From positions 8,122,001 to 8,186,000 of the forward strand of contig CM097883.1 in NCBI GenBank assembly GCA_044892505.1: 64,000 nucleotides of DNA, in the 5' to 3' direction. The notes beneath the pieces are model-generated. The model made no database searches. It was not told the DNA's origin and was given only the letters and a program-made list of their open reading frames with translations. Below, piece after piece: positions 1-64,000 of this stretch; position 1 is the first letter of the stretch; each line of letters begins with the position of its first letter. The translations under genes and the position numbers were made by a program. This stretch comes from Schmidtea nova. Taxonomy: Eukaryota.

Positions 1-1464
1 TATGTCAAGAAAACAAATTTACGATGAAGGAATCAACAAACCAAGAACTGTTTGCTTATGGAATGTTTGCAAAAGATTTGTGTAACATTTTCAGTTTGGT
101 TTGCGGCGTGTTTGATTCATTAAAAGATTTAGAAATAGCTATACTTTTTTGTGAAGATATTCTGCCGAAACATCATGAAGAAATGAAAAAAATAAAACTG
201 AACTTGGTCGAACTCATTTCGAAATTAGAAATTATTATCGAGAAAATAACTTTAAATTTGCATTTAGAAAAGGGAGTTTTATTACGATATTTGAGAAGGA
301 TGAGAAAAATTTTTATATTGTAAAATATGACCTTGCACTTGATTTTTATTGAGAAATAAATAAAGTTTCTTTCTGGCCCCTCGTTCTCAATTATTACAAT
401 AAATAACAATACTTCAAACGTATATTTATATTGCAAACTATAATTAATCTGTACACCTTACTTATCTTAACTAAATAAAATAATCTTGATTATTTCATGC
501 TCTACGCTCTGAACACTTAAAATTTATAATCATAATCACTTTATTAAATATTCTAATTTCCTCTCGACCCCACCAAGCCTGATCACAGACGAGCTTTTTA
601 CTTTTACAATCTGTGACTTTTTTTCTATTTCCGCATCACTTTTATAAACAGACATGGATTTGAAATTAGCAATTTGTTAAATGATTAAACTAACCAATTT
701 AAAGTTATATTTTTTTAAAAAGTACTTCAAATATCACAACAATTAAAACACAATTAAAATCAATATTTTTATAAAAAAACTAATAATATTTTTCTATCAG
801 AAAAAATGTTTTTTTATAATTCAAATTAATTTTTTTATTGTCACTTGAAATTATTATCTGATAATTGAAATCTAATTGATAATCCAATTTTTTATTTGAC
901 CGCAAGTTTTATCCCAGAAATCCACACACACTCCGAACAAAAACCACAACTACTGACTTGGTTATATATACACATTACGATCCAAGAATCAATACAGATC
1001 AACAATTTCAAGATAAAGTGAAAACATGCACGATCAGAAAATTATTTAAATAAAATTTGTTGAAATATTTAGTTTTTATTGTTTTTTTATTAAATTATTC
1101 GTTTTATATTGTAAAAATTAGTTTCAGTCTATTTTATAATTTGGGTACTAATTTAAAAAAAATTATAGTTACATTATAGAAATAATAATAATGACAATAA
1201 TAATAATAGTATTAATTATATTCATAAAAATATTAATAAAAAATATTATTATTAATAATAGTAATAAATCAAGTCAAACCTTCAAACAAGGTAATCATTC
1301 GAAAGGTCTTATAGTGTTCTATACATAGGTCATTCTCTCGAAGGTTTATGGAGGGTAACTAAATGAAAAAGTAAAAAAATTCAGAAATCACCGAATTAGT
1401 CATATCATCTTTTCGAATCGAATATTCATCGAATAATGAAATTCGAATTCGTAATCGACAAAAA

Positions 1465-1583
1465 AGTCCACAACACCTCGTATTCCCAGGCGGTCACCCA
1501 TCCAGGTACTAACGAGGCTTTAACCTGCTTAACTTCCGAGATCGAACGAGATCGGGTGAATCCAGATTAGTATGGTCGTGGAC
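1465..1583 (-). rRNA. 5S_rRNA: 5S rRNA gene, edge copy with two substitutions (G65A, T79C)
   Basis: Reverse complement begins GTCCACGACCATAC and ends GTTGTGGACT. Terminal helix GTCCAC/GTGGAC, box A-like AGTTAAGC, box C-like GGATGGGTGACCGCCTGGGAATAC, followed by a T run. Confidence 0.93.
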
Positions 1584-1777
1584 AAAGACTATATTTATTT
1601 GGTACTGAAATATATTATCAATAATTTTTTTTCTCAATGAATTTCGCCGATTCACCACATCATGTTGAGATAGGCTGAAAAAAAGTAAAAAAATTAATTC
1701 AGAACTCACCGAATTAGTCATATCATCTTTTCGAATCGAATATTCATCGAATAATGAAATTCGAATTCGTAATCGAC

Positions 1778-1783
1778 AAAAAA
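1778..1783 (-). terminator. Pol III oligo-T terminator (T6); representative, present after every 5S 3' end
   Basis: A6 on the + strand immediately abutting the 5S 3' end. Confidence 0.85.
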
Positions 1784-1901
1784 GTCCACAACACCTCGTA
1801 TTCCCAGGCGGTCACCCATCCAAGTACTAACGAGGCCTTAACCTGCTTAACTTCCGAGATCGAACGAGATCGGGTGAATCCAGATTAGTATGGTCGTGGA
1901 C
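1783..1901 (-). rRNA. 5S_rRNA: 5S rRNA gene
   Basis: Array consensus GTCCACGACCATACTAATCTGGATTCACCCGATCTCGTTCGATCTCGGAAGTTAAGCAGGTTAAGGCCTCGTTAGTACTTGGATGGGTGACCGCCTGGGAATACGAGGTGTTGTGGACT, typical eukaryotic 5S motifs. Confidence 0.97.
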
Positions 1902-1925
1902 AAAGACTATATTTATTTGGTACTG

Positions 1926-1935
1926 AAATATATTA
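1926..1935 (-). promoter_or_regulatory. Possible TATA-like upstream element of 5S (about -25 to -34); representative
   Basis: TAATATATTT at -34 to -25 from 5S +1. The position is typical, but the background is AT-rich. Confidence 0.3.
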
Positions 1936-2100
1936 TCAATAATTTTTTTTCTCAATGAATTTCGCCGATTCACCACATCATGTTGAGATAGGCTGAAAAA
2001 AAGTAAAAAAATTAATTCAGAACTCACCGAATTAGTCATATCATCTTTTCGAATCGAATATTCATCGAATAATGAAATTCGAATTCGTAATCGACAAAAA

Positions 2101-2219
2101 AGTCCACAACACCTCGTATTCCCAGGCGGTCACCCATCCAAGTACTAACGAGGCCTTAACCTGCTTAACTTCCGAGATCGAATGAGATCGGGTGAATCCA
2201 GATTAGTATGGTCGTGGAC
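2101..2219 (-). rRNA. 5S_rRNA: 5S rRNA gene, G37A variant
   Basis: Consensus except c>t at 2183 on the + strand. Confidence 0.95.
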
Positions 2220-2418
2220 AAAGACTATATTTATTTGGTACTGAAATATATTATCAATAATTTTTTTTCTCAATGAATTTCGCCGATTCACCACATCATG
2301 TTGAGATAGGCTGAAAAAAAGTAAAAAAATTAATTCAGAACTCACCGAATTAGTCATATCATCTTTTCGAATCGAATATTCATCGAATAATGAAATTCGA
2401 ATTCGTAATCGACAAAAA

Positions 2419-2481
2419 AGTCCACAACACCTCGTATTCCCAGGCGGTCACCCATCCAAGTACTAACGAGGCCTTAACCTG
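2419..2481 (-). pseudogene. 5S 3' fragment (nt 57-119) fused to internal ORF1 sequence of E0
   Basis: 5S sequence stops at ...ttaacctg and continues as gctattctatc (element ORF1); 2-bp TG microhomology. Confidence 0.9.
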
Positions 2482-4278
2482 GCTATTCTATCAAGAGCCT
2501 TTAATTGTTGAGCTTTTTTTGGATAGGATTTCTCAATCTCAACAAGAAAATTGTTAATTACAGAAATGGTCTCCGGAGAAATTATATTGTTTACCCTGTC
2601 AATCTCCTGGGCCAGATGAGATTGCTGAAGCTTAAGAACTCGTTCCTGGCAGCTAGTACTATAATAAGAGTCTATCGGAATTTCCCTGATCAAAGCCGGA
2701 GCCCAGGAGACCAAATCACTACAGCGTAAGGAATTAATATTCTCAATGCACATAATGGAGTGCATCAGAAAGCAGTTGCGAAGGTAGTTAAACACATATA
2801 TATCGAACGACGTTTCAGATTTATATTTTAGGGATCCCTGTAAGTTTAAAAGATTTAAAAAAAAATTATATTTATTAGTTTTTCAGGAGATTGTGGCTGA
2901 TTCAACAAATGTCCAAATTCAGTGTCCGAATTTGACATTTCAGTAAAGTCCAGCAGCCCTAGGTTAAACATTATGTCAGCCGCACCTTCATCCTGCAGTC
3001 TGACAGAGCTCTGGCAATTTTTGGGCAATTTTATGAATTTACCCCCCACAAATGAGATCTCTGCAGGAAAGTTTTTAGAAAATTTTAATTCATTTATTAA
3101 TTTAATTAATAAATTAGGATTTTTATTTAGATTTTCAACAAAATAAAGTTGAGGAATCTCAGGAAAAGATTTCGTCAGCTCTTCCAGCTGAGTACGGGAA
3201 AGTTCAGTTGGATTTTGACTAGTGCTGACATTGGCAGAGACACCAGATTTAAAAAGATCCAGCAAGAGGAACTCTCCATCACAAAATTTCACCTGCGAAT
3301 TTATCAAAAAGTTTGGGATTTCACCCTGTTGCTTGAGATCGTGCACGATGTTGTTAATTCGGATTTTTCTATCCTAAGCATTTTTAATAACAACAGTTTC
3401 AGCAAACTTATTTGTGAGAGCAAATAAAAATTTTTTAATATAGAGGGAAGCAGGAACAAATTTGTATTCGTTACAGGTAGGCACTATAACGTTAGATCCA
3501 ATTAAAAAGATGCCCTTATTTGGCTTTTTTATTGCTGGGATAGATGGTTTTGAATCAGCTTTCGAAAGATCAACAAGCACACATATGTGGCGATTTCTAT
3601 AAAATAGCCTTTCAAAACCTGATATCCCCAACGGGTTATCTGATTTTGATATTTGGCAAAGAATATTATTAATTTTATTAAATTTTTCTTTACTTTCTTT
3701 TGATTTTAATAGTTTTTCTATATTTATATTAGTTTTTAAATAATTTAATTTTTCCCTTTTAGTCAAATGGCGTAGAAAAATAGTTGAAAATACTGTGCCA
3801 TCTTTTTTATTTTTACTATTGGGTCTGATTTTTTATTTAAAGATTTTTTATTTAAAGATTTTTCAGCAGGACCAGACCGAGGCTGAAAATTCTTTTCAAT
3901 TATTGGATTTTGATTTAAATTAAAAAATTTATCTTTATTATTATCAATTGTAATTTTAAAATTTATTAATTTAGACTCATTAGCATTTGTCTTTTCAGTT
4001 TTATTAATGAGTACTATTTTTATTTTAGAAGGGTCAAACTCATCACGGCCCAAACTCTTATCAAGAATAATCTGCCTAGCAGAAAAAAAATCATTTAATT
4101 TATTTTCATTATTATCTTTATTATACAAATTATTAATATTCAAAAAAGGTTTATCATTAATACATTTACTAGCATTTGAATATTTCAAACTACTTTCAGA
4201 TTTAATATTTACAAAATATTCATCTGAAATATTCAAATGCTCCAAAAGAAAATTTAACTTACTGTTAATTTCTTCCAT
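2480..4278 (-). pseudogene. ORF1 of E0, frameshifted, nonsense-disrupted and 3'-truncated
   Basis: Fragments of 202, 130, 163 and 110 aa in the ORF track map onto the intact ORF1 of E4. Confidence 0.88.
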
Positions 4279-4388
4279 CAACAGAGCAGCCAAATCTAAA
4301 CCAATCTGAAAATCTAAATTTATAAATATATATGCTAAAAATTTATTATTTAAATAAACTATTAAAATCAAAAATTTTAAAAATTTTA
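2480..4388 (-). mobile_element. E0: 5' 1.9 kb of the retrotransposon (subfamily A); ORF2 and 3' UTR deleted
   Basis: Matches 10398-12306 of E1 (offset 7918). Normal 5' junction at 4388/4389. Confidence 0.92.
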
Positions 4389-4427
4389 AACGAGATCGGG
4401 TGAATAAAGATTATTATGGTCGTGGAC
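4389..4427 (-). pseudogene. Variant 5S 5' half (nt 1-39; C14A, G21T, G22T) at the E0 5' junction
   Basis: + strand aacgagatcgggtgaataaagattattatggtcgtggac versus wild type ...gaatccagattagtatggtcgtggac. Confidence 0.9.
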
Positions 4428-4626
4428 AAAGACTATATTTATTTGGTACTGAAATATATTATCAATAATTTTTTTTCTCAATGAATTTCGCCGATTCACC
4501 ACATCATGTTGAGATAGGCTGAAAAAAAGTAAAAAAATTAATTCAGAACTCACCGAATTAGTCATATCATCTTTTCGAATCGAATATTCATCGAATAATG
4601 AAATTCGAATTCGTAATCGACAAAAA

Positions 4627-4724
4627 AGTCCACAACACCTCGTATTCCCAGGCGGTCACCCATCCAAGTACTAACGAGGCCTTAACCTGCTTAACTTCCG
4701 AGATCGAACGAGATCGGGTGAATC
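4627..4724 (-). pseudogene. 5S 3' half (nt 22-119) at the E1 3' junction
   Basis: 5S sequence ends at ...cgggtgaatc, then gaaaaagttttattt (element). Confidence 0.92.
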
Positions 4725-5331
4725 GAAAAAGTTTTATTTAATAATAAAATTTGAAAATTTACAAGAGGACAATGCTCAACATGGAGCACGCCAAACAGGC
4801 AATATACAAGAACAAAAGAGTCAGAAAGAAATCAATCAAATCAATGTAATTGTCGAGATATTTTCGACTCAATTGTCATTTGCAACTGCCGGAATTGTCC
4901 CAGGCATTGGATGTGGTTTTCCTTCGGATAATAGCTCCGGCTTAATTCGATATAGCTTTTGATGCATCTGCCAGGTACACGAATGAGATCGGATCGATAA
5001 CATCAACAAAAGAGAGAAGTGTCACGTGTAAGTCGGAAAACGGGCTTCTCGAGCTGTAGCGACAAGTCATCACAGTTAGAGATTAGGCAATTCCCGGCTA
5101 ACGCAATATTTACAGGCATCTTTCTGATCCCAGCTAAATCTCATCAATTCTATCTAAATATTTGCAAGAAAGGGAAATATATATATATAAACATAAATGA
5201 TAATAATTATATATAATAAATCCGGACCTTGGAGAAGGGGATATTTAAAACATAAAATGTACTACTTTTATACATCAAGGTAAATGTAACAATGACAAAC
5301 CTCAATTGAATAAAAACAAAGAATATTTACA

Positions 5332-8300
5332 TTAATTTTGATCTTTAATAAAGAGATTATCATCATCAAAGGTGGGTAGGATACCATTCTTGTGGAAGTA
5401 CCATCGCTTGGCAGAGTGTGCGATGTTACTTATGGAACATTTCTTTAGAAGTCCATCCACCTGGCCTTTCTTTACACCAATCTTTTGAAGGACTTGCGAA
5501 GTTTCTGGAGGAAAAGAGCCAAGAGCACCAATAATACAAGTGTCAAGCTATACTTTAAAGTCGGGTTTAGCAGCTTGTATATCAGTTTTCAAAGAGTTAT
5601 ATTTTGCCAGATTCAATGAATTTACTCGATCAAAGTGGGTCAATGAATCACTAGGGCATTTCAAATCAACCAGGAAAATTCTTTTACGAGACACGTCCGT
5701 TATAAGCAAATCAACTCGTTTTTTGGAAAGCGGAACAAGTGAGCATGCGTGATCAACTACAACAATCAAGTTTTTATTAGATTGAAGTTGTTTCGCGATA
5801 AGTTTAAGACAAGCGTCATGCCGCTCAGAACCCAGTGTCAGATGTACCTTGCATGATTGGAATACATGAGAAGAGGTCTCATCATCTTCATGACACCGAC
5901 GACATAGTCTTTTCTCACCTCTGTTATAAGGCTTTGCAAGAGTGGAAAGAGTGTTTGTGCGAGCTCTGTGAATGAAATTCCAGCTAAATTCGGACAATTC
6001 ACTTCGATAAATTGCTTTATTCACTATCGGTGAAAGTTTTACTGCTGAAGCGATGATGTTGGAAATACAGCTTTTTTCCCATTTGGCCAAATATGAATCA
6101 CAGAGCATCATGTGTAGTATTTTTGATGTTGTCTGACGAGTGTCAGGAGTTACAATGCAAGTACCACGCTCTGCAGTGGTGATGTATAGTCATGGTTCTC
6201 GATTCGTGACTGTGAATGTAATGCTAATGTCATGAGTCTTTTCAAAGAAAGCAACCGCAATCCTAGCTCTTTGAAATCGAGTTTTCTTTCCAGAATGGGG
6301 AGAAAAAGACTCTTTACCATTGAGCCAATCAAGATTTTCTTGAAGAGTTGGATTTTTTATCCCAAGACGTGGACTAGTGACAAAAGCCAAAGAGTCAAGA
6401 TTAACTTTCCTCGCAAAGTCACATTTTGACGTGATGAGTCGGAAAAAGTGCGTAATAGTCTGCGTGTGATACTCCTCAAGGAGATCAACACAATTTGCTC
6501 CACCATTTTCTGTGTAGTTGTAAAAATAACTCACTTCAGAGTGACTTGGTAAAAGCAGCATTTTTCTCAAGTGATTTCTCATTTGGCTGGTGATATTTAC
6601 CGAGAGATTACTATTACCACAAGATTTAGAGAGAGCACTAGTTTTAATCTCTCTGGTTCTGAAAGGAAAGATCAAGCGAGAGTGGATGAAGATCTTGTAG
6701 GCTTTCAGTTTTTGCCAACCAAGCAAATCAGAATCGGCAAGTTTTTTAGTGTCAGTTAAAGCTTGTTCAAGAATGTCATATGGACTCTGATCAGTTTCTT
6801 CCCCTACTGGCACACCAAGGTATTGGTAGAATTCATTAGACAAGAGCTTTTGAATTTTGACATTATTGATGGAAATTTCGCTGTCAATGTGGACATTTGG
6901 CAGTTGTAAATAGCCACATTTTTCCGGGCGATATTCAAAGCCTATTTTGGTGGCAGTTGTAACAGCAATGTTGACGAGTTTTTGTAAGTCATCTACAGAT
7001 TTAGCAACAATGGCAATATCATCAGCGTATGCGAGAATCTTGACAGATGATTCTCCAATAGTAAAAGCATCACAAACTGTACTGGAAACAGCTTCCAGTA
7101 CAGGGTTTATTGCCAAAGCAAACAGAATCATGGAGATGGGACATCCCTGCTTGACACCCTTTTTAATCAGGATGTTAGGGGTTACGATAGGCCCACAACT
7201 ATAAAAGGAGCTAGTGTCAGAGTATAACATTTGCAAGATGGAAGCAAATTCTTCACCAACTCCAATGTACCGGAGTAAGGACCACATGTAATCATGTGGG
7301 ACACTACCAAATGCATCCTTAATATCAAGCCAGGCGATAGAGAGAGTACAGCGCTTACTATACTTGGAATGCTCAAGCGCTGCAGACAGAATTGAGTTGT
7401 GCTCAACACAACCATCATGTTCAGAACCACCTTTCTGCCCAACATGCAAAAGATTGTTCAAGGTTATCCAGCGTGTAAGGCGAGAGGCAAGGCAGGAAGC
7501 GAATACTTTGTTGATGACAGAGAGTAGGGCAATTGGACGCCAAGACGATACGTCAGCATATTTATTATTTTTGTTAGGCTTAGGAGTTAAAAGGGTTTTA
7601 AAGGCCTTCCAACTGTCAGGTATGGACTTTTCAGTAATGATCTTGTTGAATAAAAAGGCAAGTATATGACCCTCAGGATCTAGACGCAACAAGTCACGAT
7701 ATTGTAATAAATCAATACCAGGACTAGTGTTGTCAGCCTTCCTAAGTTCATACACTACCTCCTTACTCGTAATGCATTGCAGAGGAAGTATTCGTTCAGA
7801 ACGTTTACAGAATACGAATAATTTCTCCCACTGGCCACGTATTGGAGCTTCATGAGAAAAATATTTGACGATATTCTGAAATGTTGGTCGGGTAGGTACA
7901 TCAAAGTTATTGATGACCATGTTGACCGCCGATTTCATGTCCGTGGTAAATTTTTCAATAAGTTTAGTTTTGCTGATTTTAGAGGCTCTCGGTCTGGTTC
8001 CCAAGTAAGGTTTTGACAAAGGCTTAAGTTTCTCAGGAAACTGTTCATTAATTGCATAAATAATTTCATTGGTGCTAAAATTTGCCCATTTAATAACAAG
8101 TAATTCAGCATTAGTTATACGCTGTTTGATAGAGATATTTGTAGCAAAGTTATTATCAAGTTTAGCTTTACCTAGACTTTCAAATTTATCATGTTCTTTT
8201 ACGTGAAAGACCAAAGAACTAACTATATTTCCAATCTCACGCAGGTTTAAGTTTATGAGGGGTAAATCCTTTGAGTAATTGTTAATAAAAGAACATAAAA

Positions 8301-9957
8301 GCACTTTACTTATTAGACCTGAGCCGCGGATGTCATGAGGACATTCACAAAAATTTAAAACGCCGCCTGGTGTTTCTTTAATTTCATTTATTTTATTTCT
8401 GAGTATTCGACAGGTTGACATGTAATTGTCGTTATCAGTCAAAGATGTTGGATTGATAAGATAACAAGTATCAACACTATAGTCGAGAATAAGTAAAATT
8501 TCTCGATGTTTCGGAGGTGCAACAATAGCAAAGATGACTTGTGACTTGATGATCCACTCAAAGTTTAAAAATTCGTTTAGGTGCTGAGTGCAATCATCAA
8601 GAATCGCCAAGCACATTGTAGAATTTAGAAGCAAGAATCGATTAGGTAAATTTAAATTATTAAAAAATTTTGTGATGATTTTATCAGTGATTTTAGAATT
8701 TAGTAAATTTAAATTCTGAGAGATCTCATTCACTTCCCTTAATTTTAATAAATTTAGGGACTCACTGATCTTCGAAATGGATACCTCTTTATTGAAGAAT
8801 AATCTTTCAAGCAACTCAATAAAGACAGATGCAAAGAGAATTGGGTCATCAGAGACGATAGGCCAAAGCTCAATGTTGTGATTAGGTTTGAAGCTAATGT
8901 CCGATGATAGAAAAAACTTATTTAGATAGTCAGTCATATTATCGCTAATACCAAGCAGACGTTCCGAAAGAAGTTTTTCTTGATTGTTGAAGATGTGGCT
9001 AGCACCGTATGCAGTAGAAAAGAGATATAGGCACCAGTAATTCTCATTTGGGATAACACTTATAACATGGTTAATCCCAAGAAAATGTTTGAATGTGACA
9101 TTTTCTATAATGAATGACTCGTTTTGAGCAATCATATTTAATGTCAATTCGTGTGACAGAACCAAGATGTTCTTATGGTCCTTGAACCATTCCGCAATAA
9201 GGGAGGAGACACACGAGTTTCTTTTGAGAAGAAAAATGTGATTGTGTTTATTCACAACTGTTACCTTTTTAGATTGTTTTTTGTCAGTAATCTTTGGTAT
9301 CCCACCCCCAGATGATTTAGGTAATTCACTCATCATGGACAATTTAAATTGGTGGACATCCTTTCTAATGGACTCGATAAAGTCAACAGGAAACTTCTGC
9401 CATTCGCCACTTATCATCATAGCATACGCGCAGATGAAAGGACCACAGTCGTAGTTGTTGTCTTGAAAGACAAGGGATTTGTGTGGATGAAAGAAAACTG
9501 CAGATTTCAAATTAAACAAACGATTCAAAGCAATGTTGGTTTGAAGCGCAGTCGCTTTATTACTAAGTGAGTGGCGGTTGTCAAAAATTGGATCAACAAA
9601 GTAAGAAGTCAACGAGGACTTGCAATACACAAACAAGATCCAGTGAGATTGGTCAATGTTAAGGGGGCACAATAATATTTGCGCTGACAAAACTCTTTCC
9701 GGCATTGGAAAAATATCATCCGAAAGGTTTGCCCTTAAAATCTCTATTTGGAAACATTTTACAGGCGCAAATTTAGGGTTACTGATGTGACTTTCTAAAT
9801 AGTTATCAATGTCATCATCAGTGAACCAGACTTTAGGGTTACGTATTATGCTTTGGTTTTTGAAAAGATTAACTATATTATTAGGGATAATACTATCTGT
9901 GCTGTCTGCAACAGTCTCGTTGGAGATTGGGACAGATATTGAGACTGGTGCAGGCAC
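5332..9957 (-). pseudogene. ORF2 of E1 (protease-RT-RLE) with two premature stops
   Basis: 1255-aa and 187-aa fragments collinear with the 1541-aa ORF2 of E4. TGG>TGA at 6190-6192 and GAG>TAG at 5548-5550. Confidence 0.92.
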
Positions 9958-9963
9958 GCACCT

Positions 9964-12196
9964 TCATTTACTTTTTGTTGTCGTACATTTGGGTTTTTTG
10001 ATCTGTCTAGGTGGCAGATCTTGAACTGTGCTTTTGCAAAGTTCTACGGCAGATGACGGATCATCATCAATATCCGTTGGTAGTTTACGCTTAGGATTCA
10101 CTGTTTCTGGTGTAGAAGCAATAGGAACAGATTCATCAGTAACTTCAGCGCTTTGGCCAGGGTTAACAGCCTCGCTGGCAGTATCAGGGTTCAGAAGTGG
10201 ACTTATCGACTCAAGAAGCCTGGTAATGCACTTACCAACACCTATAGAACAGATCTTTCGGCAAGACTTTGGTACACGGAAGGAAAATTTATTTTTCAGC
10301 AAAAAGCTTTTCTTGTCCCTTACAACAAAGAACAGGAGCCTTTTTGCTTTGGTGGTATCAGGAATAATCGAGTCAGATTCAAAATCGTTAATTCCATTGG
10401 CTATTCTATCAAGAGCCTTTAATTGTTGAGCTTTTTTTGGATAGGATTTCTCAATCTCAACAAGAAAATTGTTAATTACAGAAATGGTCTCCGGAGAAAT
10501 TATATTGTTTACCCTGTCAATCTCCTGGGCCAGATGAGATTGCTGAAGCTTAAGAACTCGTTCCTGGCAGCTAGTACTATAATAAGAGTCTATCGGAATT
10601 TCCCTGATCAAAGCCGGAGCCCAGGAGACCAAATCACTACAGCGTAAGGAATTAATATTCTCAATGCACATAATGGAGTGCATCAGAAAGCAGTTGCGAA
10701 GGTAGTTAAACACATATATATCGAACGACGTTTCAGATTTATATTTTAGGGATCCCTGTAAGTTTAAAAGATTTTAAAAAAAATTATATTTATTAGTTTT
10801 TCAGGAGATTGTGGCTGATTCAACAAATGTCCAAATTCAGTGTCCGAATTTGACATTTCAGTAAAGTCCAGCAGCCCTAGGTTAAACATTATGTCAGCCG
10901 CACCTTCATCCTGCAGTCTGACAGAGCTCTGGCAATTTTTGGGCAATTTTATGAATTTACCCCCCACAAATGAGATCTCTGCAGGAAAGTTTTTAGAAAA
11001 TTTTAATTCATTTATTAATTTAATTAATAAATTAGGATTTTTATTTAGATTTTCAACAAAATAAAGTTGAGGAATCTCAGGAAAAGATTTCGTCAGCTCT
11101 TCCAGCTGAGTACGGGAAAGTTCAGTTGGATTTTGACTAGTGCTGACATTGGCAGAGACACCAGATTTAAAAAGATCCAGCAAGAGGAACTCTCCATCAC
11201 AAAATTTCACCTGCGAATTTATCAAAAAGTTTGGGATTTCACCCTGTTGCTTGAGATCGTGCACGATGTTGTTAATTCGGATTTTTCTATCCTAAGCATT
11301 TTTAATAACAACAGTTTCAGCAAACTTATTTGTGAGAGCAAATAAAAATTTTTTAATATAGAGGGAAGCAGGAACAAATTTGTATTCGTTACAGGTAGGC
11401 ACTATAACGTTAGATCCAATTAAAAAGATGCCCTTATTTGGCTTTTTTATTGCTGGGATAGATGGTTTTGAATCAGCTTTCGAAAGATCAACAAGCACAC
11501 ATATGTGGCGATTTCTATAAAATAGCCTTTCAAAACCTGATATCCCCAACGGGTTATCTGATTTTGATATTTGGCAAAGAATATTATTAATTTTATTAAA
11601 TTTTTCTTTACTTTCTTTTGATTTTAATAGTTTTTCTATATTTATATTAGTTTTTAAATAATTTAATTTTTCCCTTTTAGTCAAATGGCGTAGAAAAATA
11701 GTTGAAAATACTGTGCCATCTTTTTTATTTTTACTATTGGGTCTGATTTTTTATTTAAAGATTTTTTATTTAAAGATTTTTCAGCAGGACCAGACCGAGG
11801 CTGAAAATTCTTTTCAATTATTGGATTTTGATTTAAATTAAAAAATTTATCTTTATTATTATCAATTGTAATTTTAAAATTTATTAATTTAGACTCATTA
11901 GCATTTGTCTTTTCAGTTTTATTAATGAGTACTATTTTTATTTTAGAAGGGTCAAACTCATCACGGCCCAAACTCTTATCAAGAATAATCTGCCTAGCAG
12001 AAAAAAAATCATTTAATTTATTTTCATTATTATCTTTATTATACAAATTATTAATATTCAAAAAAGGTTTATCATTAATACATTTACTAGCATTTGAATA
12101 TTTCAAACTACTTTCAGATTTAATATTTACAAAATATTCATCTGAAATATTCAAATGCTCCAAAAGAAAATTTAACTTACTGTTAATTTCTTCCAT
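9964..12196 (-). pseudogene. ORF1 of E1, disrupted
   Basis: Four fragments (202, 130, 166, 249 aa) collinear with the intact ORF1. Confidence 0.9.
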
Positions 12197-12306
12197 CAAC
12201 AGAGCAGCCAAATCTAAACCAATCTGAAAATCTAAATTTATAAATATATATGCTAAAAATTTATTATTTAAATAAACTATTAAAATCAAAAATTTTAAAA
12301 ATTTTA

Positions 12307-12345
12307 AACGAGATCGGGTGAATAAAGATTATTATGGTCGTGGAC
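12307..12345 (-). pseudogene. Variant 5S 5' half (nt 1-39) at the E1 5' junction
   Basis: Same three substitutions as at 4389-4427. Confidence 0.9.
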
Positions 12346-12544
12346 AAAGACTATATTTATTTGGTACTGAAATATATTATCAATAATTTTTTTTCTCAAT
12401 GAATTTCGCCGATTCACCACATCATGTTGAGATAGGCTGAAAAAAAGTAAAAAAATTAATTCAGAACTCACCGAATTAGTCATATCATCTTTTCGAATCG
12501 AATATTCATCGAATAATGAAATTCGAATTCGTAATCGACAAAAA

Positions 12545-12642
12545 AGTCCACAACACCTCGTATTCCCAGGCGGTCACCCATCCAAGTACTAACGAGGCCT
12601 TAACCTGCTTAACTTCCGAGATCGAACGAGATCGGGTGAATC
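12545..12642 (-). pseudogene. 5S 3' half (nt 22-119) at the E2 3' junction
   Basis: Junction identical to that of E1. Confidence 0.92.
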
Positions 12643-13249
12643 GAAAAAGTTTTATTTAATAATAAAATTTGAAAATTTACAAGAGGACAATGCTCAACAT
12701 GGAGCACGCCAAACAGGCAATATACAAGAACAAAAGAGTCAGAAAGAAATCAATCAAATCAATGTAATTGTCGAGATATTTTCGACTCAATTGTCATTTG
12801 CAACTGCCGGAATTGTCCCAGGCATTGGATGTGGTTTTCCTTCGGATAATAGCTCCGGCTTAATTCGATATAGCTTTTGATGCATCTGCCAGGTACACGA
12901 ATGAGATCGGATCGATAACATCAACAAAAGAGAGAAGTGTCACGTGTAAGTCGGAAAACGGGCTTCTCGAGCTGTAGCGACAAGTCATCACAGTTAGAGA
13001 TTAGGCAATTCCCGGCTAACGCAATATTTACAGGCATCTTTCTGATCCCAGCTAAATCTCATCAATTCTATCTAAATATTTGCAAGAAAGGGAAATATAT
13101 ATATATAAACATAAATGATAATAATTATATATAATAAATCCGGACCTTGGAGAAGGGGATATTTAAAACATAAAATGTACTACTTTTATACATCAAGGTA
13201 AATGTAACAATGACAAACCTCAATTGAATAAAAACAAAGAATATTTACA

Positions 13250-16200
13250 TTAATTTTGATCTTTAATAAAGAGATTATCATCATCAAAGGTGGGTAGGAT
13301 ACCATTCTTGTGGAAGTACCATCGCTTGGCAGAGTGTGCGATGTTACTTATGGAACATTTCTTTAGAAGTCCATCCACCTGGCCTTTCTTTACACCAATC
13401 TTTTGAAGGACTTGCGAAGTTTCTGGAGGAAAAGAGCCAAGAGCACCAATAATACAAGTGTCAAGCTATACTTTAAAGTCGGGTTTAGCAGCTTGTATAT
13501 CAGTTTTCAAAGAGTTATATTTTGCCAGATTCAATGAATTTACTCGATCAAAGTGGGTCAATGAATCACTAGGGCATTTCAAATCAACCAGGAAAATTCT
13601 TTTACGAGACACGTCCGTTATAAGCAAATCAACTCGTTTTTTGGAAAGCGGAACAAGTGAGCATGCGTGATCAACTACAACAATCAAGTTTTTATTAGAT
13701 TGAAGTTGTTTCGCGATAAGTTTAAGACAAGCGTCATGCCGCTCAGAACCCAGTGTCAGATGTACCTTGCATGATTGGAATACATGAGAAGAGGTCTCAT
13801 CATCTTCATGACACCGACGACATAGTCTTTTCTCACCTCTGTTATAAGGCTTTGCAAGAGTGGAAAGAGTGTTTGTGCGAGCTCTGTGAATGAAATTCCA
13901 GCTAAATTCGGACAATTCACTTCGATAAATTGCTTTATTCACTATCGGTGAAAGTTTTACTGCTGAAGCGATGATGTTGGAAATACAGCTTTTTTCCCAT
14001 TTGGCCAAATATGAATCACAGAGCATCATGTGTAGTATTTTTGATGTTGTCTGACGAGTGTCAGGAGTTACAATGCAAGTACCACGCTCTGCAGTGGTGA
14101 TGTATAGTCATGGTTCTCGATTCGTGACTGTGAATGTAATGCTAATGTCATGAGTCTTTTCAAAGAAAGCAACCGCAATCCTAGCTCTTTGAAATCGAGT
14201 TTTCTTTCCAGAATGGGGAGAAAAAGACTCTTTACCATTGAGCCAATCAAGATTTTCTTGAAGAGTTGGATTTTTTATCCCAAGACGTGGACTAGTGACA
14301 AAAGCCAAAGAGTCAAGATTAACTTTCCTCGCAAAGTCACATTTTGACGTGATGAGTCGGAAAAAGTGCGTAATAGTCTGCGTGTGATACTCCTCAAGGA
14401 GATCAACACAATTTGCTCCACCATTTTCTGTGTAGTTGTAAAAATAACTCACTTCAGAGTGACTTGGTAAAAGCAGCATTTTTCTCAAGTGATTTCTCAT
14501 TTGGCTGGTGATATTTACCGAGAGATTACTATTACCACAAGATTTAGAGAGAGCACTAGTTTTAATCTCTCTGGTTCTGAAAGGAAAGATCAAGCGAGAG
14601 TGGATGAAGATCTTGTAGGCTTTCAGTTTTTGCCAACCAAGCAAATCAGAATCGGCAAGTTTTTTAGTGTCAGTTAAAGCTTGTTCAAGAATGTCATATG
14701 GACTCTGATCAGTTTCTTCCCCTACTGGCACACCAAGGTATTGGTAGAATTCATTAGACAAGAGCTTTTGAATTTTGACATTATTGATGGAAATTTCGCT
14801 GTCAATGTGGACATTTGGCAGTTGTAAATAGCCACATTTTTCCGGGCGATATTCAAAGCCTATTTTGGTGGCAGTTGTAACAGCAATGTTGACGAGTTTT
14901 TGTAAGTCATCTACAGATTTAGCAACAATGGCAATATCATCAGCGTATGCGAGAATCTTGACAGATGATTCTCCAATAGTAAAAGCATCACAAACTGTAC
15001 TGGAAACAGCTTCCAGTACAGGGTTTATTGCCAAAGCAAACAGAATCATGGAGATGGGACATCCCTGCTTGACACCCTTTTTAATCAGGATGTTAGGGGT
15101 TACGATAGGCCCACAACTATAAAAGGAGCTAGTGTCAGAGTATAACATTTGCAAGATGGAAGCAAATTCTTCACCAACTCCAATGTACCGGAGTAAGGAC
15201 CACATGTAATCATGTGGGACACTACCAAATGCATCCTTAATATCAAGCCAGGCGATAGAGAGAGTACAGCGCTTACTATACTTGGAATGCTCAAGCGCTG
15301 CAGACAGAATTGAGTTGTGCTCAACACAACCATCATGTTCAGAACCACCTTTCTGCCCAACATGCAAAAGATTGTTCAAGGTTATCCAGCGTGTAAGGCG
15401 AGAGGCAAGGCAGGAAGCGAATACTTTGTTGATGACAGAGAGTAGGGCAATTGGACGCCAAGACGATACGTCAGCATATTTATTATTTTTGTTAGGCTTA
15501 GGAGTTAAAAGGGTTTTAAAGGCCTTCCAACTGTCAGGTATGGACTTTTCAGTAATGATCTTGTTGAATAAAAAGGCAAGTATATGACCCTCAGGATCTA
15601 GACGCAACAAGTCACGATATTGTAATAAATCAATACCAGGACTAGTGTTGTCAGCCTTCCTAAGTTCATACACTACCTCCTTACTCGTAATGCATTGCAG
15701 AGGAAGTATTCGTTCAGAACGTTTACAGAATACGAATAATTTCTCCCACTGGCCACGTATTGGAGCTTCATGAGAAAAATATTTGACGATATTCTGAAAT
15801 GTTGGTCGGGTAGGTACATCAAAGTTATTGATGACCATGTTGACCGCCGATTTCATGTCCGTGGTAAATTTTTCAATAAGTTTAGTTTTGCTGATTTTAG
15901 AGGCTCTCGGTCTGGTTCCCAAGTAAGGTTTTGACAAAGGCTTAAGTTTCTCAGGAAACTGTTCATTAATTGCATAAATAATTTCATTGGTGCTAAAATT
16001 TGCCCATTTAATAACAAGTAATTCAGCATTAGTTATACGCTGTTTGATAGAGATATTTGTAGCAAAGTTATTATCAAGTTTAGCTTTACCTAGACTTTCA
16101 AATTTATCATGTTCTTTTACGTGAAAGACCAAAGAACTAACTATATTTCCAATCTCACGCAGGTTTAAGTTTATGAGGGGTAAATCCTTTGAGTAATTGT

Positions 16201-17875
16201 TAATAAAAGAACATAAAAGCACTTTACTTATTAGACCTGAGCCGCGGATGTCATGAGGACATTCACAAAAATTTAAAACGCCGCCTGGTGTTTCTTTAAT
16301 TTCATTTATTTTATTTCTGAGTATTCGACAGGTTGACATGTAATTGTCGTTATCAGTCAAAGATGTTGGATTGATAAGATAACAAGTATCAACACTATAG
16401 TCGAGAATAAGTAAAATTTCTCGATGTTTCGGAGGTGCAACAATAGCAAAGATGACTTGTGACTTGATGATCCACTCAAAGTTTAAAAATTCGTTTAGGT
16501 GCTGAGTGCAATCATCAAGAATCGCCAAGCACATTGTAGAATTTAGAAGCAAGAATCGATTAGGTAAATTTAAATTATTAAAAAATTTTGTGATGATTTT
16601 ATCAGTGATTTTAGAATTTAGTAAATTTAAATTCTGAGAGATCTCATTCACTTCCCTTAATTTTAATAAATTTAGGGACTCACTGATCTTCGAAATGGAT
16701 ACCTCTTTATTGAAGAATAATCTTTCAAGCAACTCAATAAAGACAGATGCAAAGAGAATTGGGTCATCAGAGACGATAGGCCAAAGCTCAATGTTGTGAT
16801 TAGGTTTGAAGCTAATGTCCGATGATAGAAAAAACTTATTTAGATAGTCAGTCATATTATCGCTAATACCAAGCAGACGTTCCGAAAGAAGTTTTTCTTG
16901 ATTGTTGAAGATGTGGCTAGCACCGTATGCAGTAGAAAAGAGATATAGGCACCAGTAATTCTCATTTGGGATAACACTTATAACATGGTTAATCCCAAGA
17001 AAATGTTTGAATGTGACATTTTCTATAATGAATGACTCGTTTTGAGCAATCATATTTAATGTCAATTCGTGTGACAGAACCAAGATGTTCTTATGGTCCT
17101 TGAACCATTCCGCAATAAGGGAGGAGACACACGAGTTTCTTTTGAGAAGAAAAATGTGATTGTGTTTATTCACAACTGTTACCTTTTTAGATTGTTTTTT
17201 GTCAGTAATCTTTGGTATCCCACCCCCAGATGATTTAGGTAATTCACTCATCATGGACAATTTAAATTGGTGGACATCCTTTCTAATGGACTCGATAAAG
17301 TCAACAGGAAACTTCTGCCATTCGCCACTTATCATCATAGCATACGCGCAGATGAAAGGACCACAGTCGTAGTTGTTGTCTTGAAAGACAAGGGATTTGT
17401 GTGGATGAAAGAAAACTGCAGATTTCAAATTAAACAAACGATTCAAAGCAATGTTGGTTTGAAGCGCAGTCGCTTTATTACTAAGTGAGTGGCGGTTGTC
17501 AAAAATTGGATCAACAAAGTAAGAAGTCAACGAGGACTTGCAATACACAAACAAGATCCAGTGAGATTGGTCAATGTTAAGGGGGCACAATAATATTTGC
17601 GCTGACAAAACTCTTTCCGGCATTGGAAAAATATCATCCGAAAGGTTTGCCCTTAAAATCTCTATTTGGAAACATTTTACAGGCGCAAATTTAGGGTTAC
17701 TGATGTGACTTTCTAAATAGTTATCAATGTCATCATCAGTGAACCAGACTTTAGGGTTACGTATTATGCTTTGGTTTTTGAAAAGATTAACTATATTATT
17801 AGGGATAATACTATCTGTGCTGTCTGCAACAGTCTCGTTGGAGATTGGGACAGATATTGAGACTGGTGCAGGCAC
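13250..17875 (-). pseudogene. ORF2 of E2 with two premature stops
   Basis: As in E1 (stops at 14108-14110 and 13466-13468). Confidence 0.92.
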
Positions 17876-17881
17876 GCACCT

Positions 17882-20114
17882 TCATTTACTTTTTGTTGTC
17901 GTACATTTGGGTTTTTTGATCTGTCTAGGTGGCAGATCTTGAACTGTGCTTTTGCAAAGTTCTACGGCAGATGACGGATCATCATCAATATCCGTTGGTA
18001 GTTTACGCTTAGGATTCACTGTTTCTGGTGTAGAAGCAATAGGAACAGATTCATCAGTAACTTCAGCGCTTTGGCCAGGGTTAACAGCCTCGCTGGCAGT
18101 ATCAGGGTTCAGAAGTGGACTTATCGACTCAAGAAGCCTGGTAATGCACTTACCAACACCTATAGAACAGATCTTTCGGCAAGACTTTGGTACACGGAAG
18201 GAAAATTTATTTTTCAGCAAAAAGCTTTTCTTGTCCCTTACAACAAAGAACAGGAGCCTTTTTGCTTTGGTGGTATCAGGAATAATCGAGTCAGATTCAA
18301 AATCGTTAATTCCATTGGCTATTCTATCAAGAGCCTTTAATTGTTGAGCTTTTTTTGGATAGGATTTCTCAATCTCAACAAGAAAATTGTTAATTACAGA
18401 AATGGTCTCCGGAGAAATTATATTGTTTACCCTGTCAATCTCCTGGGCCAGATGAGATTGCTGAAGCTTAAGAACTCGTTCCTGGCAGCTAGTACTATAA
18501 TAAGAGTCTATCGGAATTTCCCTGATCAAAGCCGGAGCCCAGGAGACCAAATCACTACAGCGTAAGGAATTAATATTCTCAATGCACATAATGGAGTGCA
18601 TCAGAAAGCAGTTGCGAAGGTAGTTAAACACATATATATCGAACGACGTTTCAGATTTATATTTTAGGGATCCCTGTAAGTTTAAAAGATTTAAAAAAAA
18701 ATTATATTTATTAGTTTTTCAGGAGATTGTGGCTGATTCAACAAATGTCCAAATTCAGTGTCCGAATTTGACATTTCAGTAAAGTCCAGCAGCCCTAGGT
18801 TAAACATTATGTCAGCCGCACCTTCATCCTGCAGTCTGACAGAGCTCTGGCAATTTTTGGGCAATTTTATGAATTTACCCCCCACAAATGAGATCTCTGC
18901 AGGAAAGTTTTTAGAAAATTTTAATTCATTTATTAATTTAATTAATAAATTAGGATTTTTATTTAGATTTTCAACAAAATAAAGTTGAGGAATCTCAGGA
19001 AAAGATTTCGTCAGCTCTTCCAGCTGAGTACGGGAAAGTTCAGTTGGATTTTGACTAGTGCTGACATTGGCAGAGACACCAGATTTAAAAAGATCCAGCA
19101 AGAGGAACTCTCCATCACAAAATTTCACCTGCGAATTTATCAAAAAGTTTGGGATTTCACCCTGTTGCTTGAGATCGTGCACGATGTTGTTAATTCGGAT
19201 TTTTCTATCCTAAGCATTTTTAATAACAACAGTTTCAGCAAACTTATTTGTGAGAGCAAATAAAAATTTTTTAATATAGAGGGAAGCAGGAACAAATTTG
19301 TATTCGTTACAGGTAGGCACTATAACGTTAGATCCAATTAAAAAGATGCCCTTATTTGGCTTTTTTATTGCTGGGATAGATGGTTTTGAATCAGCTTTCG
19401 AAAGATCAACAAGCACACATATGTGGCGATTTCTATAAAATAGCCTTTCAAAACCTGATATCCCCAACGGGTTATCTGATTTTGATATTTGGCAAAGAAT
19501 ATTATTAATTTTATTAAATTTTTCTTTACTTTCTTTTGATTTTAATAGTTTTTCTATATTTATATTAGTTTTTAAATAATTTAATTTTTCCCTTTTAGTC
19601 AAATGGCGTAGAAAAATAGTTGAAAATACTGTGCCATCTTTTTTATTTTTACTATTGGGTCTGATTTTTTATTTAAAGATTTTTTATTTAAAGATTTTTC
19701 AGCAGGACCAGACCGAGGCTGAAAATTCTTTTCAATTATTGGATTTTGATTTAAATTAAAAAATTTATCTTTATTATTATCAATTGTAATTTTAAAATTT
19801 ATTAATTTAGACTCATTAGCATTTGTCTTTTCAGTTTTATTAATGAGTACTATTTTTATTTTAGAAGGGTCAAACTCATCACGGCCCAAACTCTTATCAA
19901 GAATAATCTGCCTAGCAGAAAAAAAATCATTTAATTTATTTTCATTATTATCTTTATTATACAAATTATTAATATTCAAAAAAGGTTTATCATTAATACA
20001 TTTACTAGCATTTGAATATTTCAAACTACTTTCAGATTTAATATTTACAAAATATTCATCTGAAATATTCAAATGCTCCAAAAGAAAATTTAACTTACTG
20101 TTAATTTCTTCCAT
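17882..20114 (-). pseudogene. ORF1 of E2, disrupted
   Basis: As in E1. Confidence 0.9.
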
Positions 20115-20224
20115 CAACAGAGCAGCCAAATCTAAACCAATCTGAAAATCTAAATTTATAAATATATATGCTAAAAATTTATTATTTAAATAAACTATTA
20201 AAATCAAAAATTTTAAAAATTTTA

Positions 20225-20263
20225 AACGAGATCGGGTGAATAAAGATTATTATGGTCGTGGAC
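20225..20263 (-). pseudogene. Variant 5S 5' half (nt 1-39) at the E2 5' junction
   Basis: Same three substitutions. Confidence 0.9.
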
Positions 20264-20462
20264 AAAGACTATATTTATTTGGTACTGAAATATATTATCA
20301 ATAATTTTTTTTCTCAATGAATTTCGCCGATTCACCACATCATGTTGAGATAGGCTGAAAAAAAGTAAAAAAATTAATTCAGAACTCACCGAATTAGTCA
20401 TATCATCTTTTCGAATCGAATATTCATCGAATAATGAAATTCGAATTCGTAATCGACAAAAA

Positions 20463-20560
20463 AGTCCACAACACCTCGTATTCCCAGGCGGTCACCCATC
20501 CAAGTACTAACGAGGCCTTAACCTGCTTAACTTCCGAGATCGAACGAGATCGGGTGAATC
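20463..20560 (-). pseudogene. 5S 3' half (nt 22-119) at the E3 3' junction
   Basis: Identical junction. Confidence 0.92.
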
Positions 20561-21167
20561 GAAAAAGTTTTATTTAATAATAAAATTTGAAAATTTACAA
20601 GAGGACAATGCTCAACATGGAGCACGCCAAACAGGCAATATACAAGAACAAAAGAGTCAGAAAGAAATCAATCAAATCAATGTAATTGTCGAGATATTTT
20701 CGACTCAATTGTCATTTGCAACTGCCGGAATTGTCCCAGGCATTGGATGTGGTTTTCCTTCGGATAATAGCTCCGGCTTAATTCGATATAGCTTTTGATG
20801 CATCTGCCAGGTACACGAATGAGATCGGATCGATAACATCAACAAAAGAGAGAAGTGTCACGTGTAAGTCGGAAAACGGGCTTCTCGAGCTGTAGCGACA
20901 AGTCATCACAGTTAGAGATTAGGCAATTCCCGGCTAACGCAATATTTACAGGCATCTTTCTGATCCCAGCTAAATCTCATCAATTCTATCTAAATATTTG
21001 CAAGAAAGGGAAATATATATATATAAACATAAATGATAATAATTATATATAATAAATCCGGACCTTGGAGAAGGGGATATTTAAAACATAAAATGTACTA
21101 CTTTTATACATCAAGGTAAATGTAACAATGACAAACCTCAATTGAATAAAAACAAAGAATATTTACA

Positions 21168-24100
21168 TTAATTTTGATCTTTAATAAAGAGATTATCATC
21201 ATCAAAGGTGGGTAGGATACCATTCTTGTGGAAGTACCATCGCTTGGCAGAGTGTGCGATGTTACTTATGGCACATTTCTTTAGAAGTCCATCCACCTGG
21301 CCTTTCTTTACACCAATCTTTTGAAGGACTTGCGAAGTTTCTGGAGGAAAAGAGCCAAGAGCACCAATAATACAAGTGTCAAGCTATACTTTAAAGTCGG
21401 GTTTAGCAGCTTGTATATCAGTTTTCAAAGAGTTATATTTTGCCAGATTCAATGAATTTACTCGATCAAAGTGGGTCAATGAATCACTAGGGCATTTCAA
21501 ATCAACCAGGAAAATTCTTTTACGAGACACGTCCGTTATAAGCAAATCAACTCGTTCTTTGGAAAGTGGAACAAGTGAGCATGCGTGATCAACTACAACA
21601 ATCAAGTTTTTATTAGATTGAAGTTGTTTCGCGATAAGTTTAAGACAAGCGTCATGCCGCTCAGAACCCAGTGTCAGATGTACCTTGCATGATTGGAGTA
21701 CATGAGAAGAGGTCTCATCATCTTCATGACACCGACGACATAGTCTTTTCTCACCTCTGTTATAAGGCTTCGCAAGAGTGGAAAGAGTGTTTGTGCGAGC
21801 TCTGTGAATGAAATTCCAGCTAAATTCGGACAATTCACTTCGATAAATTGCTTTGTTCACTATCGGTGAAAGTTTTACTGCTGAAGCGATGATGTTGGAA
21901 ATACAGCTTTTTTCCCATTTGGCCAAGTATGAATCACAGAGCATCATGTGTAGTATTTTTGATGTTGTCTGACGAGTGTCAGGAGTTACAATGCAAGTAC
22001 CACGCTCTGCAGTGGTGATGTAGAGCCATGGTTCTCGATTCGTGACTGTGAATGTAATGCTAATGTCATGAGTCTTTTCAAAGAAAGCAACCGCAATCCT
22101 AGCTCTTTGAAATCGAGTTTTCTTTCCAGAATGGGGGGAAAGAGACTCTTTACCATTGAGCCAATCAAGACTTTCTTGAAGAGTTGGATTCTTTATCCCA
22201 AGACGTGGACTAGTGACAAAAGCCAAAGAGTCAAGATTAACTTTCCTCGCAAAGTCACATTTCGACGTGATGAGTCGGAAAAAGTGTGTAATAGTCTGCG
22301 TGTGATACTCATCAAGGAGATCAACACAATTTGCTCCACCATTTTCTGTAGAGTTGTAAAAATAACTCACTTCAGAATGACTTGGCAAAAGCAGCATTTT
22401 TCTCAAGTGATTTCTCATTTGGCTGGTGATATTTACCGAGAGATTACTATTACCACAAGATTTTGAGAGAGCACTAGTTTTAATCTCTCTGGTTCTGAAA
22501 GGAAAGATCAAGCGAGAGTGGATGAAGATCTTGTAGGCTTTCAGTTTTTGCCAACCAAGCAAATCAGAATCGGCAAGTTTTTTGGTGTCAATTAAAGCTT
22601 GTTCAAGAATGTCATATGGACTCTGATCAGTTTCCTCTCCTACTGGCACACCAAGGTACTGGTAGAATTCATTAGACAAGAGCTTTTGAATTTTGACATT
22701 ATTGATGGAAATTTCGCTGTCAATGTGGATATTTGGCAGTTGTAAATAGCCACATTTTTCCGGGCGATATTCGAAGCCTATTTCGGTGGCAGTTGTAACA
22801 GCAATGTTGACGAGTTTTTGTAAGTCATCTACAGATTTAGCAACAATGGCAATGTCGTCAGCGTATGCGAGAATCTTGACAGATGATTCTCCAATAGTAA
22901 AAGCATCACAAACTGTACTGGAAACAGCTTCCAGTACAGGGTTTATTGCCAAAGCAAACAGAATCATGGAGATGGGACATCCCTGCTTGACACCCTTTTT
23001 AATCAGGATGTTAGGAGTTACGATAGGCCCACAACTATAAAAGGAGCTAGTGTCAGAGTATAACATTTGCAAGATGGAAGCAAATTCTTCACCAACTCCA
23101 ATGTACCGGAGTAAGGACCACATGTAATCATGTGGGACACTACCAAATGCATCCTTAATATCAAGCCAGGCAATAGATAGAGGACAGCGCTTACTATACT
23201 TGGAATGCTCAAGCGCAGCAGACAGAATTGAATTGTGCTCAACACAACCATCATGTTCAGAACCACCTTTCTGCCCAACATGCAAAAGATTGTTCAAGGT
23301 TATCCAGCGTGTAAGGCGAGAGGCAAGGCAGGAAGCGAATACTTTGTAAATAACAGAGAGTAAGGCAATTGGACGCCAAGACGATACGTCTGCATATTTA
23401 TTATTTTTGTTAGGCTTAGGAGTTAAAAGGGTTTTAAAGGCCTTCCAACTGTCAGGTATGGACTTTTCAGTAATGATCTTGTTGAATAAAAAGGCAAGTA
23501 TATGACCCCCAGGATCTAGACGCAACAAGTCACGATATTGCAATCCATCAATACCAGGACTAGTGTTGTCAGCCTTCCTAAGTTCATACACTACCTCCTT
23601 ACTCGAGATGCATTGCAGAGGAAGTACTCGTTCAGAACGTTTACAGAATACGAATAATTTCTCCCACTGGCCACGTATTGGAGTTTCATGAGAAAAATAT
23701 TTGACGATATTCTGGAATGTTGGTCGGGTAGGTACATCAAAGTTATTGATGACCATGTTGACCGCCGATTTCATGTCCGTGGTAAATTTTTTAATAAGTT
23801 TATTTTTGCTGATTTTAGAGGCTCTCGGTCTGGTTCCCAAGTAAGGTTTTGACAAAGGCTTACGTTTCTCAGGAAACTGTTCATTAATTGCATAAATAAT
23901 TTCATTGGTGCTAAAATTTGCCCATTTAATAACAAGTAATTCAGCATTAGTTATACGCTGTTTGATAGAGATATTTGTAGCAAAGTTATTATCAAGTTTA
24001 GCTTTACCTAGACTTTCAAATTTATCATGTTCTTTTACATGAAAGACCAAAGAACTAACTATATTTCCAATCTCACGCAGGTTTAAGTTTATGAGGGGTA

Positions 24101-25793
24101 AATCCTTTGAGTAATTGTTAATAAAAGAACATAAAAGCACTTTACTTATTAGACCTGAGCCGCGGATGTCATGAGGACATTCACAAAAATTTAAAACGCG
24201 GCCTGGTGTTTCTTTAATTTCATTTATTTTATTTCTGAGTATTCGACAGGTTGACATGTAATTGTCGTTATCAGTCAAAGATGTTGGATTGATAAGATAA
24301 CAATTATCAACACTATAGTCAAGAATAAGTAAAATTTCTCGATGTTTCGGAGGTGCAACAATAGCAAAGATGACTTGTGACTTGATGATCCACTCAAAGT
24401 TTAAAAATTCGTTTAGGTGCTGAGTGCAATCATCAAGAATCGCCAAGCACATTGTAGAATTTAGAAGCAAGAATCGATTAGGTAAATTTAAATTATTAAA
24501 AAATTTTGTGATGATTTTATCAGTGATTTTAGAATTTAGTAAATTTAAATTCTGAGAGATCTCATTCGCTTCCCTTAATTTTAATAAATTTAGGGACTCA
24601 CTGATCTTCGAAATGGATACTTCTTTATTGAAGAATAATCTTTCAAGCAACTCAATAAAGACAGATGCAAAGAGAATTGGGTCATCAGAGACGATAGGCC
24701 AAAGCTCAATGTTGTGATTAGGTTTGAAGCTAATGTCCGATGATAGAAAAAACTTATTTAGATAGTCAGTCATATTATCGCTAATACCAAGCAGACGTTC
24801 CGAAAGAAGTTTTTCTTGATTGTTGAAGATGTGGCTAGCACCGTATGCAGTAGAAAAGAGATAAAGGCACCAGTAATTCTCATTTGGGATAACACTTATA
24901 ACATGGTTAATTCCAAGAAAATGTTTGAAAGTGACATTTTCTCTAATGAATGACTCGTTTTGAGCAATCATATTTAATGTCAATTCGTGTGACAGAACCA
25001 AGATGTTTTTATGGTCCTTGAACCATTCCGCAATAAGGGAGGAGACACACGAGTTTCTTTTGAGAAGAAAAATGTGATTGTGTTTATTCACAACTGTTAC
25101 CTTTTTAGATTGTTTTTTGTCAGTAATCTTTGGTATCCCACCCCCAGATGATTTAGGTAATTCACTCATCATGGACAATTGAAATTGGTGGACATCCTTT
25201 CTAATGGACTCGATAAAGTCAACAGGAAACTTCTGCCATTCGCCACTTATCATCATAGCATACGCGCAGATGAAAGGACCACAGTCGTAGTTGTTGTCTT
25301 GAAAGACAAAGGATTTGTGTGGATGAAAGAAAACCGCAGATTTCAGATTAAACAAACGATTCAAAGCAATGTTGGTTTGAAGCGCAGTCGCTTTATTACT
25401 AAGTGAATGTCGGTTGTCAAAAATTGGATCAACAAAGTAAGAAGTCAGCGAGGACTTGCAATACACAAACAAGATCCAGTGAGATTGGTCAATGTTAAGG
25501 GGGCACAATAATATTTGCGCTGACAAAACTCTTTCCGGCATTGGAAAAATATCATCCGAAAGGTTTGCCATTAAAATCTCTATTTGGAAACATTTTACAG
25601 GCGCAAATTTAGGGTTACTGATGTGACTTTCTAAATAGTTATCAATGTCATCATCAGTGAACCAGACTTTAGGGTTACGTATTATGCTTTGGTTTTTGAA
25701 AATATTAACTATATTATTAGGGATAATACTATCTGTGCTGTCTGCAACAGTCTCGTTGGAGATTGGAACAGATATTGAGACTGGTGCAGGCAC
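21168..25793 (-). pseudogene. ORF2 of E3, truncated by TAG 72 codons before the normal stop
   Basis: ORF track 21384-25793 (1469 aa). The lost tail includes the conserved IGALG segment of the endonuclease region. Confidence 0.85.
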
Positions 25794-25799
25794 GCACCT

Positions 25800-27877
25800 T
25801 CATTTATTTTTTGTTGTCGTACATTTGGGTTTTTTGATCTGTCTAGGTGGCAGATCTTGAACTGTACTTTTGCAAAGTTCGACGGCAGATGACGGATCAT
25901 CATCAATATCCGTTGGTAGTTTACGCTTAGGATTCACTGTTTCTGGTGTAGAAGCAATGGGAACAGATTCATCAATAACTACAGCACTTTGGCCAGGGTT
26001 AACAGCCTCGCTGGCAGTATCAGGGTTCAGAAGTGGACTTATCGACTCAAGAAGCCTGGTAATGCACTTACCAACACCTATAGAACAGATCTTTCGGCAA
26101 GACTTTGGTACACGGAAGGAAAATTTATTTTTCAGCAAAAAGCTTTTCTTGTCCCTTACAACAAAGAACAGGAGCCTTTTTGCTTTGATGGTATCAGGAA
26201 TAATCGAGTCAGATTCAAAATCGTTAATTCCATTGGCTATTCTATCAAGAGCCTTTAATTGTTGAGCTTTTTTTGGATAGGATTTCTCAATCTCAACAAG
26301 AAAATTGTTAATTACAGAAATGGTCTCTGGAGAAATTATACTGTTTACCCTGTCAATCTCCTGGGCCAGATGAGATTGCTGAAGCTTAAGAACTCGTTCC
26401 TGGCAGCTAGTACTATAATAAGAGTCTATCGGAATTTCCCTGATCAAAGCCGGAGCCCAGGAGACCAAATCACTACAGCGTAAGGAATTAATATTCTCAA
26501 TGCACATAATGGAGTGCATCAGAAAGCAGTTGCGAAGGTAGTTAAACACATATATATCGAACGACGTTTCAGATTTATATTTTAGGGATCCCTGTAAGTT
26601 TAAAAGATTTAAATAAAAAATTATATTTATTAGTTTTTCAGGAGATTGTGGCTGATTCAACAAATGTCCAAATTCAGTGTCCAAATTTGACATTTCAGTA
26701 AAGTCCAGCAGCCCTAGGTTAAACATTATGTCAGCCGCACCTTCATCCTGCAGTCTGACAGAACTCTGGCAATTTTTGGGCAATTTTATGAATTTACCCC
26801 CCACAAATGAGATCTCTGCAGGAAAGTTTTTAGAAAATTTTAATTCATTTATTAATTTAATTAATAAATTAGGATTTTTATTTATATTTTCAACAAAATA
26901 AAGTTGAGGAATCTCAGGAAAAGATTTCGTCAGCTCTTCCAGCTCAGTACGGGAAAGTTCAGTTGGGTTTTGACTAGTGCTGACATTGGCAGAGACACCA
27001 GTATTAAAAAGATCCAGCAAGAGGAATTCTCCATCACAAAATTTCACCTGCGAATTTATCAAAAAGTTTGGGATTTCACCCTGTTGCTTGAGATCGTGTA
27101 GGATGTTGTTAATTCGGATTTCCCTATCCTTAGCATTTTTAATCACAATAGTTTCAGCAAACTTATTTGTGAGAGCAAATAAAAATTTTTTAATATAGAG
27201 GGAAGCAGGAACAAATTTGTATTCGTTACAGGTAGGCACTATAACGTTAGATCCAATTAAAAAGATGCCCTTATTTGGCTTTTTTATTGCTGGGATAGAT
27301 GGTTTTGAATCAGCTTTCGAAAGATCAACAAGCACACATATGTGGCGATTTCTATAAAACAGCCTTTCAAAACCTGATATCCCCAACGGGTTATCTGATT
27401 TTGATATTTGGCAAAGAATATTATTAATTTTATTAAATTTTTCTTTACTTTCTTTTGATTTTAATAGTTTTTCTATATTTATATTAGTTTTTAAATAATT
27501 TAATTTTTCCCTTTTAGTCAAATGGCGTGGAAAAATAGTTGAAAATACTAAGCCATCTTTTTTATTTTTACTATTGGGGTCTGATTTTTTATTTAAAGAT
27601 TTTTCAACAGGACCAGACCGAGGCTGAAAATTGTTTTCAATTATTGGATTTTGATTTAAATTGGAAATTGGATTATTATCAATTGTAATTTTAAAATTTA
27701 CTAATTTACAATCATTAAAATTTGTATCTTTATTTTCCTTATTTAAAATTATTTTTATTTTAGAAGGGTCAAACTCATCACGGCCCAAACTCTCATCAAG
27801 AATTATCTGCCTAGCAGAAAAAAAATCATTTAATTTATTTTCATTATTTATTCTATTTTTATGTTAATTTCTTCCAT
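25800..27877 (-). pseudogene. ORF1 of E3 with a 139-bp frameshifting deletion shortly after the ATG
   Basis: tctattttta|tgttaatttc at about 27861 versus E4 35631-35790. The remaining 662-codon frame is open. Confidence 0.85.
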
Positions 27878-27987
27878 CAACAGAGCAGCCAAATCTAAAC
27901 AAATCTGAAAATCTAAATTTATAAATATATATGCTAAAGATTTATAATTTAAATAAACTATTAAAATCAAAAATTTTAAAAATTTTA

Positions 27988-28026
27988 AACGAGATCGGGT
28001 GAATAAAGATTATTATGGTCGTGGAC
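27988..28026 (-). pseudogene. Variant 5S 5' half (nt 1-39) at the E3 5' junction
   Basis: Same three substitutions. Confidence 0.9.
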
Positions 28027-28225
28027 AAAGACTATATTTATTTGGTACTGAAATATATTATCAATAATTTTTTTTCTCAATGAATTTCGCCGATTCACCA
28101 CATCATGTTGAGATAGGCTGAAAAAAAGTAAAAAAATTAATTCAGAACTCACCGAATTAGTCATATCATCTTTTCGAATCGAATATTCATCGAATAATGA
28201 AATTCGAATTCGTAATCGACAAAAA

Positions 28226-28323
28226 AGTCCACAACACCTCGTATTCCCAGGCGGTCACCCATCCAAGTACTAACGAGGCCTTAACCTGCTTAACTTCCGA
28301 GATCGAACGAGATCGGGTGAATC
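28226..28323 (-). pseudogene. 5S 3' half (nt 22-119) at the E4 3' junction
   Basis: Identical junction; retains the whole internal control region. Confidence 0.92.
28306..28322. repeat. Target-site duplication, left copy of E4 (AACGAGATCGGGTGAAT, 5S nt 23-39)
   Basis: The same 17-mer occurs at 35906-35922 and on both sides of every full-length copy. Confidence 0.85.
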
Positions 28324-28931
28324 GAAAAAGTTTTATTTAATAATAAAATTTGAAAATTTACAAGAGGACAATGCTCAACATGGAGCACGCCAAACAGGCA
28401 ATATACAAGAACAAAAGAGTCAGAAAGAAATCAATCAAATCAATGTAATTGTCGAGATATTTTCGACTCAATTGTCATTTGCAACTGCCGGAATTGTCCC
28501 AGGCATTTGATGTGGTTTTCCTTCGGATAATAGCTCCGGCTTAATTCGATATAGCTTTTGATGCATCTGCCAGGTACACGAATGAGATCAGATCGATAAC
28601 ATCAACACAAGAGAGAAGTGTCACGTGTAAGTCGGAAAACGGGCTTCTCGAGCTGTAGCGACAAGTCATCACAGTTAGAGATTAGGCAATTCCAGGCTAA
28701 CGTAATATTTACAGGCATCTTTCTGATCCCAGCTAAATCTCATCAATTCTATCTAAATATTTGCAAGAAAGGGAAATATATATATATAAACATAAATGAT
28801 AATAATTATATATAATAAATCCGGACCTTGGAGAGGGGAATATCTAAAACATAAAATATACTACTTTTATACATCAAGGTAAATGTAACAATGATAAACC
28901 TCAATTGAATAAAAAACAAAGAATATTTACA
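28324..28931 (-). other. 608-nt 3' UTR of E4 with a GC-richer, probably structured core and terminal AATAAA; no poly(A) tail
   Basis: Lies between the ORF2 TAA and the 5S junction. Short inverted repeats such as GTCGA/TCGAC and TGCC/GGCA; AATAAA at 28332-28337. Confidence 0.75.
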
Positions 28932-31900
28932 TTAATTTTGATCTTTAATAAAGAGATTATCATCATCAAAGGTGGGTAGGATACCATTCTTGTGGAAGTA
29001 CCATCGCTTGGCAGAGTGTGCGATGTTACTTATGGCACATTTCTTTAGAAGTCCATCCACCTGGCCTTTCTTTACACCAACCTTTTGAAGGACTTGCGAA
29101 GTTTCTGGAGGAAAAGAGCCAAGAGCACCAATAATACAAGTGTCAAGCTCAACTTTAAAGTCGGGTTTAGCAGCTTGTATATCAGTTTTCAAAGAGTTAT
29201 ATTTTGCCAGATTCAATGAATTTACCCGATCAAAGTGGGTCAATGAATCACTAGGGCATTTCAAATCAACCAGGAAAATTCTTTTACGAGACACGTCCGT
29301 TATAAGCAAATCAACTCGTTCTTTGGAAAGTGGAACAAGTGAGCATGCGTGATCAACTACAACAATCAAGTTTTTATTAGATTGAAGTTGTTTCGCGATA
29401 AGTTTAAGACAAGCGTCATGCCGCTCAGAACCCAGTGTCAGATGTACCTTGCATGATTGGAGTACATGAGAAGAGGTCTCATCATCTTCATGACACCGAC
29501 GACATAGTCTTTTCTCACCTCTGTTATAAGGCTTCGCAAGAGTGGAAAGAGTGTTTGTGCGAGCTCTGTGAATGAAATTCCAGCTAAATTCGGACAATTC
29601 ACTTCGATAAATTGCTTTGTTCACTATCGGTGAAAGTTTTACTGCTGAAGCGATGATGTTGGAAATACAGCTTTTTTCCCATTTGGCCAAGTATGAATCA
29701 CAGAGCATCATGTGTAGTATTTTTGATGTTGTCTGACGAGTGTCAGGAGTTACAATGCAAGTACCACGCTCTGCAGTGGTGATGTAGAGCCATGGTTCTC
29801 GATTCGTGACTGTGAATGTAATGCTAATGTCATGAGTCTTTTCAAAGAAAGCAACCGCAATCCTAGCTCTTTGAAATCGAGTTTTCTTTCCAGAATGGGG
29901 GGAAAGAGACTCTTTACCATTGAGCCAATCAAGACTTTCTTGAAGAGTTGGATTTTTTATCCCAAGACGTGGACTAGTGACAAAAGCCAAAGAGTCAAGA
30001 TTAACTTTCCTCGCAAAGTCACATTTCGACGTGATGAGTCGGAAAAAGTGTGTAATAGTCTGCGTGTGATACTCATCAAGGAGATCAACACAATTTGCTC
30101 CACCATTTTCTGTAGAGTTGTAAAAATAACTCACTTCAGAATGACTTGGCAAAAGCAGCATTTTTCTCAAGTGATTTCTCATTTGGCTGGTGATATTTAC
30201 CGAGAGATTACTATTACCACAAGATTTTGAGAGAGCACTAGTTTTAATCTCTCTGGTTCTGAAAGGAAAGATCAAGCGAGAGTGGATGAAGATCTTGTAG
30301 GCTTTCAGTTTTTGCCAACCAAGCAAATCAGAATCGGCAAGTTTTTTGGTGTCAATTAAAGCTTGTTCAAGAATGTCATATGGACTCTGATCAGTTTCCT
30401 CACCTACTGGCACACCAAGGTACTGGTAGAATTCATTAGACAAGAGCTTTTGAATTTTGACATTATTGATGGAAATTTCGCTGTCAATGTGGATATTTGG
30501 CAGTTGTAAATAGCCACATTTTTCCGGGCGATATTCGAAGCCTATTTCGGTGGCAGTTGTAACAGCAATGTTGACGAGTTTTTGTAAGTCATCTACAGAT
30601 TTAGCAACAATGGCAATGTCGTCAGCGTATGCGAGAATCTTGACAGATGATTCTCCAATAGTAAAAGCATCACAAACTGTACTGGAAACAGCTTCCAGTA
30701 CAGGGTTTATTGCCAAAGCAAACAGAATCATGGAGATGGGACATCCCTGCTTGACACCCTTTTTAATCAGGATGTTAGGAGTTACGATAGGCCCACAACT
30801 ATAAAAGGAGCTAGTGTCAGAGTATAACATTTGCAAGATGGAAGCAAATTCTTCACCAACTCCAATGTACCGGAGTAAGGACCACATGTAATCATGTGGG
30901 ACACTACCAAATGCATCCTTAATATCAAGCCAGGCGATAGATAGAGGACAGCGCTTACTATACTTGGAATGCTCAAGCGCAGCAGACAGAATTGAATTGT
31001 GCTCAACACAACCATCATGTTCAGAACCACCTTTCTGCCCAACATGCAAAAGATTGTTCAAGGTTATCCAGCGTGTAAGGCGAGAGGCAAGGCAGGAAGC
31101 GAATACTTTGTAAATAACAGAGAGTAAGGCAATTGGACGCCAAGACGATACGTCTGCATATTTATTATTTTTGTTAGGCTTAGGAGTTAAAAGGGTTTTA
31201 AAGGCCTTCCAACTGTCAGGTATGGACTTTTCAGTAATGATCTTGTTGAATAAAAAGGCAAGTATATGACCCCCAGGATCTAGACGCAACAAGTCACGAT
31301 ATTGCAATCCATCAATACCAGGACTAGTGTTGTCAGCCTTCCTTAGTTCATACACTACCTCCTTACTCGAGATGCATTGCAGAGGAAGTACTCGTTCAGA
31401 ACGTTTACAGAATACGAATAATTTCTCCCACTGGCCACGGATTGGAGTTTCATGAGAAAAATATTTGACGATATTCTGGAATGTTGGTCGGGTAGGTACA
31501 TCAAAGTTATTGATGACTATGTTGACCGCCGATTTCATGTCCGTGGTAAATTTTTTAATAAGTTTATTTTTGCTGATTTTAGAGGCTCTCGGTCTGGTTC
31601 CCAAGTAAGGTTTTGACAAAGGCTTAAGTTTCTCAGGAAACTGCTCATTAATTGCATAAATAATTTCATTGGTGCTAAAATTTGCCCATTTAATAACAAG
31701 TAATTCAGCATTAGTTATACGCTGTTTGATAGAGATATTTGTAGCAAAGTTATTATCAAGTTTAGCTTTACCTAGACTTTCAAATTTATCATGTTCTTTT
31801 ACGTGAAAGACCAAAGAACTAACTATATTTCCAATCTCACGCAGGTTTAAGTTTATGAGGGGTAAATCCTTTGAGTAATTGTTAATAAAAGAACATAAAA

Positions 31901-33557
31901 GCACTTTACTTATTAGACCTGAGCCGCGGATGTCATGAGGACATTCACAAAAATTTAAAACGCGGCCTGGTGTTTCTTTAATTTCATTTATTTTATTTCT
32001 GAGTATTCGACAGGTTGACATGTAATTGTCGTTATCAGTCAAAGATGTTGGATTGATAAGATAACAAGTATCAACACTATAGTCGAGAATAAGTAAAATT
32101 TCTCGATGTTTCGGAGGTGCAACAATAGCAAAGATGACTTGTGACTTGATGATCCACTCAAAGTTTAAAAATTCGTTTAGGTGCTGAGTGCAATCATCAA
32201 GAATCGCCAAGCACATTGTTGAATTTAGAAGCAAGAATCGATTAGGTAAATTTAAATTATTAAAAAATTTTGTGATGATTTTATCAGTGATTTTAGAATT
32301 TAGTAAATTTAAATTCTGAGAGATCTCATTCGCTTCCCTTAATTTTAATAAATTTAGGGACTCACTGATCTTCGAAATGGATACTTCTTTATTGAAGAAT
32401 AATCTTTCAAGCAACTCAATAAAGACAGATGCAAAGAGAATTGGGTCATCAGAGACGATAGGCCAAAGCTCAATGTTGTGATTAGGTTTGAAGCTAATGT
32501 CCGATGATAGAAAAAACTTATTTAGATAGTCAGTCATATTATCGCTAATACCAAGCAGACGTTCCGAAAGAAGTTTTTCTTGATTGTTGAAGATGTGGCT
32601 AGCACCGTATGCAGTAGAAAAGAGATAAAGGCACCAGTAATTCTCATTTGGGATAACACTTATAACATGGTTAATTCCAAGAAAATGTTTGAAAGTTACA
32701 TTTTCTCTAATGAATGACTCGTTTTGAGCAATCATATTTAATGTCAATTCGTGTGACAGAACCAAGATGTTTTTATGGTCCTTGAACCATTCCGCAATAA
32801 GGGAGGTGACACACGAGTTTCTTTTGAGAAGAAAAATGTGATTGTGTTTATTCACAACTGTTACCTTTTTAGATTGTTTTTTGTCAGTAATCTTTGGTAT
32901 CCCACCCCCAGATGATTTAGGTAATTCACTCATCATGGACAATTGAAATTGGTGGACATCCTTTCTAATGGACTCGATAAAGTCAACAGGAAACTTCTGC
33001 CATTCGCCACTTATCATCATAGCATACGCGCAGATGAAAGGACCACAGTCGTAGTTGTTGTCTTGAAAGACAAAGGATTTGTGTGGATGAAAGAAAACCG
33101 CAGATTTCAGATTAAACAAACGATTCAAAGCAATGTTGGTTTGAAGCGCAGTCGCTTTATTACTAAGTGAATGTCGGTTGTCAAAAATTGGATCAACAAA
33201 GTAAGAAGTCAGCGAGGACTTGCAATACACAAACAAGATCCAGTGAGATTGGTCAATGTTAAGGGGGCACAATAATATTTGCGCTGACAAAACTCTTTCC
33301 GGCATTGGAAAAATATCATCCGAAAGGTTTGCCATTAAAATCTCTATTTGGAAACATTTTACAGGCGCAAATTTAGGGTTACTGATGTGACTTTCTAAAT
33401 AGTTATCAATGTCATCATCAGTGAACCAGACTTTAGGGTTACGTATTATGCTTTGGTTTTTGAAAATATTAACTATATTATTAGGGATAATACTATCTGT
33501 GCTGTCTGCAACAGTCTCGTTGGAGATTGGAACAGATATTGAGACTGGTGCAGGCAC
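28932..33557 (-). CDS. ORF2 of E4: Ulp1/SENP-like cysteine protease + reverse transcriptase + CCHC zinc knuckle + restriction-like endonuclease (1541 codons, no ATG at the start)
   Basis: Protease: SHW (H105), VDP (D122), QDNNYDCG (Q165, C171). RT: SPGIDG, WRPIAL, LDIKDAF, GVKQGCP, YADD (30618-30629), YLG. Knuckle: CRRC-x8-H-x4-C. RLE: RHD, RVD..DLK, AKY. The first codon called is GTG. Confidence 0.95.
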   Translation of the reverse strand: MPAPVSISVPISNETVADSTDSIIPNNIVNIFKNQSIIRNPKVWFTDDDIDNYLESHISNPKFAPVKCFQIEILMANLSDDIFPMPERVLSAQILLCPLNIDQSHWILFVYCKSSLTSYFVDPIFDNRHSLSNKATALQTNIALNRLFNLKSAVFFHPHKSFVFQDNNYDCGPFICAYAMMISGEWQKFPVDFIESIRKDVHQFQLSMMSELPKSSGGGIPKITDKKQSKKVTVVNKHNHIFLLKRNSCVTSLIAEWFKDHKNILVLSHELTLNMIAQNESFIRENVTFKHFLGINHVISVIPNENYWCLYLFSTAYGASHIFNNQEKLLSERLLGISDNMTDYLNKFFLSSDISFKPNHNIELWPIVSDDPILFASVFIELLERLFFNKEVSISKISESLNLLKLREANEISQNLNLLNSKITDKIITKFFNNLNLPNRFLLLNSTMCLAILDDCTQHLNEFLNFEWIIKSQVIFAIVAPPKHREILLILDYSVDTCYLINPTSLTDNDNYMSTCRILRNKINEIKETPGRVLNFCECPHDIRGSGLISKVLLCSFINNYSKDLPLINLNLREIGNIVSSLVFHVKEHDKFESLGKAKLDNNFATNISIKQRITNAELLVIKWANFSTNEIIYAINEQFPEKLKPLSKPYLGTRPRASKISKNKLIKKFTTDMKSAVNIVINNFDVPTRPTFQNIVKYFSHETPIRGQWEKLFVFCKRSERVLPLQCISSKEVVYELRKADNTSPGIDGLQYRDLLRLDPGGHILAFLFNKIITEKSIPDSWKAFKTLLTPKPNKNNKYADVSSWRPIALLSVIYKVFASCLASRLTRWITLNNLLHVGQKGGSEHDGCVEHNSILSAALEHSKYSKRCPLSIAWLDIKDAFGSVPHDYMWSLLRYIGVGEEFASILQMLYSDTSSFYSCGPIVTPNILIKKGVKQGCPISMILFALAINPVLEAVSSTVCDAFTIGESSVKILAYADDIAIVAKSVDDLQKLVNIAVTTATEIGFEYRPEKCGYLQLPNIHIDSEISINNVKIQKLLSNEFYQYLGVPVGEETDQSPYDILEQALIDTKKLADSDLLGWQKLKAYKIFIHSRLIFPFRTREIKTSALSKSCGNSNLSVNITSQMRNHLRKMLLLPSHSEVSYFYNSTENGGANCVDLLDEYHTQTITHFFRLITSKCDFARKVNLDSLAFVTSPRLGIKNPTLQESLDWLNGKESLSPHSGKKTRFQRARIAVAFFEKTHDISITFTVTNREPWLYITTAERGTCIVTPDTRQTTSKILHMMLCDSYLAKWEKSCISNIIASAVKLSPIVNKAIYRSELSEFSWNFIHRARTNTLSTLAKPYNRGEKRLCRRCHEDDETSSHVLQSCKVHLTLGSERHDACLKLIAKQLQSNKNLIVVVDHACSLVPLSKERVDLLITDVSRKRIFLVDLKCPSDSLTHFDRVNSLNLAKYNSLKTDIQAAKPDFKVELDTCIIGALGSFPPETSQVLQKVGVKKGQVDGLLKKCAISNIAHSAKRWYFHKNGILPTFDDDNLFIKDQN

Positions 33558-33563
33558 GCACCT

Positions 33564-35795
33564 TCATTTATTTTTTGTTGTCGTACATTTGGGTTTTTTG
33601 ATCTGTCTAGGTGGCAGATCTTGAACTGTACTTTTGCAAAGTTCGACGGCAGATGACGGATCATCATCAATATCCGTTGGTAGTTTACGCTTAGGATTCA
33701 CTGTTTCTGGTGTAGAAGCAATGGGAACAGATTCATCAATAACTACAGCACTTTGGCCAGGGTTAACAGCCTCGCTGGCAGTATCAGGGTTCAGAAGTGG
33801 ACTTATCGACTCAAGAAGCCTGGTAATGCACTTACCAACACCTATAGAACAGATCTTTCGGCAAGACTTTGGTACACGGAAGGAAAATTTATTTTTCAGC
33901 AAAAAGCTTTTCTTGTCCCTTACAACAAAGAACAGGAGCCTTTTTGCTTTGATGGTATCAGGATTAATCGAGTCAGATTCAAAATCGTTAATTCCATTGG
34001 CTATTCTATCAAGAGCCTTTAATTGTTGAGCTTTTTTTGGATAGGATTTCTCAATCTCAACAAGAAGATTGTTAATTACAGAAATGGTCTCTGGAGAAAT
34101 TATACTGTTTACCCTGTCAATCTCCTGGGCCAGATGAGATTGCTGAAGCTTAAGAACTCGTTCCTGGCAGTCAGTACTATAATAAGAGTCTATCGGAATT
34201 TCCCTGATCAAAGCCCGAGCCCAGGAGACCAAATCACTACAGCGTAAGGAATTAATATTCTCAATGCACATAATGGAGTGCATCAGAAAGCAGTTGCGAA
34301 GGTAGTTAAACACATATATATCGAACGACGTTTCAGATTTATATTTTAGGGATCCCTGTAAGTTTAAAAGATTTAAATAAAAAATTATATTTATTAGTTT
34401 TTCAGGAGATTGTGGCTGATTCAACAAATGTCCAAATTCAGTGTCCGAATTTGACATTTCAGTAAAGTCCAGCAGCCCTAGGTTAAACATTATGTCAGCC
34501 GCACCTTCATCCTGCAGTCTGACAGAGCTCTGGCAATTTTTGGGCAATTTTATGAATTTACCCCCCACAAATGAGATCTCTGCAGGAAAGTTTTTAGAAA
34601 ATTTTAATTCATTTATTAATTTAATTAATAAATTAGGATTTTTATTTATATTTTCAACAAAATAAAGTTGAGGAATCTCAGGAAAAGATTTCGTCAGCTC
34701 TTCCAGCTCAGTACGGGAAAGTTCAGTTGGGTTTTGACTAGTACTGACATTGGCAGAGACACCAGTATTAAAAAGATCCAGCAAGAGGAACTCTCCATCA
34801 CAAAATTTCACCTGCGAATTTATCAAAAAGTTTGGGATTTCACCCTGTTGCTTGAGATCGTGCAGGATGTTGTTAATTCGGATTTCCCTATCCTTAGCAT
34901 TTTTAATCACAATAGTTTCAGCAAACTTATTTGTGAGAGCAAATAAAAATTTTTTAATATAGAGGGAAGCAGGAACAAATTTGTATTCGTTACAGGTAGG
35001 CACTATAACGTTAGATCCAATTAAAAAGATGCCCTTATTTGGCTTTTTTATTGCTGGGATAGATGGTTTTGAATCAGCTTTCGAAAGATCAACAAGCACA
35101 CATATGTGGCGATTTCTATAAAATAGCCTTTCAAAACCTGATATCCCCAACGGATTATCTGATTTTGATATTTGGCAAAGAATATTATTAATTTTATTAA
35201 ATTTATCTTTACTTTCTTTTGATTTTAATAGTTTTTCTATATTTATATTAGTTTTTAAATAATTTAATTTTTCCCTTTTAGTCAAATGGCGTGGAAAAAT
35301 AGTTGAAAATACTGAGCCATCTTTTTTATTTTTACTATTGGGGTCTGATTTTTTATTTAAAGATTTTTTATTTAAAGATTTTTCAACAGGACCAGACCGA
35401 GGCTGAAAATTCTTTTCAATTATTGGATTTTGATTTAAATTGGAAATTGGATTATTATCAATTGTAATTTTAAAATTTACTAATTTACAATCATTAAAAT
35501 TTGTATCTTTATTTTCCTTATTTAAAATTATTTTTATTTTAGAAGGGTCAAACTCATCACGGCCCAAACTCTCATCAAGAATAATCTGCCTAGCAGAAAA
35601 AAAATCATTTAATTTATTTTCATTATTTAATCTATTTTTACTAGAAATATTTTTAATCAAAAGAGGCATATCATTAATACATTTACTAGCATTTGAATAT
35701 TTCAAACTACTTTCAGATTTAATATTTACAAAATATTCATCTGAAATATTCAAATGCTCCAAAAGAAAATTTAACTTACTGTTAATTTCTTCCAT
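33564..35795 (-). CDS. ORF1 of E4: 743-aa protein of unknown function (ATG at 35795, MEEINSK...)
   Basis: Open in E4, E6 and E7. Indels between subfamilies in its variable region keep the frame. Basic C-terminal motifs PKRK and KKPK. The ORF track extends it to a TTG at 35888. Confidence 0.85.
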   Translation of the reverse strand: MEEINSKLNFLLEHLNISDEYFVNIKSESSLKYSNASKCINDMPLLIKNISSKNRLNNENKLNDFFSARQIILDESLGRDEFDPSKIKIILNKENKDTNFNDCKLVNFKITIDNNPISNLNQNPIIEKNFQPRSGPVEKSLNKKSLNKKSDPNSKNKKDGSVFSTIFPRHLTKREKLNYLKTNINIEKLLKSKESKDKFNKINNILCQISKSDNPLGISGFERLFYRNRHICVLVDLSKADSKPSIPAIKKPNKGIFLIGSNVIVPTCNEYKFVPASLYIKKFLFALTNKFAETIVIKNAKDREIRINNILHDLKQQGEIPNFLINSQVKFCDGEFLLLDLFNTGVSANVSTSQNPTELSRTELEELTKSFPEIPQLYFVENINKNPNLLIKLINELKFSKNFPAEISFVGGKFIKLPKNCQSSVRLQDEGAADIMFNLGLLDFTEMSNSDTEFGHLLNQPQSPEKLINIIFYLNLLNLQGSLKYKSETSFDIYVFNYLRNCFLMHSIMCIENINSLRCSDLVSWARALIREIPIDSYYSTDCQERVLKLQQSHLAQEIDRVNSIISPETISVINNLLVEIEKSYPKKAQQLKALDRIANGINDFESDSINPDTIKAKRLLFFVVRDKKSFLLKNKFSFRVPKSCRKICSIGVGKCITRLLESISPLLNPDTASEAVNPGQSAVVIDESVPIASTPETVNPKRKLPTDIDDDPSSAVELCKSTVQDLPPRQIKKPKCTTTKNK
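35349..35378. repeat. 15-bp tandem duplication in ORF1 (encodes SLNKK twice), polymorphic between copies
   Basis: TTTTTTATTTAAAGA x2 in E0-E2, E4 and E6; x1 in E3 and E7. Confidence 0.9.
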
Positions 35796-35905
35796 CAACA
35801 GAGCAGCCAAATCTAAACAAATCTGAAAATCTAAATTTATAAATATATATGCTAAAGATTTATAATTTAAATAAACTATTAAAATCAAAAATTTTAAAAA
35901 TTTTA

Positions 35906-35944
35906 AACGAGATCGGGTGAATAAAGATTATTATGGTCGTGGAC
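35906..35944 (-). pseudogene. Variant 5S 5' half (nt 1-39) at the E4 5' junction; contains the right TSD copy 35906-35922
   Basis: Same three substitutions. Confidence 0.9.
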
Positions 35945-36143
35945 AAAGACTATATTTATTTGGTACTGAAATATATTATCAATAATTTTTTTTCTCAATG
36001 AATTTCGCCGATTCACCACATCATGTTGAGATAGGCTGAAAAAAAGTAAAAAAATTAATTCAGAACTCACCGAATTAGTCATATCATCTTTTCGAATCGA
36101 ATATTCATCGAATAATGAAATTCGAATTCGTAATCGACAAAAA

Positions 36144-36262
36144 AGTCCACAACACCTCGTATTCCCAGGCGGTCACCCATCCAAGTACTAACGAGGCCTT
36201 AACCTGCTTAACTTCCGAGATCGAACGAGATCGGGTGAATCCAGATTAGTATGGTCGTGGAC
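36144..36262 (-). rRNA. 5S_rRNA: 5S rRNA gene
   Basis: Array consensus. Confidence 0.97.
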
Positions 36263-36461
36263 AAAGACTATATTTATTTGGTACTGAAATATATTATCAA
36301 TAATTTTTTTTCTCAATGAATTTCGCCGATTCACCACATCATGTTGAGATAGGCTGAAAAAAAGTAAAAAAATTAATTCAGAACTCACCGAATTAGTCAT
36401 ATCATCTTTTCGAATCGAATATTCATCGAATAATGAAATTCGAATTCGTAATCGACAAAAA

Positions 36462-36580
36462 AGTCCACAACACCTCGTATTCCCAGGCGGTCACCCATCC
36501 AAGTACTAACGAGGCCTTAACCTGCTTAACTTCCGAGATCGAACGAGATCGGGTGAATCCAGATTAGTATGGTCGTGGAC
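36462..36580 (-). rRNA. 5S_rRNA: 5S rRNA gene
   Basis: Array consensus. Confidence 0.97.
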
Positions 36581-36779
36581 AAAGACTATATTTATTTGGT
36601 ACTGAAATATATTATCAATAATTTTTTTTCTCAATGAATTTCGCCGATTCACCACATCATGTTGAGATAGGCTGAAAAAAAGTAAAAAAATTAATTCAGA
36701 ACTCACCGAATTAGTCATATCATCTTTTCGAATCGAATATTCATCGAATAATGAAATTCGAATTCGTAATCGACAAAAA

Positions 36780-36898
36780 AGTCCACAACACCTCGTATTC
36801 CCAGGCGGTCACCCATCCAAGTACTAACGAGGCCTTAACCTGCTTAACTTCCGAGATCGAACGAGATCGGGTGAATCCAGATTAGTATGGTCGTGGAC
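36780..36898 (-). rRNA. 5S_rRNA: 5S rRNA gene
   Basis: Array consensus. Confidence 0.97.
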
Positions 36899-37097
36899 AA
36901 AGACTATATTTATTTGGTACTGAAATATATTATCAATAATTTTTTTTCTCAATGAATTTCGCCGATTCACCACATCATGTTGAGATAGGCTGAAAAAAAG
37001 TAAAAAAATTAATTCAGAACTCACCGAATTAGTCATATCATCTTTTCGAATCGAATATTCATCGAATAATGAAATTCGAATTCGTAATCGACAAAAA

Positions 37098-37216
37098 AGT
37101 CCACAACACCTCGTATTCCCAGGCGGTCACCCATCCAAGTACTAACGAGGCCTTAACCTGCTTAACTTCCGAGATCGAACGAGATCGGGTGAATCCAGAT
37201 TAGTATGGTCGTGGAC
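37098..37216 (-). rRNA. 5S_rRNA: 5S rRNA gene
   Basis: Array consensus. Confidence 0.97.
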
Positions 37217-37415
37217 AAAGACTATATTTATTTGGTACTGAAATATATTATCAATAATTTTTTTTCTCAATGAATTTCGCCGATTCACCACATCATGTTG
37301 AGATAGGCTGAAAAAAAGTAAAAAAATTAATTCAGAACTCACCGAATTAGTCATATCATCTTTTCGAATCGAATATTCATCGAATAATGAAATTCGAATT
37401 CGTAATCGACAAAAA

Positions 37416-37534
37416 AGTCCACAACACCTCGTATTCCCAGGCGGTCACCCATCCAAGTACTAACGAGGCCTTAACCTGCTTAACTTCCGAGATCGAACGA
37501 GATCGGGTGAATCCAGATTAGTATGGTCGTGGAC
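37416..37534 (-). rRNA. 5S_rRNA: 5S rRNA gene
   Basis: Array consensus. Confidence 0.97.
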
Positions 37535-37733
37535 AAAGACTATATTTATTTGGTACTGAAATATATTATCAATAATTTTTTTTCTCAATGAATTTCGCCG
37601 ATTCACCACATCATGTTGAGATAGGCTGAAAAAAAGTAAAAAAATTAATTCAGAACTCACCGAATTAGTCATATCATCTTTTCGAATCGAATATTCATCG
37701 AATAATGAAATTCGAATTCGTAATCGACAAAAA

Positions 37734-37831
37734 AGTCCACAACACCTCGTATTCCCAGGCGGTCACCCATCCAAGTACTAACGAGGCCTTAACCTGCTTA
37801 ACTTCCGAGATCGAACGAGATCGGGTGAATC
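37734..37831 (-). pseudogene. 5S 3' half (nt 22-119) at the E5 3' junction
   Basis: Identical junction. Confidence 0.92.
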
Positions 37832-40480
37832 GAAAAAGTTTTATTTAATAATAAAATTTGAAAATTTACAAGAGGACAATGCTCAACATGGAGCACGCCA
37901 AACAGGCAATATACAAGAACAAAAGAGTCAGAAAGAAATCAATCAAATCAATGTAATTGTCGAGATATTTTCGACTCAATTGTCATTTGCAACTGCCGGA
38001 ATTGTCCCAGGCATTTGATGTGGTTTTCCTTCGGATAATAGCTCCGGCTTAATTCGATATAGCTTTTGATGCATCTGCCAGGTACACGAATGAGATCAGA
38101 TCGATAACATCAACACAAGAGAGAAGTGTCACGTGTAAGTCGGAAAACGGGCTTCTCGAGCTGTAGCGACAAGTCATCACAGTTAGAGATTAGGCAATTC
38201 CAGGCTAACGTAATATTTACAGGCATCTTTCTGATCCCAGCTAAATCTCATCAATTCTATCTAAATATTTGCAAGAAAGGGAAATATATATATATAAACA
38301 TAAATGATAATAATTATATATAATAAATCCGGACCTTGGAGAGGGGAATATCTAAAACATAAAATATACTACTTTTATACATCAAGGTAAATGTAACAAT
38401 GATAAACCTCAATTGAATAAAAAACAAAGAATATTTACATTAATTTTGATCTTTAATAAAGAGATTATCATCATCAAAGGTGGGTAGGATACCATTCTTG
38501 TGGAAGTACCATCGCTTGGCAGAGTGTGCGATGTTACTTATGGCACATTTCTTTAGAAGTCCATCCACCTGGCCTTTCTTTACACCAACCTTTTGAAGGA
38601 CTTGCGAAGTTTCTGGAGGAAAAGAGCCAAGAGCACCAATAATACAAGTGTCAAGCTCAACTTTAAAGTCGGGTTTAGCAGCTTGTATATCAGTTTTCAA
38701 AGAGTTATATTTTGCCAGATTCAATGAATTTACCCGATCAAAGTGGGTCAATGAATCACTAGGGCATTTCAAATCAACCAGGAAAATTCTTTTACGAGAC
38801 ACGTCCGTTATAAGCAAATCAACTCGTTCTTTGGAAAGTGGAACAAGTGAGCATGCGTGATCAACTACAACAATCAAGTTTTTATTAGATTGAAGTTGTT
38901 TCGCGATAAGTTTAAGACAAGCGTCATGCCGCTCAGAACCCAGTGTCAGATGTACCTTGCATGATTGGAGTACATGAGAAGAGGTCTCATCATCTTCATG
39001 ACACCGACGACATAGTCTTTTCTCACCTCTGTTATAAGGCTTCGCAAGAGTGGAAAGAGTGTTTGTGCGAGCTCTGTGAATGAAATTCCAGCTAAATTCG
39101 GACAATTCACTTCGATAAATTGCTTTGTTCACTATCGGTGAAAGTTTTACTGCTGAAGCGATGATGTTGGAAATACAGCTTTTTTCCCATTTGGCCAAGT
39201 ATGAATCACAGAGCATCATGTGTAGTATTTTTGATGTTGTCTGACGAGTGTCAGGAGTTACAATGCAAGTACCACGCTCTGCAGTGGTGATGTAGAGCCA
39301 TGGTTCTCGATTCGTGACTGTGAATGTAATGCTAATGTCATGAGTCTTTTCAAAGAAAGCAACCGCAATCCTAGCTCTTTGAAATCGAGTTTTCTTTCCA
39401 GAATGGGGGGAAAGAGACTCTTTACCATTGAGCCAATCAAGACTTTCTTGAAGAGTTGGATTTTTTATCCCAAGACGTGGACTAGTGACAAAAGCCAAAG
39501 AGTCAAGATTAACTTTCCTCGCAAAGTCACATTTCGACGTGATGAGTCGGAAAAAGTGTGTAATAGTCTGCGTGTGATACTCATCAAGGAGATCAACACA
39601 ATTTGCTCCACCATTTTCTGTAGAGTTGTAAAAATAACTCACTTCAGAATGACTTGGCAAAAGCAGCATTTTTCTCAAGTGATTTCTCATTTGGCTGGTG
39701 ATATTTACCGAGAGATTACTATTACCACAAGATTTTGAGAGAGCACTAGTTTTAATCTCTCTGGTTCTGAAAGGAAAGATCAAGCGAGAGTGGATGAAGA
39801 TCTTGTAGGCTTTCAGTTTTTGCCAACCAAGCAAATCAGAATCGGCAAGTTTTTTGGTGTCAATTAAAGCTTGTTCAAGAATGTCATATGGACTCTGATC
39901 AGTTTCCTCACCTACTGGCACACCAAGGTACTGGTAGAATTCATTAGACAAGAGCTTTTGAATTTTGACATTATTGATGGAAATTTCGCTGTCAATGTGG
40001 ATATTTGGCAGTTGTAAATAGCCACATTTTTCCGGGCGATATTCGAAGCCTATTTCGGTGGCAGTTGTAACAGCAATGTTGACGAGTTTTTGTAAGTCAT
40101 CTACAGATTTAGCAACAATGGCAATGTCGTCAGCGTATGCGAGAATCTTGACAGATGATTCTCCAATAGTAAAAGCATCACAAACTGTACTGGAAACAGC
40201 TTCCAGTACAGGGTTTATTGCCAAAGCAAACAGAATCATGGAGATGGGACATCCCTGCTTGACACCCTTTTTAATCAGGATGTTAGGAGTTACGATAGGC
40301 CCACAACTATAAAAGGAGCTAGTGTCAGAGTATAACATTTGCAAGATGGAAGCAAATTCTTCACCAACTCCAATGTACCGGAGTAAGGACCACATGTAAT
40401 CATGTGGGACACTACCAAATGCATCCTTAATATCAAGCCAGGCGATAGATAGAGGACAGCGCTTACTATACTTGGAATGC
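37832..40480 (-). mobile_element. E5: 5'-truncated copy (2.65 kb), subfamily B
   Basis: Normal 3' end. The sequence stops inside RT at ...cttggaatgc and joins 5S nt 86/87. Confidence 0.93.
38440..40480 (-). pseudogene. C-terminal ORF2 fragment of E5 (from about aa 863: partial RT, CCHC, RLE)
   Basis: 682-aa ORF in the track whose first codons (TTG GAT GGG) come from 5S. Confidence 0.88.
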
Positions 40481-40566
40481 CCATCCAAGTACTAACGAGG
40501 CCTTAACCTGCTTAACTTCCGAGATCGAACGAGATCGGGTGAATCCAGATTAGTATGGTCGTGGAC
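40480..40566 (-). pseudogene. Wild-type 5S 5' fragment (nt 1-87) at the E5 5' junction
   Basis: Has wild-type ccagattagtat, not the junction variant. Confidence 0.9.
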
Positions 40567-40765
40567 AAAGACTATATTTATTTGGTACTGAAATATATTA
40601 TCAATAATTTTTTTTCTCAATGAATTTCGCCGATTCACCACATCATGTTGAGATAGGCTGAAAAAAAGTAAAAAAATTAATTCAGAACTCACCGAATTAG
40701 TCATATCATCTTTTCGAATCGAATATTCATCGAATAATGAAATTCGAATTCGTAATCGACAAAAA

Positions 40766-40863
40766 AGTCCACAACACCTCGTATTCCCAGGCGGTCACCC
40801 ATCCAAGTACTAACGAGGCCTTAACCTGCTTAACTTCCGAGATCGAACGAGATCGGGTGAATC
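40766..40863 (-). pseudogene. 5S 3' half (nt 22-119) at the E6 3' junction
   Basis: Identical junction. Confidence 0.92.
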
Positions 40864-41471
40864 GAAAAAGTTTTATTTAATAATAAAATTTGAAAATTTA
40901 CAAGAGGACAATGCTCAACATGGAGCACGCCAAACAGGCAATATACAAGAACAAAAGAGTCAGAAAGAAATCAATCAAATCAATGTAATTGTCGAGATAT
41001 TTTCGACTCAATTGTCATTTGCAACTGCCGGAATTGTCCCAGGCATTTGATGTGGTTTTCCTTCGGATAATAGCTCCGGCTTAATTCGATATAGCTTTTG
41101 ATGCATCTGCCAGGTACACGAATGAGATCAGATCGATAACATCAACACAAGAGAGAAGTGTCACGTGTAAGTCGGAAAACGGGCTTCTCGAGCTGTAGCG
41201 ACAAGTCATCACAGTTAGAGATTAGGCAATTCCAGGCTAACGTAATATTTACAGGCATCTTTCTGATCCCAGCTAAATCTCATCAATTCTATCTAAATAT
41301 TTGCAAGAAAGGGAAATATATATATATAAACATAAATGATAATAATTATATATAATAAATCCGGACCTTGGAGAGGGGAATATCTAAAACATAAAATATA
41401 CTACTTTTATACATCAAGGTAAATGTAACAATGATAAACCTCAATTGAATAAAAAACAAAGAATATTTACA

Positions 41472-44400
41472 TTAATTTTGATCTTTAATAAAGAGATTAT
41501 CATCATCAAAGGTGGGTAGGATACCATTCTTGTGGAAGTACCATCGCTTGGCAGAGTGTGCGATGTTACTTATGGCACATTTCTTTAGAAGTCCATCCAC
41601 CTGGCCTTTCTTTACACCAACCTTTTGAAGGACTTGCGAAGTTTCTGGAGGAAAAGAGCCAAGAGCACCAATAATACAAGTGTCAAGCTCAACTTTAAAG
41701 TCGGGTTTAGCAGCTTGTATATCAGTTTTCAAAGAGTTATATTTTGCCAGATTCAATGAATTTACCCGATCAAAGTGGGTCAATGAATCACTAGGGCATT
41801 TCAAATCAACCAGGAAAATTCTTTTACGAGACACGTCCGTTATAAGCAAATCAACTCGTTCTTTGGAAAGTGGAACAAGTGAGCATGCGTGATCAACTAC
41901 AACAATCAAGTTTTTATTAGATTGAAGTTGTTTCGCGATAAGTTTAAGACAAGCGTCATGCCGCTCAGAACCCAGTGTCAGATGTACCTTGCATGATTGG
42001 AGTACATGAGAAGAGGTCTCATCATCTTCATGACACCGACGACATAGTCTTTTCTCACCTCTGTTATAAGGCTTCGCAAGAGTGGAAAGAGTGTTTGTGC
42101 GAGCTCTGTGAATGAAATTCCAGCTAAATTCGGACAATTCACTTCGATAAATTGCTTTGTTCACTATCGGTGAAAGTTTTACTGCTGAAGCGATGATGTT
42201 GGAAATACAGCTTTTTTCCCATTTGGCCAAGTATGAATCACAGAGCATCATGTGTAGTATTTTTGATGTTGTCTGACGAGTGTCAGGAGTTACAATGCAA
42301 GTACCACGCTCTGCAGTGGTGATGTAGAGCCATGGTTCTCGATTCGTGACTGTGAATGTAATGCTAATGTCATGAGTCTTTTCAAAGAAAGCAACCGCAA
42401 TCCTAGCTCTTTGAAATCGAGTTTTCTTTCCAGAATGGGGGGAAAGAGACTCTTTACCATTGAGCCAATCAAGACTTTCTTGAAGAGTTGGATTTTTTAT
42501 CCCAAGACGTGGACTAGTGACAAAAGCCAAAGAGTCAAGATTAACTTTCCTCGCAAAGTCACATTTCGACGTGATGAGTCGGAAAAAGTGTGTAATAGTC
42601 TGCGTGTGATACTCATCAAGGAGATCAACACAATTTGCTCCACCATTTTCTGTAGAGTTGTAAAAATAACTCACTTCAGAATGACTTGGCAAAAGCAGCA
42701 TTTTTCTCAAGTGATTTCTCATTTGGCTGGTGATATTTACCGAGAGATTACTATTACCACAAGATTTTGAGAGAGCACTAGTTTTAATCTCTCTGGTTCT
42801 GAAAGGAAAGATCAAGCGAGAGTGGATGAAGATCTTGTAGGCTTTCAGTTTTTGCCAACCAAGCAAATCAGAATCGGCAAGTTTTTTGGTGTCAATTAAA
42901 GCTTGTTCAAGAATGTCATATGGACTCTGATCAGTTTCCTCACCTACTGGCACACCAAGGTACTGGTAGAATTCATTAGACAAGAGCTTTTGAATTTTGA
43001 CATTATTGATGGAAATTTCGCTGTCAATGTGGATATTTGGCAGTTGTAAATAGCCACATTTTTCCGGGCGATATTCGAAGCCTATTTCGGTGGCAGTTGT
43101 AACAGCAATGTTGACGAGTTTTTGTAAGTCATCTACAGATTTAGCAACAATGGCAATGTCGTCAGCGTATGCGAGAATCTTGACAGATGATTCTCCAATA
43201 GTAAAAGCATCACAAACTGTACTGGAAACAGCTTCCAGTACAGGGTTTATTGCCAAAGCAAACAGAATCATGGAGATGGGACATCCCTGCTTGACACCCT
43301 TTTTAATCAGGATGTTAGGAGTTACGATAGGCCCACAACTATAAAAGGAGCTAGTGTCAGAGTATAACATTTGCAAGATGGAAGCAAATTCTTCACCAAC
43401 TCCAATGTACCGGAGTAAGGACCACATGTAATCATGTGGGACACTACCAAATGCATCCTTAATATCAAGCCAGGCGATAGATAGAGGACAGCGCTTACTA
43501 TACTTGGAATGCTCAAGCGCAGCAGACAGAATTGAATTGTGCTCAACACAACCATCATGTTCAGAACCACCTTTCTGCCCAACATGCAAAAGATTGTTCA
43601 AGGTTATCCAGCGTGTAAGGCGAGAGGCAAGGCAGGAAGCGAATACTTTGTAAATAACAGAGAGTAAGGCAATTGGACGCCAAGACGATACGTCTGCATA
43701 TTTATTATTTTTGTTAGGCTTAGGAGTTAAAAGGGTTTTAAAGGCCTTCCAACTGTCAGGTATGGACTTTTCAGTAATGATCTTGTTGAATAAAAAGGCA
43801 AGTATATGACCCCCAGGATCTAGACGCAACAAGTCACGATATTGCAATCCATCAATACCAGGACTAGTGTTGTCAGCCTTCCTAAGTTCATACACTACCT
43901 CCTTACTCGAGATGCATTGCAGAGTAAGTACTCGTTCAGAACGTTTACAGAATACGAATAATTTCTCCCACTGGCCACGTATTGGAGTTTCATGAGAAAA
44001 ATATTTGACGATATTCTGGAATGTTGGTCGGGTAGGTACATCAAAGTTATTGATGACCATGTTGACCGCCGATTTCATGTCCGTGGTAAATTTTTTAATA
44101 AGTTTATTTTTGCTGATTTTAGAGGCTCTCGGTCTGGTTCCCAAGTAAGGTTTTGACAAAGGCTTAAGTTTCTCAGGAAACTGTTCATTAATTGCATAAA
44201 TAATTTCATTGGTGCTAAAATTTGCCCATTTAATAACAAGTAATTCAGCATTAGTTATACGCTGTTTGATAGAGATATTTGTAGCAAAGTTATTATCAAG
44301 TTTAGCTTTACCTAGACTTTCAAATTTATCATGTTCTTTTACATGAAAGACCAAAGAACTAACTATATTTCCAATCTCACGCAGGTTTAAGTTTATGAGG

Positions 44401-46097
44401 GGTAAATCCCTTGAGTAATTGTTAATAAAAGAACATAAAAGCACTTTACTTATTAGACCTGAGCCGCGGATGTCATGAGGACATTCACAAAAATTTAAAA
44501 CGCGGCCTGGTGTTTCTTTAATTTCATTTATTTTATTTCTGAGTATTCGACAGGTTGACATGTAATTGTCGTTATCAGTCAAAGATGTTGGATTGATAAG
44601 ATAACAAGTATCAACACTATAGTCAAGAATAAGTAAAATTTCTCGATGTTTCGGAGGTGCAACAATAGCAAAGATGACTTGTGACTTGATGATCCACTCA
44701 AAGTTTAAAAATTCGTTTAGGTGCTGAGTGCAATCATCAAGAATCGCCAAGCACATTGTAGAATTTAGAAGCAAGAATCGATTAGGTAAATTTAAATTAT
44801 TAAAAAATTTTGTGATGATTTTATCAGTGATTTTAGAATTTAGTAAATTTAAATTCTGAGAGATCTCATTCGCTTCCCTTAATTTTAATAAATTTAGGGA
44901 CTCACTGATCTTCGAAATGGATACTTCTTTATTGAAGAATAATCTTTCAAGCAACTCAATAAAGACAGATGCAAAGAGAATTGGGTCATCAGAGACGATA
45001 GGCCAAAGCTCAATGTTGTGATTAGGTTTGAAGCTAATGTCCGATGATAGAAAAAACTTATTTAGATAGTCAGTCATATTATCGCTAATACCAAGCAGAC
45101 GTTCCGAAAGAAGTTTTTCTTGATTGTTGAAGATGTGGCTAGCACCGTATGCAGTAGAAAAGAGATAAAGGCACCAGTAATTCTCATTTGGGATAACACT
45201 TATAACATGGTTAATTCCAAGAAAATGTTTGAAAGTGACATTTTCTCTAATGAATGACTCGTTTTGAGCAATCATATTTAATGTCAATTCGTGTGACAGA
45301 ACCAAGATGTTTTTATGGTCCTTGAACCATTCCGCAATAAGGGAGGAGACACACGAGTTTCTTTTGAGAAGAAAAATGTGATTGTGTTTATTCACAACTG
45401 TTACCTTTTTAGATTGTTTTTTGTCAGTAATCTTTGGTATCCCACCCCCAGATGATTTAGGTAATTCACTCATCATGGACAATTGAAATTGGTGGACATC
45501 CTTTCTAATGGACTCGATAAAGTCAACAGGAAACTTCTGCCATTCGCCACTTATCATCATAGCATACGCGCAGATGAAAGGACCACAGTCGTAGTTGTTG
45601 TCTTGAAAGACAAAGGATTTGTGTGGATGAAAGAAAACCGCAGATTTCAGATTAAACAAACGATTCAAAGCAATGTTGGTTTGAAGCGCAGTCGCTTTAT
45701 TACTAAGTGAATGTCGGTTGTCAAAAATTGGATCAACAAAGTAAGAAGTCAGCGAGGACTTGCAATACACAAACAAGATCCAGTGAGATTGGTCAATGTT
45801 AAGGGGGCACAATAATATTTGCGCTGACAAAACTCTTTCCGGCATTGGAAAAATATCATCCGAAAGGTTTGCCCTTAAAATCTCTATTTGGAAACATTTT
45901 ACAGGCGCAAATTTAGGGTTACTGATGTGACTTTCTAAATAGTTATCAATGTCATCATCAGTGAACCAGACTTTAGGGTTACGTATTATGCTTTGGTTTT
46001 TGAAAATATTAACTATATTATTAGGGATAATACTATCTGTGCTGTCTGCAACAGTCTCGTTGGAGATTGGAACAGATATTGAGACTGGTGCAGGCAC
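41472..46097 (-). CDS. ORF2 of E6 (Ulp1-like protease, RT, CCHC, RLE)
   Basis: 1541 codons, same motifs as E4. Confidence 0.95.
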   Translation of the reverse strand: MPAPVSISVPISNETVADSTDSIIPNNIVNIFKNQSIIRNPKVWFTDDDIDNYLESHISNPKFAPVKCFQIEILRANLSDDIFPMPERVLSAQILLCPLNIDQSHWILFVYCKSSLTSYFVDPIFDNRHSLSNKATALQTNIALNRLFNLKSAVFFHPHKSFVFQDNNYDCGPFICAYAMMISGEWQKFPVDFIESIRKDVHQFQLSMMSELPKSSGGGIPKITDKKQSKKVTVVNKHNHIFLLKRNSCVSSLIAEWFKDHKNILVLSHELTLNMIAQNESFIRENVTFKHFLGINHVISVIPNENYWCLYLFSTAYGASHIFNNQEKLLSERLLGISDNMTDYLNKFFLSSDISFKPNHNIELWPIVSDDPILFASVFIELLERLFFNKEVSISKISESLNLLKLREANEISQNLNLLNSKITDKIITKFFNNLNLPNRFLLLNSTMCLAILDDCTQHLNEFLNFEWIIKSQVIFAIVAPPKHREILLILDYSVDTCYLINPTSLTDNDNYMSTCRILRNKINEIKETPGRVLNFCECPHDIRGSGLISKVLLCSFINNYSRDLPLINLNLREIGNIVSSLVFHVKEHDKFESLGKAKLDNNFATNISIKQRITNAELLVIKWANFSTNEIIYAINEQFPEKLKPLSKPYLGTRPRASKISKNKLIKKFTTDMKSAVNMVINNFDVPTRPTFQNIVKYFSHETPIRGQWEKLFVFCKRSERVLTLQCISSKEVVYELRKADNTSPGIDGLQYRDLLRLDPGGHILAFLFNKIITEKSIPDSWKAFKTLLTPKPNKNNKYADVSSWRPIALLSVIYKVFASCLASRLTRWITLNNLLHVGQKGGSEHDGCVEHNSILSAALEHSKYSKRCPLSIAWLDIKDAFGSVPHDYMWSLLRYIGVGEEFASILQMLYSDTSSFYSCGPIVTPNILIKKGVKQGCPISMILFALAINPVLEAVSSTVCDAFTIGESSVKILAYADDIAIVAKSVDDLQKLVNIAVTTATEIGFEYRPEKCGYLQLPNIHIDSEISINNVKIQKLLSNEFYQYLGVPVGEETDQSPYDILEQALIDTKKLADSDLLGWQKLKAYKIFIHSRLIFPFRTREIKTSALSKSCGNSNLSVNITSQMRNHLRKMLLLPSHSEVSYFYNSTENGGANCVDLLDEYHTQTITHFFRLITSKCDFARKVNLDSLAFVTSPRLGIKNPTLQESLDWLNGKESLSPHSGKKTRFQRARIAVAFFEKTHDISITFTVTNREPWLYITTAERGTCIVTPDTRQTTSKILHMMLCDSYLAKWEKSCISNIIASAVKLSPIVNKAIYRSELSEFSWNFIHRARTNTLSTLAKPYNRGEKRLCRRCHEDDETSSHVLQSCKVHLTLGSERHDACLKLIAKQLQSNKNLIVVVDHACSLVPLSKERVDLLITDVSRKRIFLVDLKCPSDSLTHFDRVNSLNLAKYNSLKTDIQAAKPDFKVELDTCIIGALGSFPPETSQVLQKVGVKKGQVDGLLKKCAISNIAHSAKRWYFHKNGILPTFDDDNLFIKDQN

Positions 46098-46103
46098 GCA
46101 CCT

Positions 46104-48335
46104 TCATTTATTTTTTGTTGTCGTACATTTGGGTTTTTTGATCTGTCTAGGTGGCAGATCTTGAACTGTACTTTTGCAAAGTTCGACGGCAGATGACGGA
46201 TCATCATCAATATCCGTTGGTAGTTTACGCTTAGGATTCACTGTTTCTGGTGTAGAAGCAATGGGAACAGATTCATCAATAACTACAGCACTTTGGCCAG
46301 GGTTAACAGCCTCGCTGGCAGTATCAGGGTTCAGAAGTGGACTTATCGACTCAAGAAGCCTGGTAATGCACTTACCAACACCTATAGAACAGATCTTTCG
46401 GCAAGACTTTGGTACACGGAAGGAAAATTTATTTTTCAGCAAAAAGCTTTTCTTGTCCCTTACAACAAAGAACAGGAGCCTTTTTGCTTTGGTGGTATCA
46501 GGAATAATCGAGTCAGATTCAAAATCGTTAATTCCATTGGCTATTCTATCAAGAGCCTTTAATTGTTGAGCTTTTTTTGGATAGGATTTCTCAATCTCAA
46601 CAAGAAAATTGTTAATTACAGAAATGGTCTCTGGAGAAATTATACTGTTTACCCTGTCAATCTCCTGGGCCAGATGAGATTGCTGAAGCTTAAGAACTCG
46701 TTCCTGGCAGCTAGTACTATAATAAGAGTCTATCGGAATTTCCCTGATCAAAGCCGGAGCCCAGGAGACCAAATCACTACAGCGTAAGGAATTAATATTC
46801 TCAATGCACATAATGGAGTGCATCAGAAAGCAGTTGCGAAGGTAGTTAAACACATATATATCGAACGACGTTTCAGATTTATATTTTAGGGATCCCTGTA
46901 AGTTTAAAAGATTTAAATAAAAAATTATATTTATTAGTTTTTCAGGAGATTGTGGCTGATTCAACAAATGTCCAAATTCAGTGTCCAAATTTGACATTTC
47001 AGTAAAGTCCAGCAGCCCTAGGTTAAACATTATGTCAGCCGCACCTTCATCCTGCAGTCTGACAGAACTCTGGCAATTTTTGGGCAATTTTATGAATTTA
47101 CCCCCCACAAATGAGATCTCTGCAGGAAAGTTTTTAGAAAATTTTAATTCATTTATTAATTTAATTAATAAATTAGGATTTTTATTTATATTTTCAACAA
47201 AATAAAGTTGAGGAATCTCAGGAAAAGATTTCGTCAGCTCTTCCAGCTCAGTACGGGAAAGTTCAGTTGGGTTTTGACTAGTGCTGACATTGGCAGAGAC
47301 ACCAGTATTAAAAAGATCCAGCAAGAGGAATTCTCCATCACAAAATTTCACCTGCGAATTTATCAAAAAGTTTGGGATTTCACCCTGTTGCTTGAGATCG
47401 TGTAGGATGTTGTTAATTCGGATTTCCCTATCCTTAGCATTTTTAATCACAATAGTTTCAGCAAACTTATTTGTGAGAGCAAATAAAAATTTTTTAATAT
47501 AGAGGGAAGCAGGAACAAATTTGTATTCGTTACAGGTAGGCACTATAACGTTAGATCCAATTAAAAAGATGCCCTTATTTGGCTTTTTTATTGCTGGGAT
47601 AGATGGTTTTGAATCAGCTTTCGAAAGATCAACAAGCACACATATGTGGCGATTTCTATAAAACAGCCTTTCAAAACCTGATATCCCCAACGGGTTATCT
47701 GATTTTGATATTTGGCAAAGAATATTATTAATTTTATTAAATTTTTCTTTACTTTCTTTTGATTTTAATAGTTTTTCTATATTTATATTAGTTTTTAAAT
47801 AATTTAATTTTTCCCTTTTAGTCAAATGGCGTGGAAAAATAGTTGAAAATACTAAGCCATCTTTTTTATTTTTACTATTGGGGTCTGATTTTTTATTTAA
47901 AGATTTTTTATTTAAAGATTTTTCAACAGGACCAGACCGAGGCTGAAAATTCTTTTCAATTATTGGATTTTGATTTAAATTGGAAATTGGATTATTATCA
48001 ATTGTAATTTTAAAATTTACTAATTTACAATCATTAAAATTTGTATCTTTATTTTCCTTATTTAAAATTATTTTTATTTTAGAAGGGTCAAACTCATCAC
48101 GGCCCAAACTCTCATCAAGAATAATCTGCCTAGCAGAAAAAAAATCATTTAATTTATTTTCATTATTTAATCTATTTTTACTAGAAATATTTTTAATCAA
48201 AAGAGGCATATCATTAATACATTTACTAGCATTTGAATATTTCAAACTACTTTCAGATTTAATATTTACAAAATATTCATCTGAAATATTCAAATGCTCC
48301 AAAAGAAAATTTAACTTACTGTTAATTTCTTCCAT
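46104..48335 (-). CDS. ORF1 of E6 (743 aa, unknown function)
   Basis: Open frame, ATG at 48335. Confidence 0.85.
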   Translation of the reverse strand: MEEINSKLNFLLEHLNISDEYFVNIKSESSLKYSNASKCINDMPLLIKNISSKNRLNNENKLNDFFSARQIILDESLGRDEFDPSKIKIILNKENKDTNFNDCKLVNFKITIDNNPISNLNQNPIIEKNFQPRSGPVEKSLNKKSLNKKSDPNSKNKKDGLVFSTIFPRHLTKREKLNYLKTNINIEKLLKSKESKEKFNKINNILCQISKSDNPLGISGFERLFYRNRHICVLVDLSKADSKPSIPAIKKPNKGIFLIGSNVIVPTCNEYKFVPASLYIKKFLFALTNKFAETIVIKNAKDREIRINNILHDLKQQGEIPNFLINSQVKFCDGEFLLLDLFNTGVSANVSTSQNPTELSRTELEELTKSFPEIPQLYFVENINKNPNLLIKLINELKFSKNFPAEISFVGGKFIKLPKNCQSSVRLQDEGAADIMFNLGLLDFTEMSNLDTEFGHLLNQPQSPEKLINIIFYLNLLNLQGSLKYKSETSFDIYVFNYLRNCFLMHSIMCIENINSLRCSDLVSWAPALIREIPIDSYYSTSCQERVLKLQQSHLAQEIDRVNSIISPETISVINNFLVEIEKSYPKKAQQLKALDRIANGINDFESDSIIPDTTKAKRLLFFVVRDKKSFLLKNKFSFRVPKSCRKICSIGVGKCITRLLESISPLLNPDTASEAVNPGQSAVVIDESVPIASTPETVNPKRKLPTDIDDDPSSAVELCKSTVQDLPPRQIKKPKCTTTKNK

Positions 48336-48445
48336 CAACAGAGCAGCCAAATCTAAACAAATCTGAAAATCTAAATTTATAAATATATATGCTAAAGATT
48401 TATAATTTAAATAAACTATTAAAATCAAAAATTTTAAAAATTTTA

Positions 48446-48484
48446 AACGAGATCGGGTGAATAAAGATTATTATGGTCGTGGAC
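48446..48484 (-). pseudogene. Variant 5S 5' half (nt 1-39) at the E6 5' junction
   Basis: Same three substitutions. Confidence 0.9.
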
Positions 48485-48683
48485 AAAGACTATATTTATT
48501 TGGTACTGAAATATATTATCAATAATTTTTTTTCTCAATGAATTTCGCCGATTCACCACATCATGTTGAGATAGGCTGAAAAAAAGTAAAAAAATTAATT
48601 CAGAACTCACCGAATTAGTCATATCATCTTTTCGAATCGAATATTCATCGAATAATGAAATTCGAATTCGTAATCGACAAAAA

Positions 48684-48802
48684 AGTCCACAACACCTCGT
48701 ATTCCCAGGCGGTCACCCATCCAAGTACTAACGAGGCCTTAACCTGCTTAACTTCCGAGATCGAACGAGATCGGGTGAATCCAGATTAGTATGGTCGTGG
48801 AC
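48684..48802 (-). rRNA. 5S_rRNA: 5S rRNA gene
   Basis: Array consensus. Confidence 0.97.
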
Positions 48803-49001
48803 AAAGACTATATTTATTTGGTACTGAAATATATTATCAATAATTTTTTTTCTCAATGAATTTCGCCGATTCACCACATCATGTTGAGATAGGCTGAAAA
48901 AAAGTAAAAAAATTAATTCAGAACTCACCGAATTAGTCATATCATCTTTTCGAATCGAATATTCATCGAATAATGAAATTCGAATTCGTAATCGACAAAA
49001 A

Positions 49002-49120
49002 AGTCCACAACACCTCGTATTCCCAGGCGGTCACCCATCCAAGTACTAACGAGGCCTTAACCTGCTTAACTTCCGAGATCGAACGAGATCGGGTGAATCC
49101 AGATTAGTATGGTCGTGGAC
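49002..49120 (-). rRNA. 5S_rRNA: 5S rRNA gene
   Basis: Array consensus. Confidence 0.97.
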
Positions 49121-49319
49121 AAAGACTATATTTATTTGGTACTGAAATATATTATCAATAATTTTTTTTCTCAATGAATTTCGCCGATTCACCACATCAT
49201 GTTGAGATAGGCTGAAAAAAAGTAAAAAAATTAATTCAGAACTCACCGAATTAGTCATATCATCTTTTCGAATCGAATATTCATCGAATAATGAAATTCG
49301 AATTCGTAATCGACAAAAA

Positions 49320-49438
49320 AGTCCACAACACCTCGTATTCCCAGGCGGTCACCCATCCAAGTACTAACGAGGCCTTAACCTGCTTAACTTCCGAGATCGA
49401 ACGAGATCGGGTGAATCCAGATTAGTATGGTCGTGGAC
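49320..49438 (-). rRNA. 5S_rRNA: 5S rRNA gene
   Basis: Array consensus. Confidence 0.97.
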
Positions 49439-49637
49439 AAAGACTATATTTATTTGGTACTGAAATATATTATCAATAATTTTTTTTCTCAATGAATTTC
49501 GCCGATTCACCACATCATGTTGAGATAGGCTGAAAAAAAGTAAAAAAATTAATTCAGAACTCACCGAATTAGTCATATCATCTTTTCGAATCGAATATTC
49601 ATCGAATAATGAAATTCGAATTCGTAATCGACAAAAA

Positions 49638-49756
49638 AGTCCACAACACCTCGTATTCCCAGGCGGTCACCCATCCAAGTACTAACGAGGCCTTAACCTG
49701 CTTAACTTCCGAGATCGAACGAGATCGGGTGAATCCAGATTAGTATGGTCGTGGAC
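49638..49756 (-). rRNA. 5S_rRNA: 5S rRNA gene
   Basis: Array consensus. Confidence 0.97.
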
Positions 49757-49955
49757 AAAGACTATATTTATTTGGTACTGAAATATATTATCAATAATTT
49801 TTTTTCTCAATGAATTTCGCCGATTCACCACATCATGTTGAGATAGGCTGAAAAAAAGTAAAAAAATTAATTCAGAACTCACCGAATTAGTCATATCATC
49901 TTTTCGAATCGAATATTCATCGAATAATGAAATTCGAATTCGTAATCGACAAAAA

Positions 49956-50074
49956 AGTCCACAACACCTCGTATTCCCAGGCGGTCACCCATCCAAGTAC
50001 TAACGAGGCCTTAACCTGCTTAACTTCCGAGATCGAACGAGATCGGGTGAATCCAGATTAGTATGGTCGTGGAC
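49956..50074 (-). rRNA. 5S_rRNA: 5S rRNA gene
   Basis: Array consensus. Confidence 0.97.
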
Positions 50075-50273
50075 AAAGACTATATTTATTTGGTACTGAA
50101 ATATATTATCAATAATTTTTTTTCTCAATGAATTTCGCCGATTCACCACATCATGTTGAGATAGGCTGAAAAAAAGTAAAAAAATTAATTCAGAACTCAC
50201 CGAATTAGTCATATCATCTTTTCGAATCGAATATTCATCGAATAATGAAATTCGAATTCGTAATCGACAAAAA

Positions 50274-50392
50274 AGTCCACAACACCTCGTATTCCCAGGC
50301 GGTCACCCATCCAAGTACTAACGAGGCCTTAACCTGCTTAACTTCCGAGATCGAACGAGATCGGGTGAATCCAGATTAGTATGGTCGTGGAC
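50274..50392 (-). rRNA. 5S_rRNA: 5S rRNA gene
   Basis: Array consensus. Confidence 0.97.
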
Positions 50393-50591
50393 AAAGACTA
50401 TATTTATTTGGTACTGAAATATATTATCAATAATTTTTTTTCTCAATGAATTTCGCCGATTCACCACATCATGTTGAGATAGGCTGAAAAAAAGTAAAAA
50501 AATTAATTCAGAACTCACCGAATTAGTCATATCATCTTTTCGAATCGAATATTCATCGAATAATGAAATTCGAATTCGTAATCGACAAAAA

Positions 50592-50710
50592 AGTCCACAA
50601 CACCTCGTATTCCCAGGCGGTCACCCATCCAAGTACTAACGAGGCCTTAACCTGCTTAACTTCCGAGATCGAACGAGATCGGGTGAATCCAGATTAGTAT
50701 GGTCGTGGAC
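50592..50710 (-). rRNA. 5S_rRNA: 5S rRNA gene
   Basis: Array consensus. Confidence 0.97.
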
Positions 50711-50909
50711 AAAGACTATATTTATTTGGTACTGAAATATATTATCAATAATTTTTTTTCTCAATGAATTTCGCCGATTCACCACATCATGTTGAGATAG
50801 GCTGAAAAAAAGTAAAAAAATTAATTCAGAACTCACCGAATTAGTCATATCATCTTTTCGAATCGAATATTCATCGAATAATGAAATTCGAATTCGTAAT
50901 CGACAAAAA

Positions 50910-51007
50910 AGTCCACAACACCTCGTATTCCCAGGCGGTCACCCATCCAAGTACTAACGAGGCCTTAACCTGCTTAACTTCCGAGATCGAACGAGATCGG
51001 GTGAATC
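50910..51007 (-). pseudogene. 5S 3' half (nt 22-119) at the E7 3' junction
   Basis: Identical junction. Confidence 0.92.
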
Positions 51008-51615
51008 GAAAAAGTTTTATTTAATAATAAAATTTGAAAATTTACAAGAGGACAATGCTCAACATGGAGCACGCCAAACAGGCAATATACAAGAACAAAA
51101 GAGTCAGAAAGAAATCAATCAAATCAATGTAATTGTCGAGATATTTTCGACTCAATTGTCATTTGCAACTGCCGGAATTGTCCCAGGCATTTGATGTGGT
51201 TTTCCTTCGGATAATAGCTCCGGCTTAATTCGATATAGCTTTTGATGCATCTGCCAGGTACACGAATGAGATCAGATCGATAACATCAACACAAGAGAGA
51301 AGTGTCACGTGTAAGTCGGAAAACGGGCTTCTCGAGCTGTAGCGACAAGTCATCACAGTTAGAGATTAGGCAATTCCAGGCTAACGTAATATTTACAGGC
51401 ATCTTTCTGATCCCAGCTAAATCTCATCAATTCTATCTAAATATTTGCAAGAAAGGGAAATATATATATATAAACATAAATGATAATAATTATATATAAT
51501 AAATCCGGACCTTGGAGAGGGGAATATCTAAAACATAAAATATACTACTTTTATACATCAAGGTAAATGTAACAATGATAAACCTCAATTGAATAAAAAA
51601 CAAAGAATATTTACA

Positions 51616-54600
51616 TTAATTTTGATCTTTAATAAAGAGATTATCATCATCAAAGGTGGGTAGGATACCATTCTTGTGGAAGTACCATCGCTTGGCAGAG
51701 TGTGCGATGTTACTTATGGCACATTTCTTTAGAAGTCCATCCACCTGGCCTTTCTTTACACCAACCTTTTGAAGGACTTGCGAAGTTTCTGGAGGAAAAG
51801 AGCCAAGAGCACCAATAATACAAGTGTCAAGCTCAACTTTAAAGTCGGGTTTAGCAGCTTGTATATCAGTTTTCAAAGAGTTATATTTTGCCAGATTCAA
51901 TGAATTTACCCGATCAAAGTGGGTCAATGAATCACTAGGGCATTTCAAATCAACCAGGAAAATTCTTTTACGAGACACGTCCGTTATAAGCAAATCAACT
52001 CGTTCTTTGGAAAGTGGAACAAGTGAGCATGCGTGATCAACTACAACAATCAAGTTTTTATTAGATTGAAGTTGTTTCGCGATAAGTTTAAGACAAGCGT
52101 CATGCCGCTCAGAACCCAGTGTCAGATGTACCTTGCATGATTGGAGTACATGAGAAGAGGTCTCATCATCTTCATGACACCGACGACATAGTCTTTTCTC
52201 ACCTCTGTTATAAGGCTTCGCAAGAGTGGAAAGAGTGTTTGTGCGAGCTCTGTGAATGAAATTCCAGCTAAATTCGGACAATTCACTTCGATAAATTGCT
52301 TTGTTCACTATCGGTGAAAGTTTTACTGCTGAAGCGATGATGTTGGAAATACAGCTTTTTTCCCATTTGGCCAAGTATGAATCACAGAGCATCATGTGTA
52401 GTATTTTTGATGTTGTCTGACGAGTGTCAGGAGTTACAATGCAAGTACCACGCTCTGCAGTGGTGATGTAGAGCCATGGTTCTCGATTCGTGACTGTGAA
52501 TGTAATGCTAATGTCATGAGTCTTTTCAAAGAAAGCAACCGCAATCCTAGCTCTTTGAAATCGAGTTTTCTTTCCAGAATGGGGGGAAAGAGACTCTTTA
52601 CCATTGAGCCAATCAAGACTTTCTTGAAGAGTTGGATTTTTTATCCCAAGACGTGGACTAGTGACAAAAGCCAAAGAGTCAAGATTAACTTTCCTCGCAA
52701 AGTCACATTTCGACGTGATGAGTCGGAAAAAGTGTGTAATAGTCTGCGTGTGATACTCATCAAGGAGATCAACACAATTTGCTCCACCATTTTCTGTAGA
52801 GTTGTAAAAATAACTCACTTCAGAATGACTTGGCAAAAGCAGCATTTTTCTCAAGTGATTTCTCATTTGGCTGGTGATATTTACCGAGAGATTACTATTA
52901 CCACAAGATTTTGAGAGAGCACTAGTTTTAATCTCTCTGGTTCTGAAAGGAAAGATCAAGCGAGAGTGGATGAAGATCTTGTAGGCTTTCAGTTTTTGCC
53001 AACCAAGCAAATCAGAATCGGCAAGTTTTTTGGTGTCAATTAAAGCTTGTTCAAGAATGTCATATGGACTCTGATCAGTTTCCTCACCTACTGGCACACC
53101 AAGGTACTGGTAGAATTCATTAGACAAGAGCTTTTGAATTTTGACATTATTGATGGAAATTTCGCTGTCAATGTGGATATTTGGCAGTTGTAAATAGCCA
53201 CATTTTTCCGGGCGATATTCGAAGCCTATTTCGGTGGCAGTTGTAACAGCAATGTTGACGAGTTTTTGTAAGTCATCTACAGATTTAGCAACAATGGCAA
53301 TGTCGTCAGCGTATGCGAGAATCTTGACAGATGATTCTCCAATAGTAAAAGCATCACAAACTGTACTGGAAACAGCTTCCAGTACAGGGTTTATTGCCAA
53401 AGCAAACAGAATCATGGAGATGGGACATCCCTGCTTGACACCCTTTTTAATCAGGATGTTAGGAGTTACGATAGGCCCACAACTATAAAAGGAGCTAGTG
53501 TCAGAGTATAACATTTGCAAGATGGAAGCAAATTCTTCACCAACTCCAATGTACCGGAGTAAGGACCACATGTAATCATGTGGGACACTACCAAATGCAT
53601 CCTTAATATCAAGCCAGGCGATAGATAGAGGACAGCGCTTACTATACTTGGAATGCTCAAGCGCAGCAGACAGAATTGAATTGTGCTCAACACAACCATC
53701 ATGTTCAGAACCACCTTTCTGCCCAACATGCAAAAGATTGTTCAAGGTTATCCAGCGTGTAAGGCGAGAGGCAAGGCAGGAAGCGAATACTTTGTAAATA
53801 ACAGAGAGTAAGGCAATTGGACGCCAAGACGATACGTCTGCATATTTATTATTTTTGTTAGGCTTAGGAGTTAAAAGGGTTTTAAAGGCCTTCCAACTGT
53901 CAGGTATGGACTTTTCAGTAATGATCTTGTTGAATAAAAAGGCAAGTATATGACCCCCAGGATCTAGACGCAACAAGTCACGATATTGCAATCCATCAAT
54001 ACCAGGACTAGTGTTGTCAGCCTTCCTAAGTTCATACACTACCTCCTTACTCGAGATGCATTGCAGAGTAAGTACTCGTTCAGAACGTTTACAGAATACG
54101 AATAATTTCTCCCACTGGCCACGTATTGGAGTTTCATGAGAAAAATATTTGACGATATTCTGGAATGTTGGTCGGGTAGGTACATCAAAGTTATTGATGA
54201 CCATGTTGACCGCCGATTTCATGTCCGTGGTAAATTTTTTAATAAGTTTATTTTTGCTGATTTTAGAGGCTCTCGGTCTGGTTCCCAAGTAAGGTTTTGA
54301 CAAAGGCTTAAGTTTCTCAGGAAACTGTTCATTAATTGCATAAATAATTTCATTGGTGCTAAAATTTGCCCATTTAATAACAAGTAATTCAGCATTAGTT
54401 ATACGCTGTTTGATAGAGATATTTGTAGCAAAGTTATTATCAAGTTTAGCTTTACCTAGACTTTCAAATTTATCATGTTCTTTTACATGAAAGACCAAAG
54501 AACTAACTATATTTCCAATCTCACGCAGGTTTAAGTTTATGAGGGGTAAATCCCTTGAGTAATTGTTAATAAAAGAACATAAAAGCACTTTACTTATTAG

Positions 54601-56241
54601 ACCTGAGCCGCGGATGTCATGAGGACATTCACAAAAATTTAAAACGCGGCCTGGTGTTTCTTTAATTTCATTTATTTTATTTCTGAGTATTCGACAGGTT
54701 GACATGTAATTGTCGTTATCAGTCAAAGATGTTGGATTGATAAGATAACAAGTATCAACACTATAGTCAAGAATAAGTAAAATTTCTCGATGTTTCGGAG
54801 GTGCAACAATAGCAAAGATGACTTGTGACTTGATGATCCACTCAAAGTTTAAAAATTCGTTTAGGTGCTGAGTGCAATCATCAAGAATCGCCAAGCACAT
54901 TGTAGAATTTAGAAGCAAGAATCGATTAGGTAAATTTAAATTATTAAAAAATTTTGTGATGATTTTATCAGTGATTTTAGAATTTAGTAAATTTAAATTC
55001 TGAGAGATCTCATTCGCTTCCCTTAATTTTAATAAATTTAGGGACTCACTGATCTTCGAAATGGATACTTCTTTATTGAAGAATAATCTTTCAAGCAACT
55101 CAATAAAGACAGATGCAAAGAGAATTGGGTCATCAGAGACGATAGGCCAAAGCTCAATGTTGTGATTAGGTTTGAAGCTAATGTCCGATGATAGAAAAAA
55201 CTTATTTAGATAGTCAGTCATATTATCGCTAATACCAAGCAGACGTTCCGAAAGAAGTTTTTCTTGATTGTTGAAGATGTGGCTAGCACCGTATGCAGTA
55301 GAAAAGAGATAAAGGCACCAGTAATTCTCATTTGGGATAACACTTATAACATGGTTAATTCCAAGAAAATGTTTGAAAGTGACATTTTCTCTAATGAATG
55401 ACTCGTTTTGAGCAATCATATTTAATGTCAATTCGTGTGACAGAACCAAGATGTTTTTATGGTCCTTGAACCATTCCGCAATAAGGGAGGAGACACACGA
55501 GTTTCTTTTGAGAAGAAAAATGTGATTGTGTTTATTCACAACTGTTACCTTTTTAGATTGTTTTTTGTCAGTAATCTTTGGTATCCCACCCCCAGATGAT
55601 TTAGGTAATTCACTCATCATGGACAATTGAAATTGGTGGACATCCTTTCTAATGGACTCGATAAAGTCAACAGGAAACTTCTGCCATTCGCCACTTATCA
55701 TCATAGCATACGCGCAGATGAAAGGACCACAGTCGTAGTTGTTGTCTTGAAAGACAAAGGATTTGTGTGGATGAAAGAAAACCGCAGATTTCAGATTAAA
55801 CAAACGATTCAAAGCAATGTTGGTTTGAAGCGCAGTCGCTTTATTACTAAGTGAATGTCGGTTGTCAAAAATTGGATCAACAAAGTAAGAAGTCAGCGAG
55901 GACTTGCAATACACAAACAAGATCCAGTGAGATTGGTCAATGTTAAGGGGGCACAATAATATTTGCGCTGACAAAACTCTTTCCGGCATTGGAAAAATAT
56001 CATCCGAAAGGTTTGCCCTTAAAATCTCTATTTGGAAACATTTTACAGGCGCAAATTTAGGGTTACTGATGTGACTTTCTAAATAGTTATCAATGTCATC
56101 ATCAGTGAACCAGACTTTAGGGTTACGTATTATGCTTTGGTTTTTGAAAATATTAACTATATTATTAGGGATAATACTATCTGTGCTGTCTACAACAGTC
56201 TCGTTGGAGATTGGAACAGATATTGAGACTGGTGCAGGCAC
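51616..56241 (-). CDS. ORF2 of E7 (Ulp1-like protease, RT, CCHC, RLE)
   Basis: 1541 codons, same motifs. Confidence 0.95.
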   Translation of the reverse strand: MPAPVSISVPISNETVVDSTDSIIPNNIVNIFKNQSIIRNPKVWFTDDDIDNYLESHISNPKFAPVKCFQIEILRANLSDDIFPMPERVLSAQILLCPLNIDQSHWILFVYCKSSLTSYFVDPIFDNRHSLSNKATALQTNIALNRLFNLKSAVFFHPHKSFVFQDNNYDCGPFICAYAMMISGEWQKFPVDFIESIRKDVHQFQLSMMSELPKSSGGGIPKITDKKQSKKVTVVNKHNHIFLLKRNSCVSSLIAEWFKDHKNILVLSHELTLNMIAQNESFIRENVTFKHFLGINHVISVIPNENYWCLYLFSTAYGASHIFNNQEKLLSERLLGISDNMTDYLNKFFLSSDISFKPNHNIELWPIVSDDPILFASVFIELLERLFFNKEVSISKISESLNLLKLREANEISQNLNLLNSKITDKIITKFFNNLNLPNRFLLLNSTMCLAILDDCTQHLNEFLNFEWIIKSQVIFAIVAPPKHREILLILDYSVDTCYLINPTSLTDNDNYMSTCRILRNKINEIKETPGRVLNFCECPHDIRGSGLISKVLLCSFINNYSRDLPLINLNLREIGNIVSSLVFHVKEHDKFESLGKAKLDNNFATNISIKQRITNAELLVIKWANFSTNEIIYAINEQFPEKLKPLSKPYLGTRPRASKISKNKLIKKFTTDMKSAVNMVINNFDVPTRPTFQNIVKYFSHETPIRGQWEKLFVFCKRSERVLTLQCISSKEVVYELRKADNTSPGIDGLQYRDLLRLDPGGHILAFLFNKIITEKSIPDSWKAFKTLLTPKPNKNNKYADVSSWRPIALLSVIYKVFASCLASRLTRWITLNNLLHVGQKGGSEHDGCVEHNSILSAALEHSKYSKRCPLSIAWLDIKDAFGSVPHDYMWSLLRYIGVGEEFASILQMLYSDTSSFYSCGPIVTPNILIKKGVKQGCPISMILFALAINPVLEAVSSTVCDAFTIGESSVKILAYADDIAIVAKSVDDLQKLVNIAVTTATEIGFEYRPEKCGYLQLPNIHIDSEISINNVKIQKLLSNEFYQYLGVPVGEETDQSPYDILEQALIDTKKLADSDLLGWQKLKAYKIFIHSRLIFPFRTREIKTSALSKSCGNSNLSVNITSQMRNHLRKMLLLPSHSEVSYFYNSTENGGANCVDLLDEYHTQTITHFFRLITSKCDFARKVNLDSLAFVTSPRLGIKNPTLQESLDWLNGKESLSPHSGKKTRFQRARIAVAFFEKTHDISITFTVTNREPWLYITTAERGTCIVTPDTRQTTSKILHMMLCDSYLAKWEKSCISNIIASAVKLSPIVNKAIYRSELSEFSWNFIHRARTNTLSTLAKPYNRGEKRLCRRCHEDDETSSHVLQSCKVHLTLGSERHDACLKLIAKQLQSNKNLIVVVDHACSLVPLSKERVDLLITDVSRKRIFLVDLKCPSDSLTHFDRVNSLNLAKYNSLKTDIQAAKPDFKVELDTCIIGALGSFPPETSQVLQKVGVKKGQVDGLLKKCAISNIAHSAKRWYFHKNGILPTFDDDNLFIKDQN

Positions 56242-56247
56242 GCACCT

Positions 56248-58464
56248 TCATTTATTTTTTGTTGTCGTACATTTGGGTTTTTTGATCTGTCTAGGTGGCA
56301 GATCTTGAACTGTACTTTTGCAAAGTTCGACGGCAGATGACGGATCATCATCAATATCCGTTGGTAGTTTACGCTTAGGATTCACTGTTTCTGGTGTAGA
56401 AGCAATGGGAACAGATTCATCAATAACTACAGCACTTTGGCCAGGGTTAACAGCCTCGCTGGCAGTATCAGGGTTCAGAAGTGGACTTATCGACTCAAGA
56501 AGCCTGGTAATGCACTTACCAACACCTATAGAACAGATCTTTCGGCAAGACTTTGGTACACGGAAGGAAAATTTATTTTTCAGCAAAAAGCTTTTCTTGT
56601 CCCTTACAACAAAGAACAGGAGCCTTTTTGCTTTGGTGGTATCAGGAATAATCGAGTCAGATTCAAAATCGTTAATTCCATTGGCTATTCTATCAAGAGC
56701 CTTTAATTGTTGAGCTTTTTTTGGATAGGATTTCTCAATCTCAACAAGAAAATTGTTAATTACAGAAATGGTCTCTGGAGAAATTATACTGTTTACCCTG
56801 TCAATCTCCTGGGCCAGATGAGATTGCTGAAGCTTAAGAACTCGTTCCTGGCAGCTAGTACTATAATAAGAGTCTATCGGAATTTCCCTGATCAAAGCCG
56901 GAGCCCAGGAGACCAAATCACTACAGCGTAAGGAATTAATATTCTCAATGCACATAATGGAGTGCATCAGAAAGCAGTTGCGAAGGTAGTTAAACACATA
57001 TATATCGAACGACGTTTCAGATTTATATTTTAGGGATCCCTGTAAGTTTAAAAGATTTAAATAAAAAATTATATTTATTAGTTTTTCAGGAGATTGTGGC
57101 TGATTCAACAAATGTCCAAATTCAGTGTCCAAATTTGACATTTCAGTAAAGTCCAGCAGCCCTAGGTTAAACATTATGTCAGCCGCACCTTCATCCTGCA
57201 GTCTGACAGAACTCTGGCAATTTTTGGGCAATTTTATGAATTTACCCCCCACAAATGAGATCTCTGCAGGAAAGTTTTTAGAAAATTTTAATTCATTTAT
57301 TAATTTAATTAATAAATTAGGATTTTTATTTATATTTTCAACAAAATAAAGTTGAGGAATCTCAGGAAAAGATTTCGTCAGCTCTTCCAGCTCAGTACGG
57401 GAAAGTTCAGTTGGGTTTTGACTAGTGCTGACATTGGCAGAGACACCAGTATTAAAAAGATCCAGCAAGAGGAATTCTCCATCACAAAATTTCACCTGCG
57501 AATTTATCAAAAAGTTTGGGATTTCACCCTGTTGCTTGAGATCGTGTAGGATGTTGTTAATTCGGATTTCCCTATCCTTAGCATTTTTAATCACAATAGT
57601 TTCAGCAAACTTATTTGTGAGAGCAAATAAAAATTTTTTAATATAGAGGGAAGCAGGAACAAATTTGTATTCGTTACAGGTAGGCACTATAACGTTAGAT
57701 CCAATTAAAAAGATGCCCTTATTTGGCTTTTTTATTGCTGGGATAGATGGTTTTGAATCAGCTTTCGAAAGATCAACAAGCACACATATGTGGCGATTTC
57801 TATAAAACAGCCTTTCAAAACCTGATATCCCCAACGGGTTATCTGATTTTGATATTTGGCAAAGAATATTATTAATTTTATTAAATTTTTCTTTACTTTC
57901 TTTTGATTTTAATAGTTTTTCTATATTTATATTAGTTTTTAAATAATTTAATTTTTCCCTTTTAGTCAAATGGCGTGGAAAAATAGTTGAAAATACTAAG
58001 CCATCTTTTTTATTTTTACTATTGGGGTCTGATTTTTTATTTAAAGATTTTTCAACAGGACCAGACCGAGGCTGAAAATTGTTTTCAATTATTGGATTTT
58101 GATTTAAATTGGAAATTGGATTATTATCAATTGTAATTTTAAAATTTACTAATTTACAATCATTAAAATTTGTATCTTTATTTTCCTTATTTAAAATTAT
58201 TTTTATTTTAGAAGGGTCAAACTCATCACGGCCCAAACTCTCATCAAGAATAATCTGCCTAGCAGAAAAAAAATCATTTAATTTATTTTCATTATTTAAT
58301 CTATTTTTACTAGAAATATTTTTAATCAAAAGAGGCATATCATTAATACATTTACTAGCATTTGAATATTTCAAACTACTTTCAGATTTAATATTTACAA
58401 AATATTCATCTGAAATATTCAAATGCTCCAAAAGAAAATTTAACTTACTGTTAATTTCTTCCAT
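56248..58464 (-). CDS. ORF1 of E7 (738 aa, unknown function)
   Basis: Open frame, ATG at 58464. Confidence 0.85.
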   Translation of the reverse strand: MEEINSKLNFLLEHLNISDEYFVNIKSESSLKYSNASKCINDMPLLIKNISSKNRLNNENKLNDFFSARQIILDESLGRDEFDPSKIKIILNKENKDTNFNDCKLVNFKITIDNNPISNLNQNPIIENNFQPRSGPVEKSLNKKSDPNSKNKKDGLVFSTIFPRHLTKREKLNYLKTNINIEKLLKSKESKEKFNKINNILCQISKSDNPLGISGFERLFYRNRHICVLVDLSKADSKPSIPAIKKPNKGIFLIGSNVIVPTCNEYKFVPASLYIKKFLFALTNKFAETIVIKNAKDREIRINNILHDLKQQGEIPNFLINSQVKFCDGEFLLLDLFNTGVSANVSTSQNPTELSRTELEELTKSFPEIPQLYFVENINKNPNLLIKLINELKFSKNFPAEISFVGGKFIKLPKNCQSSVRLQDEGAADIMFNLGLLDFTEMSNLDTEFGHLLNQPQSPEKLINIIFYLNLLNLQGSLKYKSETSFDIYVFNYLRNCFLMHSIMCIENINSLRCSDLVSWAPALIREIPIDSYYSTSCQERVLKLQQSHLAQEIDRVNSIISPETISVINNFLVEIEKSYPKKAQQLKALDRIANGINDFESDSIIPDTTKAKRLLFFVVRDKKSFLLKNKFSFRVPKSCRKICSIGVGKCITRLLESISPLLNPDTASEAVNPGQSAVVIDESVPIASTPETVNPKRKLPTDIDDDPSSAVELCKSTVQDLPPRQIKKPKCTTTKNK

Positions 58465-58574
58465 CAACAGAGCAGCCAAATCTAAACAAATCTGAAAATC
58501 TAAATTTATAAATATATATGCTAAAGATTTATAATTTAAATAAACTATTAAAATCAAAAATTTTAAAAATTTTA

Positions 58575-58613
58575 AACGAGATCGGGTGAATAAAGATTAT
58601 TATGGTCGTGGAC
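58575..58613 (-). pseudogene. Variant 5S 5' half (nt 1-39) at the E7 5' junction
   Basis: Same three substitutions. Confidence 0.9.
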
Positions 58614-58812
58614 AAAGACTATATTTATTTGGTACTGAAATATATTATCAATAATTTTTTTTCTCAATGAATTTCGCCGATTCACCACATCATGTTGAGA
58701 TAGGCTGAAAAAAAGTAAAAAAATTAATTCAGAACTCACCGAATTAGTCATATCATCTTTTCGAATCGAATATTCATCGAATAATGAAATTCGAATTCGT
58801 AATCGACAAAAA

Positions 58813-58931
58813 AGTCCACAACACCTCGTATTCCCAGGCGGTCACCCATCCAAGTACTAACGAGGCCTTAACCTGCTTAACTTCCGAGATCGAACGAGAT
58901 CGGGTGAATCCAGATTAGTATGGTCGTGGAC
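58813..58931 (-). rRNA. 5S_rRNA: 5S rRNA gene
   Basis: Array consensus. Confidence 0.97.
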
Positions 58932-59130
58932 AAAGACTATATTTATTTGGTACTGAAATATATTATCAATAATTTTTTTTCTCAATGAATTTCGCCGATT
59001 CACCACATCATGTTGAGATAGGCTGAAAAAAAGTAAAAAAATTAATTCAGAACTCACCGAATTAGTCATATCATCTTTTCGAATCGAATATTCATCGAAT
59101 AATGAAATTCGAATTCGTAATCGACAAAAA

Positions 59131-59249
59131 AGTCCACAACACCTCGTATTCCCAGGCGGTCACCCATCCAAGTACTAACGAGGCCTTAACCTGCTTAACT
59201 TCCGAGATCGAACGAGATCGGGTGAATCCAGATTAGTATGGTCGTGGAC
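59131..59249 (-). rRNA. 5S_rRNA: 5S rRNA gene
   Basis: Array consensus. Confidence 0.97.
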
Positions 59250-59448
59250 AAAGACTATATTTATTTGGTACTGAAATATATTATCAATAATTTTTTTTCT
59301 CAATGAATTTCGCCGATTCACCACATCATGTTGAGATAGGCTGAAAAAAAGTAAAAAAATTAATTCAGAACTCACCGAATTAGTCATATCATCTTTTCGA
59401 ATCGAATATTCATCGAATAATGAAATTCGAATTCGTAATCGACAAAAA

Positions 59449-59546
59449 AGTCCACAACACCTCGTATTCCCAGGCGGTCACCCATCCAAGTACTAACGAG
59501 GCCTTAACCTGCTTAACTTCCGAGATCGAACGAGATCGGGTGAATC
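59449..59546 (-). pseudogene. 5S 3' half (nt 22-119) at the E8 3' junction
   Basis: Identical junction. Confidence 0.92.
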
Positions 59547-62500
59547 GAAAAAGTTTTATTTAATAATAAAATTTGAAAATTTACAAGAGGACAATGCTCA
59601 ACATGGAGCACGCCAAACAGGCAATATACAAGAACAAAAGAGTCAGAAAGAAATCAATCAAATCAATGTAATTGTCGAGATATTTTCGACTCAATTGTCA
59701 TTTGCAACTGCCGGAATTGTCCCAGGCATTTGATGTGGTTTTCCTTCGGATAATAGCTCCGGCTTAATTCGATATAGCTTTTGATGCATCTGCCAGGTAC
59801 ACGAATGAGATCAGATCGATAACATCAACACAAGAGAGAAGTGTCACGTGTAAGTCGGAAAACGGGCTTCTCGAGCTGTAGCGACAAGTCATCACAGTTA
59901 GAGATTAGGCAATTCCAGGCTAACGTAATATTTACAGGCATCTTTCTGATCCCAGCTAAATCTCATCAATTCTATCTAAATATTTGCAAGAAAGGGAAAT
60001 ATATATATATAAACATAAATGATAATAATTATATATAATAAATCCGGACCTTGGAGAGGGGAATATCTAAAACATAAAATATACTACTTTTATACATCAA
60101 GGTAAATGTAACAATGATAAACCTCAATTGAATAAAAAACAAAGAATATTTACATTAATTTTGATCTTTAATAAAGAGATTATCATCATCAAAGGTGGGT
60201 AGGATACCATTCTTGTGGAAGTACCATCGCTTGGCAGAGTGTGCGATGTTACTTATGGCACATTTCTTTAGAAGTCCATCCACCTGGCCTTTCTTTACAC
60301 CAACCTTTTGAAGGACTTGCGAAGTTTCTGGAGGAAAAGAGCCAAGAGCACCAATAATACAAGTGTCAAGCTCAACTTTAAAGTCGGGTTTAGCAGCTTG
60401 TATATCAGTTTTCAAAGAGTTATATTTTGCCAGATTCAATGAATTTACCCGATCAAAGTGGGTCAATGAATCACTAGGGCATTTCAAATCAACCAGGAAA
60501 ATTCTTTTACGAGACACGTCCGTTATAAGCAAATCAACTCGTTCTTTGGAAAGTGGAACAAGTGAGCATGCGTGATCAACTACAACAATCAAGTTTTTAT
60601 TAGATTGAAGTTGTTTCGCGATAAGTTTAAGACAAGCGTCATGCCGCTCAGAACCCAGTGTCAGATGTACCTTGCATGATTGGAGTACATGAGAAGAGGT
60701 CTCATCATCTTCATGACACCGACGACATAGTCTTTTCTCACCTCTGTTATAAGGCTTCGCAAGAGTGGAAAGAGTGTTTGTGCGAGCTCTGTGAATGAAA
60801 TTCCAGCTAAATTCGGACAATTCACTTCGATAAATTGCTTTGTTCACTATCGGTGAAAGTTTTACTGCTGAAGCGATGATGTTGGAAATACAGCTTTTTT
60901 CCCATTTGGCCAAGTATGAATCACAGAGCATCATGTGTAGTATTTTTGATGTTGTCTGACGAGTGTCAGGAGTTACAATGCAAGTACCACGCTCTGCAGT
61001 GGTGATGTAGAGCCATGGTTCTCGATTCGTGACTGTGAATGTAATGCTAATGTCATGAGTCTTTTCAAAGAAAGCAACCGCAATCCTAGCTCTTTGAAAT
61101 CGAGTTTTCTTTCCAGAATGGGGGGAAAGAGACTCTTTACCATTGAGCCAATCAAGACTTTCTTGAAGAGTTGGATTTTTTATCCCAAGACGTGGACTAG
61201 TGACAAAAGCCAAAGAGTCAAGATTAACTTTCCTCGCAAAGTCACATTTCGACGTGATGAGTCGGAAAAAGTGTGTAATAGTCTGCGTGTGATACTCATC
61301 AAGGAGATCAACACAATTTGCTCCACCATTTTCTGTAGAGTTGTAAAAATAACTCACTTCAGAATGACTTGGCAAAAGCAGCATTTTTCTCAAGTGATTT
61401 CTCATTTGGCTGGTGATATTTACCGAGAGATTACTATTACCACAAGATTTTGAGAGAGCACTAGTTTTAATCTCTCTGGTTCTGAAAGGAAAGATCAAGC
61501 GAGAGTGGATGAAGATCTTGTAGGCTTTCAGTTTTTGCCAACCAAGCAAATCAGAATCGGCAAGTTTTTTGGTGTCAATTAAAGCTTGTTCAAGAATGTC
61601 ATATGGACTCTGATCAGTTTCCTCACCTACTGGCACACCAAGGTACTGGTAGAATTCATTAGACAAGAGCTTTTGAATTTTGACATTATTGATGGAAATT
61701 TCGCTGTCAATGTGGATATTTGGCAGTTGTAAATAGCCACATTTTTCCGGGCGATATTCGAAGCCTATTTCGGTGGCAGTTGTAACAGCAATGTTGACGA
61801 GTTTTTGTAAGTCATCTACAGATTTAGCAACAATGGCAATGTCGTCAGCGTATGCGAGAATCTTGACAGATGATTCTCCAATAGTAAAAGCATCACAAAC
61901 TGTACTGGAAACAGCTTCCAGTACAGGGTTTATTGCCAAAGCAAACAGAATCATGGAGATGGGACATCCCTGCTTGACACCCTTTTTAATCAGGATGTTA
62001 GGAGTTACGATAGGCCCACAACTATAAAAGGAGCTAGTGTCAGAGTATAACATTTGCAAGATGGAAGCAAATTCTTCACCAACTCCAATGTACCGGAGTA
62101 AGGACCACATGTAATCATGTGGGACACTACCAAATGCATCCTTAATATCAAGCCAGGCGATAGATAGAGGACAGCGCTTACTATACTTGGAATGCTCAAG
62201 CGCAGCAGACAGAATTGAATTGTGCTCAACACAACCATCATGTTCAGAACCACCTTTCTGCCCAACATGCAAAAGATTGTTCAAGGTTATCCAGCGTGTA
62301 AGGCGAGAGGCAAGGCAGGAAGCGAATACTTTGTAAATAACAGAGAGTAAGGCAATTGGACGCCAAGACGATACGTCTGCATATTTATTATTTTTGTTAG
62401 GCTTAGGAGTTAAAAGGGTTTTAAAGGCCTTCCAACTGTCAGGTATGGACTTTTCAGTAATGATCTTGTTGAATAAAAAGGCAAGTATATGACCCCCAGG

Positions 62501-64000
62501 ATCTAGACGCAACAAGTCACGATATTGCAATCCATCAATACCAGGACTAGTGTTGTCAGCCTTCCTAAGTTCATACACTACCTCCTTACTCGAGATGCAT
62601 TGCAGAGTAAGTACTCGTTCAGAACGTTTACAGAATACGAATAATTTCTCCCACTGGCCACGTATTGGAGTTTCATGAGAAAAATATTTGACGATATTCT
62701 GGAATGTTGGTCGGGTAGGTACATCAAAGTTATTGATGACCATGTTGACCGCCGATTTCATGTCCGTGGTAAATTTTTTAATAAGTTTATTTTTGCTGAT
62801 TTTAGAGGCTCTCGGTCTGGTTCCCAAGTAAGGTTTTGACAAAGGCTTAAGTTTCTCAGGAAACTGTTCATTAATTGCATAAATAATTTCATTGGTGCTA
62901 AAATTTGCCCATTTAATAACAAGTAATTCAGCATTAGTTATACGCTGTTTGATAGAGATATTTGTAGCAAAGTTATTATCAAGTTTAGCTTTACCTAGAC
63001 TTTCAAATTTATCATGTTCTTTTACATGAAAGACCAAAGAACTAACTATATTTCCAATCTCACGCAGGTTTAAGTTTATGAGGGGTAAATCCCTTGAGTA
63101 ATTGTTAATAAAAGAACATAAAAGCACTTTACTTATTAGACCTGAGCCGCGGATGTCATGAGGACATTCACAAAAATTTAAAACGCGGCCTGGTGTTTCT
63201 TTAATTTCATTTATTTTATTTCTGAGTATTCGACAGGTTGACATGTAATTGTCGTTATCAGTCAAAGATGTTGGATTGATAAGATAACAAGTATCAACAC
63301 TATAGTCAAGAATAAGTAAAATTTCTCGATGTTTCGGAGGTGCAACAATAGCAAAGATGACTTGTGACTTGATGATCCACTCAAAGTTTAAAAATTCGTT
63401 TAGGTGCTGAGTGCAATCATCAAGAATCGCCAAGCACATTGTAGAATTTAGAAGCAAGAATCGATTAGGTAAATTTAAATTATTAAAAAATTTTGTGATG
63501 ATTTTATCAGTGATTTTAGAATTTAGTAAATTTAAATTCTGAGAGATCTCATTCGCTTCCCTTAATTTTAATAAATTTAGGGACTCACTGATCTTCGAAA
63601 TGGATACTTCTTTATTGAAGAATAATCTTTCAAGCAACTCAATAAAGACAGATGCAAAGAGAATTGGGTCATCAGAGACGATAGGCCAAAGCTCAATGTT
63701 GTGATTAGGTTTGAAGCTAATGTCCGATGATAGAAAAAACTTATTTAGATAGTCAGTCATATTATCGCTAATACCAAGCAGACGTTCCGAAAGAAGTTTT
63801 TCTTGATTGTTGAAGATGTGGCTAGCACCGTATGCAGTAGAAAAGAGATAAAGGCACCAGTAATTCTCATTTGGGATAACACTTATAACATGGTTAATTC
63901 CAAGAAAATGTTTGAAAGTGACATTTTCTCTAATGAATGACTCGTTTTGAGCAATCATATTTAATGTCAATTCGTGTGACAGAACCAAGATGTTTTTATG
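59547..64000 (-). mobile_element. E8: subfamily B copy, continues beyond the window
   Basis: Normal 3' junction; ORF2 is open to the window edge. Confidence 0.93.
60155..64000 (-). CDS. ORF2 of E8 (5' part outside the window)
   Basis: 1277-aa open frame with RT, CCHC and RLE motifs, matching E6/E7 alleles. Confidence 0.92.
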   Translation of the reverse strand, partial: HKNILVLSHELTLNMIAQNESFIRENVTFKHFLGINHVISVIPNENYWCLYLFSTAYGASHIFNNQEKLLSERLLGISDNMTDYLNKFFLSSDISFKPNHNIELWPIVSDDPILFASVFIELLERLFFNKEVSISKISESLNLLKLREANEISQNLNLLNSKITDKIITKFFNNLNLPNRFLLLNSTMCLAILDDCTQHLNEFLNFEWIIKSQVIFAIVAPPKHREILLILDYSVDTCYLINPTSLTDNDNYMSTCRILRNKINEIKETPGRVLNFCECPHDIRGSGLISKVLLCSFINNYSRDLPLINLNLREIGNIVSSLVFHVKEHDKFESLGKAKLDNNFATNISIKQRITNAELLVIKWANFSTNEIIYAINEQFPEKLKPLSKPYLGTRPRASKISKNKLIKKFTTDMKSAVNMVINNFDVPTRPTFQNIVKYFSHETPIRGQWEKLFVFCKRSERVLTLQCISSKEVVYELRKADNTSPGIDGLQYRDLLRLDPGGHILAFLFNKIITEKSIPDSWKAFKTLLTPKPNKNNKYADVSSWRPIALLSVIYKVFASCLASRLTRWITLNNLLHVGQKGGSEHDGCVEHNSILSAALEHSKYSKRCPLSIAWLDIKDAFGSVPHDYMWSLLRYIGVGEEFASILQMLYSDTSSFYSCGPIVTPNILIKKGVKQGCPISMILFALAINPVLEAVSSTVCDAFTIGESSVKILAYADDIAIVAKSVDDLQKLVNIAVTTATEIGFEYRPEKCGYLQLPNIHIDSEISINNVKIQKLLSNEFYQYLGVPVGEETDQSPYDILEQALIDTKKLADSDLLGWQKLKAYKIFIHSRLIFPFRTREIKTSALSKSCGNSNLSVNITSQMRNHLRKMLLLPSHSEVSYFYNSTENGGANCVDLLDEYHTQTITHFFRLITSKCDFARKVNLDSLAFVTSPRLGIKNPTLQESLDWLNGKESLSPHSGKKTRFQRARIAVAFFEKTHDISITFTVTNREPWLYITTAERGTCIVTPDTRQTTSKILHMMLCDSYLAKWEKSCISNIIASAVKLSPIVNKAIYRSELSEFSWNFIHRARTNTLSTLAKPYNRGEKRLCRRCHEDDETSSHVLQSCKVHLTLGSERHDACLKLIAKQLQSNKNLIVVVDHACSLVPLSKERVDLLITDVSRKRIFLVDLKCPSDSLTHFDRVNSLNLAKYNSLKTDIQAAKPDFKVELDTCIIGALGSFPPETSQVLQKVGVKKGQVDGLLKKCAISNIAHSAKRWYFHKNGILPTFDDDNLFIKDQN

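What the first reader, a model, noticed from the sequence alone, without database searches (positions are those of the whole stretch)
28306..35944. A restriction-like-endonuclease (NeSL/R5-type) retrotransposon that is site-specific for 5S rDNA
Seen: all eight visible 3' junctions are identical (element ...AAATAAAACTTTTTC | GATTCACCCGATCTCGTT, 5S nt 22 onward). All seven full-length 5' junctions follow 5S nt 39. Orientation is always sense to 5S, and no copy lies outside 5S. ORF2 has protease-RT-CCHC-RLE order with no APE domain. Established, from memory: RLE elements target 28S/18S rDNA (R2, R4, R5, R8), SL genes (NeSL-1, CRE/SLACS) and U2 snRNA (Utopia). NeSL-1 carries a Ulp1-like protease, and planarian R5 has two ORFs. 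The 5S-specific non-LTR family I recall, Mutsu, is Tx1-clade with an APE endonuclease. Inference: this is a NeSL-clade lineage that has adopted 5S as a new target, nicking at about nt 21/22 and 39/40. I cannot recall a described RLE family with this target, but I could not search.
Basis: partly seen in the sequence, partly recalled or inferred. Interest (0 to 1): 0.92.

Follow-up and report, generated by a model that had tools for sequence, protein, structure and literature searches.

The report
Retrotransposon that targets 5S genes
A 7.6-kb non-LTR retrotransposon with an R2-type (restriction-like) endonuclease sits at one exact position of the 5S rRNA gene in nine units of a 5S array. This is a new target for a known kind of site-specific mobile element, whose so far unnamed relatives sit in tRNA and other small-RNA genes.

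Summary
The window is a 5S rDNA array on the minus strand (318-bp units) carrying nine copies or fragments of one 7,582-bp element. All are in the sense orientation. All eight visible 3' ends abut 5S nt 22, and seven 5' ends follow 5S nt 39. ORF2 has a Ulp1-like protease, RT, a CCHC knuckle and a restriction-like endonuclease (fold matches R2), with no APE domain.

It is not one chance insertion spread passively. Two subfamilies about 2% apart diverged under purifying selection on ORF2 (dN/dS 0.17, P=3e-14). Relatives (33-57% identity, unnamed metagenome contigs) end precisely inside tRNA-Val, tRNA-Phe, a satellite and probably U2. Unequal crossover also contributed, because three adjacent copies share the same defects.

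The inferred nick at 39/40 is doubtful. The upstream 5S nt 1-39 carries the same three substitutions in all seven copies, whereas 18 other 5S heads and all 25 spacers are uniform. It therefore behaves as an element-borne leader.

Also found: a conserved in-frame UGA plus stem-loop between ORF1 and ORF2 (likely readthrough), and three tandem Ulp1-like domains.

No RLE family targeting 5S turned up in the literature searched. NeSL-clade membership is plausible but was not tested by phylogeny.

The parts
35906..35944 (-). 5S-derived leader: 5S nt 1-39 with three substitutions (C14A, G21T, G22T), identical upstream of all seven 5' ends
28324..35905 (-). Element copy c4, 7,582 bp, both ORFs intact; no LTR, no TIR, no poly(A) tail
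35796..35905 (-). AT-rich 5' UTR (110 nt) between the leader and the ORF1 ATG; no ribozyme match in Rfam
33564..35795 (-). ORF1 (743 aa, ends with TGA at 33564-33566). No Pfam family and no conserved Cys/His motif. Homologous to ORF1 of the relatives (E 1e-70 to 1e-14).
33499..33557 (-). Conserved stem-loop starting 6 nt after the ORF1 UGA (14 bp in two helices); putative readthrough stimulator
28932..33563 (-). ORF2, in frame with ORF1 directly after the UGA (1,543 codons to the stop)
32943..33455 (-). Ulp1/SENP-like cysteine protease domain (ORF2 aa 35-205) with the His-Asp-Gln-Cys residues
31713..32885 (-). Two further Ulp1-like domains (aa 225-410 and 415-615), related to the first by profile comparison and by the predicted fold
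30411..31175 (-). Reverse transcriptase (RVT_1, aa 795-1049, YADD)
29451..29504 (-). CCHC zinc knuckle (C1352, C1355, H1364, C1369)
28983..29375 (-). Restriction-like endonuclease, PD-(D/E)xK type (D1416, D1431, K1433)
28324..28931 (-). 3' UTR (608 nt), with a conserved 5-bp/6-nt-loop hairpin at 28372-28387 and AATAAA at 28332-28337, ending ...CTTTTTC
28226..28323 (-). Downstream part of the interrupted 5S gene (nt 22-119). Nt 22-39 (28306-28323) repeats the end of the leader.
2481..4388 (-). Copy c0: the 5' 1.9 kb only, old subfamily. One large deletion removes the rest of the element and 5S nt 22-57.
4725..12306 (-). Copy c1, old subfamily, 7,582 bp. ORF1 has 2 frameshifts, 2 in-frame indels and 2 stops; ORF2 has 2 stops.
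12643..20224 (-). Copy c2, 1 nt different from c1. ORF1 has 2 frameshifts, 2 in-frame indels and 1 stop; ORF2 has 2 stops.
20561..27987 (-). Copy c3, young subfamily, 7,427 bp. ORF1 has 1 frameshifting deletion and 1 in-frame indel; ORF2 has 1 stop.
37832..40479 (-). Copy c5, 5'-truncated (2,648 bp), identical to the 3' part of c4 and c6. Upstream flank is wild-type 5S nt 1-87.
40864..48445 (-). Copy c6, 7,582 bp, both ORFs intact
51008..58574 (-). Copy c7, 7,567 bp. One in-frame deletion in ORF1; ORF2 intact.
59547..64000 (-). Copy c8, 3' 4.45 kb, cut by the window end; identical to c6 over that length

Best explanation
This is an autonomous non-LTR retrotransposon of the restriction-like-endonuclease (RLE) group that integrates sequence-specifically into the 5S rRNA gene.

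Shown:
- The element is 7,582 bp: ORF1, then UGA, then ORF2.
- ORF2 contains three Ulp1-like domains (the first with a complete catalytic set), RT, a CCHC knuckle and a PD-(D/E)xK endonuclease.
- Every 3' end is joined to 5S nt 22 in the sense orientation.
- Two subfamilies diverged under purifying selection on ORF2.
- Relatives with the same architecture end with the same precision inside other small-RNA genes.

Inferred:
- The endonuclease nicks the antisense strand of the 5S gene between nt 21 and 22. The freed 3' end then primes reverse transcription of the element RNA (target-primed reverse transcription, as in R2).
- A conserved 3' UTR hairpin probably serves as the protein's RNA handle, and an AAUAAA signal probably defines the RNA 3' end.
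- ORF2 is probably made as an ORF1-ORF2 fusion by readthrough of the conserved UGA, helped by the stem-loop 6 nt downstream. The Ulp1-like protease may cut the fusion.
- The upstream 5S nt 1-39 with its three substitutions most likely travels with the element as a 5' leader in the RNA and guides 5' joining by homology with the target. If so, the real top-strand break may lie further downstream (nt 87/88 in the only copy with a wild-type flank).
- Copy number in the array is shaped both by new insertions and by unequal crossover of whole element-plus-5S units.
For: - Junctions: 8 of 8 3' junctions and 7 of 7 5' junctions are identical, and all copies are in the sense orientation.
- Architecture: Pfam finds RVT_1 (E 2e-26) and Peptidase_C48, with no APE. 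The RT matches R2 structures (E 6e-45) and the N-terminus matches Ulp1.
- Catalytic residues: YADD, CCHC and D..D.K are invariant in 15 of 15 family members. The protease His/Asp/Gln/Cys are present in 12 of the 12 members that cover that region.
- Fold: the model of aa 1190-1541 (pLDDT 89.8) has R2 proteins as its top seven PDB matches, E 1e-12 to 9e-8. The N-terminal model matches Ulp1/SENP/NEDP1 proteases.
- Replication under selection: for c1 versus c4, ORF2 has 48 synonymous and 30 non-synonymous changes, dN/dS 0.17, P=2.8e-14. For c3 versus c4, dN/dS is 0.11, P=2e-5. Copies c4 and c6 are intact.
- Family behaviour: L004 ends at tRNA-Val nt 14/15 beside three intact tRNA-Val genes. L006 ends inside a tRNA with anticodon GAA. 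L003 lies in a 201-bp satellite with a perfect 70-72-bp target duplication. The flank of L092 has U2 as its best match (E 0.13).
- Leader: three substitutions are present in 7 of 7 upstream halves and in 0 of 18 other 5S heads, while all 25 spacers are identical. In L003 the ORF1 ATG lies directly at the 5' junction, so that element's 5' UTR must be target-derived.
- Readthrough: there is a TGA in all 11 elements, always in frame, followed by CGG in 7. The stem-loop is 89% paired (20-38% in the slid controls), has 7 compensatory pairs, and was matched by 0 of 500 shuffles. The first Met lies after the start of the protease domain in 8 of 9 elements.
- 3' hairpin: 96% paired, with 3 of 5 pairs compensatory.
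Against: - Only one array of one unknown host is seen, so genome-wide specificity is not shown.
- Full-length copies are not independent witnesses. All share the leader substitutions, and c0, c1 and c2 are adjacent and share the same gene defects, so they were multiplied as DNA.
- Copies c5 to c8 differ by 0-2 nt, which recent insertion, duplication or assembly polishing could each explain.
- Copy c5 could be a later deletion rather than a 5'-truncated insertion.
- No RNA, protein or activity data exist. The transcription start, readthrough, protease cleavage and both nick positions are inferences.
- ORF1 shows no constraint between subfamilies (dN/dS about 1).
- The closest relatives (55-57% identity) are either in a tRNA-like flank or have no junction in hand. 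No second 5S-inserted lineage was found.
Confidence: 0.85

Rival explanations
1. A single chance insertion of an ordinary, non-specific non-LTR element into one 5S unit, later multiplied only by unequal crossover and gene conversion within the array.
For: All seven 5' flanks share three substitutions. Copies c0, c1 and c2 are adjacent, nearly identical and share defects. All spacers are identical, so the array is strongly homogenised.
Against: ORF2 diverged between subfamilies with dN/dS 0.17 (P=3e-14), which passive DNA copies would not show. The host-derived flanks are uniform while the elements differ by 2%. The number of uninserted units between copies is irregular (0, 0, 0, 5, 0, 7, 2). 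Relatives are equally precise in tRNA and other repeated genes. RLE elements as a group are mostly target-specific (PMC4640811).
Confidence: 0.04
2. One reading: the top strand is nicked at 39/40, giving a true 18-bp target duplication. The three substitutions arose once in the flank of a founder copy and were spread by DNA-level processes, not through the RNA.
For: The upstream and downstream copies of nt 23-39 are identical. Reptile Utopia families make 20-bp duplications (PMC4640811). DNA-level duplication does occur here (c0-c2).
Against: Both selected subfamilies carry the same three changes, although the adjoining 199-bp spacers are identical to those of uninserted units in 25 of 25 cases. 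Homogenisation would therefore have had to stop exactly at 5S nt 14 seven times. The only wild-type upstream flank ends at nt 87, a 66-bp duplication close to the 70-72 bp seen in relative L003.
Confidence: 0.3
3. The element is site-specific for 5S but belongs to a separate RLE lineage rather than to the NeSL clade (NeSL-1, R5/LIN, Utopia). The Ulp1-like protease would then be shared by descent from deeper in the tree, or gained independently.
For: No phylogeny could be made. The element has two reading frames and three Ulp1-like domains and lacks the N-terminal zinc fingers described for Utopia (PMC4640811). The N-terminal architecture is rare: 6 hits at E<=1e-30 among 1.84 billion representatives. 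The paper itself notes weak support for NeSL monophyly.
Against: A Ulp1-like protease N-terminal to the RT is reported only for nematode NeSL and Utopia-1_TSP (PMC4640811). The best named protein hits come from species listed as Utopia hosts (Pelodiscus, 31% over RT-RLE, E 3e-100). One relative probably sits in U2. tRNA targets are known in the R5/LIN lineage.
Confidence: 0.3

Closest known systems
NeSL-clade RLE retrotransposons (NeSL-1 of nematodes, Utopia, R5/LIN of planarians, NeSL-1_TV; Kojima and Jurka 2015, PMC4640811)
   Same: Both have RT, then CCHC, then an RLE, with no APE. Both show strict insertion into multicopy small-RNA genes in the sense orientation with a precise 3' junction. 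A Ulp1-like protease lies N-terminal to the RT, as in nematode NeSL and Utopia-1_TSP. Within that clade, targets have diversified to SL, U2, 28S, tRNA-Arg, tRNA-Glu and tRNA-Pro.
   Different: The target here is the 5S gene, which is not listed for any of them. There is a long ORF1 ahead of an in-frame UGA. There are three Ulp1-like domains and no N-terminal zinc fingers. The 5' leader is target-derived and carries its own substitutions. Membership by phylogeny was not tested.
R2 (28S rDNA-specific RLE element; solved structures 9nl2, 9dou, 8gh6)
   Same: The RT and the C-terminal linker, zinc-knuckle and RLE module have the same fold. There is no poly(A) tail. A structured 3' UTR is the likely protein handle. 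From my own knowledge of the R2 literature (not checked here): some R2 RNAs carry upstream rRNA sequence that helps 5' joining.
   Different: R2 has one ORF, N-terminal zinc-finger and Myb DNA-binding domains, a 28S target and a 5' ribozyme. Here there is no zinc finger or Myb by Pfam, a protease instead, no ribozyme match, and a target transcribed by polymerase III.
Mutsu (zebrafish 5S-specific non-LTR element; PMC5340908)
   Same: It interrupts 5S genes about 20 nt from their 5' end, practically the same place. It has two ORFs, and its copies are scattered through 5S arrays.
   Different: Mutsu is filed in Repbase under L1-type names (PMC5340908). The zebrafish study also used a 3' poly(A) stretch as a search criterion. 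This element has an RLE and no poly(A). The shared site is therefore convergent, as described for Keno (APE) and Utopia (RLE) at one U2 site (PMC4640811).
Dada-5S (DNA transposons targeting 5S genes in fish; PMC8869645)
   Same: The same gene is used as a multicopy 'safe' target.
   Different: It is a DNA transposon with a transposase, and has no RT.

Membership tests
RLE-type non-LTR retrotransposons (R2, R4, NeSL, HERO, CRE) | Reverse transcriptase with a YxDD catalytic motif | tested here: met
   RVT_1 E 2e-26; R2 structures E 6e-45; YADD in 15 of 15 relatives
RLE-type non-LTR retrotransposons (R2, R4, NeSL, HERO, CRE) | CCHC knuckle followed by a PD-(D/E)xK endonuclease, C-terminal to the RT | tested here: met
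   C1352/C1355/H1364/C1369 and D1416/D1431/K1433 are invariant. The model (pLDDT 89.8) has R2 proteins as its top seven PDB hits, followed by PD-(D/E)xK nucleases.
RLE-type non-LTR retrotransposons (R2, R4, NeSL, HERO, CRE) | No apurinic-like endonuclease; no LTRs or TIRs | tested here: met
   No Exo_endo_phos hit. The N-terminus is taken up by Ulp1-like domains. No terminal repeats.
NeSL clade (NeSL-1, R5/LIN, Utopia) | RT groups with NeSL-1, R5 and Utopia in a phylogeny | not testable with these tools
   No reference sequences could be fetched. There is only indirect support: the best named hits come from species listed as Utopia hosts.
NeSL clade (NeSL-1, R5/LIN, Utopia) | Ulp1-like cysteine protease N-terminal to the RT (nematode NeSL, Utopia-1_TSP) | tested here: met
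   Peptidase_C48, Ulp1 1euv, fold hits to SENP and Ulp1, catalytic residues kept
NeSL clade (NeSL-1, R5/LIN, Utopia) | Specific insertion into a multicopy small-RNA or rRNA gene | tested here: met
   5S nt 21/22 in 8 of 8 copies; relatives lie in tRNA-Val, tRNA(GAA), a satellite and probably U2
Utopia | Insertion into U2 snRNA genes; one ORF with one to three N-terminal zinc fingers | tested here: not met
   The target is 5S. ORF1 and ORF2 are separated by a UGA. No zinc-finger family was found by Pfam in the N-terminus.
   No APE domain. The element ends ...CTTTTTC without an A run.
Mutsu (5S-specific) | Insertion about 20 nt from the 5' end of 5S genes | tested here: met
   3' junction at nt 21/22, compared with PMC5340908
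R2 clade | 28S rDNA target; N-terminal zinc-finger and Myb domains | tested here: not met
   5S target; no such domains

The most novel reading that the evidence does not exclude
This is a previously unnamed RLE retrotransposon family specialised on small-RNA genes (5S, tRNAs, probably U2). Three linked features would set it apart. It carries a target-derived 5' leader in its own RNA, which guides homology-based 5' joining; in the 5S lineage that leader has changes at the nick site that would spare the upstream half-site from being cut again. It makes its polymerase as an ORF1-ORF2 fusion by programmed UGA readthrough driven by a conserved stem-loop. The fusion is then processed by a built-in Ulp1-like protease followed by two related Ulp1-like domains.
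Probability: 0.35. Interest if true: 0.78.

Novelty: new variant of a known kind. Interest (0 to 1): 0.66.

Why it matters
Site-specific RLE retrotransposons are the oldest branch of non-LTR elements, and they are now studied closely because they insert into harmless multicopy sites. A 5S-specific RLE lineage adds a new target. It also gives a second case, after Keno and Utopia at U2, in which an RLE element and an element described as APE-type have converged on the same few nucleotides of a gene.

The relatives found here show one protein architecture retargeted among 5S, tRNA-Val, a tRNA with anticodon GAA, a satellite and probably U2. That is a natural series for asking which part of the protein or RNA reads the target.

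The conserved UGA plus stem-loop suggests Gag-Pol-style readthrough in a non-LTR element. The element-linked changes in the upstream 5S half suggest how the 5' end is joined. Both are open questions for this class.

For genome annotation, about a third of the 5S units in this array are interrupted.

Tried and rejected
- JGI metagenome scan with the family alignment: only distant relatives (30% or less), so nothing usable for junctions.
- Loci L002, L005, L089 and L090 do not reach a junction. The 3' flank of L091 was not identified. L007 shows only the 3' part of an SRP RNA gene about 200 nt upstream of ORF1.
- ORF1 search in the 5.8-billion-protein set: nothing. Homology to the relatives' ORF1 appeared only on direct comparison. 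Its function remains unknown, with no Pfam family and no Cys/His motif.
- Ribozyme at the 5' end, as in R2: no Rfam match at E up to 10. Nothing was found in the 3' UTR either.
- Spacer variants linked to inserted units, as a test for unequal crossover: none exist, because all 25 spacers are identical.
- Phylogeny with named clades: not possible, as no reference sequences were available. Malik and Eickbush 2000 is not in the library.
- Host identity: not determined. The window holds only 5S units, elements and 1.3 kb of AT-rich flank.
- Bacterial promoter and terminator scans were not used, as they are irrelevant to a eukaryotic element.
The U2 call rests and the tRNA calls. The 10-nt flank of L001 is 'tRNA-like' by eye only.
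Full report
1. WHAT IS IN THE WINDOW

Rfam finds 27 matches to 5S rRNA, all on the minus strand. The repeat unit is 318 bp: a 119-nt gene plus a 199-bp spacer. All 25 spacers that can be read are identical. The array ends near window position 1365, and the remaining 1.3 kb is unique AT-rich DNA.

Nine copies or fragments of one element interrupt the array, all on the same strand as the 5S genes. They are c0 2481-4388, c1 4725-12306, c2 12643-20224, c3 20561-27987, c4 28324-35905, c5 37832-40479, c6 40864-48445, c7 51008-58574, and c8 from 59547 to the window end. Seventeen units are uninterrupted.

2. CHECK OF THE OBSERVATION

All eight visible 3' ends read ...CTTTTTC followed by 5S nt 22 onward. 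Seven 5' ends follow 5S nt 39.

Three things were missed.

- One of the seven 5' junctions belongs to c0. This copy kept only its first 1.9 kb and runs directly into 5S nt 58. Target-primed reverse transcription cannot produce that, so it is a later deletion.
- Copy c5 is 5'-truncated (2,648 bp, identical to the 3' part of c4 and c6). Its upstream flank is wild-type 5S nt 1-87, which implies a 66-bp duplication of nt 22-87, with at most 1 nt of microhomology at the junction.
- The upstream 5S nt 1-39 is not wild type. All seven copies carry C14A, G21T and G22T. None of the 18 other 5S heads in the window does.

3. ANATOMY OF THE INTACT COPY C4

- It has no LTRs, no inverted terminal repeats and no poly(A) tail.
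- A 110-nt AT-rich 5' UTR precedes ORF1. ORF1 is 743 aa and has no Pfam family and no conserved Cys/His motif.
- ORF1 ends with TGA. ORF2 follows in the same frame.
- In ORF2, Pfam finds Peptidase_C48 at aa 89-183 and RVT_1 at aa 795-1049, with no apurinic-type endonuclease.
- Against solved structures, the RT region matches R2 proteins (E 6e-45 to 1e-39) and the N-terminus matches yeast Ulp1.
- Across 15 family members, YADD, the CCHC knuckle (C1352, C1355, H1364, C1369) and D1416, D1431 and K1433 are invariant. The protease His, Asp, Gln and Cys are present in all 12 members that cover that region.
- A model of aa 1190-1541 (pLDDT 89.8) has R2 proteins as its seven best matches in the PDB (E 1e-12 to 9e-8). 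These are followed by PD-(D/E)xK nucleases.
- Profile comparison shows that aa 35-205, 225-410 and 415-615 are three related Ulp1-like domains: first versus third 92% probability, second versus third 93%. The model of aa 1-720 shows three similar alpha/beta units, and its PDB matches are all Ulp1, SENP and NEDP1 proteases.
- This N-terminal architecture is rare. Only 6 proteins at E<=1e-30, and 55 at E<=1e-3, appear among 1.84 billion representatives.

4. ONE CHANCE INSERTION OR A SITE-SPECIFIC ELEMENT?

The copies fall into two subfamilies about 2% apart: c0, c1 and c2 against c3 to c8.

- c4 and c6 have both ORFs intact.
- c7 has one in-frame deletion in ORF1.
- c3 has one frameshifting deletion and one in-frame indel in ORF1, and one stop in ORF2.
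- c1 and c2 have two frameshifts, two in-frame indels and one or two stops in ORF1, and two stops in ORF2.

Copies c0, c1 and c2 are adjacent, differ by 0-1 nt and share their defects. They were therefore multiplied as DNA, most simply by unequal crossover of the 7.9-kb element-plus-5S unit.

Passive copying cannot explain the whole picture, however.

- Between c1 and c4, ORF2 has 48 synonymous and 30 non-synonymous differences (dN/dS 0.17). The synonymous excess has P=2.8e-14, and differences by codon position are 22, 9 and 47.
- Between c3 and c4, dN/dS is 0.11 (P=2e-5). Between c4 and c6 it is 0.20 (P=0.006).
- ORF1 looks unconstrained between the subfamilies (dN/dS about 1).

The lineages therefore diverged while their polymerase was under selection, that is, while they were replicating. 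Both still sit at the same nucleotide of the 5S gene. The number of uninterrupted units between copies is also irregular (0, 0, 0, 5, 0, 7, 2).

5. RELATIVES

The RT-RLE part of ORF2 finds about 14 proteins of the same length and architecture. They are 33-57% identical and come only from unnamed Logan and ENA metagenome contigs. Their contigs show the following.

- L004 (43% identity) ends ...AAATTTTTC directly before nt 15 of a tRNA-Val gene, in the sense orientation, followed by three intact tRNA-Val genes.
- L006 (43%) ends directly before the D-loop of a tRNA with anticodon GAA.
- L003 (45%) lies in a 201-bp satellite. It has a perfect 70-72-bp target duplication whose two copies share variants absent from neighbouring units. 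Its ORF1 ATG lies directly at the 5' junction.
- L092 (39%) is followed by 28 nt whose best Rfam match is U2 snRNA. This match is weak (E 0.13).
- L001 (55%) ends before 10 nt that look like a tRNA D-arm, by eye only.
- L007 has the 3' part of an SRP RNA gene about 200 nt upstream of ORF1.

ORF1 is homologous across the family (E 1e-70 to 1e-14).

The family as a whole therefore inserts precisely into repeated small-RNA genes, and 5S is the target of this lineage. No second 5S-inserted lineage was found, and the closest relative (57%) has no junction in hand.

6. THE 5' JUNCTION

The data argue for caution. The three substitutions in the upstream half are present in both selected subfamilies. 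Yet the spacer immediately upstream is identical to that of uninterrupted units in every case, and every other 5S head is wild type.

Host-type homogeneity thus stops somewhere in 5S nt 1-13, and nt 14-39 behaves as part of the element.

The simplest reading is inferred, not shown. The element RNA begins in or upstream of this leader, and the end of the cDNA pairs with the upstream half of a new target. The junction 'after nt 39' is then inherited rather than made afresh at each insertion.

Three observations fit this reading.

- In L003 the 5' UTR can only be target-derived.
- The one wild-type upstream flank (c5) ends at nt 87, giving a 66-bp duplication close to the 70-72 bp of L003.
- Two of the three changes lie exactly at the 21/22 nick site, so they would spare the upstream half-site from being cut again.

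The rival reading is a true 18-bp duplication whose founder flank mutated and then spread as DNA. It is not excluded, and c5 may be a deletion product.

7. EXPRESSION SIGNALS SHARED BY THE FAMILY

(a) The ORF1/ORF2 boundary. In the window copy and in all ten relatives, ORF1 ends with TGA and ORF2 is in the same frame. The next codon is CGG in 7 of 11. A stem-loop starts 6 nt after the UGA, with 14 base pairs in two helices (window 33499-33557). It is 89% paired, against 20-38% in the slid controls. It has compensatory changes at 7 pairs and was matched by 0 of 500 shuffles. The first Met codon after the UGA lies downstream of the start of the conserved protease domain in 8 of 9 elements, and downstream of the catalytic His in 4. 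Programmed UGA readthrough giving an ORF1-ORF2 fusion is the likely mode. Cleavage by the adjacent protease is a guess. A full-text search found no description of this for non-LTR elements.

(b) The 3' UTR. A hairpin with a 5-bp stem and a 6-nt loop lies 48-64 nt before the 3' end. It is kept by compensatory changes in five elements (96% paired, 3 of 5 pairs compensatory). AATAAA lies 8-13 nt before the 3' end in all six aligned ends, which suggests a polymerase II transcript ending at the element's last bases.

(c) No ribozyme match was found at the 5' end.

8. COMPARISON WITH WHAT IS KNOWN

Kojima and Jurka 2015 (PMC4640811) describe the NeSL clade (NeSL-1, R5/LIN, Utopia). Its targets include the spliced leader, U2, 28S, tRNA-Arg, tRNA-Glu and tRNA-Pro. 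They report a Ulp1-like protease in nematode NeSL and in Utopia-1_TSP, and 20-bp duplications in reptile Utopia. 5S is not among the targets.

The element here fits that picture in architecture and behaviour. It differs in several ways:

- its target is 5S;
- it has a long ORF1;
- it has a triple Ulp1-like region;
- it lacks N-terminal zinc fingers.

I could not obtain reference sequences, so clade membership remains unproven. The best named hits come from species listed as Utopia hosts, for example Pelodiscus at 31%.

The known 5S-gene-specific elements are Mutsu, a zebrafish non-LTR element that inserts about 20 nt from the 5S 5' end (PMC5340908), and the DNA transposon Dada-5S (PMC8869645). 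This element shares Mutsu's site but has a different endonuclease type. That parallels the Keno/Utopia convergence at U2.

Six full-text searches and two recent reviews gave no RLE element with a 5S target. Repbase and Dfam were not searchable.

9. VERDICT AND CAVEATS

The core interpretation, an RLE retrotransposon specific for 5S, is well supported (0.85). NeSL membership is plausible but untested. The 39/40 nick is doubtful.

The caveats are these.

- Only one array is seen, and the host is unknown.
- The near-identity among young copies could owe something to assembly polishing.
- There are no expression data.
- All mechanistic steps beyond the sequence features are inference.

Noticed in passing
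window 33499-33566 (-); L001-L008, L089 and L090 at their ORF1 stops: ORF1 always ends in TGA, ORF2 is always in frame, and a covarying stem-loop starts 6 nt downstream. This looks like a programmed readthrough signal, which I did not find described for non-LTR elements.
   Followed up: yes
window 31713-33455 (-), ORF2 aa 35-615: There are three tandem Ulp1-like domains. The first has the complete catalytic residues. The architecture is very rare in 1.84 billion protein representatives.
   Followed up: partly
window 28324-28387 (-); L001 6932-6995, L004 6963-7042, L006 7408-7472, L007 7987-8002: The family shares a 3' UTR hairpin kept by compensatory changes, and an AATAAA shortly before the 3' end. 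Three of five ends also carry a T5 run, which is a polymerase III terminator-like signal just upstream of the remaining 5S internal promoter.
   Followed up: partly
L004 7043-8315; L006 7473-7531; L003 71-140 and 7517-8223; L092 4128-4176; L007 1-115: Relatives sit in tRNA-Val, in a tRNA with anticodon GAA, in a 201-bp satellite (70-72-bp duplication) and probably in U2. One lies just downstream of an SRP RNA gene. Several lineages come from one metagenome sample (ERZ27257134).
   Followed up: partly
window 33564-35795 (-): ORF1 shows no constraint between the two subfamilies (dN/dS about 1), whereas ORF2 is at 0.17. ORF1 is homologous but fast-evolving across the family, and its function is unknown.
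   Followed up: partly
window 1-1365: The 5S array ends here. The flank is unique AT-rich DNA of unknown content. The last 5S gene (1465-1583) scores slightly lower than the others, and the gene at 2101-2219 has a G-to-A change at nt 37.
   Followed up: no
L091 4380-5234: Downstream of the apparent 3' end of this relative there is AT-rich sequence and an open frame, with no recognisable small-RNA gene. Its target was not identified.
   Followed up: no

Follow-up and report, generated by a model that had tools for sequence, protein, structure and literature searches.

Every long 5′ junction between a 7.6-kb non-LTR retrotransposon and a 5S rRNA gene in the window (the whole 64-kb stretch of DNA analysed) carries the same mutated 5S half-gene. 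Based on the results of our analysis, we lean towards the view that this half-gene and the 9-nt duplication adjoining it represent one junction, which arose a single time as a scar of insertion or repair and was passed on as DNA, not as RNA. Inheritance at the DNA level in the wider sense, comprising capture during insertion plus tandem duplication on the one hand and later conversion on the other, appears to us the probable explanation.

The mutated 5S half-gene

The half-gene at 35906–35944 lies upstream of element copy V5 and corresponds to 5S nt 1–39 with the substitutions C14A, G21T, and G22T; its nt 22–39 match an 18-bp target duplication. It is followed by a 9-nt tandem duplication of the first bases of the element (35897–35905), found only together with the variant, and by the 7.57-kb body of V5 (28324–35896), whose 5′ end is 43 nt short of the longest copies of the family. 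Beyond the fixed 3′ junction lies the wild-type downstream 5S half, nt 22–119 (28226–28323), and five intact 318-bp 5S units with wild-type targets occupy 36144–37733, upstream of the variant half. These features, and all others given below with window coordinates, are on the minus strand.

A search of the window with up to eight mismatches allowed returned 25 matches to 35906–35944, all in a single orientation. Seven were exact copies of the variant: 4389–4427 (V9), 12307–12345 (V8), 20225–20263 (V7), 27988–28026 (V6), 35906–35944 (V5), 48446–48484 (V4), and 58575–58613 (V3). The other 18, namely 17 intact genes and the half-gene at 40528 belonging to the truncated copy E5, all differed from the variant at the positions of C14A, G21T, and G22T, and one of the intact genes showed a fourth change relative to the query. 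Rfam found 17 full-length 5S genes in the window, scoring 107–114 bits. The first-pass annotation had thus correctly placed the mutated half at all the long junctions of the window (7/7) and in none of the intact genes (0/17) nor at the E5 junction. It was also right that the adjoining spacer follows the array consensus: each variant unit aligned with the array unit over 238 nt with exactly three mismatches, so the spacer beside the variant half is unchanged. Two of its descriptions need revision. The junction copies that it called full-length lack 43 nt of the longest 5′ end of the family and bear the 9-nt tandem duplication at the join, and in place of two subfamilies, the nine variant copies of the array represent seven body haplotypes with three different 5′ tips.

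Tandem arrays are hard to assemble, and the number or order of the copies could be wrong. However, contigs from three runs (X1, X2, and X4; samples S1–S3 of one study, the kind of sample not being on record and the source sample possibly among them) cross the junction with no differences, which makes an artefact of assembly unlikely, and linked tip alleles 5–40 nt from the join differ between copies. We therefore regard homogenization of the junctions during assembly or polishing as very improbable. Run X7, from another organism, matched merely in short, dispersed stretches that fell for the most part in the conserved portion of 5S, and run X5 yielded no match; neither was counted as evidence.

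The element and its class

The element lies on the minus strand in the window and has two ORFs, both of which are open in V1–V5. ORF1 of V5 (33564–35795 from the first ATG) has no Pfam match. Its stop-to-stop frame (33564–35927) reaches into the variant half as far as 5S nt 18, which lies 44 codons ahead of the first ATG; this is probably incidental. ORF2 (28932–33563; 1543 aa) encodes an Ulp1-like cysteine protease (Peptidase_C48, E = 5e-6) upstream of a reverse transcriptase (RVT_1, E = 2e-26). The protease matched the Ulp1 chain 1euv_A (E = 8.5e-4), and the best solved relatives of ORF2 were R2 proteins (E = 6e-45 over the reverse transcriptase region). Motifs visible by eye at the C-terminus of the translation are taken by us to be a CCHC finger and a restriction-like endonuclease; the zf-RVT profile scored below the cut-off. 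The closest homologs of ORF2 were 43–61% identical, most of them with the same two Pfam domains. Judged from the predicted protein, this layout of protease, reverse transcriptase, and putative restriction-like endonuclease fits the NeSL clade. No protease-bearing element targeting 5S was found in the literature searched, outside which lay most subscription papers, Repbase, and the supplements of PMC4640811; this blank is no proof of novelty.

Target sites and 5S classes

Insertions were located by a 30-nt pattern from the 3′ end of the element, which gave 74 exact matches genome-wide: 54 of them read on into a single repeat, 13 lead into 5S, and seven into other sequence. All 13 junctions with 5S resume at nt 22; G21/G22 is therefore the putative first-strand nick, and the join of the element 3′ end lies where the first-pass annotation had put it. 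Insertion into a specific sequence of a multicopy target is thus borne out twice, by the 13 of 13 5S junctions and by the 54 of 74 3′ ends at a single repeat site. The two targets share eight nucleotides (5S nt 11–18) and GATT after the nick.

The repeat site, the main target of the family, lies in the terminal inverted repeats of a dispersed element of about 14–16 kb (L119–L132; for example G000:C1:5203500-5221000). Among the long ORFs of one copy of this element is one for an A32-like ATPase (Pfam Pox_A32, E = 1e-6), and the element is presumably Maverick/Polinton-like. Four of the seven other 3′ ends (L052, L062, L086, and L093) run into tRNA-like halves in or beside tandem tRNA gene arrays, at differing positions and with the shared target motif absent after the join.

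Comparison of this array (C2:8.12–8.22 Mb) with those at C1:533–535 Mb, C3:153.5 Mb, and C93 revealed two 5S classes, which differ at nt 23, adjoining the nick. The A23 class has 82 wild-type matches, all in this array, and 10 element 3′ junctions (about 11%), whereas the G23 class has 1563 matches and three junctions (0.2%). The repeat target also has A at the corresponding position, with 54 insertions against at least 1201 empty sites. These sequence comparisons suggest that the major (G23) class may largely escape the element; chromatin or amplification of the array are the alternatives for the unequal occupancy.

The nine variant copies

The array spans approximately C2:8.123–8.225 Mb. In the direction of transcription, an edge copy without the variant is followed by 63 intact units, V1, one unit, V2, two units, V3, seven units, V4, E5, five units, V5, V6, V7, V8, V9, and three units. 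A 22-mer of the variant had nine matches in the 1.25-Gb genome, all at C2:8126398-8197365 (reversed control, 0), and the 9-nt tandem duplication always stood next to it, with exactly the same nine matches. All nine are junctions; an uninserted 5S class with the variant, sought genome-wide, was not found. The 43 nt missing from the variant copies are common to old and young dispersed body types. Since the half-gene, the truncation point, and the duplication always occur together and the 43 nt are kept elsewhere, they constitute one derived junction.

Copies V7 (body 12643–20224), V8 (body 4725–12306), and V9 are of the old type. They stand head-to-tail with a period of 7918 bp, are 0–1 substitution apart, and have 44 private substitutions and broken ORFs in common; they are a DNA-level triplication of one old, defective copy, which is the likeliest birthplace of the junction. 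The body of V9 is deleted from element position ~1947 to 5S nt 57, at about 2481 (region 2419–2512).

V1–V6 have only 0–8 private changes each, and V2 and V4 have no private substitutions. The bodies of the younger variant copies are of the currently active type, which at the dispersed locus L022 has a long, non-variant 5′ end. V2 shows no substitutions against L022 in 7547 columns. V3 (young body 51008–58574, with a short V5-like tip) differs from it only in the length of a T-run, one tip allele at position 86 (counted, as below, from 5S nt 1), and one private change. In V4 (young body 40864–48445, V5-like tip of about 0.55 kb), differences extend as far as position 533 and include a 15-nt indel, while in V5 they reach position 4601, with none beyond. 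V3–V5 thus contain nested tracts of resident sequence anchored at the junction. V1 combines the L022 tip with an edge-type last third; the T-run whose length links V1 and V2 with L022 is unstable, varying between near-identical copies. V6 is a mosaic, with tip alleles as in V3 and, at its 3′ end, old-type alleles of the neighbouring V7; it has an internal deletion of about 135–139 nt of ORF1 (region 27709–27863).

Three tip types adjoin the variant, each meeting it no more than about 40 nt from the join. This implies at least two transfers with an exchange point there, an outcome seldom expected if crossing over took place at random along 7.6 kb. The variant copies did not form one clade in a quick tree of 36 rows: five changes were counted, at least two of them forced by the starred branches, and clustering was mild (9 of 500 shuffles were as low). 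The array has two non-variant junctions, neither of which has two-sided likeness to the variant junction: that of the edge copy, with no 5S upstream, and that of E5 (37832–40566), which has lost about 4.9 kb at its 5′ end and carries a wild-type 5S half, nt 1–87 (40480–40566), with a 66-bp duplication.

The 5′ ends outside the array

The first-pass annotation had proposed that the mutated segment is the element's own 5′ end, carried in its RNA. We gathered 34 off-array 5′ ends, a non-exhaustive set in which two pairs may be duplicates. Ten were too truncated to call; the 24 informative ends were all of the long type, and none was of the variant type (upper 95% bound about 12%). Seven variant haplotypes and one non-variant in the array against 0/24 outside give a Fisher p of 2e-6, the copies not being fully independent. 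Because 54 of the 74 insertions lie in the non-5S target, an RNA bearing the variant should have left variant copies there.

The other 5S arrays agree with this. The insertion at C1:534.9 Mb has a wild-type half of nt 1–112, the 5′ fragment L089 has a wild-type half of nt 1–25, and the insertion at C3:153.5 Mb has no 5S half and joins in the spacer; the C93 copy is cut off by the contig end. Less weight was given to the absence of the variant from these arrays, as G23 arrays are rarely hit. The joins of the family vary widely, with target duplications of 4, 18, about 33–38, 66, and 91 bp and, elsewhere, deletions instead. The variant and its hallmarks are thus confined to one array, and wild-type 5′ halves, which the annotation itself had named as the case against its proposal, exist at C1:534.9 Mb and L089. 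Although all nine long junctions with a 5S half in the array are uniform, the variant as an intrinsic 5′ end of the whole family can practically be dismissed: it occurs in no other copy, and the family 5′ end, common to old and young body types, is 43 nt longer. Dispersed full-length copies refute it within the assembly.

Upstream 5S-array sequence can nevertheless travel with the family to foreign targets. Wild-type flank of this kind is present on five of the 34 off-array copies. L008 carries 5S nt 21–119, spacer, and nt 1–25 inside a 38-bp duplication of the repeat target, a clear case of 5′ transduction of array sequence. This copy (L008/L042, G000:C1:532028584-532032275) is internally deleted, and its upstream 5S unit begins at nt 21–22, the position of the nick. 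L086 carries wild-type 5S nt 13–25, and L011, L012, and L019 carry 5S-array spacer at the 5′ end. In the last three, the spacer leader meets the long 5′ end of the element at a 4-nt microhomology; as their sequences suggest, these leaders could be deletion products of a junction of the L008/L086 type. Source copies for the travelling flank were not found in the assembly. The idea of a 5S-like leader in the element RNA is therefore acceptable for these wild-type flanks and is not supported for the variant, which never appears off the array. The suggestion that the duplication is partly element-encoded holds insofar as nt 22–39 were probably not made afresh with every insertion; as their source, however, the data favour DNA of a resident copy over the element RNA. 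Junctions that are uniform within a single array do not by themselves establish an RNA-borne leader, and a look at off-target copies is needed.

Origin and spread of the junction

All three substitutions are G:C to T:A changes, and two fall at the nick. Neither C14 nor G22 varies in the two natural targets (5S and the repeat), and nt 21 is a purine in them. Since the changes strike positions common to both targets, loss of the regenerated target is plausible, and the variant half would likely be a poor target for the element endonuclease. Re-inserted halves were seen neither among the variant halves (0/9) nor among wild-type ones (0); at an occupancy of 4–11%, less than one event is expected, so these counts have no power on resistance to cutting.

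Possible sources of the changes are a repair scar at the nick, decay in an old copy, or a templated patch. The search for a donor of all three covered 1.65 Mb of fetched loci on both strands, much of it redundant. The best match was an exact 14-mer containing the three substitutions, about a dozen bases downstream of the 3′ end of L021 (G000:C2:104009915-104009928). This 14-mer has 123 other matches in the genome, and its chance probability, for a match chosen after the fact, lies between about 1e-4 and 6e-3 according to the search space assumed. L021 is young (one private change, against 44 in the oldest variant copies), and the match, possibly due to chance, is therefore kept only as a lead. 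Other tandem double changes, GG to TT among them, are present in the old copy, and plain decay of this copy is a possible origin of all three changes, although two such events in 39 nt have p ~0.02.

The course of events that we favour would begin with an early insertion that produced the 18-bp duplication, lost 43 nt of the element 5′ end, and duplicated 9 nt; its half-gene would also have gained the three substitutions, including the pair at the nick. Active source copies would later give rise to cDNAs primed at wild-type 5S genes of the array. The free 3′ end of such a cDNA would invade a variant copy already resident nearby, since no other template matches the element as well as the 5S spacer. 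Synthesis would then copy the resident tip, the variant half, and the spacer, so that the new body would acquire the old junction together with more or less of the resident tip. As the cDNA is extended from its 3′ end on the resident copy, exchange near the join follows by construction, and shorter cDNAs would give nested resident tips. Unequal exchange would add tandem copies, and the poor-target half-gene may aid the persistence of the junction. If the junction is cut-resistant and no other template spans spacer and element, each new long insertion within the array would acquire it, and it would behave as a selfish unit with homing-like spread. We put forward this part tentatively, as a rather unlikely possibility; equally tentative is the notion that the unit spread over successive element bodies, driven by a retrotransposon that also targets Maverick-like terminal repeats.

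Conversion after insertion would give much the same picture. A wild-type half would be re-nicked and repaired from a variant neighbour, and the resistant junction, possibly in a homing-like manner, would sweep the array. Repair with two-sided homology would convert the junction and up to 0.6 kb of tip, conversion from the spacer side gives a similar tip picture, and the confinement to one array and the short nested tips fit equally. The changes hit the invariant C14 and G22 and the purine at nt 21, and E5 and the edge copy, which lack two-sided homology, have stayed unconverted. However, V2 and V4 carry the variant despite having no private substitutions, and the array retains not one long junction whose 5S half is unconverted; conversion would thus need to be very rapid. 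In addition, the wild-type regenerated halves at E5, C1:534.9 Mb, and L089 persist without re-insertion. We consider conversion as the main process rather unlikely. One assembly separates neither the order of events nor copying during insertion from later conversion.

Transmission by RNA would require variant source copies whose co-transcribed upstream sequence gives the cDNA a variant tail that anneals to the next 5S target. Such leaders do travel, as the whole 5S unit of L008, nt 13–25 of L086, and the spacer of L011, L012, and L019 show, and this also counts against DNA capture. Both ORFs are open in V1–V5, the earwig R2 element offers a precedent (a 22-bp downstream duplication with three substitutions; PMC3774820), and the poor occupancy of the other 5S class (three junctions per 1563 genes) weakens the argument from other arrays. 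Against this stand the 24 informative off-array ends, none of variant type in spite of the 54 of 74 insertions in the non-5S target, and the long non-variant 5′ end of the active body type at L022. Moreover, the young variant copies differ by shared tip alleles and hence are not copies of one another, and 5′ junctions as variable as those of this family are tied, in the part of the R2 account available, to RNAs without an upstream leader (PMC3774820). Insensitive scans for a ribozyme at the junction gave two chance-level Rfam hits, no candidates with a crude HDV-like descriptor, and a folding z-score of -0.15. Dispersed copies are also mosaic, and the nested tracts could therefore come from template switching between RNAs; but such switching should leave variant ends outside the array. 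An RNA-borne variant leader is, in our opinion, unlikely, more so than conversion.

Comparison with known systems

For non-LTR retrotransposons, attachment of the 5′ end to the target is still an open question, for which this array offers a naturally marked record. The presence of the same junction on old as well as very young bodies, with nested tips, suggests that resident copies can serve as repair templates. Cases similar to the copied junction are known for R1 and R2 elements. Even if true, the RNA-leader reading has a precedent in R2, and neither it nor inheritance as DNA is categorically new. The family itself, with its protease, its two targets at 5S nt 22 and in a second repeat, and its unequal occupancy of 5S classes, may prove more useful than the junction.

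The closest parallel is R2 of the earwig Forficula auricularia, all junctions of which, as far as the consulted part of the report goes, have a 22-bp downstream target duplication with three substitutions; this species-wide junction was attributed to an HDV-like ribozyme that cleaves the rRNA at an upstream position, and variable R2 5′ junctions were linked to RNAs lacking any leader upstream (Eickbush, Burke and Eickbush 2013; PMC3774820). Our case resembles it in the uniform 5′ junction, the duplicated target from downstream of the nick, and the three substitutions. Unlike it, the junction is confined to one array, the junctions of the family are variable, and the insensitive scans revealed no ribozyme; the two defining features in that part of the earwig account, uniformity across the family and presence on off-target copies, are absent here.

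R1 is an APE-type element of 28S rDNA. In D. melanogaster, identical ISR junctions between tandem-like R1 copies were read as amplification of one event, off-target copies served to test whether target sequence rides on the RNA, and regenerated duplications are known to receive further insertions (Stage and Eickbush 2009; PMC2718515, consulted in part). The same source describes little recombination between R1 subfamilies in rDNA and few duplicated truncated copies, and DNA-level exchange as extensive as ours is therefore not the rule there. Both cases show one aberrant junction amplified, but in the present array the junction also moves between bodies, with at least three tip haplotypes.

The domain set, with its putative endonuclease, and the specificity for multicopy RNA genes agree with the NeSL clade, in which, including the flatworm R5/LIN group, an Ulp1-like protease is combined with reverse transcriptase and restriction-like endonuclease (Kojima and Jurka 2015; PMC4640811). 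Targets named in its main text are 28S, tRNA-Arg, tRNA-Glu, tRNA-Pro, U2, spliced leader, and microsatellites, and "5S rRNA" has no occurrence there (the supplements, with target lists, aside). The family described here departs from this list: it inserts at 5S nt 22, in the terminal repeat of a large dispersed element, and in some tRNA genes.

Mutsu, a LINE of a different lineage (Tx1/L1-type with APE endonuclease), also inserts into 5S genes. In zebrafish, occupancy by this 5S-specific element varies between 5S classes with unlike target-site sequences (Locati et al. 2017; PMC5340908). The part of that account available to us describes no variant junction of comparable kind, and the likeness between Mutsu and the present family lies in 5S targeting with unequal occupancy of 5S classes.
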